From Ophelia neglecta (lineage: Eukaryota), in contig OZ260667.1 in the NCBI GenBank assembly GCA_965285935.1, forward strand, positions 55,304,001 to 55,368,000: a stretch of 64,000 nucleotides of DNA. Reading direction: 5' to 3'. Below are positions 1 through 64,000 of the stretch, piece after piece. Numbering within the stretch: the first letter of the stretch is position 1; the number at the start of each line of letters is the position of its first letter. The position numbers were made by a program, and so were the translations under genes. The notes beneath the pieces are model-generated. The model worked only from the letters and a program-made list of their open reading frames with translations, was not told where the DNA came from and ran no database searches.

Positions 1-1399
1 CAGGTTACCATTTCTGGCGTATCATTTTACGTGTTTTTATGAACACGGGGTGGTAAAAGTGAAGAGCACATGGTTGTGTTTGCATAGGGTATTGTTGGAG
101 AACCGCGTACAGCTTGCAAGTGAGGTGGCCATTAACTTTTAACTGGTTATTTCAGACCTCCGTGACGAATGTAATCCAGATATTTGACATAAAATCAACA
201 TATTATCGTGCCCTTGGGTTCATTAGGGAAGGAGAGAGGGTTTGACCGGCAACTTTGGGCAATGTTGGAGTAATTAGGGCGCCATTTTATGCTTACATAC
301 AGGAATTTCATTTAATTTACTGGAAGTTTAAACAAACAAACATGCAAAAATATGTTACAAGTAATTAATTAATTTGAACCTCCACTCATGGTTGTCCCAA
401 ATTATTTTTGAGCGACCCCTTCTTCTTTTGTGAAAACCACAGTAGTCATGTGTGGAAGGGTGTAGGAGGGCTAATGTACCATATTTGCTTCCAAAACTAG
501 TTTTAACTGAGAGTGGATTGAAAATATCCTTCCAGGGGATAATCTTGGAAAAGTAGTCATTTGTATAGGTAGACTAAGCCCATTTTAAGCCTCAGACGAG
601 ACGGTGTGACAAGACTTTTCATGCTACTCAAATATTAACTACTTACTACTACTTGCTCAAATATTAACTACTAACTACTACTTGCGCAGTGCATTATTAC
701 TCACCTGTGAGCGCTTAAGTATCAAGTAGAACTCAGCGTGTTATGCCTATGGTGGTGCTTCTCGCTTACAGGCCGAAATATATAGGCCTATACCTATAGC
801 CCTTTGGTTTGGCAGCAATCAATACTTTCCAGTGTCTCTAAGTGCACTGTTGTCTCCATATGCAAATGACTCGATCTTTCTCCCTACTATGTAAACGTGT
901 GCTTGCGAACTACCACTGCGTAGTACCATTACTTTGTTTTAAAAAACATCAAGTTCAGGACCTGAAAGGGATCAATTATTGTCTCCTCGTCACTACTTAA
1001 CTCTTCACCTACAGCAATACAACTCTCAATTCATAAGGTTAAGTGAACGATCCCTTGACAATTATAACGACCGCATGTATTGTATTTGGGTGTTTATATT
1101 ATTATAGCTGGCTTACTATCAGCCAAGTATCCGTGAGCCCACTAGAGGCTGCCGCCGAATAGTAACGTGTCTACTCGATGTATGGCTTCTAACTGGTATT
1201 ATCTTGGCTATCACAAGGTCGTCTTACTCGCTTTTTTATTAGGCCTAACATAAGCCTTAGTCTGTATTTTATTAAGAGCCTAACTATCACACGGCTCGCC
1301 TGACTTCACCGCTGCACCCTGGCGAACGATTGTGATACTATTTGGACTTCTATAGATCCACTTCTAGTACTTAAATCGAATGTATACCGTTCGTTATCT

Positions 1400-1980
1400 T
1401 ATTACCTGACGTCTATTGTATTGGATCAAATCCAACCTGTTTATCTACCTCTTAAGTGTGGTATGCCTTCATATGCAGTGGTAGTGTAGTAAAAAAGAAG
1501 TTGTGGCACCTAATGAATCATAATTATGTTTAATTCAATTGAAACTTCAAGCTTAAGATACAACTCAAAATCCTGTAAATTTTTAGATATGCTCCGTATA
1601 TTTAAATGGATGAGATATAAGACCTTGCATTAATTGAATCTTTAGAAGAGTAATTAATGAAAGTGTCCTCAAGAAAAACGTTGCACCTTGTTAACTTGTT
1701 CAAGTAAAGCTCATCATTAAAAGAATTTAGGTCAGGATCAACATCGTCAATAAGTGAAGTAATCTCTTTATCATTTAGTTCAAATGGGTCAAATAATCTA
1801 TTTAGCAAATTCTCTAGTCATTTTTTGCCAGTTTCACCAAATTCATGTACCGCCTCATTCAAGTCCCCATTGTCAATATTGTTGAAGGGAAAAAACAAAT
1901 CTACACAAGAAATACAAAGCCAATTATTATGTTCGCGATTATTGAGAGTATCATTTTTTGAACTGGACATATCATCGCCT
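1400..1980 (-). mobile_element. Degenerate LINE (CR1/L2-like) fragment: PHD-finger end plus N-terminus of endonuclease ORF
   Basis: Minus-strand translation gives WLCISCVDLFFPFNNIDN (1861-1923), then FDPFELND...DVDPDLNSFN...CNVFLEDTF...INARS (ORF 1602-1808). This resembles the PHD-to-APE endonuclease junction of invertebrate CR1/L2-type LINEs. Stops and frameshifts are present. Confidence 0.6.
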
Positions 1981-2011
1981 TTTCCATACATGTAAAATGC
2001 TGAAAATTCTA

Positions 2012-2221
2012 TGTTAAAATGTTAAATGTATGGGTTTTAACGTCCCTTTCAACACTTGAGAGGTCATATCGGGACAGGGAGTCTCTTGGAAAGATGAGGC
2101 GAAGGTCTGATGAATCACTCCCCCGACACAAGATTAGGTTGAAAACAGCCCTCTCAAGCTGGGTTCGAACTCAGACCTTGGAGGTCGGAGGTCCAGCACG
2201 CTACCACTGGACCACGGAGAC
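2012..2221 (-). mobile_element. tRNA-derived SINE
   Basis: Minus strand begins GTCTCCGTGGTCCAGTGGTAGCG (A-box-like), carries GAGTTCGAACCC (B-box), and ends ...GTTGAAAGGGACGTTAAAACCC plus a short simple-repeat tail. Confidence 0.75.
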
Positions 2222-2225
2222 TAGT

Positions 2226-5200
2226 CCTATTCGGCGAGGACAAATAAACATTCATTTCCGCTTCCGGTTTCCTAGCGTTCTTGCTCACCGCGATGTTCTC
2301 TTGAATTGTGTATGATAAAAAGTAACAGACGCGGCGTTGGTCGAGTACAGTATAATAAAAAAAAAGAATATGATTTCGAGAGGATAACCTTTTATTTTTC
2401 AAACGTTCACGTTTTCAAAAGAATAACTCTGAGTAACTGAGCTTTTAATATGTTCATGCTTACCTTAACCAATTGATACACATTCGCAGGCTTTTTCCGA
2501 TTCGCTTTTTGATTACCTTCATACATAGTATTTTACACCTTGTGGTTTAATATATTAATACTTATAGCTTCCTGAAGTGGTGTATTTATCATACTAATAA
2601 CACTCCACTCAACGATAACAGAAATAGAGCATAACCCTAGGTCAATGGTCCGTTCAATCCGCAAGAAACTTAATATATTAATCATGTACGAATAACAAAA
2701 CACTTTCAAATTATATGTGAGCTATTTCGTTTAAACATTTGTATTGTCACTTTGCGAACAGCACTGTTATTGGTCTAAACTGTTATATTTTTGAAGAATC
2801 GCGGAGGACAGATGTGAGCTTCTGTAGTGTTCTCATGCTCCTCTCTTGGTGTTTATGGCCAAAATGATTCCTACAATGACAAACAATCGATATGACTAGA
2901 AACACAATTTCTGTCGCAAACAAATAAGTAGATGTTTGGATTTGTACAAACAAGCCTAGATAATGACAAACACTGTGACAAAAGAGCATCTTAATCCCAT
3001 CGTATTTTCCACCCTCTCGTAAAACTTTCGGACAATGGAAAAGTTCCTTAGACACGACTTATACAGGTATTTGAAATAAATATCCCAGAGCTTCTTAAAT
3101 GTATTTTAATCAACTCTTCAATTTATTTTTCTTTGCAAGATTAATATTAAACAAACAAATATTTGGAAACCCTCTATTAATGAAATTGCCCTCAATTTAC
3201 AATCATGTGGCGCTTCCTAGAACTTCACGTTTTTCAATATTTACCATTGGTTAAGGTAGTTAAAAAGCTGGTAAAGAAGCCATCTGCCCTGCCAACCACG
3301 TTGACGTGGATTAAGTTGGTAGTAGGCAGTAAAAAATGCAGCATCGACATTGCTTGTTGCGGCGAAGGCCAGGTCATACTCGTCATGTCCATAAAATGAA
3401 GCCGGATCAAATAACACTGTAAATAAAGAAGCCCAATAACCGGGTATCTTTGATAGCAACTAATTGAGTAACTGTGTTTGCACGCTTTAAGGACTTGTAA
3501 CGTCATATAAAAGAATCCACCAGACAAATGGTATCAGCTTATCTATTCATTTGTTGTTTGCATTACAACTTTATTCACTGATTGGGAACTGTGGATTAAT
3601 GTGAGTGGTCCTGCAGCTGGTCGTGCCTGAAGATTAGGACCGAATTGATGGACTATTTTTTGATAAATGGATTTTCCATTTTAGTTTATACAAAATGTTG
3701 ATATTTTAATCATCGGAAAGAACGGGAGCATATACCCGACGCTAAAGCAAAATCAGCAAATAAGACATCCTTTTATCACAGTATTGGCATAAGTTAGTTT
3801 AAGGGTGTTACCCTCCTTCTTGGGAAAGGCATCTTCATATGTGTAGCACAGTGCGGTTAGAACAGAGAGATATTGTACAATTGTCTGTTGATTCCCTTCA
3901 TACAGCGACTTGTAACATTTGTGCGATGTATCTAGGTTACATACCAGGTCCTTCGGCCATATCAGCAACGTTGCCGGCCCACATGTCCCCATGGATTAAT
4001 GACGGTTTGACCTCTATGTCCTTGAACAGCAGTGGTAACCATGGCAGCAGTGGCGTCCACAGCTTCCGAAATTTACTAAATTTGAACTTCGAATGAAATT
4101 GGGAAGACCGTTTAAAAAAATTATCTTAGCATACATTTGTTTTTCTTAAAAAAAGACTTGACTTCAACAAAGGATTTTTGGATTTTTAAAAGTGATGTGT
4201 TGAAAAATGCCACAGGGAAAACTAATTCATATTTTGACAAAATATTCTTCAACTTGCCTGCTTCTCCAAAAGCTGAATTTGTGGTTCCATCTTGACTTTG
4301 ATAAAGAATTCCTAAAACACAATAAACACTTGTTAATGCATTCATATAAGTGTTTTCTTTTTATTCGTTGTTTGGAATAGTATGTGCGTGTGAATTGGGT
4401 GATTAGGTAGACGTGGGAGTTAAGATTACGGGTGGTTGGGGGGGGGGGTATAGAAATCAGGACGTTCAGTGGTTATATAAGCTGAGTAGTGCAGGTATAA
4501 TGAGCGGGCTGTTAGGTGGGAGAGGGGGTGGTTAGTCGCATGTGGGGTCGTGCGGGTGATTAGGATAGATGGATAGGTGGACGAGGAGTGTAGCGAGATA
4601 AAAACCAAGGGAGAGAATACCCGACTGTCAAACACAATCATTAATAGAAAACTTTCACCTTAGCCGGTCTAAATTCAAATGCGGAAAACGGAAGTTGATA
4701 ATCAGCAGACAAATTTACATTACTCAACAAGAATAGTCAATTAAATTGGTCTTCTCAATTGTCAGAATAAACATGATGTCATTATCTTCGGCAACTAACA
4801 GCCGCTGCCTAACAGACGTATATCCCCAATTCCCTAACAGTAAATAATAGTGAATCCGAATTTATTCAAAAAATAAAATAAAATTAATATCACATGCTAT
4901 TAAAAGTCAAAAGATCAGAGATTGCATTTGCGCGGGAGTTTTGGGGCAGAGGAATTACAAGGGTATAATATTAACATGGGTTTGGCCAGATTGACACATA
5001 TCATTGACGTGTAGTCTAGTCTTTTTTTTCTAAATTAAACATTTAAGCTCACCAGCCAGCTCTCCTCCCAAGTGTTGTCCTGCACGACCAGACCGTAACA
5101 CGTAGGTACATTGAAACCAAACTTCTTCACAGGAAAGTTTTGTTGGCGGTTGTGGAGATGAAGTCTAGTTCGTTGTATCAAGGTTATCACGATTACCGCA

Positions 5201-7719
5201 CAATTAATTGAAATATATGCTATTTTATTTTAGTTTAAAATTTTATACAGTTAAACAAAATTCCCTGTTCAGAATTTACAAATTATCAAAGTTTTTTTTT
5301 CAAAATTTGTCTATTTTCTGATTGAGGACTTAATTGTAAAGAAACATGACTGAGTTACAGAAGCTTGAATAAAATCAAAATAGCTTTAGTGCCAACATAC
5401 AGTATAAAAATACGGACAAATCCCTAAATTAACAAAAATTACTTTACTGACACAATAACAATGACCTAACTGATATGATAAATAGACTATTTATGTATAG
5501 ATCAATACTTGCGTTTTTACTAACCACACACCAGGTTTATTTTTAGAATCATAGGTAATTTTCAGTCATAGGTATTTCTCGGGCATGAGTATATAGGGTG
5601 TGCACTCAGTGGCTCTCCGGTGTCTACTTATAGTTTGGTTTAAATGCACTTTACCTTACCATCGTACTGATCAGTAACTTTAAAAGTGTGTACACTCCAA
5701 AATGTATCCTGTGTAGCGTGTAGCATAAAGAGGTAAAATTACTTATCATCACCTTGCAAGTTGTTTCCCGAGTTCAGCCCAGTGATTTTTCACAGGACCT
5801 CGCAATTGTACAAATTCCTCAACGAGAGCAGCGCCCCCACCCGGCACACTGATAACCTAAATTGTATAATCTCATCTTGTAAAGTTGCGAAGCGCAGTGG
5901 TTTATATCCATAAAGTAAAAGTATATACCATGCCTAGGTATCTGCTAGGTATCTTATATCCTTTGACTATTTGGATATATGGACAATGTCATGTCGAAAT
6001 ACATTTAGTGCAATCGTCAGCACATTAGCGGAGGATTGAGTATTTGTTGTGGTGTCCTCTTGTTCAATCCTTCCCAGCATGTTATATTTTATTTTACATG
6101 TACAATCAATACACTAACCTTAAATGGTATTGGACATCTGACAGTCTGGGTTCTATAAATAGCATCCAGACTAGCCCTTTCTCCCTCAAGCATCACATGA
6201 CCCTGTAATAGAAAAAATAACTTCTGCAATAACAACATATAAAACTAAAGCTAAAAGTCTTTTTTTTCACACGCCACGACTAAAAAACGCGTGTATGTAA
6301 TAGAGCTTCAGTTTAGCGGGGAGTTTCCCCATTCATTGTATGTGTATATCTTTGTAAACTTTAAAACAAGGCATATATGGGGACATTAGTTTCTAAACCA
6401 TGTAAATCTTTCATATTACAAGTGGAAATGTATATGTAATCAAGAAAAATTTCATACCTGTGCTGTCCAACTGACTTTAACGAAAACAAGACCGTTGTTT
6501 GTCCGGTAAACACGTCCGCCGCATATAACTCCGCCCTTTGCCAATCCCACAAATTCTATAGAGGGGGTTCTCAGTTCCTTTCGCAGTAAAAGTTCTAATC
6601 GTGCAAAGTCGGTGTCTGATCCCTTCACCCTTGAACCGTCCAACAATGGCATCGTCCTCTACAATTTGTAGGTTCAGTTCCACTGTGTACTAGTACTTTG
6701 GATTTAAACTTTAGTTTTAAAAGTACGTTTATGAGCTATAAAAAACAGAGGGCAGTTGAAGGAGTCACATTTGGACGGGAAATTTGGGTATTTCACATAG
6801 GTTTATCAATGAGGCCTCCCCCCCCCCTCCTACCCCACGCGGGTTACTTAGCATTTACCCTGGGCAACGTTTTTCCGCTGAAAGGCTTTGCTTTTCACAT
6901 GTTAGTATTTGGATGGGTCTATATTTGATCGATTTTGTATTTTGAAAGATCAGTAGTTCAGTTGTGGGGCACAAAAATATAAGAATATGTTACTGACAAA
7001 AATATGATGCTCTGACAACGATCCAGGATACGACTGCACTGCGGAAAACTCAACTTGTAGGTCCAAATTAAAGCATCAAAGTATCACCGCGTACTATCGT
7101 AACCTCGTCTTATTACATCAAGTGAACTATCAGCAGGGGGTCTATAATTGTCCCCTTCCCCTTAATAACTTAACTGTTCACTTTACTTGACACTGGCGGT
7201 AATACTACTCACTATTCATAAGGCATAGTGAACGATCCCTTCACAACTGACGACAGTTTATGATATCGTTGAGATGTAACGTTTTTTTATGAACATTCTC
7301 TTGTGAGCAAGTGTAGCGTTACTAGCCTTAAGCAGAGAGGCAAGGACAACGTGTTTTCTCACGATTGAGACGACATAGAAGCCAGAGATTAGCAAAGTAG
7401 TCTAGATTTCTTGTAATGCAGTAAAGATAACGATGATAATTGATGCAACTTACTTTGTTAGAGTAGATCTGTGAGAATTATTTATCAGAATTGAGTTTAA
7501 GTGTAGAGGGTTCCGGATCAGAGAGGGAACTTCCACTTGACACGTCTACATGTGATGACATTTACTATTGTTCTGAGGGACTATATCAGAAACTATTTAA
7601 TTGTATCTGCCTGTTCTGCTCTATAGTGGCAGTCTCCAACTCACCTGGGACTGTAGTGACACCTGTTGGCTGATTTAATCTATCTCTAAATACTGCTTAT
7701 TTGTGAATCCAAGTGTACA
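2226..7719. repeat. Segmental duplication unit A (contains FN3K-like paralog A)
   Basis: Colinear high similarity, including introns and flanks, to 10111-15682. Homology starts at CCTATTCGG..AGGACAAATAAACATT and ends at TCCAAGTGTACA. Confidence 0.92.
2783..6652 (-). CDS. FN3K: Fructosamine/ketosamine-3-kinase family protein, divergent paralog A (8 exons, 316 aa)
   Basis: Exons (minus strand): 6458-6652, 6119-6202, 5753-5856, 5053-5164, 4258-4311, 3945-4086, 3245-3416, 2783-2870. Total 951 nt, frame-consistent. All acceptors are AG; donors are GT except GC after exon 5. Motifs: LELLLRKELRT...GGRVY...[68 protein letters not shown]. Confidence 0.9.
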
Positions 7720-9224
7720 TCAATATATGATACATATTATAGCGTTTAAAATAAACCTTTAGAGAACATTTTGGAAACTGGTCTGGATTTTAATATTGTT
7801 TTGCATGTATACTGAACATTGAAAAGCATATAAATGTTTATTAAAATGTTGGAAGTGGCGGAAGCTAACAGCTCCTTCTAATAGGTTATATTGGCATTAC
7901 TGGTATTATAACTTTTTTTCCCTTTTTTTCATTCTCCGCTGATATAGACTACTAGGTTAAACTTACAATAGTTAAGCTATATTATAATTTGTGCAAACAT
8001 CTCAAAATACTCAAAACAAAGTAAAATTAAACTCAAACATTTGGGTAAAGTAATAATGTTATTATGTTACCCTAGGTTTACTGTGAGTATGCAGTCTACT
8101 ATGGTATTATAGTATACTAGCAGTGACCCGTGGAAAAGACCTCAGTGGAGGAAAGTATCCAAATAAGAAACAACCAAATACACAGACAAAATGGTGTAGG
8201 CCTACATAGTAACTACTTAGCAGCACCACCTGTCTCATAAAGGCAGTTTTCTTTGGTTTCAACATTTGAAATGTGACTGCTCTGTGACAGCGTAATACTG
8301 CCCTAACTGCTGCAACGGCCAGCTTTGTTCATGTAACATTCTCAATTTTGTATCTGCATATATATATACACACCCTCCATTCCCCAGAGCCCACTCTGGT
8401 ATCTGAGGTGAAACACATGATGCTTTGAAATTTCATATAAAGAAGGTTCCATTTCCAGGGTGATCAAGATTCTTAAAAGTGTAAAGTGGTTTTGCAACAC
8501 AATATTATCACAACATAAATAACAGCTATATAGCCTCTAAAAATAATTCATGTTTAGTAGCTATGAATTCTCTAAGTTGACAAAATAAGACTCTAGATTC
8601 GCAACAGATAACTGTTTCAGTTTTTTTTCTTAAATGGGAGAGAAAATTCTTGTCAGAGACCTATAAAATATTATGATAATTTTTATTTCTATAAGTTACG
8701 GTGCGATAACTTCAATATCTCTCAATAATCACACAGACCATCTTTTTCAAGAAGTTCAGTTTGTGACACTGTGCCTGATCCTTGATTGAACGCTGGGAAT
8801 GAAACGCCCAATAGGCCTGATAATAGATTGATTTCGGATCATACGGTCAATAAACTGTCATTGTCAATTCTATACTACGCCAACTTATAGACCAATTACA
8901 TCACCGAAAAAAGAATTGAAAGAGAAAAAATATACTAAATATTGGTTTCTTAATATGGGCCAATAACAGAACAATCCAGACAGGTCTGTTTTAATAAGTC
9001 TCCTTCCTCCACCCGAATGATTGTATCAAAGAACAAAACAACCCGGACCCCTGGTGCCCTACCCTAAGTCCCATTTCATACTTATGGATGTGGTGACAGG
9101 GGCCTAGAACAAAACAAACTTGATAGGTCTGCTCTGTTGGTTCCCACTCCAACATACAAATCATGTTCATGAACCGAGCAAACTGGACTTTTTACACACA
9201 CCCCCTCCCCCCTCCCTTTTATAT

Positions 9225-9790
9225 ATAAACCCTCCTCTCCTTGGCTGCCACATTTTGTGCTGTAAGCCCAACCCTCCCCCTGGCTGCCCCCTCTCCCCTC
9301 TGTAGCCTCAGTCTAGTCTTATACTGTCATTTACATGTTAATCTCTTGTGACAACAAAACAGGTTTCTCTGCATTATATCAGTACATCAGCATTGCATGA
9401 GAGTGCTATGTTAATCCCCTCCCCCCTCCTTCCCCCTTAGATAACCCTCCTCCCCTTGCCTGCCCCTTTTTGTGCTGTATGCCTAACCCTCCCCCTGGCT
9501 GCCCCCTCTCCCCTCTGTAGCCTCAGTCTAGTCTTATACTGTCATCTACATGTTAATCTCTTGTGACATCAAAACAGGTTTCTCTGCATTTTATTAGTAC
9601 ATCAGCATTGCATAAGAGTGCTAGGTAACCCACCCCCTTCCTTCCCCCCTTAGATAAGCCTCCTCCCCTTGGCTGCCAACCTCCCCCCCCCCCCAACACC
9701 CACCACCACCACCATAGCCATTTAGATGTTAATCTATTGTGTCAACAAAACAGGCTCACTCTGAATCTTATCAGTAATCAGCATGGCATG
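9225..9790. repeat. ~215-bp tandem repeat, about 2.5 copies, C-rich
   Basis: TGTAGCCTCAGTCTAGTCTTATACTGTC at 9301 and 9516; a degenerate third copy at ~9650-9790. Confidence 0.8.
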
Positions 9791-10110
9791 TTGAATCAAG
9801 GCAGGCTCAGCTCTGATGCAGTATTTCCCATGATGCACTGCTGTTGCTTGGCAACATCAGATATGGCATCAAGTATGGCTGCAAATGTTACAGACGACAG
9901 ATTTTCCCAAATTGCAAAAGCTTTTTGACTGCAAAACGCGCACAGCGCACCGCAATCTCACATACATTAGCACAACCACAGACGGTTCAGCAACAATCGG
10001 TGAAGATTTCAGGCACATCGGTTCGTTGAGGAACCGGGAAATCCATGTTGCACTACGGCAATATAATTATAGATCTGTGACTTGGTATCACAAGGTTAGC
10101 ATTCGCAAGG

Positions 10111-13100
10111 CCTATTCGGTAAGGACAAATAAACATTAATATCCGCTTTTGGTTTCTTAGCGTTCTTGATCTTCGTGAAAATTATGTTCTCCAACTACTC
10201 TTGAATTTTGTATGATAAAAAGTAACAGACGCGTTGGTCAAGGACAGATCAATAAAGAAGAATACGATTTCGAGAGAATGACTTTTGATTTTTCAAACGT
10301 TTCCCTTTTTTTCAAAATATAACTTTGAATAACCGAGCTTTTAATTGTGAATGAAATTTATGCTTATGCTTACCTGAACCAATTGATACACATTCGCAGC
10401 CTTTTTCCGATTCGCTTTTTGAATATCTTTATACATAGTGTTTTACACTATGTGGTTGAATATATTATTACTTATAGCTTCCTGAAGGGGTGTTATTATC
10501 ATACTAATAACACTCCACTCAACGACTGCAGAAATGGAGCATAACCCTAGGTCAATGGTCCGTTCAATCCACAAGAAACTTAACATATTAATAATGTACG
10601 AATAGCAAAAAACTTTCGAATTTCATGTGATCTTTTTCGTTTAAACATTTGTATTGTCACTTTGCGAACAGCACTGTTCTTGTTCTTAACTGTTATATTT
10701 TTGAAGAATCGCGGAGGACAGATGTGAGCTTCTGTAGTGTTCTCATGCTCCTCTCTTGGTGTTTATGGCCAAAATGATTCCTATAATGACAAAAAATCGA
10801 TATGACTAGAAACACAATTTCTGTCGCAAACAAATTAGTCAGTAGATGTTTGGACTTGTACAAACAAGCTAAGATAATGACAAACACTGTGATTAAAGAG
10901 CATCTTAATCCCATCTTAGTTTCCACCCTCTCGCAAAACTGTCGGGCAATGGTAAATTTCCTTAGGCACGAGTTATACAGGCATTTGAAATAAATATCCC
11001 AGAGTTTCTTAAATGTATTTTAATCAACTCTTCAAAATATGTTTCTTTGCAGGAGTAATATTAAACAAACAAATATTTGGAAATCCTCTATTAATGAAAT
11101 TGCCCTCATTTTACAATTCTGTGGCGCTACAAAGAACTTCATGTTTTTTAATATTTACCATTGGGTAATGTAATTAAATAGCTGGTAAAGAAGCCATCTG
11201 CCCTGCCATCCACGTTGACGGGGATTTAGTTGGTAATAGGCAGTAAATAATGCAGCATCGACATTGCTTGTTGCGGCGAAGGCCAGGTCATACTCGTCAT
11301 GTCCATAAAATGAAGCCGGATCAAATAACACTGTAAATAAAGAAGCCCAATAACCGGGTTTTTTTTTGATAGCCACTAAGTAAGTAACTATATTTGCCAC
11401 TTTCAGGACTTGTAGCACCCTATAAAAGAATCCATCAGACAAATGATTATCTATTCATTTGCTATTTTCATTACAGCTTGATTCACCGTTTGGGAACTGG
11501 GGATTAATGTATGTGGTCCTGCAGCTGATTATTTCGACCGAATTAATGACTATTTTTAAAGAAATGGATTTTCTTATTCTGTCAGGTATCCACTTTCATT
11601 TTAGTTTATACAAAATGTTAATATTTTAATCATCGGAAAGGACGGGAGTATATGACCGACGCTGAAGTAACATCAGCAATTAATGAAACCGTAGGACCGA
11701 TCACAGTATTGGCATAAGTTAGTTTAAGGGTGTTACCCTCCTTCTTGGGAAAGGCATCTTCATATGTGTTGCACAGTGCGGTTAGAACAGATAGATATTG
11801 TCTGTTGATTCTCTTCATACAGCGATTTGTAACATTTGTGCGATGTTTCTAGGTTACATACCAGGTCCTTCGGCCATATCAGCAACGTTGCCGGCCCACA
11901 TGTCCCCATGGATTAATGACGGTTTGACCTGTATGTCCTTGAACAGCAGTGGTAACCATGGCAGCAGTGGCGTCCACAGCTTCCGAAATTTACTAAATTT
12001 GAACTTCGAATAAAATGGACAAGTCATTTTAAAGAATTATCTTAAGCATGCTTTTAAAGAGACTAACTGGATATGAAAATCCCGTGTATACATTGGTTTT
12101 TCTAATAAATAAACACTTGACTTCAACAAAGGATTTTTGGATTTCGTAAAAGTGATGTGTTTAATAATACCGTGGGGGAAACCAATAAATATTTTGCTAA
12201 AATATTCTTCAACTTGCCTGTTTCTCCAAAAGCTGAATTTGTGGCTCCATCTTGACTTTGATAAAGAATTCCTAAAACACAATAAACACTTGTTAATGTA
12301 TTCAAATAAGTGTTTTCTTTTCTTCTATATCTGTAATATTATGTATTTGTGAAATGGGTGATTAGATAGGTGTGCCAGTTAAGATTACGGGTGTTGGGGA
12401 GTATAGAAATCAAGACGTTCGGAGGTTATAAAAGCTAAATAGTGCAGGAAGAATGAGCAAGTTGTTGGGTGGGACCTGATGTGCAGGGAGATTGGATGGT
12501 AAGTTGCATGTTGGGTTGTGCAGGTGATTAGGATAGATGGATAGGTGGACGAGGAGTGTAGCGAGATAAAAACCAAGGGAGAGAATACCCGACTGTCAAA
12601 CACAATCATTAATAGAAAACTTTCACCTTAGCCGGTCAAAATTCAAATGGGGAAAACGGAAGTTGATAATCAGCAGACAAATTTACATTATTCAACAAGA
12701 ATAGTCAATTAAATTGGTCTTCTCAATTGTCAGAATAAAAATGATGTCATTATCTTCGGCAACTAACAGCCGCTGCCTAACAGACGTATATCCACAATTC
12801 CCTAACAGTAAATAACAGTGAATCCGAATTTATTCAAAAAAATAAAATAAAATTAATATCACATGCTATAAAAAGTAAAAAGATCAGAGATTGCATTTGC
12901 GTAGGAGTTTTGGGGCAGAGGAATTACAAGGGTATAATATTAACATGGGTTTGGCCATATTGACGCATATTATTGACTTGTAGTCTAGTCTTTATATTGT
13001 TTTTCTAAATTAAACATTTAAGCTCACCAGCCAGCACTCCTCCCAAGTGTTGTCCTGCACGACCAGACCGTAACACGTAGGTACATTGAAACCAAACTTC

Positions 13101-15682
13101 TTCACAGGAAAGTTTTGTTGGCGGTTGTCGAGATGAAGTCTAGTTCGTTGTATCAAGGTTATCAAGGTTACCGCACAATTACTTGAAATATATGCTATTT
13201 TGTTATTTTAGTTTTAAAGTTTAACACAGTTGTAAAGAATTAACAAATTATCAAAGTTTTATTTTCAAAATTTGTCTATTTTCTGATTTAGGACTTAATT
13301 GTAAAGAAACATGACTAAGTTACAGAAGCTTGAATAAAATCAAAATAGCTTTAGTGCCAACATCCAGTATAAAAATACGGACAAATCCCTAAATTGACAA
13401 AAATTACTTTACTGACACAATAACAATGACCTAACTGATACGATAAATAGACTATTTATGTATAGATCAATACTTGCGGTTTTACTAACCACACACCAGG
13501 TTTATTTTTAGAATCATAGGTAATTTTCAGTCATAGGTATATCTCGGGCATGAGTATATAGGCAGTGCACTCAGTGGCTCTCCGGTGTCCACTTATAGTT
13601 TGGTTTGAATGCACTTTACCTTACCATCGTACTGATCAGTAACTTTAAAAGTGTGTACACTCCAAAATGTACTCAGTGTAAAGAGTGTTTCATAAAGAGG
13701 TAAAATTACTTGTCATCACCTTGCAAGTTGTTTCCCGAGTTCAGCCCAGTGATTTTTCACAGGACCTCGCAATTGTACAAATTCCTCGACGAGAGCAGCG
13801 CCCCCTCCAGGCACACTGATTACCTAAATTGTATAATCTCATCTTGTAAAGCTGCGAAGCGCAGTGGTTTATATCCATAAAGTAAAAGTATATACCATGC
13901 CTAGGTATCTGCTAGGTATCTTATATCCTTTGACTATTTTGATATATGGACAATGTCATGTCGAAAGACATTTAGTGCAATCGTCGGCACATTAGCGAAG
14001 GATTGAATATTTGTTGTGGTGTCCTCTTGTTCAATCCTTCTCAGCATGTTATATTTTATTTTACATGTACAATTAATACACTAACCTTAAATGGCATTGG
14101 ACATCTGACAGTCTGGGTTCTATAAATAGCATCCAGACTAGCCCTTTCTCCCTCAAGCATCACATGACCCTGTAATAGAAAAAATAACTTCTGCAATAAC
14201 AACATATAAAACTTAAGCTAAAAGTCATTTTTTTCACACGCCACGACTAAAAAACGCGTGTATGTAATAGAGCTTCAGTTTAGCGGGTAGTTTCCCCATT
14301 CATTGTATGTGTATATCTTTGTAAACTTTAGAACAAGGCATATATGGGGACATTAGTTTCTAAACCATGTAAACCTTTCATATTACAAGTAGAAATGTAT
14401 ATGTAATTAAGAAAAATTTCATACCTGTGCTGTCCAACTGACTTTAACGAAAACAAGACCGTTGTTTGTCCGGTAAACACGTCCGCCGCATATAACTCCG
14501 CCCTTTGCCAATCCCACAAATTCTATAGAGGGTGTTCTCAGTTCCTTTCGCAGTGAAAGTTCTAATCGTGCAAAGTCGGCGTCTGATCCCTTCACCCTTG
14601 AACCGTCCAACAATGGCATCGTCCTCTACAATTTGTAGGTTCAGTTCCACTATGTACTAGTACTTTGGATTTAAACTTTTAATTTTAAAAGTACGTTTAT
14701 GAGCTATAAAAAACAGAGAGCAGTTGAAGAAGTGACATTTAGAAGGGAAAATTTGGGTATTTCACATAGGATAGTTTATCAATGAGCCCCCCCCCCCTCC
14801 CACCCCACGCGGGTTACTCAGCATTTACCCTGGGCAACGTTGTTCCGCTGAAAAGGCTTTGGTTTTCACATGTTAGTATTTGGATGGGTCTATATTTGTT
14901 CGATTTTGTATTTTGAAAGATCAGTAGTTCAGTTGTGGGGCACAAAAAAATAAGAAAATGTTACTGACAAAAATATGATGCTCTGACAACTATCCAGGAT
15001 ACGACTGCACTGCGGAAAACTCAACTTGTAAATCCAAATTAAAGCATCAAAGTATCACCGCGTACTATCGTAACCTCGTCTTATCACACAAAGTGTACTA
15101 TCAGCAGGGGGTCTATTATTGTCCCCATCACCTTAATTACTTAACTATTCAATTTACTTGACACTGACGGTAATACTACTCTCTATTCATATGGAATAGT
15201 ATACGATCCCTTCACCACTAACGACAGCTGATGATATCGTTGAGATGTTAAGTTTTTTATGAACAGTCTCTTGTTAGCAAGTGAAGCGTAACTAGCCTTA
15301 AGCAGAGAGGCAAGGACAACGTGTTCTCTCACGATTGAAAGGATATAGAAACCAGAGATAAGCGAAGTAGTCTAGAGTTCTTGTAATGTAGTAAAGATAA
15401 CGATGATAATTGATGCAACTTACTTTGTTAGAGTAGATCTGTGAGAATCATTTATTAGAATTGACTTTAAGTGTAGAGGCTTCCGGAAAGGGAACTTCCA
15501 CTTGACACGTCTACATATGATGACATTTACTATTGTTCTGAGGGACTATATGTCAGACACTATTTAATAGTATCTGCCTGTTGTGCCCTATAGTGGCAGT
15601 CTCCAACTCACCTGGGACTGTAGTGACCCCTGTTGGCTGATTGAATCTCTAAATACTGCTTATTTTCGTATCCAAGTGTACA
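10111..15682. repeat. Segmental duplication unit B (contains FN3K-like paralog B)
   Basis: Near-identical to 2226-7719 with an offset of ~7.9 kb; small indels in introns. Confidence 0.92.
10693..14619 (-). CDS. FN3K: Fructosamine/ketosamine-3-kinase family protein, divergent paralog B (8 exons, 316 aa)
   Basis: Exons (minus strand): 14425-14619, 14086-14169, 13720-13823, 13028-13139, 12218-12271, 11862-12003, 11159-11330, 10693-10780. Exon sizes and splice sites match paralog A and the frame is open. About nine amino-acid differences from A counted by eye (e.g. LHLHN>LHLDN, NYLNQW>NYITQW). Confidence 0.88.
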
Positions 15683-18600
15683 ATACTGCCTAATACTAAA
15701 CTGGCCAGTAAAACCTCCTCGTTTAACAAGATTGAAGTTGCATCCGCCGGAAACAGCTATTGATAACAAGTACTAAAATGATGAAGGCAAGTAAAACATG
15801 TTTGCATGCACAAAACAGCATTAAGAAGGGGTGTCTTTTAAATATAAAAGTATACAAATAACGCCTGAGAAGTTCTGGAATATTGTTTAGATTCCAGAAA
15901 TAAAAATTAAAATCAATTTTTATGTTAAACCACACAATGATTTAGAAGAAAACAAAAAGGATAATACAGCCCAGTACAAAATGGTGGCCGTGTTGGCTGA
16001 TCCCGTCGATAATCAGGCGATATGACAAACTTGGAAATTCATCTATTGTACGCACACATTCTCTAGCGAATGTGAACCTGCGCACAAATGTCGCATTTAC
16101 TTGAACATGTACAAAAGCAGAGATGAAGGAAGCCTAAAAATTCAGAAACCACCAACTCTAAGTGTTGCCTAGGTCATGCATTGCACGTCAGGGGCGGATC
16201 CCGGGGGGGGGGGGGGGCTGCCAAAAATGCTGAGTTTTAAACGCTGAACAAGCCCATCTAGGCTGGGAGGGACTCTTGTTTTTTGAACAGATAATTTTCA
16301 GATATACTATTTAAATGCAATATCACTAAGGGGGGAAGAGTTCTAAAAAATTACCAGGACCATGTTGTTCTTCCCGTATTCACTTTCAGTCGCCATCTTT
16401 GTTTAGAATTTATAACTAATCTACTCAAAAGTTGTCGTCATTTTTGCTCCTTTCTAGTAATCAATTTAGGTAATTGAAACATGGTGTGAATGGACTTTTT
16501 TCCATATCATCAAACATTTCAATTCTTTTAGTCCACCCTATTATTTGGAAAAGGGTGTTGGGCTGTCAGATTTTAGCGAACATGCTTTGCTTGACCTTTA
16601 CCATAAATAATCAATTTTTCGAAGTTAACGAATTTTCACAGTCCGTTCGTTTATGGTCGACCAAAATGGCAATTTGCCTGTGCTGGTTAGGTACGCAAGC
16701 GAATTGAAACGACCACAGTCGGGATCAAATTTACCATTACCGATCCAATATTTGCCAGCGTGGTGGCTCGCTTTGATTAGAGGGCTGGTGCTTTCCCAAT
16801 AAACAAGTATATACTGGGCCAATTTTGGGTATATCACATACCATTGCTCTATACCATTTCTCTGTTAGTCGGCTATGTATTGGCCATTTACAGCATAAAG
16901 TAAACTAATTGAGCTCACTTGCGTCGCGATCAGTAACCACATGTAAGCATTGGGTCAGTACTGACTCATTTAACACATCCTGTTTTCATCGGATGTACCG
17001 AACAAATATTGGCTCAATTCTAAAACAACATCATGATAAAACTTGGATATCGAACACTTGGTTCTTTTTGTGTCTTATTTAGAGACAGTTGGAGACAGTT
17101 TATCGTGCTTTTGAACTTTAGGGTTAACTAATAACATTGAAATGCAGAGCTGCATTTTTTTCCCGATTGCTATTGGCGCGAAAAAGTGCTGCGTTTTAAA
17201 ATTTCATCAGCGCAAAGTTAGCAGTTTAAAATCATCAAGAAAAGCCCAGTATCTGTAAAATGGATGAAATGTGTCCTTAATATTAAACATGCATTAAAAA
17301 ACATGTTATTTTAATAAAGATTTTGAGTCACATGACTTTAATAGGGGACTTACGTTTGGCCGGTTAAATTGGCAAACATTGTATCGTCATGATGGTATTT
17401 TATTTCGCCACGTTTATGATTGAGATTTTGGCAGTTTACCATGGCAATTATTTTTGGTAGTCATCGCAGGGAGAAATATACCTCTATATATGTTTGCTTC
17501 AGTTAAGGCGGAAGTTCTGCTATTTGAGGTTATTCAAATGGATACTATGTTGGATAAAAGTCCAATGCTTGCCTCTGAAATGTCTAAAACTCATATATTT
17601 CCATGGCTTTCTCTGTTAGTCTAACAGTTCACAGGTCTTATTTTTATGGCATAGGACGATCTATCAAACAACAGTGCGAAACCTTAAGAATATAATACGT
17701 TGTAATGGATGGGTCCCACGCTGTAACATTTGAGAATCGCACATATTCCTCCCTGACCCCTATTCGCACACAATAAAATAGTAGGTGTGTTCACCGAAGG
17801 AGCATGAAGGATCAAATGAACATCCTCAAAGACGAAAGATGCTCGATTGACTTATTCGACAAGTCCCAGCCAGCCAATCAGGTTCAACGTCAAGATATGC
17901 ATGTACAATTTAATACACTGGGTATCCTATATATATATATATATATTGATACATATTGTAGCGCTCTATATGAACCATCGTTACAGTTTAATGTCCAACC
18001 AATGTACAGAATTGTCAAATACAATTTGCCGGAATTTATGAGCATAATAACCCCGGTTGTTCAACAATCTACTTGATGTCGCACAATTACAGAATTATTG
18101 CAATCCACATAGGAACAATTTGAGACAGTCTATGCCCTCTAAATGATAATAGGTGCACGTTTTCACATATATATAAATTATTTGAGGTCAATCGAAATGA
18201 ATGCTTACATTGTTTGCACCAAAAATGATCATTTATGTCAAAGGGGCACCATGAGCCGTTTGCAGCTTCTATTTCCCCCATTTTTGACTTTCATTTTATC
18301 CTTATGTTTATTATGTACCATTATAACTATACAACAAACACGCTGAACCCGTACCGTATAAGAGTAACGCTTTTTTCTGTTCTTGTGGTGTACAAATTTA
18401 ATGTAATTGTTAAAATAAACAATTAACCAAATTAACCAATAATTTTTCTTTTCAGATCAGACATTCAATTTAGCTGGGCTTATAATTAGTAACAAACTGC
18501 AAACTGAGTAATATATGTGATTTATTTCCGGCTTGTATACAAGCTATGGAGGGTATGATTTCAGTATGAAAAGCTTACAATTTAGTTAATGATGAGTAGC

Positions 18601-19543
18601 TATATGAACACTGTACATAACAACACATGCTGTATAAATGAATATAGGCCACAGAAGTGGTGACGTCAGCCGTCTGTCAAAGCCTGGCAACATACTAGTT
18701 GATATATTTTTTTAAAACCACAATAGATGAACGCAACATGGATATTTCGGCCCATTTATAACAAATAGTCTTGCAATGGAGAGCTCCGGGTCTTGCAATG
18801 GAGAGCTGCGGGTCCCCGGGGGGTCCCCGAGGGGTGGATCTGATTATTGACGGGGAATCGCTCCCCCTCCCCAGCCACCCCGCCTCCCTCTCTTCCCTCG
18901 AATTACAACATTGAAACTTATAGAGCCTTGTGAATAATTTATTTTCAATCTCCCATCGGCGATTAAAATCCAAATGCTATTAAAGGCACCGGCATGCTTC
19001 CTGACCGCAGCTGAGGAAGTTAAGGTGTAACCAGGGCCACCAAAATTCATAATTACCCCAAATAATGAGTATGCCATTAACAAATAAGTTATCGTTTATG
19101 AATAATAAAACTGTTATTTGTACACGGTGATAAACTGGAAACCAGGTAAAAGGTATCAAATCGCATGTTTTAAAGATACAACACTAGAAAGGATACTAAT
19201 GGGTGAATACAGCTAAACACTTTCGCGTTCAATAATATAAAATTTCTTACACATTCGGAAACATTTTCATTGGGTTATCCGATTAATGTCAGTCTTAAGT
19301 TGTCTTTTCCGTAGAAACCATATTTGGCCCCATGATGCCGGGAGACAGTTCTGATTGGCCCTCCTGGTGTTGACGCTTCCCTCTAGAATCTTCTTGACAT
19401 ATTTTGGTTCTACATTTTAAAGCCGAGTTTATTAATTTGAAGTCATTGAAGGTTCAAAGTAGGCTTGGTAGAGCACGCAATATTGATCTTACGAAAGCAC
19501 CTGTTTGTTCGGAAGCACAGTACTTGTTCAAGTTGAGCGACAA

Positions 19544-20536
19544 CTATTCTCCATTCACCGTATGAGGGAGCTGGACTGGGCTTTTGCAAAACAAATTCCG
19601 CAGAGCTTTTCTAAATTTTTTAGACAAGGCACAATATATCATAAAATTCAACGATGAATTGAGTGATAGACAAATACCACGCACTAACTTAACTCTTTCA
19701 GTCAATTTCTCTTGGTTGGTATCAAAAATTTCGAAGCCTATCCATAACGCCGTATATGTGGAGTATGTGATTAAGAAAAGGACCAGCACCGCAACAATTT
19801 TGAGTGTAGGCCCTATTGTATTTTGTGTGAAATTCGTTCGTAGTCCAGTTCTCCTCGATTGTTTGATGGCATACATCAAGGTTAGGTTATAATAAGCAAT
19901 TAACACCAAAGGAATAGCATAAAAAACGAAAGGAGTCATAAACTTATGATATATATGCATTGCAAACTTGTAATGATGGTTGGTAAGCAGGTGCTTGCCG
20001 ACAAGCCATATTATGATTTGCACGTATTCTATTAGCTTGTATAAAAAGACGCCCAGGCTTATCCCAACCATCGCACGTTTGGCTTTTCCTGGAGTGCAGA
20101 AATGACGGGCATACAGCGGTTTGCAGATTGCAATATGCCTCTCAAAACTGATGTATATGACAGCATAAATACTCACAGAGATAAAATAAGACTGGAGCAC
20201 ATTAAAAAATATCTTAACCAACTTCCACCCTCCTTGAGTTGTGTCAATTTCGCTCCCAGGCGCGCCATAAGATAAATCCGCTATTGTGCGCGAGGATAAA
20301 AATCCGAGATCCGTCACAGCAAGGTATATTAACATCAGCTCCAGTCCAAAGCGATGTTTGTATGAACTTAATGTGATCAGTGATAGAATGTTTCCGATGA
20401 TTCCAAATAAAATAATAACACGATTTAAGCTATAAAGGAATATATACCCCGGATCGGTCCATTGCCAGTAACCAAAACCGTCTGTGGGTATAGATTCAAA
20501 TAAATCAGGTGGAATGGTACTGTTATTCTGCGCCAT
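19544..20536 (-). CDS. Intronless rhodopsin-family (class A) GPCR, FMRFamide-receptor-like/peptide or chemosensory type, 330 aa
   Basis: Seven hydrophobic segments. TM1 GIIGN, TM2 YLAVTD, TM3 SFERHIAICKPL, TM5 YAIP, TM7 LNSSLNFMIYC, helix 8 KKFRKAL. N-terminal N-glycosylation sequons (NNS/NST). Confidence 0.9.
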   Translation of the reverse strand: MAQNNSTIPPDLFESIPTDGFGYWQWTDPGYIFLYSLNRVIILFGIIGNILSLITLSSYKHRFGLELMLIYLAVTDLGFLSSRTIADLSYGAPGSEIDTTQGGWKLVKIFFNVLQSYFISVSIYAVIYISFERHIAICKPLYARHFCTPGKAKRAMVGISLGVFLYKLIEYVQIIIWLVGKHLLTNHHYKFAMHIYHKFMTPFVFYAIPLVLIAYYNLTLMYAIKQSRRTGLRTNFTQNTIGPTLKIVAVLVLFLITYSTYTALWIGFEIFDTNQEKLTERVKLVRGICLSLNSSLNFMIYCALSKKFRKALRNLFCKSPVQLPHTVNGE

Positions 20537-20715
20537 CTTGTGTTGGTAAAAATCCGGTCAGTCAGTAGAATCTGCTTGATGGTACGATGTCCATCAGGTA
20601 CTCTAGTTGACACACATTGCTCCCGTTTCACACAGAACTATGTCACAACCTGCGTCCACTCGACGTTCACCAGACACAATGCTACGACTAAACCGCAACC
20701 ATTTATATCTATATA

Positions 20716-21119
20716 CAGAGGCGTGGGAAGGAAAATCAAACTGAGGGGGCCAACTTTACATCGGCGGCATAAAAAAAGGGGGGGGGGCAAAACTTAGGAT
20801 TTTTTAAGTGGGGGGGGGGGGAGGGGATCCCCCTACGCCACTGTACATTGATATTTACATGCCAAAAACATTGAATAAATTCAATTATTGGTTGTGTAAT
20901 CGGTTTGTAAATAACCTACCCACAGGTAACTATATGATTATGGTCAAGCCAACTGAGGATGGACGCCTCTGACCACTGATGCATTTCACCATTTTGAGAG
21001 GGCAAAATGTGAGAGGGTCATCATTAAAAAGTGGGGGGAGGGCAAAACATATGATGGCCCCCCCACTTAAAAAAGTGGGGGGGGGGCATGCCCCCCCCCC
21101 CCCGCTTCCTACGCCACTG
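20716..21119. mobile_element. G/C-run-rich MITE (non-autonomous DNA transposon)
   Basis: Terminal inverted repeats CAGAGGCGTGGGAAG / CTTCCTACGCCACTG. An internal CCTACGCCACTG at ~20832 suggests nested or truncated copies. Confidence 0.65.
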
Positions 21120-21883
21120 TATTATATAAGGTACGTGTTGGTTCTGGAATGTTTATCAAACTCACCGAGATGGTTTTCAAATTTCACTTCTACATACATA
21201 AAACCTCCTAATACTAACCAGCGTCCCATTTTGTTTCACGTAAAGCCATGGAGATATGCATCTTCTGTCTGCTCATATGCATGTAATACGATCCAGCTAG
21301 TACTTGCCTTGTGACCTACCGCCTATAATCCACTGTGGGGCACAGGTACTATTCACTATATCCTGTGTATATGTGAGTACATACACACACATAAATATAT
21401 GTTGTGCGGGGGAAGAGGGGGGGGGGGGCAGCTCCCTAGTTAGGGCCCTTATTTTGGCACATATGGCCCTAGGACAGAGCGGCCAATAGTCCTGGTTCGC
21501 ACTATTTGCAATTGCCATAACTATAAATAGGCGAAAGATTTTGCCGAAAGCTACCAAACTAGGGTTAGGAGTTTAAAGCCTGTGTCCGAACTAGTGTTCA
21601 TGGCTAGGAGGCAAAGTTCCCGGGCCTCTGGGCCGGGCCTCAACAAGTGCCATCTTATTTTGTCCAGCTTTTGTACGGCTTATCCTAGGCTACCAACTAC
21701 CCCCCATCCCCCTGACCCCCCCCCCCACACACACACACAACCGCTCCTGTCCCCTATTTCACCCTACAATCCTGCCCCTAACCTAATCGCCGCAGCTCCC
21801 TGAAAACGAGGAAATTGCCTGTCCCCAGGAACGCCCCTAACTTCGCCTCATTCATTAATGCATTGGCCTCTATCAGATGTATA

Positions 21884-24042
21884 CAGTCCCGCTCGCGTAT
21901 TCCGTACATATTCGGCGTCCGTAGTACGGAGATTGTACGCGCAGAAAACGCACACAGAAGTCGACCACCGACGGCACCGTTCAGCGTATTAGGGCGAATT
22001 ATATGCAGACTTAGAATTTTTCGTACTTGTACGAAGCTCGCACCATAAGCAGATGTTCGTGTGAGTTATTTAGCCGCGTCACTCCTTATCAAAGTGTATT
22101 GACCATCCGCCAATAAACATAGTGCCCCAAATATATTTCATTCATTCTGTTGTAGGTTAGCCAGCCATTGAAGGACCTCAACCGGTCATCAGAGGCTGCT
22201 TCAAAATGAACTAATAAATATAGTTGTTGTTCGTTCTGAAAAATGTTTTCTCTCAAATGTTTAAACATTTTATTTTACATGCCCATTTTATTAAACATGC
22301 CCATTTTAACATTTTATTAAACATCGGCAATCAGACCAGTAACAATATGTTTAATTCTGTGCACTATAGCGTACTCTGTGATATTATATACACAGGTATA
22401 TTTACACTAACATTTATTCGGGATCTTGGTACTTCTAATACCGTCATTATTTACTTTTTGCACTTCTATACATGTATAGAATAGGAACAATGAAATTTGG
22501 GAGTGTCATAATCATTGGCGTGGCACCGTTTACGTCGGAACATTCAGGCTTAAAATGCCACTGTGCCTTTAGACCCCCTGGCGGTGCATGACCTTACTGT
22601 TGAGAAATTAAATGAGATACCGACATTGTACGAGTAACAATAATCTCACAGTTAACATCCATAAAAAATGTACAATTCTGCCTAGTAAAGGTACTCATTA
22701 ACTAATCAACGGTGTGTGCGCCGTTGTAGTGCTTCCTGGGAAACTGTGACTGTCCAGACAGCGGCAATTTCTTTGGCGACATCTTCCTGAGGCGAGCAAC
22801 TAAACCGATCAGTTGAATTGCGTTTGTGAATACAGTGTATCAGTCAGTACACAATATGATTTGTTGGATTGTTTACTTTTCAATCGCATGGTATACCGTC
22901 GATCAATTCAAAAAATATACTTAATTCAGTGTTTCCTTTTACCTGTTTTTACATGTTATCTACTCCCCGGGGCCATCACATCACAGTTCAAATACGCCCC
23001 AGGCTCTTTATTCGGATTGATTTTCAACGAGGTTACATATTTCTCAAATCATCAGCCTTGATATCGGCTACCTCTCGTATACATGTGCATGCCTGTAGTA
23101 TAGTTAAAGCTATTGACAATTTATCAATTTCAATCATTGGTTGAGTACCATGGGCTGTTCCGCTGGACAGATGCACATCAAACACACCGCACCGGGTACT
23201 GGCCGACAGTTTGTGTTAATTGCGCTATAAACACATCGTTCCTGGCCAAATACCAATTGTCATTAAGGGGAATTATGAGCCTATCACGAGTCCATGTATA
23301 TCATATCCAGCCATTTGATACGCTATGAGAGATTAACTCATTGGGAGCAGATTTAAGGAGGGATTTTTATTGGCTTTTTAAGCTACGTATAAGGATGCCG
23401 ACCAATCAGCCGTGAAGTCCATGATTCGAACAACCATCGATACAACAAACAGGAGGTATCGGGAAGACCTCAAGGTCAGGAAGTTCCGTCTCGCCACACA
23501 GCGACAGTGACATTTTCCAACAGAATGTTGGACGGGAAAATGAAGCTGTGTAAAGCCAGTGAAATGACCTAAGATAGACGTGTATATAAATATATTTGAT
23601 ATATGAAAAAGTTCAGCGCAATGTTGCAGTGCTTTATGACTATTCGATAGGCCTATTGTGAAGTTCGTCATATTATTGTAGGACTACTAGTATGAAATGT
23701 CAATAAATGTCTCCAAATGTCACGATGCAATGTTTTCTCAGTCAAGTCTAATGCTGCCATGGGAAGATTTCATTTGAGGTATCACAAGCCCTGTTTCCCC
23801 CCAAGGCGACAATCGCAATAGTGATGGGTGTAAGACTTTTTCTGTAGGGCCTATATCTATACGCCGCGTATTGTACGCATACTGTTTGCGGAGAATACGC
23901 GTACGGCTTGGCGTATTAGGGTGTACTATACGCACACGGTTTTTGCCAGCGCGTAAATATTTTGGCTATCAGGACGTATTTCTTTCGTACGAGTACGCCG
24001 TTATCTGCGTAATTATCGTCACGTAATACGTGAGCGGGACTG
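21884..24042. mobile_element. Non-autonomous TA-flanked DNA transposon (Tc1/mariner-pogo-like ends), ~2.16 kb
   Basis: TA|CAGTCCCGCTCGCGTATTCCGT at 21882 and ACGTAATACGTGAGCGGGACTG|TA at 24021-24044 are inverted repeats. Both ends have CpG-rich subterminal regions. Confidence 0.65.
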
Positions 24043-26219
24043 TACATGTCAAGGTCACTTCTGCCAGACAGAAAACTTCCTTTGTACACGTGCTGTGTTG
24101 TGTCTGGGACCAAATTCGTCTGCCTTAAAGACACCGTTGTTTGACCAAGCTATGTACAGCTAGTGAAGAACCGAGTCGTATATCTCAAGAAAAGCAAAGA
24201 TTCCGGAAAAAAATATACTTTTAACTGGAACTAAAGTAAGAAGAAGTGTTTTTAGAAGAAAACCATCGCTTTTTGTAGAACTTTTAGCCGAAATTTAACT
24301 CATATTATAGTGCAGAAGACAGCAGCAGATTCAGCCGAACTCTGCAGGGATCTTATTCAAGCTGGCGTCCAGGCCTAAGGACATGGTCCAGTGATCTCTA
24401 CCATGCAGGCTTCCAGGCCTATGGTCATAAGCCAAGGTTCTCAGCCATACAGGTTCCAGGCCTAAGGACATAGGCCTTGCATCGCGCTCCCTCTTACGGT
24501 CAGTTTCAGTACGATTTCAGCACTGTAAAGAACAGAGAACATTAGAAAAGAACTGAGATGTTAAACTAGAGAAAAAGTTAATGATATGAACATTTTACAG
24601 GGGAAATCGGCTATGTTCAGAGGAAATTGTCTACTTTGCGGCTAGCAATTCTTTGCCGAACACTTGTGTCCAACCCACTTGTGAAATTCTTCGACTATGA
24701 CTGCTTTAGCCATTAAAAATAGAAAAAAAGTAGACAATGTTTAAATCAACAAGGTCAGAAGGTTTTATAACCGGACAGAGTGCAGACGATTGCTCCGATA
24801 TGTATAAGCATCCAAGAAGACCATACCGGACTAGCCATCAGGAGCAACATAGACGAAAAATCTACCTTTGTCCAGTGCAGCCCAATAGGTGATGGTGTGT
24901 TGTATAAGTTCCCTTTAGCCGGTCCCAATATTTCATTGGGACATATTGGGACAACCTGCGGCTAGGTAGTCGTCATGTTAGATGGGGGGAGCTCTAGATC
25001 AGATTACTATTGAAAACGATGACATCCCTTTCATATCAATGTATTTAGATCTGTTAAGAATTGAGCCCACTAACTGGTGCTTCTACACGGGTTACAAAAA
25101 TGTTTAAAAAATATTTATGTGTTTAGTCTTGCGTGTGTGACTTTGGCCAAGATAACTCTAAAACTACTCTTTGTGTAAATTTTGGTTGACCTATATTCAA
25201 TATGTAGGTCATAGTGCCATTTTGAAAATTCACATGCTATCCATCAATACAAGAGTAATTTTTGGTTGATCTATATTCAGTATGTAGGTCACGGCGCCAT
25301 TTTGAAATTTTACATGCTTACTATTAGCATGTAATTGGCAGCTGAGTGGTAAGATACCCACCTGTCATTTCAGAGGTCTGTTGCCCGAATTCCGTCAGTA
25401 GTAGAACTTTTTTGGAAAAAAGTTTAAAGAAAAGAAACAGATTATAGCCAGTCACTATATTCACATGAGTAAAATAAGAGGGTGCTTGAGCAAAGATTAA
25501 CTTTTCCAATTGAATGCACATTTAATTTTTTTTTAATGGCCAAAAGGCGAATATTTTGGCAATTTAGAAATCAACTGATGCAATAAGCTGTTAAAAATGT
25601 GACCGTATTTAATATTTGCATTCTGAAAACTGTAAGCAGTGACCAGCCTCTTTAAGATTTGAAGGTGTAATTATAGAGAACCCATGTAGAGGCACAACAT
25701 GTCATCGTTATATAAAATTAAACTGGAGTCAGGAGAATGTAGGTTGATTATATGAATATCTGGTGTAACCAGATTACGATGTTGTCATTGTGATTATAAT
25801 GCACTTGGTATTATATCACAGTGATGCATCTTGATTTATAATATTTTGGTTGCTGTGGCTACAGCTTGCCCCCCACCCCATCCTCATCCCGCCCGTCTAC
25901 TAAACCATGCTATGTTTCAGAGTAGAACTAACTAGAATAGTAGAACCATAAGAATATTATATTTAGTTATTAACATAGATAGCAGCTTCCTTCTCCTTCC
26001 TTTCATTTTATTTGATGTATATGATTGCTATGTTTGAAATGTCGAGGACTTCAATGTTGGAACGACTAACTGGAATGGACATATTCAGATTAGGCACTGT
26101 GAAACTTCAGGCAAACCAAGGGCCTCAAGAAGAGCGTTGAATAGAAACAAAAAACAAGGGCCTGGCTAGTCTTGAAACAAGGCAAAACTAGCAGCATATC
26201 TAGACATAAAACTTGGTTT

Positions 26220-26525
26220 CATATCCAGCCTTGAAACCAGGCAAATAAGGTGCATATCCAGCCTTGAAACCAGGCAAATAAGGTGCATATCCAGCCTTGA
26301 AACCAGGAAAATAAGGCGCATATACAGCCTTGAAACCAGGCAAATAAGGTGCATATCCAGCCTTGAAACCAGGCAAATAAGGTGCATATCCAGCCTTGGA
26401 ACCAGGCAAATAAGGCCCATATCCAGACTTGAAACCAGGCAAATAAGGCCCATATCCAGCCTTGAAACCAGGCATATAAGGCCCATATCCAGCCTTGAAA
26501 CCAGGCATATAAGAGGCATATCCAA
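26220..26525. repeat. 33-bp minisatellite, about 9 copies
   Basis: Unit GCATATCCAGCCTTGAAACCAGGCAAATAAGGT; gives periodic minus-strand ORFs (PGFKAGYAPYL)n and (LICLVSRLDMH)n. Confidence 0.9.
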
Positions 26526-26747
26526 CTTTAAAGCTGGCAAAACCTGGGGCTGTGAAGGGCAAAATCAAGGATGCACAGATCTAAATAGAAAAGCATGGGT
26601 CTGCTAGGAATGACGGTCTCTCTGGAGAGATTAAATTAAGCAAAGGGTTGGCGTCTTGTCTCGCTTACCCTCACCCAACCCTGCCCCTGAGCTCGGAAAC
26701 TGTGTCCTTCAATTGCTGTGCATGCTGAACATCTCATCAACAATAAA

Positions 26748-26945
26748 GTTATCTTGGAAGTGATAACTAGACTCTTATAGTTATCTTGGAAGTGATAACA
26801 AGACTCTTATAGTTATCTTGGAAGGGATAACTTAAGTTATCTATAGGAAGTGATATCAAGACTTTTCTGGAGTTGTATTCATCATTGGAATATTTGTGAT
26901 TCCTCCATGTGATTAGTTATCTGGCAAGTGATAACAAGACTTTAT
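26748..26945. repeat. ~32-bp degenerate minisatellite
   Basis: AGTTATCTTGGAAGTGATAACAAGACTCTTAT repeated about 4-5 times. Confidence 0.75.
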
Positions 26946-28336
26946 AAAATATCTAAACTACCCTCTTCTCCGAGAGCCAGGAGGCTTGGGGGCTTAGGAC
27001 CAAACCCTGGAACTTGAGTTAAGTAGTTTTAAATTGCTAACATGAATTGTCTCTGATACTTTAAAGATGAGTAGTATGAAACCTGTAATAACTGGCCCAC
27101 CTTGTTTAAATTGAATTTATTCCTTTGTAAATTATTATTACAAGCAAAATATTTATTAACGATAATATTATTTGGATATCGACATTTCATATTCTACACA
27201 TTAATCATTAGTTTTTCATGTAGGTGGGCTATTTATTGCAGATGAATAATTAAGGGTATGTGAAAATGAGATATATGAATTACTATGTACAGTGTGTCTA
27301 TTATTAGAGGCATAAAGGTATTGTGCTTCTGCCAAAATGTTGAGGTTCAGAGTGTTGCTTTACAAATGAGGCTAATTGGCTATTAGTCCTAGTAGGCAGG
27401 GTAATAGTTCCAGTAGGCAGAGTATTCAGGTATTAGACCTAGTAGGCAGGGAAAAGAGTAGGACTTACACGTACAAGCAATGTGGCACAAGTTAAGGACT
27501 AAGTTGATGTGAATAGGTATTGTGACAAACTGGCCAAATCGCCAGTAGCCGGCTGAAAACCATTGGTCTTCTGTTTCAGGAATATGCCTATGTTAAGGAC
27601 AAATGTTTATTATGTTAGATAAGTTTTAATATTGTCAGCTTAGCTTCACCCCATGATCCCAGTTAGGTCCCAGCCTTCCCGCTCCTCCCTTGTTGTATCG
27701 TAGTTAAGGCACACATTCAAACAGTAAACATACTGTTGATATCATCTGTTACTTATCAACACCGATCTGAACGCGTCGGTATTTTCCGTTAATTCGCAGC
27801 ACTAAACGTCAATCGATATTTACCAGCATCAATTATCGATATTTACCATAATTTACCTGCTCCAATCAGAGTGAAGGAACTAATCGCAATAACATGTAAG
27901 TTCACATAACATCCATCATGTTCTTTCCATGAAGTAAATTTCACATTTTCATGATTTATTTCAAAGATAAATCAAGCTTCATGTAAGATTAATTTCAATA
28001 CTTTTGTTTCATTCAGATCCTACAAATGGCAATCCATCCATGGCTAGCCCACCTCCTGGAGAAACTGATGGCCTATGAAATTGAACCATGTCTTCCAGCA
28101 GCACCACTGGAGAGGGAAAGAATCCTAAAAAGAGCCACCTAGCAGGAGACCGATGGATAAATCACAGGTGTGTATAGATGAATGTTACTAATCCAATCTT
28201 CCTCCCTCTAGGTTTACAGGCAGGTATGTATTGGGTGGTTAATAGACCTCACATTACATCAGTCCTGTATGTCATGTGAGGTCTGGGTAGGTAGGTCACT
28301 GGAGGACAGGGGATGTCCACTATGCTGTCTTGGTTG

Positions 28337-30903
28337 TCACCAAGGTCCCAAGGAGCGTTACCAAAGGCATTACCTAAGACGTTACCAAGGGAGATCACCA
28401 GCAGGCTTTACCAAGGGCAGTAACCAAGGGAGTTACCAAGGGCGATCACCAGCAAGCATTACACTGGGCTGTAACCAAGGCTGTTACCAAGGCGATTACC
28501 AGCAAGCATTACCCTGGGCTGTAACCAAGGCTGTTACCAAGGTGATCACCAGCAAGCATTTCCAGGGTATCACCAAGGATGATCACCAGCAAGCATTACC
28601 CTGGGCTGTAACCAAGCCCGTTACCAAGGCATTCACCAGCAAGCATTTCCAGGGTATCACCAAGGATGATCACCAGCAAGCATTACCCTGGGCTGTAACC
28701 AAGCCCGTTACCAAGGCATTCACCAGCAAGCATTTCCAGGGTATCACCAAGGATGATCACCAGCAAGCATTACCCTGGGCTGTAACCAAGCCCGTTACCA
28801 AGGCATTCACCAGCAAGCATTTCCAGGGTATCACCAAGGATGATCACCAGCAAGCATGATGAAGTAGAAACTAACCCAATCGCATCCATCCTTTAGCAGC
28901 TCTGGCTGTATCGAGTCATTACTCATCTCCTGAAGTGCTGCTTCTAGCTCGCTCTTGGCCCCAACAAAATTGGTCCCGCGACGACATATAAACCTGCGGG
29001 AGACATTAATAAACGAGTTAGCAATGAGAAGTATGAGCATCCTCTATATGTACAGCATGAGACGCAAGACACGTAAATTTCCAAGGGAGTTACCAAGGGC
29101 GATCACCAGCAAGCATTACCCTGGGCTGTAACCAAGGGCGATCACCAGCAAGCATTACCCTGGGCAGTAACCAAGCCCGTTACCAAGGCGATCACCAGCA
29201 AGCATTACACTGGGCTGTAACCAAGCCCGTTACCAAGGCGATCACAAGCAGGCATTTCCAAGGGAGTTACCAAGGGCGATCACCAGCAAGCATTACCCTG
29301 GGCTGTAACCAAGCCCGTTACCAAGGCGATCACCAGCAGGCATTTCCAAGGGAGTTACCAAGGGCGATCACCAGCAAGCATTACCCTGGGCTGTAACCAA
29401 GGGCGATCACCAGCAAGCATTACCCTGGGCTGTAACCAAGGCCGTTACCAAGGCGATCACCAGCAAGCATTACCCTGGGCTGTAACCAAGCCCGTTACCA
29501 AGGCGATCACCAGCAAGCATTACCCTGGGCTGTAACCAAGGCCGTTACCAGGGGCAATCACCAGCATGCATTACCCTGGGCTGTAACCAAGCCCGTTACC
29601 AAGGCGATCACCAGCAAGCATTACCCTGGGCTGTAACCAAGCCCGTTACCAAGGCGATCACCAGCAGGCATTTCCAAGGGAGTTACCAAGGGCGATCACC
29701 AGCAAGCATTATTCTGGGCTGTAACCAAGGCCGTTACCAAGGCGATCACCAGCAAGCATTACCCTGGGCTGTAACCAAGCCCGTTACCAAGGCGATCACC
29801 AGCAGGCATTTCCAAGGGAGTTACCAAGGGCGATCACCAGCAAGCATTACCCTGGGCTGTAACCAAGGGCGATCACCAGCAAGCATTACCCTGGGCTGTA
29901 ACCAAGGCCGTTACCAAGGCGATCACCAGCAAGCATTACCCTGGGCTGTAACCAAGGCCGTTACCAAGGCGATCACCAGCAAGCATTACCCTGGGCTGTA
30001 ACCAAGAGTGATCACCAGTAAGCATTACCCTAGGCTGTAACCAAGCCCGTTACCAAGGCGATCACAAGCAGGCATTTCCAAGGGAGTTACCAAGGGCGAT
30101 CACCAGCAAGCATTACCCTGGGCTGTAACCAAGGGCGATCACCAGCAAGCATTACCCTGGGCTGTAACCAAGGGCGATCACCAGCAAGCATTACACTGGG
30201 CTGTAACCAAGGCCGTTACCAAGGCGATCACCAGCAAGCATTACACTGGGCTGTAACCAAGGCCGTTACCAAGGCGATCACCAGCAAGCATTACCCTGGG
30301 CTGTAACCAAGGCCGTTACCAAGGCGATCACCAGCAAGCATTACCCTGGGCTGTAACCAAGGCCGTTACCAAGGCGATCACCAGCAAGCATTACCCTGGG
30401 CTGTAACTAAGAGTGATCACCAGTAAGCATTACCCTAGGCTGTAACCAAGCCCGTTACCAAGGCGATCACAAGCAGGCATTTCCAAGGGAGTTACCAAGG
30501 GCGATCACCAGCAAGCATTACCCTGGGCTGTAACCAAGGGCGATCACCAGCAAGCATTACCCTGGGCTGTAACCAAGGGCGATCACCAGCAAGCATTACA
30601 CTGGGCTGTAACCAAGGCCGTTACCAAGGCGATCACCAGCAAGCATTACCCTGGGCTGTAACCAAGGCCGTTACCAAGGCGATCACCAGCAAGCATTACC
30701 CTGGGCTGTAACCAAGGCCGTTACCAAGGCGATCACCAGCAGGCATTTCCAGGGTATCACCAAGGATGATCACCAGCAAGCATAACCCTGGGCTGTAACC
30801 AAGGCCGTTACCAGGGCAATCACCAGCAAGCAATACCCTGGGCTGTAACCAAGGCTGTTACCAAGGCAATCACCAGCAGGCATTTCCAAGGGCAGTTATC
30901 AAG
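28337..30903. repeat. Composite satellite of related 50/39/38/37-bp monomers, interrupted at 28858-29078
   Basis: Core GATCACCAGCAAGCATTACCCTGGGCTGTAACCAAGGCCGTTACCAAGGC. The left block has an 87-bp period; the right block mixes 50-, 39- and 38-bp variants. Confidence 0.95.
28858..29078 (-). mobile_element. 221-bp BEL/Pao integrase fragment inserted in the satellite
   Basis: Translates to FINVSRRFICRRGTNFVGAKSELEAALQEM...GCDW, the Pao integrase region. 28950-29078 is nearly identical to 36243-36370. Confidence 0.8.
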
Positions 30904-32204
30904 CACAGGAGGACCTACAGGAGGTGGATGTTGGTAAGTCTGCATAACGATAAATTAATTATGGCCATTTTATTGGCCAATTTGAAATTTGAAATAAAAC
31001 AAGCATTTATAATTGAAAATTTTGTCTTTACTGTATATTATATTTTATTGGGCTAAAATATGCAAACTTTAATCTTACCGAAACGGGCAATTTTAAGAAA
31101 TTACAAATATTTATAGAAGCAAAAATTTGTCTTTTTACTTTATCAAGCTTTTTCACTGGGCGCTCTTGTTTCCGCTGGACAAGTGTTTTATGTCATATTT
31201 ATTTACTTGCATATCATTTATGCATCAAAAGTAAAAAAAAATTATGTTAGTTTCTGGTCATGATAGGCAAAGAGTGTTATGGTAATTCCAGTAATTAGTG
31301 TTTGGGAAAAATTTCATCTTATTGCTTCGATAGTGCACTTATATACTAAACCCTTACAGTGAATCAGTCTCGCTTCTATTCTGATGGGACAGATACACAA
31401 TCAACACAATGTTTGTTCAGTATGAAGCGGGTGCTCCAGGCTCCTACCTCAACGATGTTCGGAATAGATCACTGAAAGCTACTGCTGTCTTTTACTGCGT
31501 AGGCAAATACATCTGTTTTTAGGTTAAATTTCCAGTCCTATGATTTACATAAAAATAGCTATGTGAATATCCAATGGAAATTTTGCATATAATTCATTGT
31601 TCGAGGCAAACCTCTGACCTAAAGCGGTGGACTAAACAATAATAACTAATCTATTGCATTCATTATCTAATCACATGGAAGTAAAACAAGACCCGTTGGT
31701 TGATATGGTATGTATGGTATATGTATGGTATATGTATGGTATATGTATGGTATATGTTTCAGTGGCAAAGTACAGTGTCCAAGTCAGAGTTTAAAAATTA
31801 CAATGCAACCGGCCAATTGGGCTTATCACTAATCGAAAATACAGACACAGTGAAACCTGCCTTAAAGACCACCTCTATAATCAGACCACCTGCCAATTCA
31901 GACCACTAATATGAGGACCATGCTGTATGCTTTGATTCATTGCTGGCACTTGTTTTTAGTTAATATAGCTAGTTGATTTATTGTGAGTTAATACGGCGAA
32001 TCGAATTAATTTAATAAATCTTAGGTAAATTTATCGCATATCAATGAGGTGATGCAGCTTAGCATTGTGAAGAGCTGTACATCTGATTAACCCTGGTATA
32101 CTGATTTCATTCCAATATTAACTGGCAGCAAACGAAGAGATCAATGAACCAAATCAAGTAGTCGATTAAATCGGTCAGAACTCATCAGAAACCACTAGCT
32201 GCAC

Positions 32205-32390
32205 CAGTGGCGGATTCAGGGGGGGGGGGGGGGGCTTTTCTGCCAAAAAGTGGGCCTGGACCAGGGCCTTTTTCTGGACCCACGCAATGTGCTTTCAGAG
32301 GGTTGGTAACGGGGACAATCCAGACATTAGCCTTGTCAACCTATGGAAAAATTTGCCCCCGCCTTCCTGAAATCCTGGATCCGCCACTTG
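32205..32390. mobile_element. Short MITE with poly-G tract
   Basis: TIR AGTGGCGGATTCAGG / CCTGGATCCGCCACT. Confidence 0.65.
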
Positions 32391-33004
32391 GCTTATGATG
32401 CATAGGGTTTATCCAGTGTTGAATAAACCTAAAACTGAAGAAAGATCATTAAGATCCTTGAACTTCTGACCTTGCCCTAGGAAAAGAAAACAATTATCAT
32501 GTGGTCAAACGCTGGGGCCATAATGCAGCGAGATATTTTGCATACCCTAGGGTTAACATGGAAACAAACCATACAAAATTACTATGAAATCCACGAACAA
32601 TTGCTGGGAAAAAGCTGGAATGTTGACAAAATTTGGAATGTGTTTATCTGGGATCCAATTAAGTTCAAATGGCACGCAAAAGTGACAAAAAACATTATCA
32701 TAAAGAGACCAAAAAGTGTATTAGCTATTTCGGATCAGACCAGATACTTGCTACATCACAGCTACATTACATATGGTTCCATGTGTTTAATATAGCTAAT
32801 ATAGCTAGGATCATGAAATAATAGGCATGCATATATTTACAGCAAACTAATAGATTATCAAAGTGTAATAAATCATTAAATCATATATTATATTAACCCT
32901 TTCCACTCTGAATATCTGTTACTTAAGCGGTATTCCCCAATGTACTAATGGCCGAGTGCAGCTGCTTGACTCCCCCCCCCCCCTTGTCAACAACAGGGGG
33001 GAGG

Positions 33005-33239
33005 TTTTGTTGTTTGGGGTTTTTCGTGGCTTTCAACACTAATAGGTCATATCGCCACAGTGCCTACTTGTGACAGTGGGCTCAATGCCCTCTTTAGAGT
33101 GCTGCATCACTGGAGTACCTGCCATAGACACCAGACAGGGAACCCCACCCAGTCACATTATACTGACACCGGGTTGACCAGTCCAGATACTACCCCGAAA
33201 TGCCAGGCACAAGGGAGGGGAGTTATCAGTACCCGTTTC
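33005..33239 (-). mobile_element. 5'-truncated SINE
   Basis: Shares the GGTTTT.CGTGGCTTTCAACACT...GGTCATATCG 3' end with the SINE at 2012-2221. Contains CCCAGTCACATTATACTGACACCGGG..GACCAGTCC, a core motif I recognise from mollusc SINEs. A second copy lies at 45794-45920. Confidence 0.7.
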
Positions 33240-33877
33240 AGTAAACCCTAGGTTTTCACACTGTGTAGAGACTATAGGCTTACATGAGCTCAGGCCAAAT
33301 AATTGCACCCTTATCCAGCAATTTAAGTTCAAAATCAATCATTGAAAAAAACATAAGGTCAATGATGAAAAAAAACATAGGACTAAAGTCAATATTTTAT
33401 AAATAAGTCATTACAAATGCCAGAGTTTTGTCCATATTTTATCTCAGGAAAGGCATTGAATTTTTCCCCCCCTTATCTCAGGCTATCGCGGGGTTTTTCA
33501 GGCTTTTTACACCCCTAACTCAGGCTTGATGAATTATCACACCCCTATTCTCAGGCTCCAGTAAGCACCTAACGCCTTTTATAGGGGGCATCAACATGAG
33601 GTAAAATATTCTCAGGTACTTTTCCAACCTTTTTCATGGCACATGCTTATAAAAATACCCCTTTTTTCAATTTCTCAGGAGAAACCAAAGAAAATGTACC
33701 CCTTTTTCGAGAATTCTGGGGCCCGAGGTCAAAGCCCAAAAAGTACCCCTTTTACTGAGAAATCGTGAACGCCCATGTGGGCCCCCAACCCAAGGAGAGG
33801 GGGGGCTGTGGTGCCCTATAACCTCACAGCAGTAATAGTTTGTTCAAATCACAACTTCCTTGCACTATATATCAAAG

Positions 33878-33883
<6 letters not shown>

Positions 33884-33928
<45 letters not shown>
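33884..33928. repeat. (TA)n microsatellite followed by a CAGTGAAACCTG Tigger-like MITE end
   Basis: Pure TA run; the adjacent CAGTGAAACCTG..TAAGACCACC also occurs at ~31848. Confidence 0.8.
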
Positions 33929-33931
<3 letters not shown>

Positions 33932-35749
33932 TGAAACCTGTGAATTAAGACCACCCAAGGGTCTTGAAAATACTGGTCTGATTATAGAGGTGGTCTGTTT
34001 AAACAGGTTACTTCACAATGAAAGCATATATTATGGTCTTCATTTTAGTGGTCTGAATAGGGCCAGTCGGATATGTTTCATACTGCTGCCAACAACCATT
34101 TTTCTTACCTCCAAAGCTGATTGCAATTAAAAGGCAGTGGTAAGGCTGGGATAAGTGGGGCTACTTTCAGCTGTTCGTATGGGAATTTAACATGGGAATG
34201 ATGTTTTAAAAGCCCTTACTTAGTGATTGTTGAAGTAAAACAAAACTTTCAGGGATGATTAACATTTTGGAGGGCTTTCCATTCAGGTAAATTTCACATT
34301 TGTGTGATAGCTACAGGGTTCGCAATGAACATGGAACCGCTGCAAATCTGTAGTCTAGCCCCACATTCAAGTGCAGATTATTGGTATGCAGTGCTGTCAC
34401 CTTTTGCTAAACAATTATTTCTGTACAGTGCACTTTCAAACCTGTCATGTTTTGGGTAAGCATGGCTCCTTTCTTTATCCACAAGTTCTGACTGCCTCTC
34501 TCAAACCACCTACGTCATGGATTACCTCTAATTGTCAGTTGAAGGTTAGGATGAAATAGTGCTAAATAGGACACACCACCCACGCCATATTTAAGGCTAT
34601 GACCGAATAGCCTTAAACGAACTCACCACGCACGTCATAACCTGCCGCACGTGGTCACTTAGTGGGATATGAGGGAAAAGCCCCAAACCGAACATACTAC
34701 CCACGTCATGCAGTGCCTCTAATAGTAACTTTGAGGGATATGAATCCCTTTAATGACCCAGTGTGCCCCATAGGGATGATTATATACGAACACTGATACA
34801 TCCCGTATATTTTTGTCTGAACGCATTTCTGTATAAAGTTAATATGTAATGATGAAAATGGCATTGCAGCACACAAAAAAGCAACCTGCAACCATGTCAT
34901 TTACTGGTAATGACAATCCAGCTTTGACATTACAAATAAACAATCCATTGGAATAACAGAGAAATGTAGATGATAAGCAAATGATCTGCCTCCTAGAGTA
35001 TAATAGGCTTATTATTGAAACTGTCGTCTAAAACTAGATATGGTCATTTTCATTTTACAGAATTAACTTGCTAAAACTACGTTAACACCCATTTGCGACC
35101 TACATTACCTTCTTTCACTGGGAGGAAATTGACAGAATAGTTATTAAAACATAAATTGTGCCGCTCAACTAAGCACAGAATAGTTGTCCCCAAACTCAGT
35201 CTACCAGCGTACACATCAAACAAAGCGCTGTCGCCCCTACACAATATACGTGTGCACTCTCTTTGACCCTACACAGTTAACTGATTATGTTAGCGTACAT
35301 TTCTATTGTGTGCCAAATTTGATGCGGTAATATATAGAAGTTAATGCCCGCGGAACGCTACATTACCAGAAAATAATTTTGTCCGAGGGGTTTGCCCCGA
35401 AGACCATTGTTTTCTGGTAATGTAGCATTCCGAGGGTGTTGACTTATGTAAAATCCGCTCAGAGGCAAAACGCTACATTACCTTTAAGTTATGTAGCGTT
35501 AAGACAATGGAAAATATATGGCTATATTAAGTAAGAATGGCTTGGGTGTAAAAATGAGAGGATAGTGTGATTTGTCAACCCCGCTCACGTGTTAAAACAA
35601 TAACTATCGATAGTGCCTTACTTTTATTAATTTTTTCACTAGAGTATTATGACATTTACCTTGTTTGCCCTTTTTTAGCGGTTCGGAGTACACAAACTTT
35701 GTAATGGTAAATATAATGGGTTTTATCCAACATAGCAGACAAAGGTTTT

Positions 35750-38390
35750 CTAATAAACATTGGTTTGCTGAGGAAGCAATATGAACTATACTGACCTGCA
35801 GCAAATGATATTTTCCTCAGGCTAACTCCCTCATTAAATATCACTTCTTCAGGCCAATATATATTGTAACTATATAGTTATATATTGCTCCTCAGCAAGC
35901 CACCTGACGAGAAGAGATCAGGGTAGGTAAGAAGACGACTGTTGATGATAACTTAGGTTTCTACCATCAGTGTGTGAAGAGTTTCATCATTCAACTGGGT
36001 TCCACGTGTATGAAGTAGTGCTGAAAGCATGTTTGGCGTAGAACGTATCTTCCTCTCCCATACTACTCCCTTGTGACTGGCGTGTGGAATGTTGAAACAG
36101 TAAATAACCAAATTGCATCCATTGTTTAGCATATATAACTTGAAACCAAGTGCTTTTATTCCGCCATCATACAAATGAATACCAATGGTACTACTTGTAC
36201 TCTAAACACTACACTCCTCTCCTGAAGGGCGGCGTCTAGCTTGTTCTTGGCTCCCACAAAATTGGTCCCACGACAACATATAAACCTGCGGGAGACATTA
36301 ATAAACGAGTTAGCAATGAGTAGTATGAGCATCCTCTATATGTACAGCACGAGACGCAAGACACGTAAATAGGGCGCCACAAAGCTTTTTCTCTGCTTTC
36401 CTTTATGTTAACGGGTGAAAGGAAGGTTTCCCATTTTATGCTGTACAGTGCCGCCACGGGGAGTTTGCGACATGTATACAACTCTCAAACATATTAGGTA
36501 ACTAATACTATTAGGTACCAGAGGCTCTGATTTCATTGAATGTAGTTTCTCTGCCGGAGTGGCAGCAATGCATATGGTGATGGCCGATCACCAAATGAGT
36601 GTTGTGTCAACTTTTTCCCTAATATTCTGTTTTCTTTGTCTTGCCTTGTCACGATTGGTGGCATATGAATTTATTTACTGCAGAGAATACAGTTCATTTG
36701 GGAAGGATTGTGCCTGGACCAACTGCAGAATAACTTGCTCGGCACATACCTCCATTTCTGCCATCTAGTCTGGATTTCTTCGGGAACAGGGTCGTCGCAA
36801 AGTTCTGTAACTGTCTCGGCATAATTCTTGTAAGAATTTCTTCCAGGTTAAGAGAAAACGGGCTACAAGTCCCAAAGGGACGAAAATTGATGACACTGTC
36901 GACAGGATCCCACGCCCTCTAAGGGGGCTGTCTTTGAGTTCATTTCGAAACTGGAATGTGGTCTCTATACACCATTGAACACCAAGTGTACAGGACATGG
37001 GTAGACATTCATTTGACAGTTCAAGGGTTTTCCCTACCTAACTTCTCTGTTCATTAAGAATGGTGTCTACGACCTGTCTTTCACTGCACGGAGTTTTGCA
37101 CAGATAAAAACAATTCTGTTACCAAAGTTCATGACTAGCTTGGATCGAATGCAACGCCTCTTTTAATCCGTCATCCGTCGTACAAGGTCCGCTGCTTCGT
37201 GACCAATCTTTTCTCGAAATGTATCTGCGGTATGTTTCAATGCAAAGTTGGCACATCCGGGTGAACTGGAAGCGCCAAACAAATGCACTCTCATGCTAAA
37301 TTAGGTGATCAAACTTTTCATCTTCAAACCATAGAAATTTTAGGTAGCCACAAAGTTCTGGGATGACACTACCCGATGGAACATTGCTTCAATGTCACAT
37401 TTGAAGGCAATTGGTTCTGTCCGGAAACGGCAGCAGACTCCAGTCATGTTACTGATAAGGTCTGGCACTGGATGGAGATGTTTGTTTAAAACCTCTCCAA
37501 TGTAGTTGGCACTTCTATCAAAAACTACTCGTCTCTTTTCTTGTGTCTTTGGATGGTTTACACCGTGATGTGACAGATACCACACCCGTCGATTATCAAG
37601 GTCTATTTCTTCTGAAACTCTCTCAGCATAGCCCTTAGCAATGAGTTCATCATCATCTCTATACATTCCTTCTTTAACTATTTATTTCTAGAAATCATCC
37701 GAATTCTATTGACACCTTTTCATTGCACTTTTCTTCTTGGAATTTACTGTAATATGTCACATATAATAGTTGTATCTTCAGCTCTCTGTGGCTGCCTCGT
37801 TTGAACGTAAGGTGTCGGTGTGTTCTGATAATAGGGCATCGGCTGTTGTGGATTCCATGTATCTGGCAACATATCTGTGCCAGCAGCGCTGTAGAGCTCA
37901 CCTTTGCCTGGTGGAGTAAAGTATTGTCCGGATACATACTGTGTGATACATTCCCATGACATAAGAGGTTGGTCCAGGAACGTTAGCTGCATCCGGCATG
38001 TTTCCGAGCATTTCCATGGCTGGATTAGCAGGGGCTGTGAGTAGTATGCCGTGGCTCTCTTATGATTGACTGTAATGTTGGCAGGGGCGAAAAAGGTGTG
38101 TGCTGACTAAGACCCGTGGTGCTATCTTCTCTTTCTCTTGGTGTCGAATAAAATTGTGGGGAAATTTCTTGGGGCCTGATATAAAGGAGAAGTGGGTCTT
38201 GCCTGCCAGTCAACTTCTCTGGCTGGCTGGGGCGATATGGCTGGATGCTGTTTTCTTCCTAGACATCTCCAACTCTTCTGTGGTATATTCAAATTCCAAT
38301 TTTGTTAATAATAGGTCATTTCCTAACTGCTGTTTCTCTATTCTCTATTCAATTTGCTTTATCATGTATACTTTTTTAATGTAAAGCGCT
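35750..38390 (-). mobile_element. Decayed BEL/Pao LTR retrotransposon internal region (gag remnant, RT, RNase H/peptidase A17, integrase)
   Basis: RT: KGYAERV..VWYLSHHGVNHPK..RVVFD..LNKHL..PDL..RFR..IAFKCDIEAMFHRV (37340-37666) and MRVHLFGASSSPGCANFAL (~37240-37295). LGVQW..RGILSTVSSIFVPLG (36765-36998). Integrase: PHASHKGVVWERKIRS..LNDETLHTLMVE (35953-36174). Many stops and deletions; LTRs not identified. Confidence 0.85.
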
Positions 38391-50076: not shown

Positions 50077-53000
50077 TTACTTCAAGGCTTTATTCAGCGA
50101 TTTTAGAATAGAAATGGTACTTCCTCTGTATCCTCCACCAAAGTGGTTCCTGAAATAAAACCCAATAACTTCCTTATGAATTCATAACTTTTCTGTTAAT
50201 CAAACATATTTTACACTGGGACATGCTGGCAGCGCTACCGTTCGGAAATTCCTAGAAGCCATATGAATACAGTATTGATCTATTTTAAAATAAATTTAGA
50301 AATAGAACACAATAAATTCCTTATGAATTCATAACTTTTCTGTTAATTAAACATATTTTACACTGGGACATGCTGGCAGCACTACCGTTCGGAAATTCCT
50401 AGAAGCTATATGAATACAGTATTGATCTATTAAAAGCGCCTCCTGGTGTGAAACCAGTGTGACACTTCTGTGACACTGGAGTGAAACCAGTGTGTCACTA
50501 GTGTGTCACTAGTGTGATACTTGTGAGGCACTAGTGTGACACTAGTGTGATACTAGTGTGACACTAGTGTGTCACTTCAGCAAACTAGTGTGCTGCCATA
50601 CACTAAACATGCAAGTACACTAGCTAGTGGCACACTAGTGTAGCACTAAAAATGCTGTTCACTGATTGAAGCCTTTAACTAGATCACAAAGGTTAATACA
50701 AATAAAAGTAAAAATAACTATAGGATGCAAAAGATATCATTAATCTGCTCCAATAGATGAATAAAAACAGACACAGATTATGCTACATGCACATTACACA
50801 AACAATATTACTGTTATGGTGAAAATGTGTCAGCTGGTTTAAATTCACCTTTTAGAAAAAAAAATGACACTTAGCATTTTTTTTCAATTTTGTGCCTAGA
50901 GAAAATTAGGGATATATACATACATTCGAATATGATATTAACAAGTTTTAATTTCGGACCAAGCTGTTATTCGCCAAATTCTCTTATTTCAACAAATGCT
51001 AACATTTTTACCATTACAGTATCTGATGTATCAAGGTAGATAGAAAAATACACAAGGATTATTTAAAAGCTCTAATGGCAAATAAATCCACAAGTTTGGA
51101 CCTTGGTACAAAAAGTCTTACGGAATTGTTGTCCTGATAAAGTGTTCAAGTGGGCAATTTAAGGTAGACACTTTTCACATGCAGGAAGTTTACTCAGGAA
51201 TATACTGTCCACCAGGTGTCTGCACCAGTTTAGTTCGCAAAACACTACAGTAATTTTGTAGAGTAATAAACAAGATGAAGATATTAGCCATAAATTTTTA
51301 CTAATACTGAAAAAGTAATGATCTCCTAACTGTTAATGAAATTCCAGCTAAATTGGAAGGTACTGAGAGAAAAACTGGATGGTATAATATGATGACATTT
51401 TTGCTATTTTTATGCAATTGAGCACAATTTATTTGATTGAAAGCTGACGGTCAGGTATCTGCGTAGGTTGATATTGACTTAATTACTTGTCGGTCTTCTA
51501 ACTCATATTGCTCGTTTATGCTTATATGAATAATTCAGGTGGAATATTGTGGAGCCAAAAACAGATAATGTTGACAAACCTAAATATATTAAGCTATGGA
51601 ACCAAACAACGGTTTAGTGACTAATGGCTTTGCTTTGCCTGTCAGGTATAGACTTCTGTTTTCTTTAGATAAGGGACTTGCGCTAGTCATTACGATGATA
51701 GTATCCATCATTGGTAGACTAAATGGACAATGTCCTCACAATTTTCTTTTTAGTTCATAAAGAGCCATTGTTCTAACGACTGACTTTGTAATTGTAGATC
51801 AAGGTCAAACTTTTAAAGCAGCATCAATCTCCTGTACACATTTCACTATATAGTATGCTTCCAATACATTTTCATTTCCAAATGTTTTCCTAGAGGCAGA
51901 GATTAAGCAGTACATGGCATAGTGGTTTGACCTTAAAATTGTAGACCAAAGTTAACCATATTCTATTTCCTACATGCTTCAAATATCTTTCTTACCACTT
52001 TCTATCAAGAGAGAAAAATGAGAGAATTAAAGCGGGAAAAAGTACTTATTTTTGTCCTTTTTTTGCTTGTATGATCAACGTAATATTCTAGAGGTGTAAG
52101 ATTTGGAACATTTTGAAAATGAAAAAGATTAAACTGGATAGGGGCAGAACTCCCATAACACTGGCTGAAATAAGAAATCAAATCAAATCAAATACAAACC
52201 AGTGGTTAAGGAAGTGGTGAAGATAGTAGTACAAACCAGTGGTCAAGGTAGTGATGAATGTAGAAGTACAAACCAGTGGTTAAGGGAGTGATGAAAGTAG
52301 TAGTACAAACCAGTGGTTAAGGAAGTGGTGAAGATAGTAGTACAAACCAGTGGTCAAGGTAGTGATGAATGTAGAAGTACAAACCAGTGGTTAAGGGAGT
52401 GATGAAAGTAGTAGTACAAACCAGTGGTTAAGGTAGTGGGGAAGATAATAGTACAAACCAGTGGTCAAAGTAGTGGTGAAGATAGTATTACAAACCAGTG
52501 GTTAAGGTAGTGGTGAAGATAGTAGTACAAACCAGTGGTTAAGGAAGTGGTGAAGATAATAGTATAAACCAGTGGTTAAGGTAGTGGTGAAGATAATAGT
52601 ACAAACCAGTGGTTAAGGAAGTGGTGAATGTAGTAGTACAAACCAGTGGTTAAGGTAGTGGTGAAGGTAGTAGTACAAACCAGTGGTCAAGGTAGTGGTG
52701 AAGATAGTAGTACAAACCAGTGGTTAAGGAAGTGGTAAAGATAGTAGTACAATCCAGTGGTTAAGGAAGTGGTTAAGATAGTAGTACAAACCAGTGGTCA
52801 AGGTAGTGGTGAAGATAATAGTACAAACCAGTGGTTAAGGAAGTGGGGAAGGTAGTAGTACAAACCAGTGGTCAAGGTAGTGGTGAAGATAGTAGTACAA
52901 ACCAGTGGTTAAGGTAGTGGTGAAGATAGTAGTACAAACCAGTGGTTAAGGAAGTGGTAAAGATAGTAGTACAATCCAGTGGTTAAGGAAGTGGTTAAGA

Positions 53001-56000
53001 TAGTAGTACAAACCAGTGGTCATGGTAGTGGTGAAGATAATAGTACAAACCAGTGGTTAAGGAAGTGGTGAAGATAATAGTACAAACCAGTGGTTAAGGT
53101 AGTGGTGAAGGTAGTAGTACAAACCAGTGGTTAAGGTAGTGGTGAAGGTAGTAGTACAAACCAGTGGTCAAGGTAGTGGTGAAGATAGTAGTACAAACCA
53201 GTGGTTAAGGTAGTGGTGAAGGTAGTAGTACAAACCAGTGGTTAAGGAAGTGGTGAAGGTAGTAGTACAAACCAGTGGTTAAGGAAGTGGTGAAGATAGT
53301 ATTACAAACCAGTGGTTAAGGTAGTGGTGAAGATAGTAGTACAAACCAGTGGTTAAGGTAGTGGTGAAGGTAGTAGTACAAACCAGTGGTTAAGGTAGTG
53401 GTGAAGATAGTAGTACAAACCAGTGGTTAAGGAAGTGGTGAAGGTAGTAGTACAAACCAGTGGTTAAGGTAGTGGTGAAGGTAGTAGTATAAACCAGTGG
53501 TTAAGGAAGTGGTGAAGATAATAGTACAAACCAGTGGTCAAGGTAGTGGTGAAGGTAGTAGTATAAACCAGTGGTTAAGGTAGTAGTGAAGATAGTAGTA
53601 CAAACCAGTGGTTAAGGTAGTAGTGAAGGTAGTAGTACAAACCAGTGGTTAAGGAAGTGGTGAAGGTAGTAGTATAAACCAGTGGTTACGACAGTGATAA
53701 ACGTAGTGGTACAAACCAGTGGTTAAGGTAGTGGAAGAGCTGGTACAGCTCCAGCCTTTCCTTGTATCCTGGTTTCTTGGGGATCAGTTTATGGTAAGAT
53801 GAGAAGAATTGTGAAGAGAACCCTCCGAACATCTGTGCTATGGCCAAGTCGTACTCATCATGACCATAAAAGGAGGCAGGGTCAAACACAACTGCAGAGA
53901 AAAACATGAAATAGACATTAAGAAAGTATGGTGTTGATTTGTGGCTAATTTTCTTCCGATGATATAGTTCAAGGGTGGGTGTGTTGGGAAGCAGTCAGGG
54001 GAATTGTAGGTGAAGAGCGTGTATTGTTGTATTGACGTTGTGTGACTGTCGCAGGGGGGTACATTTTTGGCACCTGTGTGTGGGGGGAGGGAGGGGGGCG
54101 TGCTTGCTTATAGAGCCCATCATGTTAAAGGATGTCATAAATCTACAGCATCCTGTGTAGGGGAGTCAAGTATCATTAAATGGCTGTTGTGTGCTTTTTT
54201 ATGCACAATATTTCCAGGAAAATAGCTGGGTAAACCGCTGGAAAAGCAGCTGGGATTAGTGCAGCAAGTGGGCTGGCAGTAGACAGCCCAGTGTCAGGGA
54301 GCAGCTGGGAAACTGGAAGCACTGGAATTGGAGGGGAATTGGAGGGGAATGGCTGTTTGATCGACAAGACTTTCAGTTGCCACTGTATGGTCCTTATCCA
54401 CGAGACTTAACTCACCTGGCCCGTCATTTATCTCCGCTGCATTTCCTCCCCAGAGGTCGCCATGTAACAGCGATGGAATGACCTCAATGTCCTTGAACAG
54501 TTGTGGTAACTTAGGTAACAAACTGGTCCAGAGCGCTCTTGCTTCACTATCACGGTACTGCAATAAATAGAAATCAAAATATATATAAAAAGGAAAAGAT
54601 GAATAAAAAGCTTGTAGCCCCTGGTGCTACACTCACGCCTCTACTTGTATTGGTGTTCCTTCCTATAAAATCATAACCTTTCTGTCAGTGTTCGACTTTT
54701 CAAGTTAACTCATTCGGTCCTATGCCTTAACAGACTTTCCTATACAAGCAAAGGCAAAGGGACAGCAAAGGGACCTTTCAACAGATTGGGCAGTCAAAGA
54801 GTCAAGGGGAGGTGGGGGTGGGGGTGGGGGGGGTGGGAGGGCGCAGTTGGAAAGAAGTTTGGGGGGGGGGGGGGAGAGGGAGGTGCACAGACTAGGGTTG
54901 TAAGGTCAGAGTGCCACATTTAAGTTAACAGTAAATGAAATTCAATTAAACAAATGTCCAATCCTGAGTGACAAAAAATGAAGACTTTTGGTCATTTAAA
55001 AAGGCTGATCCCAAGGGTCAGAAGCCCCCCCCTCTCCTCTTAATACTACTACAGGTGACACACACAAACACAATATCAATACTACTCACCTCTTGTTCAA
55101 TCATGTCCAGCTGAGGTGTCAACTTATGCTGGGTGTAAAACTCCTGTAAAGAAAAAAAGCAAAAGCCTGAAGAAATTAACATACGAAACACAAATGGGGC
55201 AGAGGAGAGTGGGTGATGGGTGACTCCTTCCAGAAGGGATACTGACCAATCAAATGGACGTGGAGAGAGACCTAAAAAAGTTAACAATTCTACAGTAGTA
55301 TGATACTTTTTTCTTTTGCTTCTGTTTTCATTTTCATAGTGACACCTACCACTTTATCTGGAGAAACAACTTGTAAAAGTTAAATTCAATCCTTTTGGCT
55401 GGGAGTTGCCTGCTGCACTCTGTATTATTGTTGCAGGTTATTGGTGAAATAAATCTGTTGGTAGACACATATACAGCTTATAATAGACTGATGGTTGCTT
55501 GGAACCACAACACTACTCACATTGGTTGTTTTGTCATACTACTTTAAAGGATCCAAGTTGCTTACCAACCAATTTGTCTCCCATGTATTGGGCTGTGGGA
55601 TGAAACCACAACATGTGGGAATATGGAATCCAAAGCGAGGCTCAAACTCTCCGCCCTCTGATTGGTCAGTCTTGTGGACACTGCTGGACTGGGCTTCCTC
55701 TTTGTCTTTAAGAGACCGATTGTGGAGATGCAATCTGAAACCAAATTTCAGCTTAGATAATGTGAGATTATGCCAAAATAATATTACAAATCTTTTGTTT
55801 TTGGTCTGAAATATTTATCTGGTACATGCTGAAGAAATAGTTAGAGAGACTTTACCACTTCATTTTAAGTTTTCCATAATTTTGATGCCAATTAATTTTT
55901 CAATTAAACTAACATAAAGCAAGGTATGCCAGTTTGGGACATTTTTCCATATGCAATTTACATATTACTGCGCTGCACCCATACTCCTATATTAGCCCCT

Positions 56001-59000
56001 GCTCAGCCCCATACTCACTGGGCTAGTCGTGTTCCCAGATCCCCAGCATACTTCCTGTTCCTATATTAGCCCCTGCTCAGCCCCATACTCACTGGGCTAG
56101 TCGTGTTCCCAGATCCCCAGCACACTTCCTGTTCCTATATTAGCCCCTGCTCAGCCCCATACTCACTGGGCTAGTCGTGTTCCCAGATCCCCAGCATACT
56201 TCCTGTTCCTATATAAGCCCCTGCTCAGCCCAATACTCACTGGGCTAGTCGTGTTCCCAGATCCCCAGCACACTTCCTGTTCCTATATTAGCCCCTGCTC
56301 AGCCCCATACTCACTGGGCTAGTCATGTTCCCAGATCCCCAGCACACTTCCTGTTCCTATATTAGACCCTGCTCAGCCCCATACTCACTGGGCTAGTCGT
56401 GTTCCCAGATCCCCAGCACACTTCCTGTTCCTATATTAGACCCTGCTCAGCCCCATACTCACTGGGCTAGTCGTGTTCCCAGATCCCCAGCATACTTCCT
56501 GTTCCTATATTAGACCCTGCTCAGCCCCATACTCACTGGGCTAGTCATGTTCCCAGATCCCCTGCATACTTCCTGTTCCTATATTAGCCCCTGCTCAGCC
56601 CCATACCCACTGGGCTAGTCATGTTCCCAGATCCCCTGCATACTTCCTGTTCCTATATTAGCCCCTGCTCAGCCCCATACTCACAGGGCTAGTCGTGTTC
56701 CCAGATCAGCCCCTGCTCAGCCCCATACTCACTGGGCTAGTCATGTTCCCAGATCCCCTGCATACTTCCTGTTCCTATATTAGCCCCTGCTCAGCCCCAT
56801 ACTCTCTGGGCTAGTCGTGTTCCCTGATCAGCCCCTGCTCAGCCCCATACTCACTGGGCTAGTCGTGTTCCCAGATCAGCCCCTGCCCAGCCCCATACTC
56901 ACTGGGCTAGTCGTGTTCCCAGATCCCCTGCATACTTCCTGTTCCTATATTAGCCCCTGCTCAGCCCCATACTCACTGGGCTAGTCATGTTCCCAGATCC
57001 CCTGCATACTTCCTGTTCCTATATTAGCCCCTGCTCAGCCCCGTACTCACTGGGCTAGTCGTGTTCCCTGATCAGCCCCTGCTCAGCCCCATACTCTCTG
57101 GGCTAGTCGTGTTCCCTGATCAGCCCCTGCTCAGCCCCATACTCACTGGGCTAGTCGTGTTCCCAGATCAGCCCCTGCCCAGCCCCATACTCACTGGGCT
57201 AGTCGTGTTCCCAGATCCCCTGCATACTTCCTGTTCCTATATTAGCCCCTGCTCAGCCCCATACTTACTGGGCTAGTCATGTTCCCAGATCCCCTGCATA
57301 CTTCCTGTTCCTATATTAGCCCCTGCTCAGCCCCGTACTCACTGGGCTAGTCATGTTCCCAGATCAGCCCCTGCCCAGCCCCATATTCACTGGGCTAGTC
57401 ATGTTCCCAGATCCCCTGCATACTTCCTGTTCCTATATTAGCCCCTGCTCAGCCCCGTACTCACTGGGCTAGTCGTGTTCCCTGATCAGCCCCTGCTCAG
57501 CCCCATACTCTCTGGGCTAGTCTTGTTCCCTGATCAGCCCCTGCTCAGCCCCATACTCACTGGGCTAGTCGTGTTCCCAGATCAGCCCCTGCCCAGCCCC
57601 ATACTCACTGGGCTAGTCGTGTTCCCAGATCCCCTGCATACTTCCTGTTCCTATATGAGCCCCTGCTCAGCCCCATACTCACTGGGCTAGTCATGTTCCC
57701 AGATCCCCTGCATACTTCCTGTTCCTATATTAGCCCCTGCTCAGCCCCATACTCACTGGGCTAGTCGTGTTCCCAGATCCCCTGCACACTTCCTCTTCCT
57801 ATATTAGCCCCTGCTCAGCCCCATACTCACTGGGCTAGTGGTGTTCCCAGATCCCCAGCACACTTCCTGTTCCTATATTAGCCCCTGCTCAGCCCCATAC
57901 TCACTGGGCTAGTAATGTTCCCAGATCCCCTGCATACTTCCTGTTCCTATATTAGCCCCTGCTCAGCCCCATACTCTCTGGGCTAGTCATGTTCCCAGAT
58001 CCCCTGCATACTTCCTGTTCCTATATTAGCCCCTGCTCAGCCCCATACTCACTGGGCTAGTTGTGTTCCCAGATCAGCCCCTGCCCAGCCCCATACTCAC
58101 TGGGCTAGTCGTGTTCCCAGATCCCCTGCATACTTCCTGTTCCTATATTAGCCCCTGCTCAGCCCCATACTCACTGGGCTAGTCATGTTCCCAGATCCCC
58201 TGCATACTTCCTGTTCCTATATTAGCCCCTGCTCAGCCCCATACTCTCTGGGCTAGTCGTGTTCCCAGATTAGCCCCTGCTCAGCCCCGTACTCACTGGG
58301 CTAGTCATGTTCCCAGATCCCCAGCACACTTCCTGTTCCTATATTAGCCCCTGCTCAGCCCCATACTCACTGGGCTAGTGGTGTTCCCAGATCCCCTGCA
58401 TACTTCCTGTTCCTATATTAGCCCCTGCCCTGCCCCATACTCACTGGGCTAGTCGTGTTCCCAGATCCCCTGCATACTTCCTGTTCCTATATTAGCCCCT
58501 GCCCTGCCCCATACTCACTGGGCTAGTCGTGTTCCCAGATCCCCAGCACACTTCCTGTTCCTATATTAGCCCCTGCTCAGCCCCATACTCACTGGGCTAG
58601 TGGTGTTCCCAGATCCCCTGCATACTTCCTCTTCCTATATTAGCCCCTGCTCAGCCCCATACTCACTGGGCTAGTCATGTTCCCAGGTCCCCTGCATACT
58701 TCCTCTTCCTATATTAGCCCCTGCTCAGCCCCATACTCACTGGGCTAGTCGTGTTCCCAGATCCCCAGCACACTTCCTGTTCCTATATTAGCCCCTGCTC
58801 AGCCCCATACTCACTGGGCTAGTCATGTTCCCAGGTCCCCTGCATACTTCCTGTTCCTATATTAGCCCCTGCTCAGCCCCATACTCACTGGGCTAGTGGT
58901 GTTCCCAGATCCCTTGCACACTTCCTGTTCCTATATTAGCCCCTGCTCAGCCCCATACTCACTGGGCTAGTCGTGTTCCCAGATCATCCCCTGCTCAGCC

Positions 59001-62000
59001 CCATACTCACTGGGCTAGTCGTGTTCCCAGATCCCCAGCACACTTCCTGTTCCTATATTAGCCCCTGCTCAGCCCCATACTCACTGGGCTAGTAATGTAC
59101 CCAGAACCCCTGCATACTTCCTGTTCCTATATTAGACCCTGCTCAGCCCCATACTCACTGGGCTGGTCGTGTTCCCAGATCCCTTGCATACTTCCTGTTC
59201 CTATATTAGCCCCTGCTCAGCCCCATACTCACTGGGCTAGTCGTGTTCCCAGATCCCCTGCATACTTCCTGTTCCTATATTAGCCCCTGCTCAGCCCCAT
59301 ACTCACTGGGCTAGTCGTGTTCCCAGATCCCCTGCATACTTCCTGTTCCTATATTAGCCCCTGCTCAGCCCCATACTCACTGGGCTAGTCGTGTTCCCAG
59401 ATCCCCTGCATACTTCCTGTTCCTATATTAGCCCCTGCTCAGCCCCATACTCTCTGGGCTAGTCATGTTCCCAGATCCCCTGCATACTTCCTGTTCCTAT
59501 ATTAGCCCCTGCTCAGCCCCATACTCACTGGGCTAGTCGTGTTCCCAGATCAGCCCCTGCCCAGCCCCATACTCACTGGGCTAGTCGTGTTCCCAGATCC
59601 CCTGCATACTTCCTGTTCCTATATTAGCCCCTGCTCAGCCCCATACTCACTGGGCTAGTCATGTTCCCAGATCCCCTGCATACTTCCTGTTCCTATATTA
59701 GCCCCTGCTCAGCCCCATACTCTCTGGGCTAGTCGTGTTCCCAGATTAGCCCCTGCTCAGCCCCGTACTCACTGGGCTAGTCATGTTCCCAGATCCCCAG
59801 CACACTTCCTGTTCCTATATTAGCCCCTGCTCAGCCCCATACTCACTGGGCTAGTGGTGTTCCCAGATCCCCTGCATACTTCCTGTTCCTATATTAGCCC
59901 CTGCCCTGCCCCATACTCACTGGGCTAGTCGTGTTCCCAGATCCCCTGCATACTTCCTGTTCCTATATTAGCCCCTGCCCTGCCCCATACTCACTGGGCT
60001 AGTCGTGTTCCCAGATCCCCAGCACACTTCCTGTTCCTATATTAGCCCCTGCTCAGCCCCATACTCACTGGGCTAGTGGTGTTCCCAGATCCCCTGCATA
60101 CTTCCTCTTCCTATATTAGCCCCTGCTCAGCCCCATACTCACTGGGCTAGTCATGTTCCCAGGTCCCCTGCATACTTCCTCTTCCTATATTAGCCCCTGC
60201 TCAGCCCCATACTCACTGCGCTAGTCGTGTTCCCAGATCCCCAGCACACTTCCTGTTCCTATATTAGCCCCTGCTCAGCCCCATACTCACTGGGCTAGTC
60301 ATGTTCCCAGGTCCCCTGCATACTTCCTGTTCCTATATTAGCCCCTGCTCAGCCCCATACTCACTGGGCTAGTGGTGTTCCCAGATCCCTTGCACACTTC
60401 CTGTTCCTATATTAGCCCCTGCTCAGCCCCATACTCACTGGGCTAGTCGTGTTCCCAGATCATCCCCTGCTCAGCCCCATACTCACTGGGCTAGTCGTGT
60501 TCCCAGATCCCCAGCACACTTCCTGTTCCTATATTAGCCCCTGCTCAGCCCCATACTCACTGGGCTAGTAATGTACCCAGAACCCCTGCATACTTCCTGT
60601 TCCTATATTAGACCCTGCTCAGCCCCATACTCACTGGGCTGGTCGTGTTCCCAGATCCCTTGCATACTTCCTGTTCCTATATTAGCCCCTGCTCAGCCCC
60701 ATACTCACTGGGCTAGTCGTGTTCCCAGATCCCCTGCATACTTCCTGTTCCTATATTAGCCCCTGCTCAGCCCCATACTCACTGGGCTAGTCGTGTTCCC
60801 AGATCCCCTGCATACTTCCTGTTCCTATATTAGCCCCTGCTCAGCCCCATACTCACTGGGCTAGTAATGTTCCCAGGTCCCCTGCATACTTCCTCTTCCT
60901 ATATTAGCCCCTGCTCAGCCACATACTCACTGGGCTAGTCGTGTTCCCAGATCCCCAGCACACTTCCTGTTCCTATATTAGCCCCTGCTCAGCCCCATAC
61001 TCACTGGGCTAGTAATGTTCCCAGGTCCCCTGCATACTTCCTCTTCCTATATTAGCCCCTGCTCAGCCCCATACTCACTGGGCTAGTCGTGTTCCCAGAT
61101 CAGCCCCTGCCCAGCCCCATACTCACTGGGCTAGTCATGTTCCCAGATCCCCAGCACACTTCCTGTTCCTATATTAGCCCCTGCTCAGCCCCATACTCAC
61201 TGGGCTAGTCATGTTCCCAGGTCCCCTGCATACTTCCTCTTCCTATATTAGCCCCTGCTCAGCCCCATACTCACTGGGCTAGTCATGTTCCCAGATCCCC
61301 AGCACACTTCCTGTTCCTATATTAGCCCCTGCTCAGCCTCATACTCACTGGGCTAGTCGTGTTCCCAGATCATCCCCTGCTCAGCCCCATACTCACTGGG
61401 CTAGTCGTGTTCCCAGATCCCCTGCATACTTCCTGTTCCTATATTAGCCCCTGCCCTGCCCCATACTCACTGGGCTAGTCGTGTTCTCAGATCCCCTGCA
61501 TACTTCCTGTTCCTATATTAGCCCCTGCTCAGCCCCATACTCACTGGGCTAGTCGTGTTCCCAGATCCCCTGCATACTTCCTGTTCCTATATTAGCCCCT
61601 GCTCAGCCCCATACTCACTGGGCTAGTGGTGTTCCCAGAACCCCTGCATACTTCCTGTTCCTATATTAGCCCCTGCTCAGCCCCATACTCACTGGGCTAG
61701 TGGTGTTCCCAGATCCCCTGCATACTTCCTGTTCCTATATTAGCCCCTGCTCAGCCCCATACTCACTGGGCTAGTGGTGTTCCCAGATCCCCTGCATACT
61801 TCCTGTTCCTATATTAGCCCCTGCTCAGCCCCATACTCACTGGGCTAGTCGTGTTCCCAGATCCCCTGCATACTTCCTGTTCCTATATTAGCCCCTGCTC
61901 AGCCCCATACTCACTGCGCTAGTCGTGTTCCCAGATCCCCAGCACACTTCCTGTTCCTATATTAGCCCCTGCTCAGCCCCATACTCACTGGGCTAGTCGT

Positions 62001-64000
62001 GTTCCCAGATCCCCAGCACACTTCCTGTTCCTATATTAGCCCCTGCTCAGCCCCATACTCACTGGGCTAGTCGTGTTCCCAGATCCCCAGCACACTTCCT
62101 GTTCCTATATTAGCCCCTGCTCAGCCCCATACTCACTGGGCTAGTCGTGTTCCCAGATCCCCAGCACACTTCCTGTTCCTATATTAGTCCCTGCTCAGCC
62201 CCATACTCACTGGGCTGGTCGTATTCCCAGATCAGCCCCTGCTCAGCCCCATACTCACTGGGCTAGTCGTGTTCCCAGATCCCCTGCATACTTCCGGAGG
62301 CCTGACAGGTCTAAATACTCAGTCACTAGCATGGCTCCTCCAATGGGATTGTCCAACACCTGCATACCATGTAAAATAATACAATTAATGAACTCTCTCC
62401 ATATTTATATTCACAGTATTGTTTACTACCTTTAGTTCATAGGCATTAATATTTGCTTATTTTCACATGGAGCATATCTGAAGCTGTTTAATAATGCATT
62501 CTGTGTCTGGCGATGAATATCTTCGGATTTTTGTGTAGTTGTGAAAATGAGTCTGAAAAGTAGTAAAGATTTAAATCCTAGCGTAGGTGGAGAGTGCTAA
62601 TACCAAATAAAGCTAGGACCTTGCAGAGGTAAACAGTGGTACAACTATTCACAACACTATACTAAGATGGTGGGTGACAAGGCCACGCTTAAAAATATTC
62701 TCTTTGCGGGTAACAGGCCCCCAAAAAATCCATAAGGTCGGTAGGAAATAATTTTTTTTTATGAGTGGGGTGGCAGCACTTCCTATATTCCATATTAAAG
62801 CAAATATAACATGATAAGTAACTGAGAGACGAGGGGGTTTATGGGTATGTCATCATTGTTCGTTTAAAAAACTTCTTATGTTGCATCAGATGTTCGAATA
62901 TAACCCGTGAAAACATCAAAAAAAAAACACAAGGAAAAAAGCGTCCTTCGCCATCATTTTGCAGTCGTCTCCCGCCATCATTTTGTCAGTCGACTGATCG
63001 GCAAACTGCGTCTATTCATATTACACGGCGAGTACTACCGAAGTTTACCGAACACCGTTGGAATCCCAAACATTCTTTGGCAATAAATTTTTGTGCTGCA
63101 AAAGAATCTTGACATTAGATCTAATAGTCCAAACTGTAAATTAGCAGCAAGCATTCAAGTGGGAAGATGGGTGAATTGCGGCTTTGCTCACAGCGAGCGG
63201 CAATATAATTGAAGTAGTATGAGTTTTGCTAACTGCAGTTCTGTTTTCCCAATCGGGGGAGCCGAACAAGCCTAGCCATATCTTTACTGGTAGACTTCGT
63301 ATCGTCAAAATTACATCATTTCAAGGACGATTTGAGCTTGAAAATGTTTTTTTCTGAATCGAAAAAAATTATGTCTATGCAGGAGGTTTGGACACCATAC
63401 GGCTGGGTTACCCGCAACGAGAATATTTTTAAGACTGGCCCAATTTAACGCTCCAAATCCACAATAGATTGATGGGGAGCAGTTCCCGCCATATTTTCAG
63501 GGGCAAAAACCGCTCTCGAAATAATTCCCTATCCAGCCTGGTTGACAGAGTACCCTCTATGCTACTTAACTATATCCTGTATACTACTTAATGCTCCAAC
63601 TTATCTGTGAGTATGGTGAAAGTGCAATAAAAGAAGCAGTATTATAGGTAGTGGCATAGTTATGTACTTGATAAGTGAAGTAAAATTGGAATCAGTAATT
63701 CGCTGAAGAACACAAGTTAATTTGTTATAAAACAAAGCCCTTGAAGCCAATGTGTAGGCTGCAGCCCCCCCCCCCCCCTGCATAAATACAAACTTATCTC
63801 TTCCTTCGAGACTTGTATTGAAAAGCTTACAGTGGATGCTCTTCTTCTTCCGTGTCAGGGAAAATGAGAAATTAATATAGAAAATATATGTTTTAAACCA
63901 CTATAAACATAAGAATTTATTTCTTACCATGATGGGTTTGGGACACCAGACTGTGTCTGTCTTATACATGGCTTCCAAGCTGGCAAATTCTCCATCAAAC
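50077..64000 (-). CDS. FN3KRP: Ketosamine-3-kinase / FN3K-related protein, conserved copy; 5' end lies beyond the window
   Basis: Exons (minus strand): >64000-63928 ([24 protein letters not shown]), 62259-62359 ([24 protein letters not shown]), 55566-55734 ([16 protein letters not shown]), 55090-55143, 54416-54557 ([12 protein letters not shown]), 53717-53891 ([34 protein letters not shown]), 50077-50149 ([24 protein letters not shown]). All introns are GT-AG with consistent phases, at the same positions as in paralogs A/B. Confidence 0.93.
50152..50432. repeat. 147-bp tandem duplication abutting the last acceptor site
   Basis: TCCTTATGAATTCATAACTTTTCTG at 50171 and 50318; two near-identical copies. 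Confidence 0.9.
50447..50645. repeat. 11-bp minisatellite (ACTAGTGTGAC-like, semi-palindromic)
   Basis: Repeated CACTAGTGTG/GTGTCACTA motifs. Confidence 0.75.
52193..53734 (-). repeat. 37-bp tandem array (~40 copies) derived from the FN3K exon 7/intron 7 donor junction
   Basis: Sense unit TACTATCTTCACCACTACCTTAACCACTG|GTTTGTAC. The real junction at 53717/53716 reads CTCTTCCACTACCTTAACCACTG|GTTTGTAC. Confidence 0.95.
55985..62295 (-). repeat. 74-bp/48-bp tandem array (~6.3 kb, roughly 90 units) derived from the FN3K exon 3/intron 3 donor junction
   Basis: Sense unit GGAAGTATGCAGGGGATCTGGGAACACGACTAGCCCA|GTGAGTATGGGGCTGAGCAGGGGCTAATATAGGAACA. The first 37 nt are identical to the end of exon 62259-62359. 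Confidence 0.97.
62681..63440. mobile_element. 760-bp PIF/Harbinger-like non-autonomous transposon in FN3K intron 2
   Basis: TIR GGCCACGCTTAAAAATATTCTCTTTGCGGGTAAC / GTTACCCGCAACGAGAATATTTTTAAGACTGGCC, flanked by a CAA 3-bp duplication. Confidence 0.85.

What the first reader, a model, noticed from the sequence alone, without database searches (positions are those of the whole stretch)
52193..62359. Splice-donor satellites: two introns of one gene are independently filled with tandem copies of their own exon-end/5' splice site
Seen: the arrays at 55985-62295 and 52193-53734 are unrelated in sequence but share one architecture. Each monomer is the 3' end of the upstream coding exon, the intact donor (CA|GTGAGT or TG|GTTTGT) and the first intron bases. 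The terminal copy is the real exon junction, and the array extends only into the intron. Over a hundred donor copies result, nearly all with GT intact. The homologous introns in paralogs A/B have no arrays. Inference: two such events in one gene suggest something that targets donor junctions. Candidates are a mutational process (co-transcriptional R-loop or slippage at the donor, or repair templated by splicing intermediates) or retention of U1-binding decoy arrays that tune expression or suppress premature polyadenylation. A survivorship explanation also fits, because duplications across a donor leave the protein intact as long as the first donor is used. I cannot tell whether this pattern has already been described in this lineage.
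Basis: partly seen in the sequence, partly recalled or inferred. Interest (0 to 1): 0.9.

Follow-up and report, generated by a model that had tools for sequence, protein, structure and literature searches.

The report
Splice-junction minisatellites in a kinase gene
Two introns of a fructosamine-3-kinase gene each begin with a long tandem array grown from a duplicated exon end plus splice donor; such arrays are real but already known (amphioxus "mirages", human F7 and IFI6), and I found similar arrays at more than 15 other places in this genome.

Summary
On the minus strand lies an intact 8-exon fructosamine-3-kinase gene. Intron 3 starts with 92 copies of CCA|GTGAGT (units of 74 or 48 nt, 6.3 kb). 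Intron 7 starts with 42 copies of CTG|GTTTGT (37-nt units, 1.5 kb). In each array the first copy is the true exon junction. The two units are unrelated and occur nowhere else in the genome. Paralogs A and B have the same introns without arrays.

The architecture is not new. Minisatellites whose first unit spans an exon-intron boundary are described in human F7, 6-16/IFI6, CBS, LMNB2 and PDGF, and as "mirages" in amphioxus. The scan also met it elsewhere in this genome (GOPC, s1-734120).

I found it at more than 15 other loci. Several of those genes also hold two such arrays. Acceptor junctions are amplified too (Pellino and Tudor exons).

Decoy donor bases vary at the same rate as other unit positions, so selection for decoys is not supported. 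Arrays with consensus donors are about 2-5 times more frequent per locus than composition-matched controls. The copy-level excess is not robust.

Best reading: slippage-born, unequal-exchange-expanded, tolerated junction minisatellites. Donor usage could not be tested, because no RNA runs exist.

The parts
63928..64000 (-). Exon 2 of the fructosamine-3-kinase gene (gene C). It runs off the window. Donor is ATG|GTAAGA. Exon 1, with the ATG, lies about 700-840 nt beyond the window end.
   Evidence: tblastx to paralogs; sequence; exon 1 ORF in L023
62259..62359 (-). Exon 3 ([34 protein letters not shown]). It ends CCA| in phase 2. The authentic donor GT is at 62258-62257.
   Evidence: The join to exon 4 (CA+A = Q, then LHLHN) matches paralogs A and B.
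55985..62295 (-). Array 1: 92 copies of exon end plus donor. Units are 74 nt (37 exon + 37 intron) or a 48-nt deletion form. The first unit overlaps exon 3 (62259-62295). The coding strand is G-rich (38% G, 17% C). Higher-order blocks of 21 units (1476 bp).
   Evidence: Unique to this locus. High word depth in reads.
55735..55984 (-). Unique 3' part of intron 3, up to the acceptor tttcag|.
55566..55734 (-). Exon 4 ([13 protein letters not shown]...[24 protein letters not shown]). Donor is TTG|GTAAGC.
55090..55143 (-). Exon 5 ([18 protein letters not shown]). Donor is GAG|GTGAGT.
54416..54557 (-). Exon 6 (contains [10 protein letters not shown]). Donor is CAG|GTGAGT.
53717..53891 (-). Exon 7 ([24 protein letters not shown]...[11 protein letters not shown]). 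It ends CTG| in phase 2. The weak authentic donor GTTTGT starts at 53716.
   Evidence: Pfam PF03881, E 2.4e-23; solved FN3K structures, E 2e-24
52193..53734 (-). Array 2: 42 copies of exon end plus donor, all 37 nt apart. The first unit overlaps exon 7 (53717-53734). The unit next to the real donor is the most diverged. Higher-order blocks of 3 and 6 units (111 and 222 bp). The last, partial unit ends GTTTGTA.
   Evidence: Unique to this locus.
50150..52192 (-). Rest of intron 7. It holds an 11-nt array (50446-50576) and a 147-nt duplication (50152-50431) that ends 2 nt before the acceptor AG.
50077..50149 (-). Coding part of exon 8 (G + [23 protein letters not shown] + stop).
2869..6187 (-). 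Paralog A, exons 2 to 8. Used as a comparator: same intron positions, no arrays.
10779..14154 (-). Paralog B, exons 2 to 8. Used as a comparator: same intron positions, no arrays.

Best explanation
Both arrays are locus-born minisatellites of the exon-intron-boundary type ('mirages').

Inferred origin: in each case a short tandem duplication arose across the junction, from -37 to +37 in intron 3 and about 37 nt around the exon 7 donor. It probably came from slippage between short direct repeats. Candidates are GGAAGTATG in exon 3 against GGAGTATGG just past the array, and TGTAC in exon 7 against TGTA at +4 of the intron.

Shown: the arrays then grew by unequal exchange or replication slippage in single units and in multi-unit blocks.

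Inferred from the human F7 work, not tested here: they persist because they cost little. The complete exon with its own donor stays first in line, and the splicing machinery takes the most upstream of a run of identical donors.

Shown: any transcript that used a decoy would carry an in-frame stop at once (CAG TGA after exon 3; ten codons after exon 7). Inferred: such transcripts would be degraded.

The arrays need no function. At most they cost some expression through unproductive splicing. Two in one gene reflects how common such arrays are in this array-rich genome, where they cluster in certain genes.
For: Anatomy and register. Units are found only at this locus. The exon parts are ancestral: exon 7 is conserved to solved FN3K structures and in the paralogs, and the introns are shared with paralogs A and B, which lack arrays. 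Higher-order blocks are present: identity peaks at lag 21 units/1476 bp and at lag 6 units/222 bp. The edge unit of array 2 is the most diverged, as expected for unequal exchange. Decoy donor positions carry 6 of 44 variant types against 7.1 expected, p = 0.84. There are in-frame stops right after both real donors. The same architecture sits at other genes of this genome: Dynein_C, dynein AAA_7 and MTPAP-like exons, rhodanese (weak), and an atlastin-like ORF recognised from memory. It also occurs at acceptors: Pellino_FHA and TUDOR exons. Precedent and the first-donor rule: PMC1557585. 'Mirages' that do not disturb splicing: PMC3087553, PMC3902484.
Against: No RNA data exist for this organism in the runs on offer. 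Use of the first donor, silence of the decoys and expression of the gene are therefore all inferred. Ninety-one decoys share 74 nt of context with a near-consensus donor, and the last decoy lies only about 285 nt from the acceptor. An intron-definition system might prefer that one. Arrays with consensus donors are about 2-5 times more frequent per locus than three control motifs on contigs C1 and C2 (at least 19 against 4, 8 and 9). This leaves room for a junction bias that plain random placement does not explain. The proposed microhomologies are short and were found by eye.
Confidence: 0.7

Rival explanations
1. Splice junctions are preferred sites of minisatellite birth or growth in this genome. 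The cause would be a mutational process tied to transcription or splicing, such as polymerase pausing or R-loops at junctions, or repair templated by RNA. The FN3K arrays would be two products of it.
For: Periodic consensus donors (MAGGTRAGT three times, 10-40 nt apart) occur at 19 or more loci on C1 and C2. Three control motifs of the same composition occur at 4, 8 and 9 loci there. The motif itself is only 1.15 times as common as its mirror genome-wide. At least 12 of the 19 arrays sit on real or plausible exon ends. Second junction arrays were found within 4 kb in 4 of 8 genes inspected. The coding strand of array 1 is strongly G-rich.
Against: At copy level one control motif (MGTAGRGAT) gave 1262 matches against 1272 for the donor. 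These counts are therefore driven by a few large arrays. The genes concerned have short introns once the arrays are removed, and random placement then already puts about 4-15% of arrays across a donor. For gene C the figure is 3.7-7.4% per array. Flanks of the inspected loci are crowded with ordinary intronic arrays, and some belong to dispersed families. General array-proneness of certain regions could therefore explain the clustering. Both donor and acceptor junctions are hit, so nothing is donor-specific. No unbiased genome sample could be drawn.
Confidence: 0.17
2. The decoy donors are kept by selection as U1-binding arrays. They would tune expression through unproductive splicing or protect the long introns from premature polyadenylation.
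For: GT is intact in 123 of 132 decoys. Counted per cell, the donor 9-mer shows fewer mismatches than the rest of the unit: 1.4% against 3.0% in array 1 and 1.7% against 6.5% in array 2. [quoted passage not shown]
Against: The per-cell counts are inflated by a few old variants inherited by many units. Counted as variant types, donor positions equal the rest (6 of 44 against 7.1 expected, p = 0.84). Low-frequency variants are, if anything, denser in the array 1 donor. T+2 is itself changed in 9 decoys. Paralogs A and B lack arrays. Without the arrays the introns would be short, so there would be nothing to protect. The same architecture occurs in unrelated genes and at acceptors.
Confidence: 0.07
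3. The arrays, or their sizes, are assembly artefacts.
For: Long, highly uniform tandem arrays are hard to assemble. The only runs on offer come from one sample, possibly the one that was assembled.
Against: Short-read contigs show word depths of 60-990 over the arrays against 6-30 in flanking unique sequence. Contigs cross the distal edge of array 2 and join an array unit to exon 3. No contig skips an array. Unit phase is perfectly regular, with structured higher-order variants.
Confidence: 0.03

Closest known systems
'Mirage' minisatellites of amphioxus (Adh3, troponin C, globins BflGb6/9, PGBD5)
   Same: Tandem repeats that span an exon-intron boundary and so reiterate splice signals. They are locus-specific and occur at 5' and 3' boundaries. 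They are reported not to disturb normal splicing. They show concerted evolution inside the cluster, with the edge units left out (PMC3087553, PMC3902484). All the structural points were seen here.
   Different: The published cases have a few to some tens of units. Here there are 92 and 42 units, filling 96% and 43% of the introns, and another locus (L019) has at least 133. The organism of this window is not identified. Contigs of 76-150 Mb do not look like Branchiostoma chromosomes (my own recollection), so this may be another lineage. Splicing and length instability were not testable here.
Human F7 intron 7 37-bp VNTR and similar minisatellites in 6-16/IFI6, CBS, LMNB2 and PDGF
   Same: The first monomer spans the exon-intron boundary, so the authentic donor is followed by identical pseudo-donors. 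In F7 only the most upstream donor is used, by 5'-to-3' scanning, and downstream ones fire only if the upstream ones are mutated (PMC1557585). This supplies the mechanism of tolerance proposed here.
   Different: Copy numbers there are 5-25. The F7 unit carries only 4 exon nt, against 37 and at least 18 here. In 6-16 and CBS the first two pseudo-sites are used in frame; here any decoy use gives a stop. Nothing has been tested experimentally for this gene.
Intron gain by tandem duplication across AG|GT (Rogers model; 'mirage' model of new globin introns)
   Same: A tandem duplication that includes splice signals, and an intron filled with repeats derived from exon sequence.
   Different: Introns 3 and 7 are old: paralogs A and B have them at the same position and phase. 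The arrays therefore enlarged existing introns and did not create them.
G-rich hypervariable minisatellites (CEB1, CEB25 type)
   Same: Array 1 has strong strand asymmetry and 357 runs of GGG or longer on one strand. It shows variant-unit structure and block duplications.
   Different: Only 14 canonical G-quadruplex motifs with loops up to 7 nt. Array 2 is C/T-rich on the same strand, so the two arrays share no composition rule.

Membership tests
Exon-intron boundary minisatellite ('mirage' / F7-IVS7 type) | Head-to-tail tandem array of a constant unit | tested here: met
   TRF. Spacing is only 74 or 48 nt in array 1 and only 37 nt in array 2.
Exon-intron boundary minisatellite ('mirage' / F7-IVS7 type) | The unit holds the exon end, the splice site and the intron start, and the terminal unit is the authentic junction | tested here: met
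   Array 1 unit: 37 nt of exon 3 plus GTGAGT and following bases. Array 2 unit: at least 18 nt of exon 7 plus GTTTGT and following bases. The first unit is continuous with the full exon in both.
Exon-intron boundary minisatellite ('mirage' / F7-IVS7 type) | Local origin: the unit is not a dispersed repeat, and the exon part is ancestral coding sequence | tested here: met
   Own-genome DNA search finds each unit only at this locus. Exon 7 matches PF03881 and solved FN3K structures. Paralogs share the exons and introns but not the arrays.
Exon-intron boundary minisatellite ('mirage' / F7-IVS7 type) | The authentic (most upstream) donor is used and the pseudo-sites are silent or minor | not testable with these tools
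   No RNA run holds the locus. The one read-laying run used DNA contigs.
Exon-intron boundary minisatellite ('mirage' / F7-IVS7 type) | Length polymorphism or instability of the array | tested here: inconclusive
   Short-read contigs collapse the arrays. The sample is heterozygous in flanking sequence, but array alleles cannot be resolved. Higher-order blocks show past unequal exchange.
Selected U1-decoy / splicing-regulatory array | Donor bases conserved above the rest of the unit | tested here: not met
   Variant types in the donor 9 nt: 6 of 44 against 7.1 expected, p = 0.84. The per-cell excess of conservation rests on a few inherited variants.
Selected U1-decoy / splicing-regulatory array | Presence at the homologous junction in related genes or species | tested here: not met
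   Absent from paralogs A and B. No junction array in the further paralog loci L024-L026. Orthologs in other species could not be examined.
Dispersed or transposon-borne minisatellite family | The same unit at several unlinked loci | tested here: not met
   One locus each. By contrast, a 51-nt unit and a 31-34-nt unit are each shared between two fetched loci.
Intron created by tandem duplication (Rogers model) | The intron is absent from relatives that lack the duplication | tested here: not met
   Paralogs A and B have both introns at the same codon and phase.

The most novel reading that the evidence does not exclude
In this genome exon-intron junctions, donors above all, are true hot spots for the birth or growth of minisatellites. 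A transcription- or splicing-coupled mutational process would cause this. It would explain why perhaps a thousand or more junctions carry arrays and why single genes so often carry two.
Probability: 0.17. Interest if true: 0.75.

Novelty: new member of a known kind. Interest (0 to 1): 0.4.

Why it matters
On its own, the locus is one more case of a known curiosity. Its value lies in scale. Ninety-one decoys share 74 nt of context with a near-consensus donor. The last decoy sits about 285 nt from the acceptor. This is an extreme natural test of how a spliceosome picks the first of many equal donors, far beyond the 5-25 pseudo-sites studied in human genes.

The genome as a whole looks rich in such arrays at both kinds of junction. 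With RNA data and an annotation it could show whether junctions are mutational hot spots or only tolerated sites. It could also show how much gene expression is lost to decoy splicing.

For annotators, these arrays are a practical hazard. Gene finders may pick a wrong donor or call repeat 'exons'.

Tried and rejected
1. RNA evidence. The look-up of sequencing runs gave only three runs of one sample, none on record as RNA, so donor usage could not be tested.
2. Identifying the organism. The look-up of encoding contigs held no record. The protein atlas returned only bacterial fragment clusters. The lineage stays unknown.
3. Copy-level enrichment of periodic donors (1272 against 137 for the mirror) looked strong at first. 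I rejected it as proof when a further control motif reached 1262. Only locus counts are used.
The background rate therefore rests on the window, its neighbours and the biased flanks.
5. The idea that the 74-nt unit is an older 37-nt duplication: 19 of 37 identical, but 5.5% of shuffles do as well. Dropped.
6. The 2002 paper that named 'mirages' is not held. It is cited only through PMC3087553 and PMC3902484.
8. A mistyped coordinate gave one failed Pfam call.
Full report
**What is there**

The window is G000:C12:55304001-55368000 of a 762-Mb animal genome.

On the minus strand between 50077 and the window end lies an intact fructosamine-3-kinase gene.
- Exon 7 matches Pfam PF03881 at E 2.4e-23 and solved FN3K structures at E 2e-24.
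- Exons 2 to 8 were placed by comparison with two paralogs in the same window and by reading the junctions.
- Exon 1, with the start codon, lies just beyond the window.
- All exons are open and keep family motifs.
They were searched one at a time by reference.

**The arrays**

Array 1:
- Anchoring on the donor gives 92 copies of CCA|GTGAGT, spaced only 74 nt (72 times) or 48 nt (19 times).
- The 74-nt unit is the last 37 nt of exon 3 followed by the first 37 nt of the intron.
- The 48-nt form is an internal deletion.
- The first copy is the real junction (donor G at 62258).
- The last unit runs into 250 nt of unique intron before the acceptor.

Array 2:
- It has 42 copies of CTG|GTTTGT, all 37 nt apart.
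- The first is the real junction at 53716.
- The array ends about 2 kb before exon 8.

Both arrays:
- GT is intact in 123 of 132 decoys.
- The two units are unrelated.
- Each occurs only here in the genome.
- Paralogs A and B have both introns at the same codon and phase, a few hundred nt long, without arrays.
- The exon sequences and the introns are therefore old and the arrays are young and local.

**Are they real DNA?**

The only public runs that hold the locus are three runs of one sample, kept as short-read contigs.
- Laid on 52100-58099, they give word depths of 6-30 over unique sequence and 60-990 over the arrays.
- One contig joins an array unit to exon 3.
- One contig crosses the distal edge of array 2.
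- No contig skips an array.

This supports many copies but cannot confirm the exact numbers. The sample may be the one that was assembled.

**How the arrays evolved**

- Unit identity peaks at a lag of 21 units (1476 bp) in array 1, and at 3 and 6 units (111 and 222 bp) in array 2. This is the mark of multi-unit unequal exchange.
- The unit next to the real donor of array 2 is the most diverged, as expected at array edges.
- Short direct repeats flank both founding units. GGAAGTATG at exon -37 pairs with GGAGTATGG just past array 1. TGTAC in exon 7 pairs with TGTA at +4 of intron 7. These suggest slippage as the origin; this is inference.

**Are the decoys selected?**

- Counted per cell, the donor 9-mer looks better kept than the rest of the unit. 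That measure is driven by a few old variants carried by many units.
- Counted as variant types, donor positions hold 6 of 44 against 7.1 expected (p = 0.84).
- Recent low-frequency variants are not rarer there.
- T+2 is changed to A in nine decoys.
- Reading through either real donor meets a stop at once (CAG TGA) or after ten codons. Any decoy use would give a truncated, probably degraded, message.

**What is known**

- PMC1557585 states that several human genes (F7, 6-16, CBS, LMNB2, PDGF) hold minisatellites whose first monomer spans an exon-intron boundary, so that the donor is reiterated in the intron.
- The same paper shows for F7 that only the most upstream donor is used, by a 5'-to-3' scanning rule.
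- PMC3087553 and PMC3902484 describe the same thing in amphioxus genes under the name 'mirages'. There it occurs at 5' and 3' boundaries, without aberrant mRNAs, and with concerted evolution that leaves out the edge units.
- The FN3K arrays meet every structural criterion of this class.
- The two functional criteria (first donor used, length instability) could not be tested.
- Another agent of this scan reached the same verdict for two arrays in GOPC of this genome (s1-734120). I did not examine that locus.

**Is there a bias toward donors?**

Pattern counts:
- MAGGTRAGT three times, 10-40 nt apart, gives 1272 matches genome-wide against 137 for its mirror.
- The single motif is only 1.15 times as common as its mirror.
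- Further controls of the same composition gave 290, 407, 222 and 1262.
- The copy-level excess is therefore not robust.

Locus counts on contigs C1 and C2:
- Donor-motif arrays number at least 19, against 4, 8 and 9 for three controls.

Inspection of the 19 loci:
- Three arrays follow exons with Pfam matches over the curated cut-off: Dynein_C, dynein AAA_7 and an MTPAP-like palm.
- One follows an exon with a weak rhodanese match.
- Others follow open frames preceded by good acceptors.
- Five or six remain unclear.

Other findings:
- In the flanks of eight loci I found four more donor-junction arrays in the same genes. These are a second one in the dynein gene (Dynein_C exon), a second in an atlastin-like gene, a second in a coiled-coil gene, and a donor array sharing an intron with an acceptor array.
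- The atlastin call rests on my recollection of the protein. Pfam gave no significant match.
- Acceptor-junction arrays are real too: 36 units before a Pellino FHA exon and 17 before a Tudor exon.

What this means:
- The phenomenon is widespread, is not donor-specific, and clusters in certain genes.
- Whether junctions are hit more often than chance depends on the null model.
- With array-free intron lengths, a random 37-74-nt duplication in gene C spans a donor with probability 3.7-7.4%.
- In the compact genes inspected the figure may reach 10-15%.
- The flanks are crowded with ordinary arrays.
- I therefore rate a junction-biased mutational process as possible (about one in six) but not required.

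**Verdict**

- The best explanation is a pair of tolerated boundary minisatellites, a new and very large member of a known kind.
- The untested step is splicing: no RNA was available.

Noticed in passing
window 50152-50431 (minus strand): A 147-nt tandem duplication (1.9 copies, 95% alike) ends 2 nt before the acceptor AG of exon 8. The upstream copy reads tatttcta where the real site reads tatttcag. Three of the four tandem repeats in this gene therefore touch a splice junction.
   Followed up: partly
window 28355-30903: A 2.5-kb array of about 50-nt units with complex higher-order periods (88, 266, 405). On the minus strand the unit holds GGTAAC/GGTAAT motifs. I recognised no gene next to it.
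   Followed up: no
L001 (G000:C1:7845500-7855400): Two consecutive exons of a dynein heavy chain (both match Dynein_C) are each followed by a donor-junction array: 84 nt x 7 and about 45 nt x 62. The second has a variable G-run.
   Followed up: yes
L002 (G000:C1:8488000-8495500): An atlastin-like gene carries two donor-junction arrays 2.7 kb apart (23 nt x 7 and 47 nt x 6). The gene name is from memory; Pfam was silent.
   Followed up: partly
L019 (G000:C2:117396500-117406400): A donor-junction array of at least 133 units of 43 nt (more than 5.7 kb; it runs off the locus) follows a short open exon. Two further arrays lie just upstream.
   Followed up: partly
L020, L021, L022: These are acceptor-junction arrays, with intron end plus exon start repeated and the last copy real. 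They lie before a Pellino FHA exon (43 nt x 36), a Tudor exon (36 nt x 17) and a membrane-segment exon. In L022 the same intron also starts with a 42-nt array that carries GAG|GTAAGA.
   Followed up: yes
L018 5193-6000 and L022 2340-3650; L015 2495-2862 and L020 2339-2824: Two minisatellite families recur at unlinked loci: a 51-nt unit, and a 31-34-nt unit (GGGCAGCACCACTGAGAATGGTTCTA...). They are probably carried by mobile elements, unlike the junction arrays.
   Followed up: no
genome-wide: The arbitrary control motif MGTAGRGAT occurs 1262 times in triple periodic form. Some large array or array family carries it, and I did not locate it.
   Followed up: no
window 53756-55709 in reads: The sequenced sample is highly heterozygous. 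One contig differs from the assembly at 9 of 332 positions, and there is a 5-nt indel at 54645.
   Followed up: no
G000:C12:55270733-55315334 and C1:115805297: Fructosamine-kinase-like exons mark at least five tandem paralogs on C12 and one on C1. Paralogs A and B are only 50-56% identical to gene C in exon 7, with a changed segment (AAT-SNVDAA).
   Followed up: no
window 19547-20536 (-), 42833-43960 (+), 37343-37681 (-): Two intronless ORFs of 330 and 376 aa look like seven-helix receptors, judged by eye. A reverse-transcriptase-like fragment lies between the kinase paralogs.
   Followed up: no

What the first reader, a model, noticed from the sequence alone, without database searches (positions are those of the whole stretch)
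55985..62359. 6.3-kb array built from 37 nt of exon 3 plus 37 nt of intron 3, making up ~96% of the intron
Seen: intron 3 spans 55735-62258, and only ~250 bp at its 3' end is unique. The 74-bp monomer is the last 37 coding nt (encoding [12 protein letters not shown]) plus 37 intronic nt starting with the strong consensus donor GTGAGT. A 48-bp variant is explicable by slippage between the GCAGGGG present in both halves. The distal end (ATAGGAGTATG) resembles the exon-side start (GGAAGTATG), a candidate seeding microhomology. The spliceosome must choose the first of ~90 equivalent donors, the one farthest from the acceptor.
Basis: seen in the sequence. Interest (0 to 1): 0.8.

Follow-up and report, generated by a model that had tools for sequence, protein, structure and literature searches.

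The report
Splice-donor minisatellite in FN3K intron
An intron of an intact fructosamine-3-kinase gene is almost entirely filled by about 91 tandem copies of its own exon end plus splice donor; this kind of repeat is already known from a few human genes, but this one is unusually large and recurs in other genes of this genome.

Summary
On the minus strand, intron 3 (62258..55735, 6524 nt) of an intact 8-exon FN3K-like gene is 96% tandem array: 72 units of 74 nt, 19 of 48 nt and a truncated last unit. Each 74-nt unit is the last 37 nt of exon 3 plus the first 37 nt of the intron. This gives 92 donor positions, 74 of them identical over 11 nt. Any read-through past the first donor meets an in-frame TGA at once.

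The array is unique to this locus in the 762-Mb genome. It contains a 1.47-kb internal duplication with only 2 mismatches, so it was reshaped recently.

The kind is already known: minisatellites whose first monomer spans an exon-intron boundary (human F7, IFI6, CBS, LMNB2, PDGFA; PMC1557585). There, only the most upstream donor, or the first few, are used.

This case is larger. It is paired with a second such array in intron 7, which the scan also noted under s1-733622 and s1-733668. I found the same architecture in dynein heavy-chain and atlastin genes of this genome.

No RNA data were available, so donor usage is inferred, not shown.

The 48-nt unit is a 26-nt deletion, whereas slippage between the GCAGGGG copies would remove 29 nt. 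The seeding microhomology is weak.

The parts
62259..62359 (-). Exon 3 of the FN3K-like gene (101 nt, VLDNPIGG...GTRLA plus 2 nt of a split Gln codon). Its last 37 nt (62295..62259) are the first, exonic half-unit of the array.
   Evidence: Aligns to plant ribulosamine/fructosamine kinase 6oid_A residues 107-135. A Logan contig runs from intron 2 through the exon to 62266.
62251..62261 (-). Presumed authentic 5' splice site CCA|GTGAGTAT (cut between 62259 and 62258). It forms 8 contiguous base pairs with the U1 5' end.
   Evidence: It is the only donor whose use keeps the frame into exon 4.
55985..62258 (-). Intronic minisatellite: 72 units of 74 nt, 19 units of 48 nt and a truncated last unit, giving 91 decoy donor positions. 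The coding strand is 38% G and 66% purine and has no polypyrimidine tract.
   Evidence: It is found only at this locus in the genome.
57916..60865 (-). Two tandem copies of a 1476-nt block of about 20 units (60865..59392 and 59389..57916), differing at 2 of 1474 positions. This is a recent intra-array duplication.
55962..55986 (-). Degenerate partial copy of the intron half of the unit, directly after the truncated last unit. It has no GT donor.
   Evidence: local alignment score 25, P = 0.0006 against shuffles; sequence.
55735..55961 (-). Unique 3' tail of intron 3, carrying the branch-point region, the pyrimidine-rich stretch and the tttcag acceptor.
55566..55734 (-). Exon 4 (A plus 56 codons, [10 protein letters not shown]...TNWL).
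   Evidence: Pfam PF03881 E = 4e-4. Aligns to human FN3K 9woi_A residues 111-165, E = 7e-11.
53717..53891 (-). Exon 7 (..[12 protein letters not shown] + TG). Its last roughly 17-20 nt start the second array.
   Evidence: Pfam PF03881 E = 1e-22.
52193..53716 (-). Second donor-anchored array, in intron 7: 42 donor positions at exactly 37-nt spacing, 33 of them CTG|GTTTGTAC. The coding strand is pyrimidine-rich. The array fills about 43% of the 3567-nt intron.
   Evidence: Unique to this locus.
50077..50149 (-). Exon 8, coding part (G + [23 protein letters not shown], then stop).
63928..64000 (-). Exon 2 (..[28 protein letters not shown]). It runs slightly past the window end. Exon 1 (MEAAICEGLG..KVFVKVN) lies about 700-830 nt beyond the window.
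   Evidence: L027 = window 64001-74000.

Best explanation
This is a locus-specific intronic minisatellite. It was born by tandem duplication of a 74-nt DNA segment that straddles the exon 3 / intron 3 junction of an intact FN3K-like gene. It then grew and was kept homogeneous by unequal exchange or replication slippage.

It is transcribed as part of intron 3. Functional mRNA is made by joining the first donor (62259|62258) to the acceptor at 55735|55734.

The 91 downstream copies are decoys. They are most likely ignored because only the first donor sits at normal exon distance (101 nt) from a real upstream 3' splice site. That is the exon-definition, or 5'-to-3' 'oriented scanning', rule shown for human F7 and similar genes. 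The purine-rich array offers no 3' splice site of its own. Occasional use of the nearest decoys would include the in-frame TGA and should be removed by nonsense-mediated decay.

The array is best seen as a tolerated by-product of a minisatellite-rich genome, not as a device.

Shown: the anatomy, the frame consequences, uniqueness in the genome, recent turnover, and recurrence in other genes. Inferred: which donor is used, the decay of mis-spliced products, and neutrality.
For: Structure and counts.

Gene intact, and colinear with solved FN3K structures only if the first donor is used.

Immediate in-frame TGA after the first donor, and stops in all frames of the array.

No pyrimidine run longer than 4 nt. 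None of 734 AG dinucleotides has at least 60% pyrimidines in the 19 nt upstream.

Predicted accessibility of authentic and decoy donors is similar (0.60 against 0.46-0.63), so local RNA structure does not explain the choice.

The unit is found nowhere else in the 762-Mb genome.

A 1476-nt block is duplicated with 2 mismatches.

Precedent, with minigene proof that only the most upstream of identical donors is used and that added repeats do not change this: PMC1557585.

The same architecture sits behind homology-confirmed exons of cytoplasmic dynein heavy chain (about 62 units), axonemal dynein heavy chain (about 61 units) and atlastin (about 8 units) in this genome.

Unitigs from the source sample's reads that fall inside the array have word depths in the hundreds to thousands, against 13-21 in the unique flank. 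The tool warns that this is not a copy number.
Against: No RNA evidence at all. The run index returned only three DNA-like runs of one sample, and a word search with exon 4 found no transcript-derived protein fragments.

From my own knowledge of in-vitro work with duplicated strong 5' splice sites (Eperon and colleagues, 1990s), the site nearest the 3' splice site can win when all sites are occupied by U1. The F7 study itself found that perfect-consensus pseudo-sites do compete.

In IFI6 and CBS the two nearest pseudo-sites are used as well, so some unproductive splicing is likely here.

Two such arrays in one gene is mildly unexpected under pure chance: my rough estimate is about 5% given the first.
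Confidence: 0.72

Rival explanations
1. The array is a regulatory device. About 84 usable decoy donors capture U1 or the spliceosome. Part of the transcripts is then spliced unproductively (premature stop and decay) or is detained in the nucleus, and array length sets FN3K output.
For: Every decoy choice ends in a stop. 73 decoys are identical to the authentic site. A second array sits in intron 7 of the same gene. Decoy splice sites that promote intron retention are an established idea (PMC6097662).
Against: The same architecture occurs behind exons of unrelated housekeeping genes, which fits a mutational by-product. The array is turning over rapidly. The two arrays share no composition or motif apart from their position. 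The decoy-exon model needs a 3' splice site next to the decoy donor, and the array has none. No expression data exist.
Confidence: 0.1
2. Exon-end/donor junctions are a true mutational hotspot for minisatellite birth in this genome, for example through transcription- or splicing-linked replication problems. The FN3K arrays would then be products of that process, not of chance placement.
For: Three AGGTGAGT motifs at 20-50 nt spacing give 1219 matches against 233 for the reversed control. At 50-80 nt spacing the figures are 1205 against 242. 4 of 6 such arrays inspected start at a real or likely exon end. One gene holds two arrays. First-stage notes s1-734120 and s1-733639 claim further genes (not tested).
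Against: The counts are of matches, not loci, and a few large arrays dominate them. The AGGTRAGT search was swamped by an unrelated dispersed 53-nt satellite. Selecting arrays by a donor motif enriches for exon-anchored ones by construction. The window holds 9 array loci in 64 kb. If that is typical, roughly 1% straddling a donor by chance already gives hundreds genome-wide (my estimate). The two FN3K arrays have opposite strand composition, so there is no common sequence driver.
Confidence: 0.2
3. Assembly artefact: the array is real but its length or internal order is wrong, or it is spurious.
For: The 1476-nt near-perfect internal duplication is the kind of feature an assembler can create. 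Only one sample is available.
Against: 34 distinct 74-nt unit variants are arranged in an ordered pattern. Array unitigs have word depths in the hundreds to thousands, against 13-21 in the flank, in three runs. A contig joins intron 2, exon 3 and the start of the repeat. 6.3 kb is within the span of modern long reads.
Confidence: 0.05
4. The gene is decaying, and the arrays reflect relaxed constraint, with paralogs supplying the function.
For: There are six PF03881 loci in the genome, several in tandem nearby.
Against: All eight exons are open and have canonical boundaries. This copy gives the best family score of the six (79.5 bits for exon 7). It is the one closest to human FN3K. The nearby paralogs are much more diverged (41% identity in exon 3).
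Confidence: 0.05

Closest known systems
Human F7 intron 7 minisatellite (37-bp VNTR; Borensztajn et al. 2006, PMC1557585)
   Same: The first monomer spans the exon-intron boundary, so the authentic donor is followed by identical pseudo-donors. The rest of the array is intronic. The productive mRNA uses the most upstream site. Extra repeats (up to 12 tested) did not change the choice.
   Different: F7 has 5-9 copies, only 4 nt of exon per unit, and a weak donor (TGG|gtgggt). Here there are 92 donor positions over 6.3 kb, 37 nt of exon per unit, a GTGAGTAT intron side, two unit lengths, and every decoy choice gives an immediate stop. In F7 donor usage was shown by experiment; here it is inferred.
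Human IFI6 (6-16) intron 2, CBS intron 13, LMNB2 and PDGFA intron 4 minisatellites (as listed in PMC1557585)
   Same: Arrays of 10-26 units that repeat the exon end and the donor. In LMNB2 and PDGFA only the authentic site is used. In IFI6 and CBS the two nearest pseudo-sites are also used.
   Different: Copy numbers are three to nine times lower, and each gene has a single array. The FN3K-like gene has two, in introns 3 and 7.
Decoy exons / detained introns (Parra et al. 2018, PMC6097662)
   Same: Unproductive splice sites inside a long intron that could engage the splicing machinery.
   Different: Decoy exons have both a 3' and a 5' splice site and are conserved. This array has donors only, no polypyrimidine tract, and rapid turnover.
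Ordinary intronic minisatellites / VNTRs
   Same: Unit length, internal variant structure, higher-order duplication, locus-specific sequence.
   Different: The array starts inside the coding exon and multiplies a functional splice signal.

Membership tests
Minisatellite whose first monomer spans an exon-intron boundary (F7/IFI6/CBS type) | Head-to-tail tandem array of units 10-100 nt long | tested here: met
   TRF period 74, 81.8 copies. 72 x 74 nt plus 19 x 48 nt.
Minisatellite whose first monomer spans an exon-intron boundary (F7/IFI6/CBS type) | The first unit contains the 3' end of a real coding exon and its donor | tested here: met
   The last 37 nt of exon 3 equal the consensus of the exon-derived half of the unit. 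Exon identity is supported and by the flanking exons.
Minisatellite whose first monomer spans an exon-intron boundary (F7/IFI6/CBS type) | The donor sequence is reiterated unchanged in the intron | tested here: met
   73 decoys are identical to the authentic 11-mer, and 11 more keep GT.
Minisatellite whose first monomer spans an exon-intron boundary (F7/IFI6/CBS type) | Only the most upstream donor, or the first few, are used in mRNA | not testable with these tools
   No RNA run for this organism. No transcript-derived protein fragment found. The frame argument supports it only indirectly.
Minisatellite whose first monomer spans an exon-intron boundary (F7/IFI6/CBS type) | Copy number varies between alleles (VNTR) | not testable with these tools
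   Only one sample. The near-identical 1476-nt internal duplication suggests instability.
Fructosamine-3-kinase family (Pfam PF03881) | Exons match the family profile and are colinear with solved FN3K structures | tested here: met
Exon 7 E = 1e-22 and exon 4 E = 4e-4. Exon 4 aligns to human FN3K residues 111-165. Exons 1, 2, 5, 6 and 8 were recognised by eye from their translations.
Decoy exon (intron-detention element) | A cryptic exon bounded by a usable 3' splice site and a 5' splice site | tested here: not met
   The longest pyrimidine run in the array is 4 nt, and no AG has a pyrimidine-rich upstream stretch.
Recursive splice site | An acceptor AG directly followed by a regenerated GT donor | tested here: not met
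   The unit reads CCCAG|TGAGT. Cutting after that AG leaves TGAGT, not GT.

The most novel reading that the evidence does not exclude
Minisatellites seeded on exon-end/5' splice-site junctions are a systematically over-represented class in this genome. They are found in FN3K (twice), cytoplasmic and axonemal dynein heavy chains, atlastin and more. They would be produced by a transcription- or splicing-linked mutational process, and some of them, such as the 91-decoy FN3K array, would measurably tune expression through unproductive splicing.
Probability: 0.15. Interest if true: 0.7.

Novelty: new member of a known kind. Interest (0 to 1): 0.4.

Why it matters
This is a natural, extreme test case for how a 5' splice site is chosen. 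74 identical donors are spread over 6.3 kb in front of one acceptor, in a gene that appears functional. Known examples have at most about 25 pseudo-sites.

Arrays of about 60 units sit behind exons of genes as essential as cytoplasmic dynein heavy chain. Together with FN3K, this suggests that the rule 'use the donor that closes the exon' tolerates very large numbers of decoys.

In practice such arrays are traps for gene annotation and for spliced-read alignment, because a junction can be placed at any of 92 equal sites. They are also likely length-polymorphic loci that could affect expression.

It does not reveal a new kind of element.

Tried and rejected
1. RNA evidence. The look-up of sequencing runs gave only three DNA-like Logan-contig runs of one sample. 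The single read-laying run could therefore only show that contigs support the exon 3 / repeat junction and that array words are deep.

2. A loose end in one X3 contig at 62277 looked like a possible array-free allele. Its letters belong to a dispersed repeat with 46 copies, mostly on C12, so the contig is a chimeric join. Rejected.

3. A word search with the exon 4 translation, meant to catch transcript-derived fragments spanning the junction, found nothing.

The large representative-protein search was not used, because the protein's identity was not in doubt.

5. The AGGTRAGT x3 pattern was swamped by an unrelated 53-nt dispersed satellite, so it gives no enrichment test.

6. A search for the 'LDB' gene of note s1-733639 through Pfam PF01803 found nothing, so that note stays untested.

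8. G-quadruplex idea. The array has 357 G-runs but only 7 canonical motifs with loops of 7 nt or less, and the second array is G-poor. There is no common driver.

9. RNA structure hiding the decoys. Predicted accessibility is similar for authentic and decoy donors.

10. The paralogs carry no arrays at the equivalent introns, so they give no information on the ancestral intron.
Full report
**What is there**

The finding lies on the minus strand. Exon 3 of an FN3K-like gene runs 62359..62259. It is preceded by an AG acceptor and ends ...CTAGCCCA, followed by GTGAGT. Exon 4 begins at 55734 after tttcag. The intron between them is 6524 nt.

TRF finds one array, 55985-62233, with period 74 and 81.8 copies, plus many 48-nt sub-arrays. 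I anchored on the donor motif and cut the array into units. This gives 92 donor positions from 62258 to 56018, made of 72 units of 74 nt, 19 units of 48 nt and a truncated last unit. The array is 6274 nt, or 96.2% of the intron, and the unique tail is about 250 nt.

The consensus 74-mer is the first 37 nt of the intron followed by a stretch identical to the last 37 nt of exon 3.
- 15 of 72 units match the exon perfectly in that half.
- Mean identity to the exon is 95.9%.
- Mean pairwise identity among units is 95.6%.
- There are 34 distinct unit sequences.

**The gene**

Pfam PF03881 (fructosamine kinase) matches exon 7 (E = 1e-22) and exon 4 (E = 4e-4). Exon 4 aligns from its first residue to human FN3K structure 9woi_A residues 111-165. 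Exon 3 aligns to the plant enzyme 6oid_A residues 107-135, and exon 4 continues at 137.

Exon 1 (MEAAICEGLG...) lies about 700-830 nt beyond the window end. Exon 2 straddles the window end. Exons 5, 6 and 7 lie at about 55143, 54551 and 53891, and exon 8 is 50149..50077.

All exons are open, so 'exon 3' and 'intron 3' are correct labels and the gene looks intact. I searched the exons one by one by reference. The joined protein was not searched.

The genome (762 Mb, 223 contigs) has six PF03881 loci. The two paralogs in this window have short intron 3 equivalents without arrays.

**Consequences for splicing, read from the sequence**

The exon ends in phase 2..GCC CA|G TGA GT. Any transcript that passes the first donor therefore meets TGA at once. 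The array has more than 140 stops in each frame.

Donor 11-mers:

| 11-mer | count |
|---|---|
| CCA\|GTGAGTAT (the authentic site plus 73 decoys) | 74 of 92 |
| GAGAGT, GT lost | 7 |
| single-base variants, one of them GTAAGT | 11 |

The site forms 8 contiguous pairs with the U1 5' end. Its duplex energy is -7.6 kcal/mol, against -14.0 for the perfect consensus. It is a good site but not a perfect one, with mismatches at -1 and -2.

The coding strand of the array is 38% G and 66% purine. Its longest pyrimidine run is 4 nt. None of its 734 AG dinucleotides has a pyrimidine-rich upstream stretch. The array therefore offers donors but no acceptors.

Predicted accessibility is similar for the authentic site (0.60) and the decoys (0.46-0.63). 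There is no AATAAA or ATTAAA in the array.

**Origin and dynamics**

The 74-nt unit occurs nowhere else in the genome.

A block of 1476 nt (about 20 units) is present twice in tandem, at 60865..59392 and 59389..57916. The copies differ at only 2 of 1474 positions, which is a recent unequal exchange.

The two halves of the unit share a similar stretch: GCAGGGG, then ATCTGGGAACA in one half and ATATAGGAACA in the other (P = 0.007 against shuffles). The GCAGGGG copies are 29 nt apart, so slippage between them would give 45-nt units. The real short unit lacks 26 nt. It equals the first 25 nt of the intron half plus the last 23 nt of the exon half. That is the register in which the two ..GGAACA blocks align. 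Two short units (59772 and 58296) have the crossover inside the shared AT.

At the distal end the last unit stops after ...CTAATATAGGA. The unique flank that follows (55986..55962) is a degenerate copy of the intron half of the unit (P = 0.0006). However, slippage between those two short matches would give a 68-nt unit, not 74 nt. It remains only a candidate.

**Support from reads**

Only three runs hold this locus. All are DNA-like Logan contigs from one sample. Laid on 61700-62700:
- One contig per run covers intron 2 and exon 3 and stops at 62266-62277, just inside the repeat, as expected for short-word assembly.
- Contigs inside the array have word depths from tens to over a thousand, against 13-21 in the flank. 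The tool warns that depth is not copy number, so I take this only as consistency with a many-copy array.
- One contig's loose end at 62277 belongs to a dispersed repeat and is a chimeric join.

No RNA run was available, and a word search with exon 4 found no transcript-derived fragments. Donor usage therefore could not be tested.

**What is known**

Borensztajn et al. 2006 (PMC1557585) describe exactly this class: minisatellites whose first monomer spans an exon-intron boundary.

| Human gene | Array |
|---|---|
| F7 intron 7 | 37 bp, 5-9 copies |
| IFI6 intron 2 | 25 pseudo-sites |
| CBS intron 13 | 15-20 repeats |
| LMNB2 | 100 bp x 10-15 |
| PDGFA intron 4 | 81 bp x 16-18 |

In F7 minigenes:
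- All pseudo-sites are functional, but only the most upstream one is used.
- Inactivating the first site activates the next.
- Adding repeats changes nothing.
- Only pseudo-sites that match the consensus perfectly compete.
- The farther the first usable site lies from its normal place, the more the exon is skipped.

In IFI6 and CBS the two nearest pseudo-sites are also used. This matches exon definition. Here only the first donor lies at normal exon distance (101 nt) from a real acceptor, and the next ones lie at 149, 223 and 297 nt.

I therefore expect the first donor to be used almost exclusively. A minor share may use the nearest decoys and would be removed by nonsense-mediated decay. This step is inferred.

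**Recurrence**

The same gene carries a second array. There are 42 donor positions at exactly 37-nt spacing (52193-53716), built from the last 17-20 nt of exon 7 plus its weak GTTTGT donor. It is also unique in the genome. It is pyrimidine-rich, the opposite of the first array.

I then searched the whole genome for three AGGTGAGT motifs at minisatellite spacing.
- At 20-50 nt spacing: 1219 matches, against 233 for the reversed control.
- At 50-80 nt spacing: 1205 matches, against 242.

These are counts of matches, not loci.

I fetched six such arrays on contig C1. Four begin at an acceptor-ORF-donor unit:
- Three are homology-confirmed exons.
  - Cytoplasmic dynein 1 heavy chain residues 4463-4505 (E = 9e-14), followed by about 62 units of 44-46 nt.
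  - Axonemal dynein heavy chain 3 residues 2125-2171 (E = 1e-20), followed by about 61 units of 34 nt.
  - Atlastin-1 residues 331-349 (E = 2e-5), followed by about 8 identical 23-nt units.
- The fourth is a coiled-coil ORF with 5 units of 57 nt.

First-stage notes mention further genes; I did not test them.

The FN3K array is thus one of many in this genome. Whether that is more than chance is open.
- The window holds 9 array loci in 64 kb.
- If that is typical, about 1% of new short duplications would straddle a donor by chance (roughly 200,000 donors x 50 nt in 762 Mb).
- That already gives hundreds of such arrays genome-wide and a few dozen genes with two.
- This is my rough estimate.

**Verdict**

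The splicing 'puzzle' has a known answer from human genes, though it is untested here.

The element is a new and very large member of a known kind. What is worth recording is its scale (91 decoys over 6.3 kb), its doubling within one gene, and the recurrence of such arrays behind exons of essential genes in this genome.

Noticed in passing
window 52193-53734 (minus strand): Second donor-anchored array in the same gene. It has 42 donor positions at exactly 37-nt spacing, made of the end of exon 7 (..HYLNH+TG) plus a weak GTTTGT donor. It fills about 43% of intron 7. Read-through gives a stop after 9 codons.
   Followed up: yes
L037:692-3682 (G000:C1:7848400-7853400, minus strand): An exon of cytoplasmic dynein 1 heavy chain (residues 4463-4505 by PDB alignment) is followed by about 62 tandem units of 44-46 nt. 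The units are made of the exon end plus AAG|GTGAGT and contain a long G-run.
   Followed up: partly
L042:892-3065 (G000:C1:86803000-86811000, minus strand): An exon of an axonemal dynein heavy chain (DNAH3-like, residues 2125-2171) is followed by about 61 units of 34 nt. The units are almost wholly the last 30 nt of the exon plus GTGA. The donor's AGT is the first AGT of the exon-derived segment.
   Followed up: partly
L038:1006-1228 (G000:C1:8490700-8492900, plus strand): An atlastin-1-like 57-nt exon (AYIKIYQGDELPEPKSMLQ) is followed by 7.8 perfectly identical 23-nt units carrying CAG|GTGAGT. 100% identity suggests a very young array.
   Followed up: partly
L039:1335-1769 (G000:C1:29565000-29568500, plus strand): A coiled-coil ORF exon ending ..ELQMKYEP is followed by 5.2 units of 57 nt that repeat its end plus CAG|GTGAGTTATAT. 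The gene was not identified; the Pfam hits are weak.
   Followed up: partly
G000:C1, many loci (e.g. 632241-633467, 657050-658273, 1373958-1408158): A dispersed 53-nt satellite family whose unit happens to contain AGGTAAGT. It dominates any genome-wide count of donor-motif arrays.
   Followed up: no
window 28381-30903: A large 50-nt / 88-nt array of about 38 units. On the minus strand its units carry donor-like AGG|GTAATG and TTG|GTAAC. Its upstream edge (about 30940-30880) reads like acceptor, then a short open frame, then a donor. It may be a third junction-anchored array or a coding repeat. Not resolved.
   Followed up: partly
window 2783-14619: Two tandem, diverged FN3K paralogs (exon 7 equivalents at 3244-3414 and 11158-11328; exon 3 equivalents at 5755-5856 and 13722-13823). 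They have compact introns and no arrays. The genome holds six PF03881 loci in all.
   Followed up: partly
window 62459, 62528, 62595 (intron 2): Contigs of runs X2 and X3 carry a 6-nt deletion, a 1-nt deletion and a T>G change relative to the window, whereas X1 matches it. This is probably the other haplotype of the same sample.
   Followed up: no
L029-L036 and 46 places, mostly G000:C12:59.4-64.4 Mb: A dispersed repeat family, clustered on one chromosome arm, that contains the 29-mer seen as a loose end of an X3 contig.
   Followed up: no
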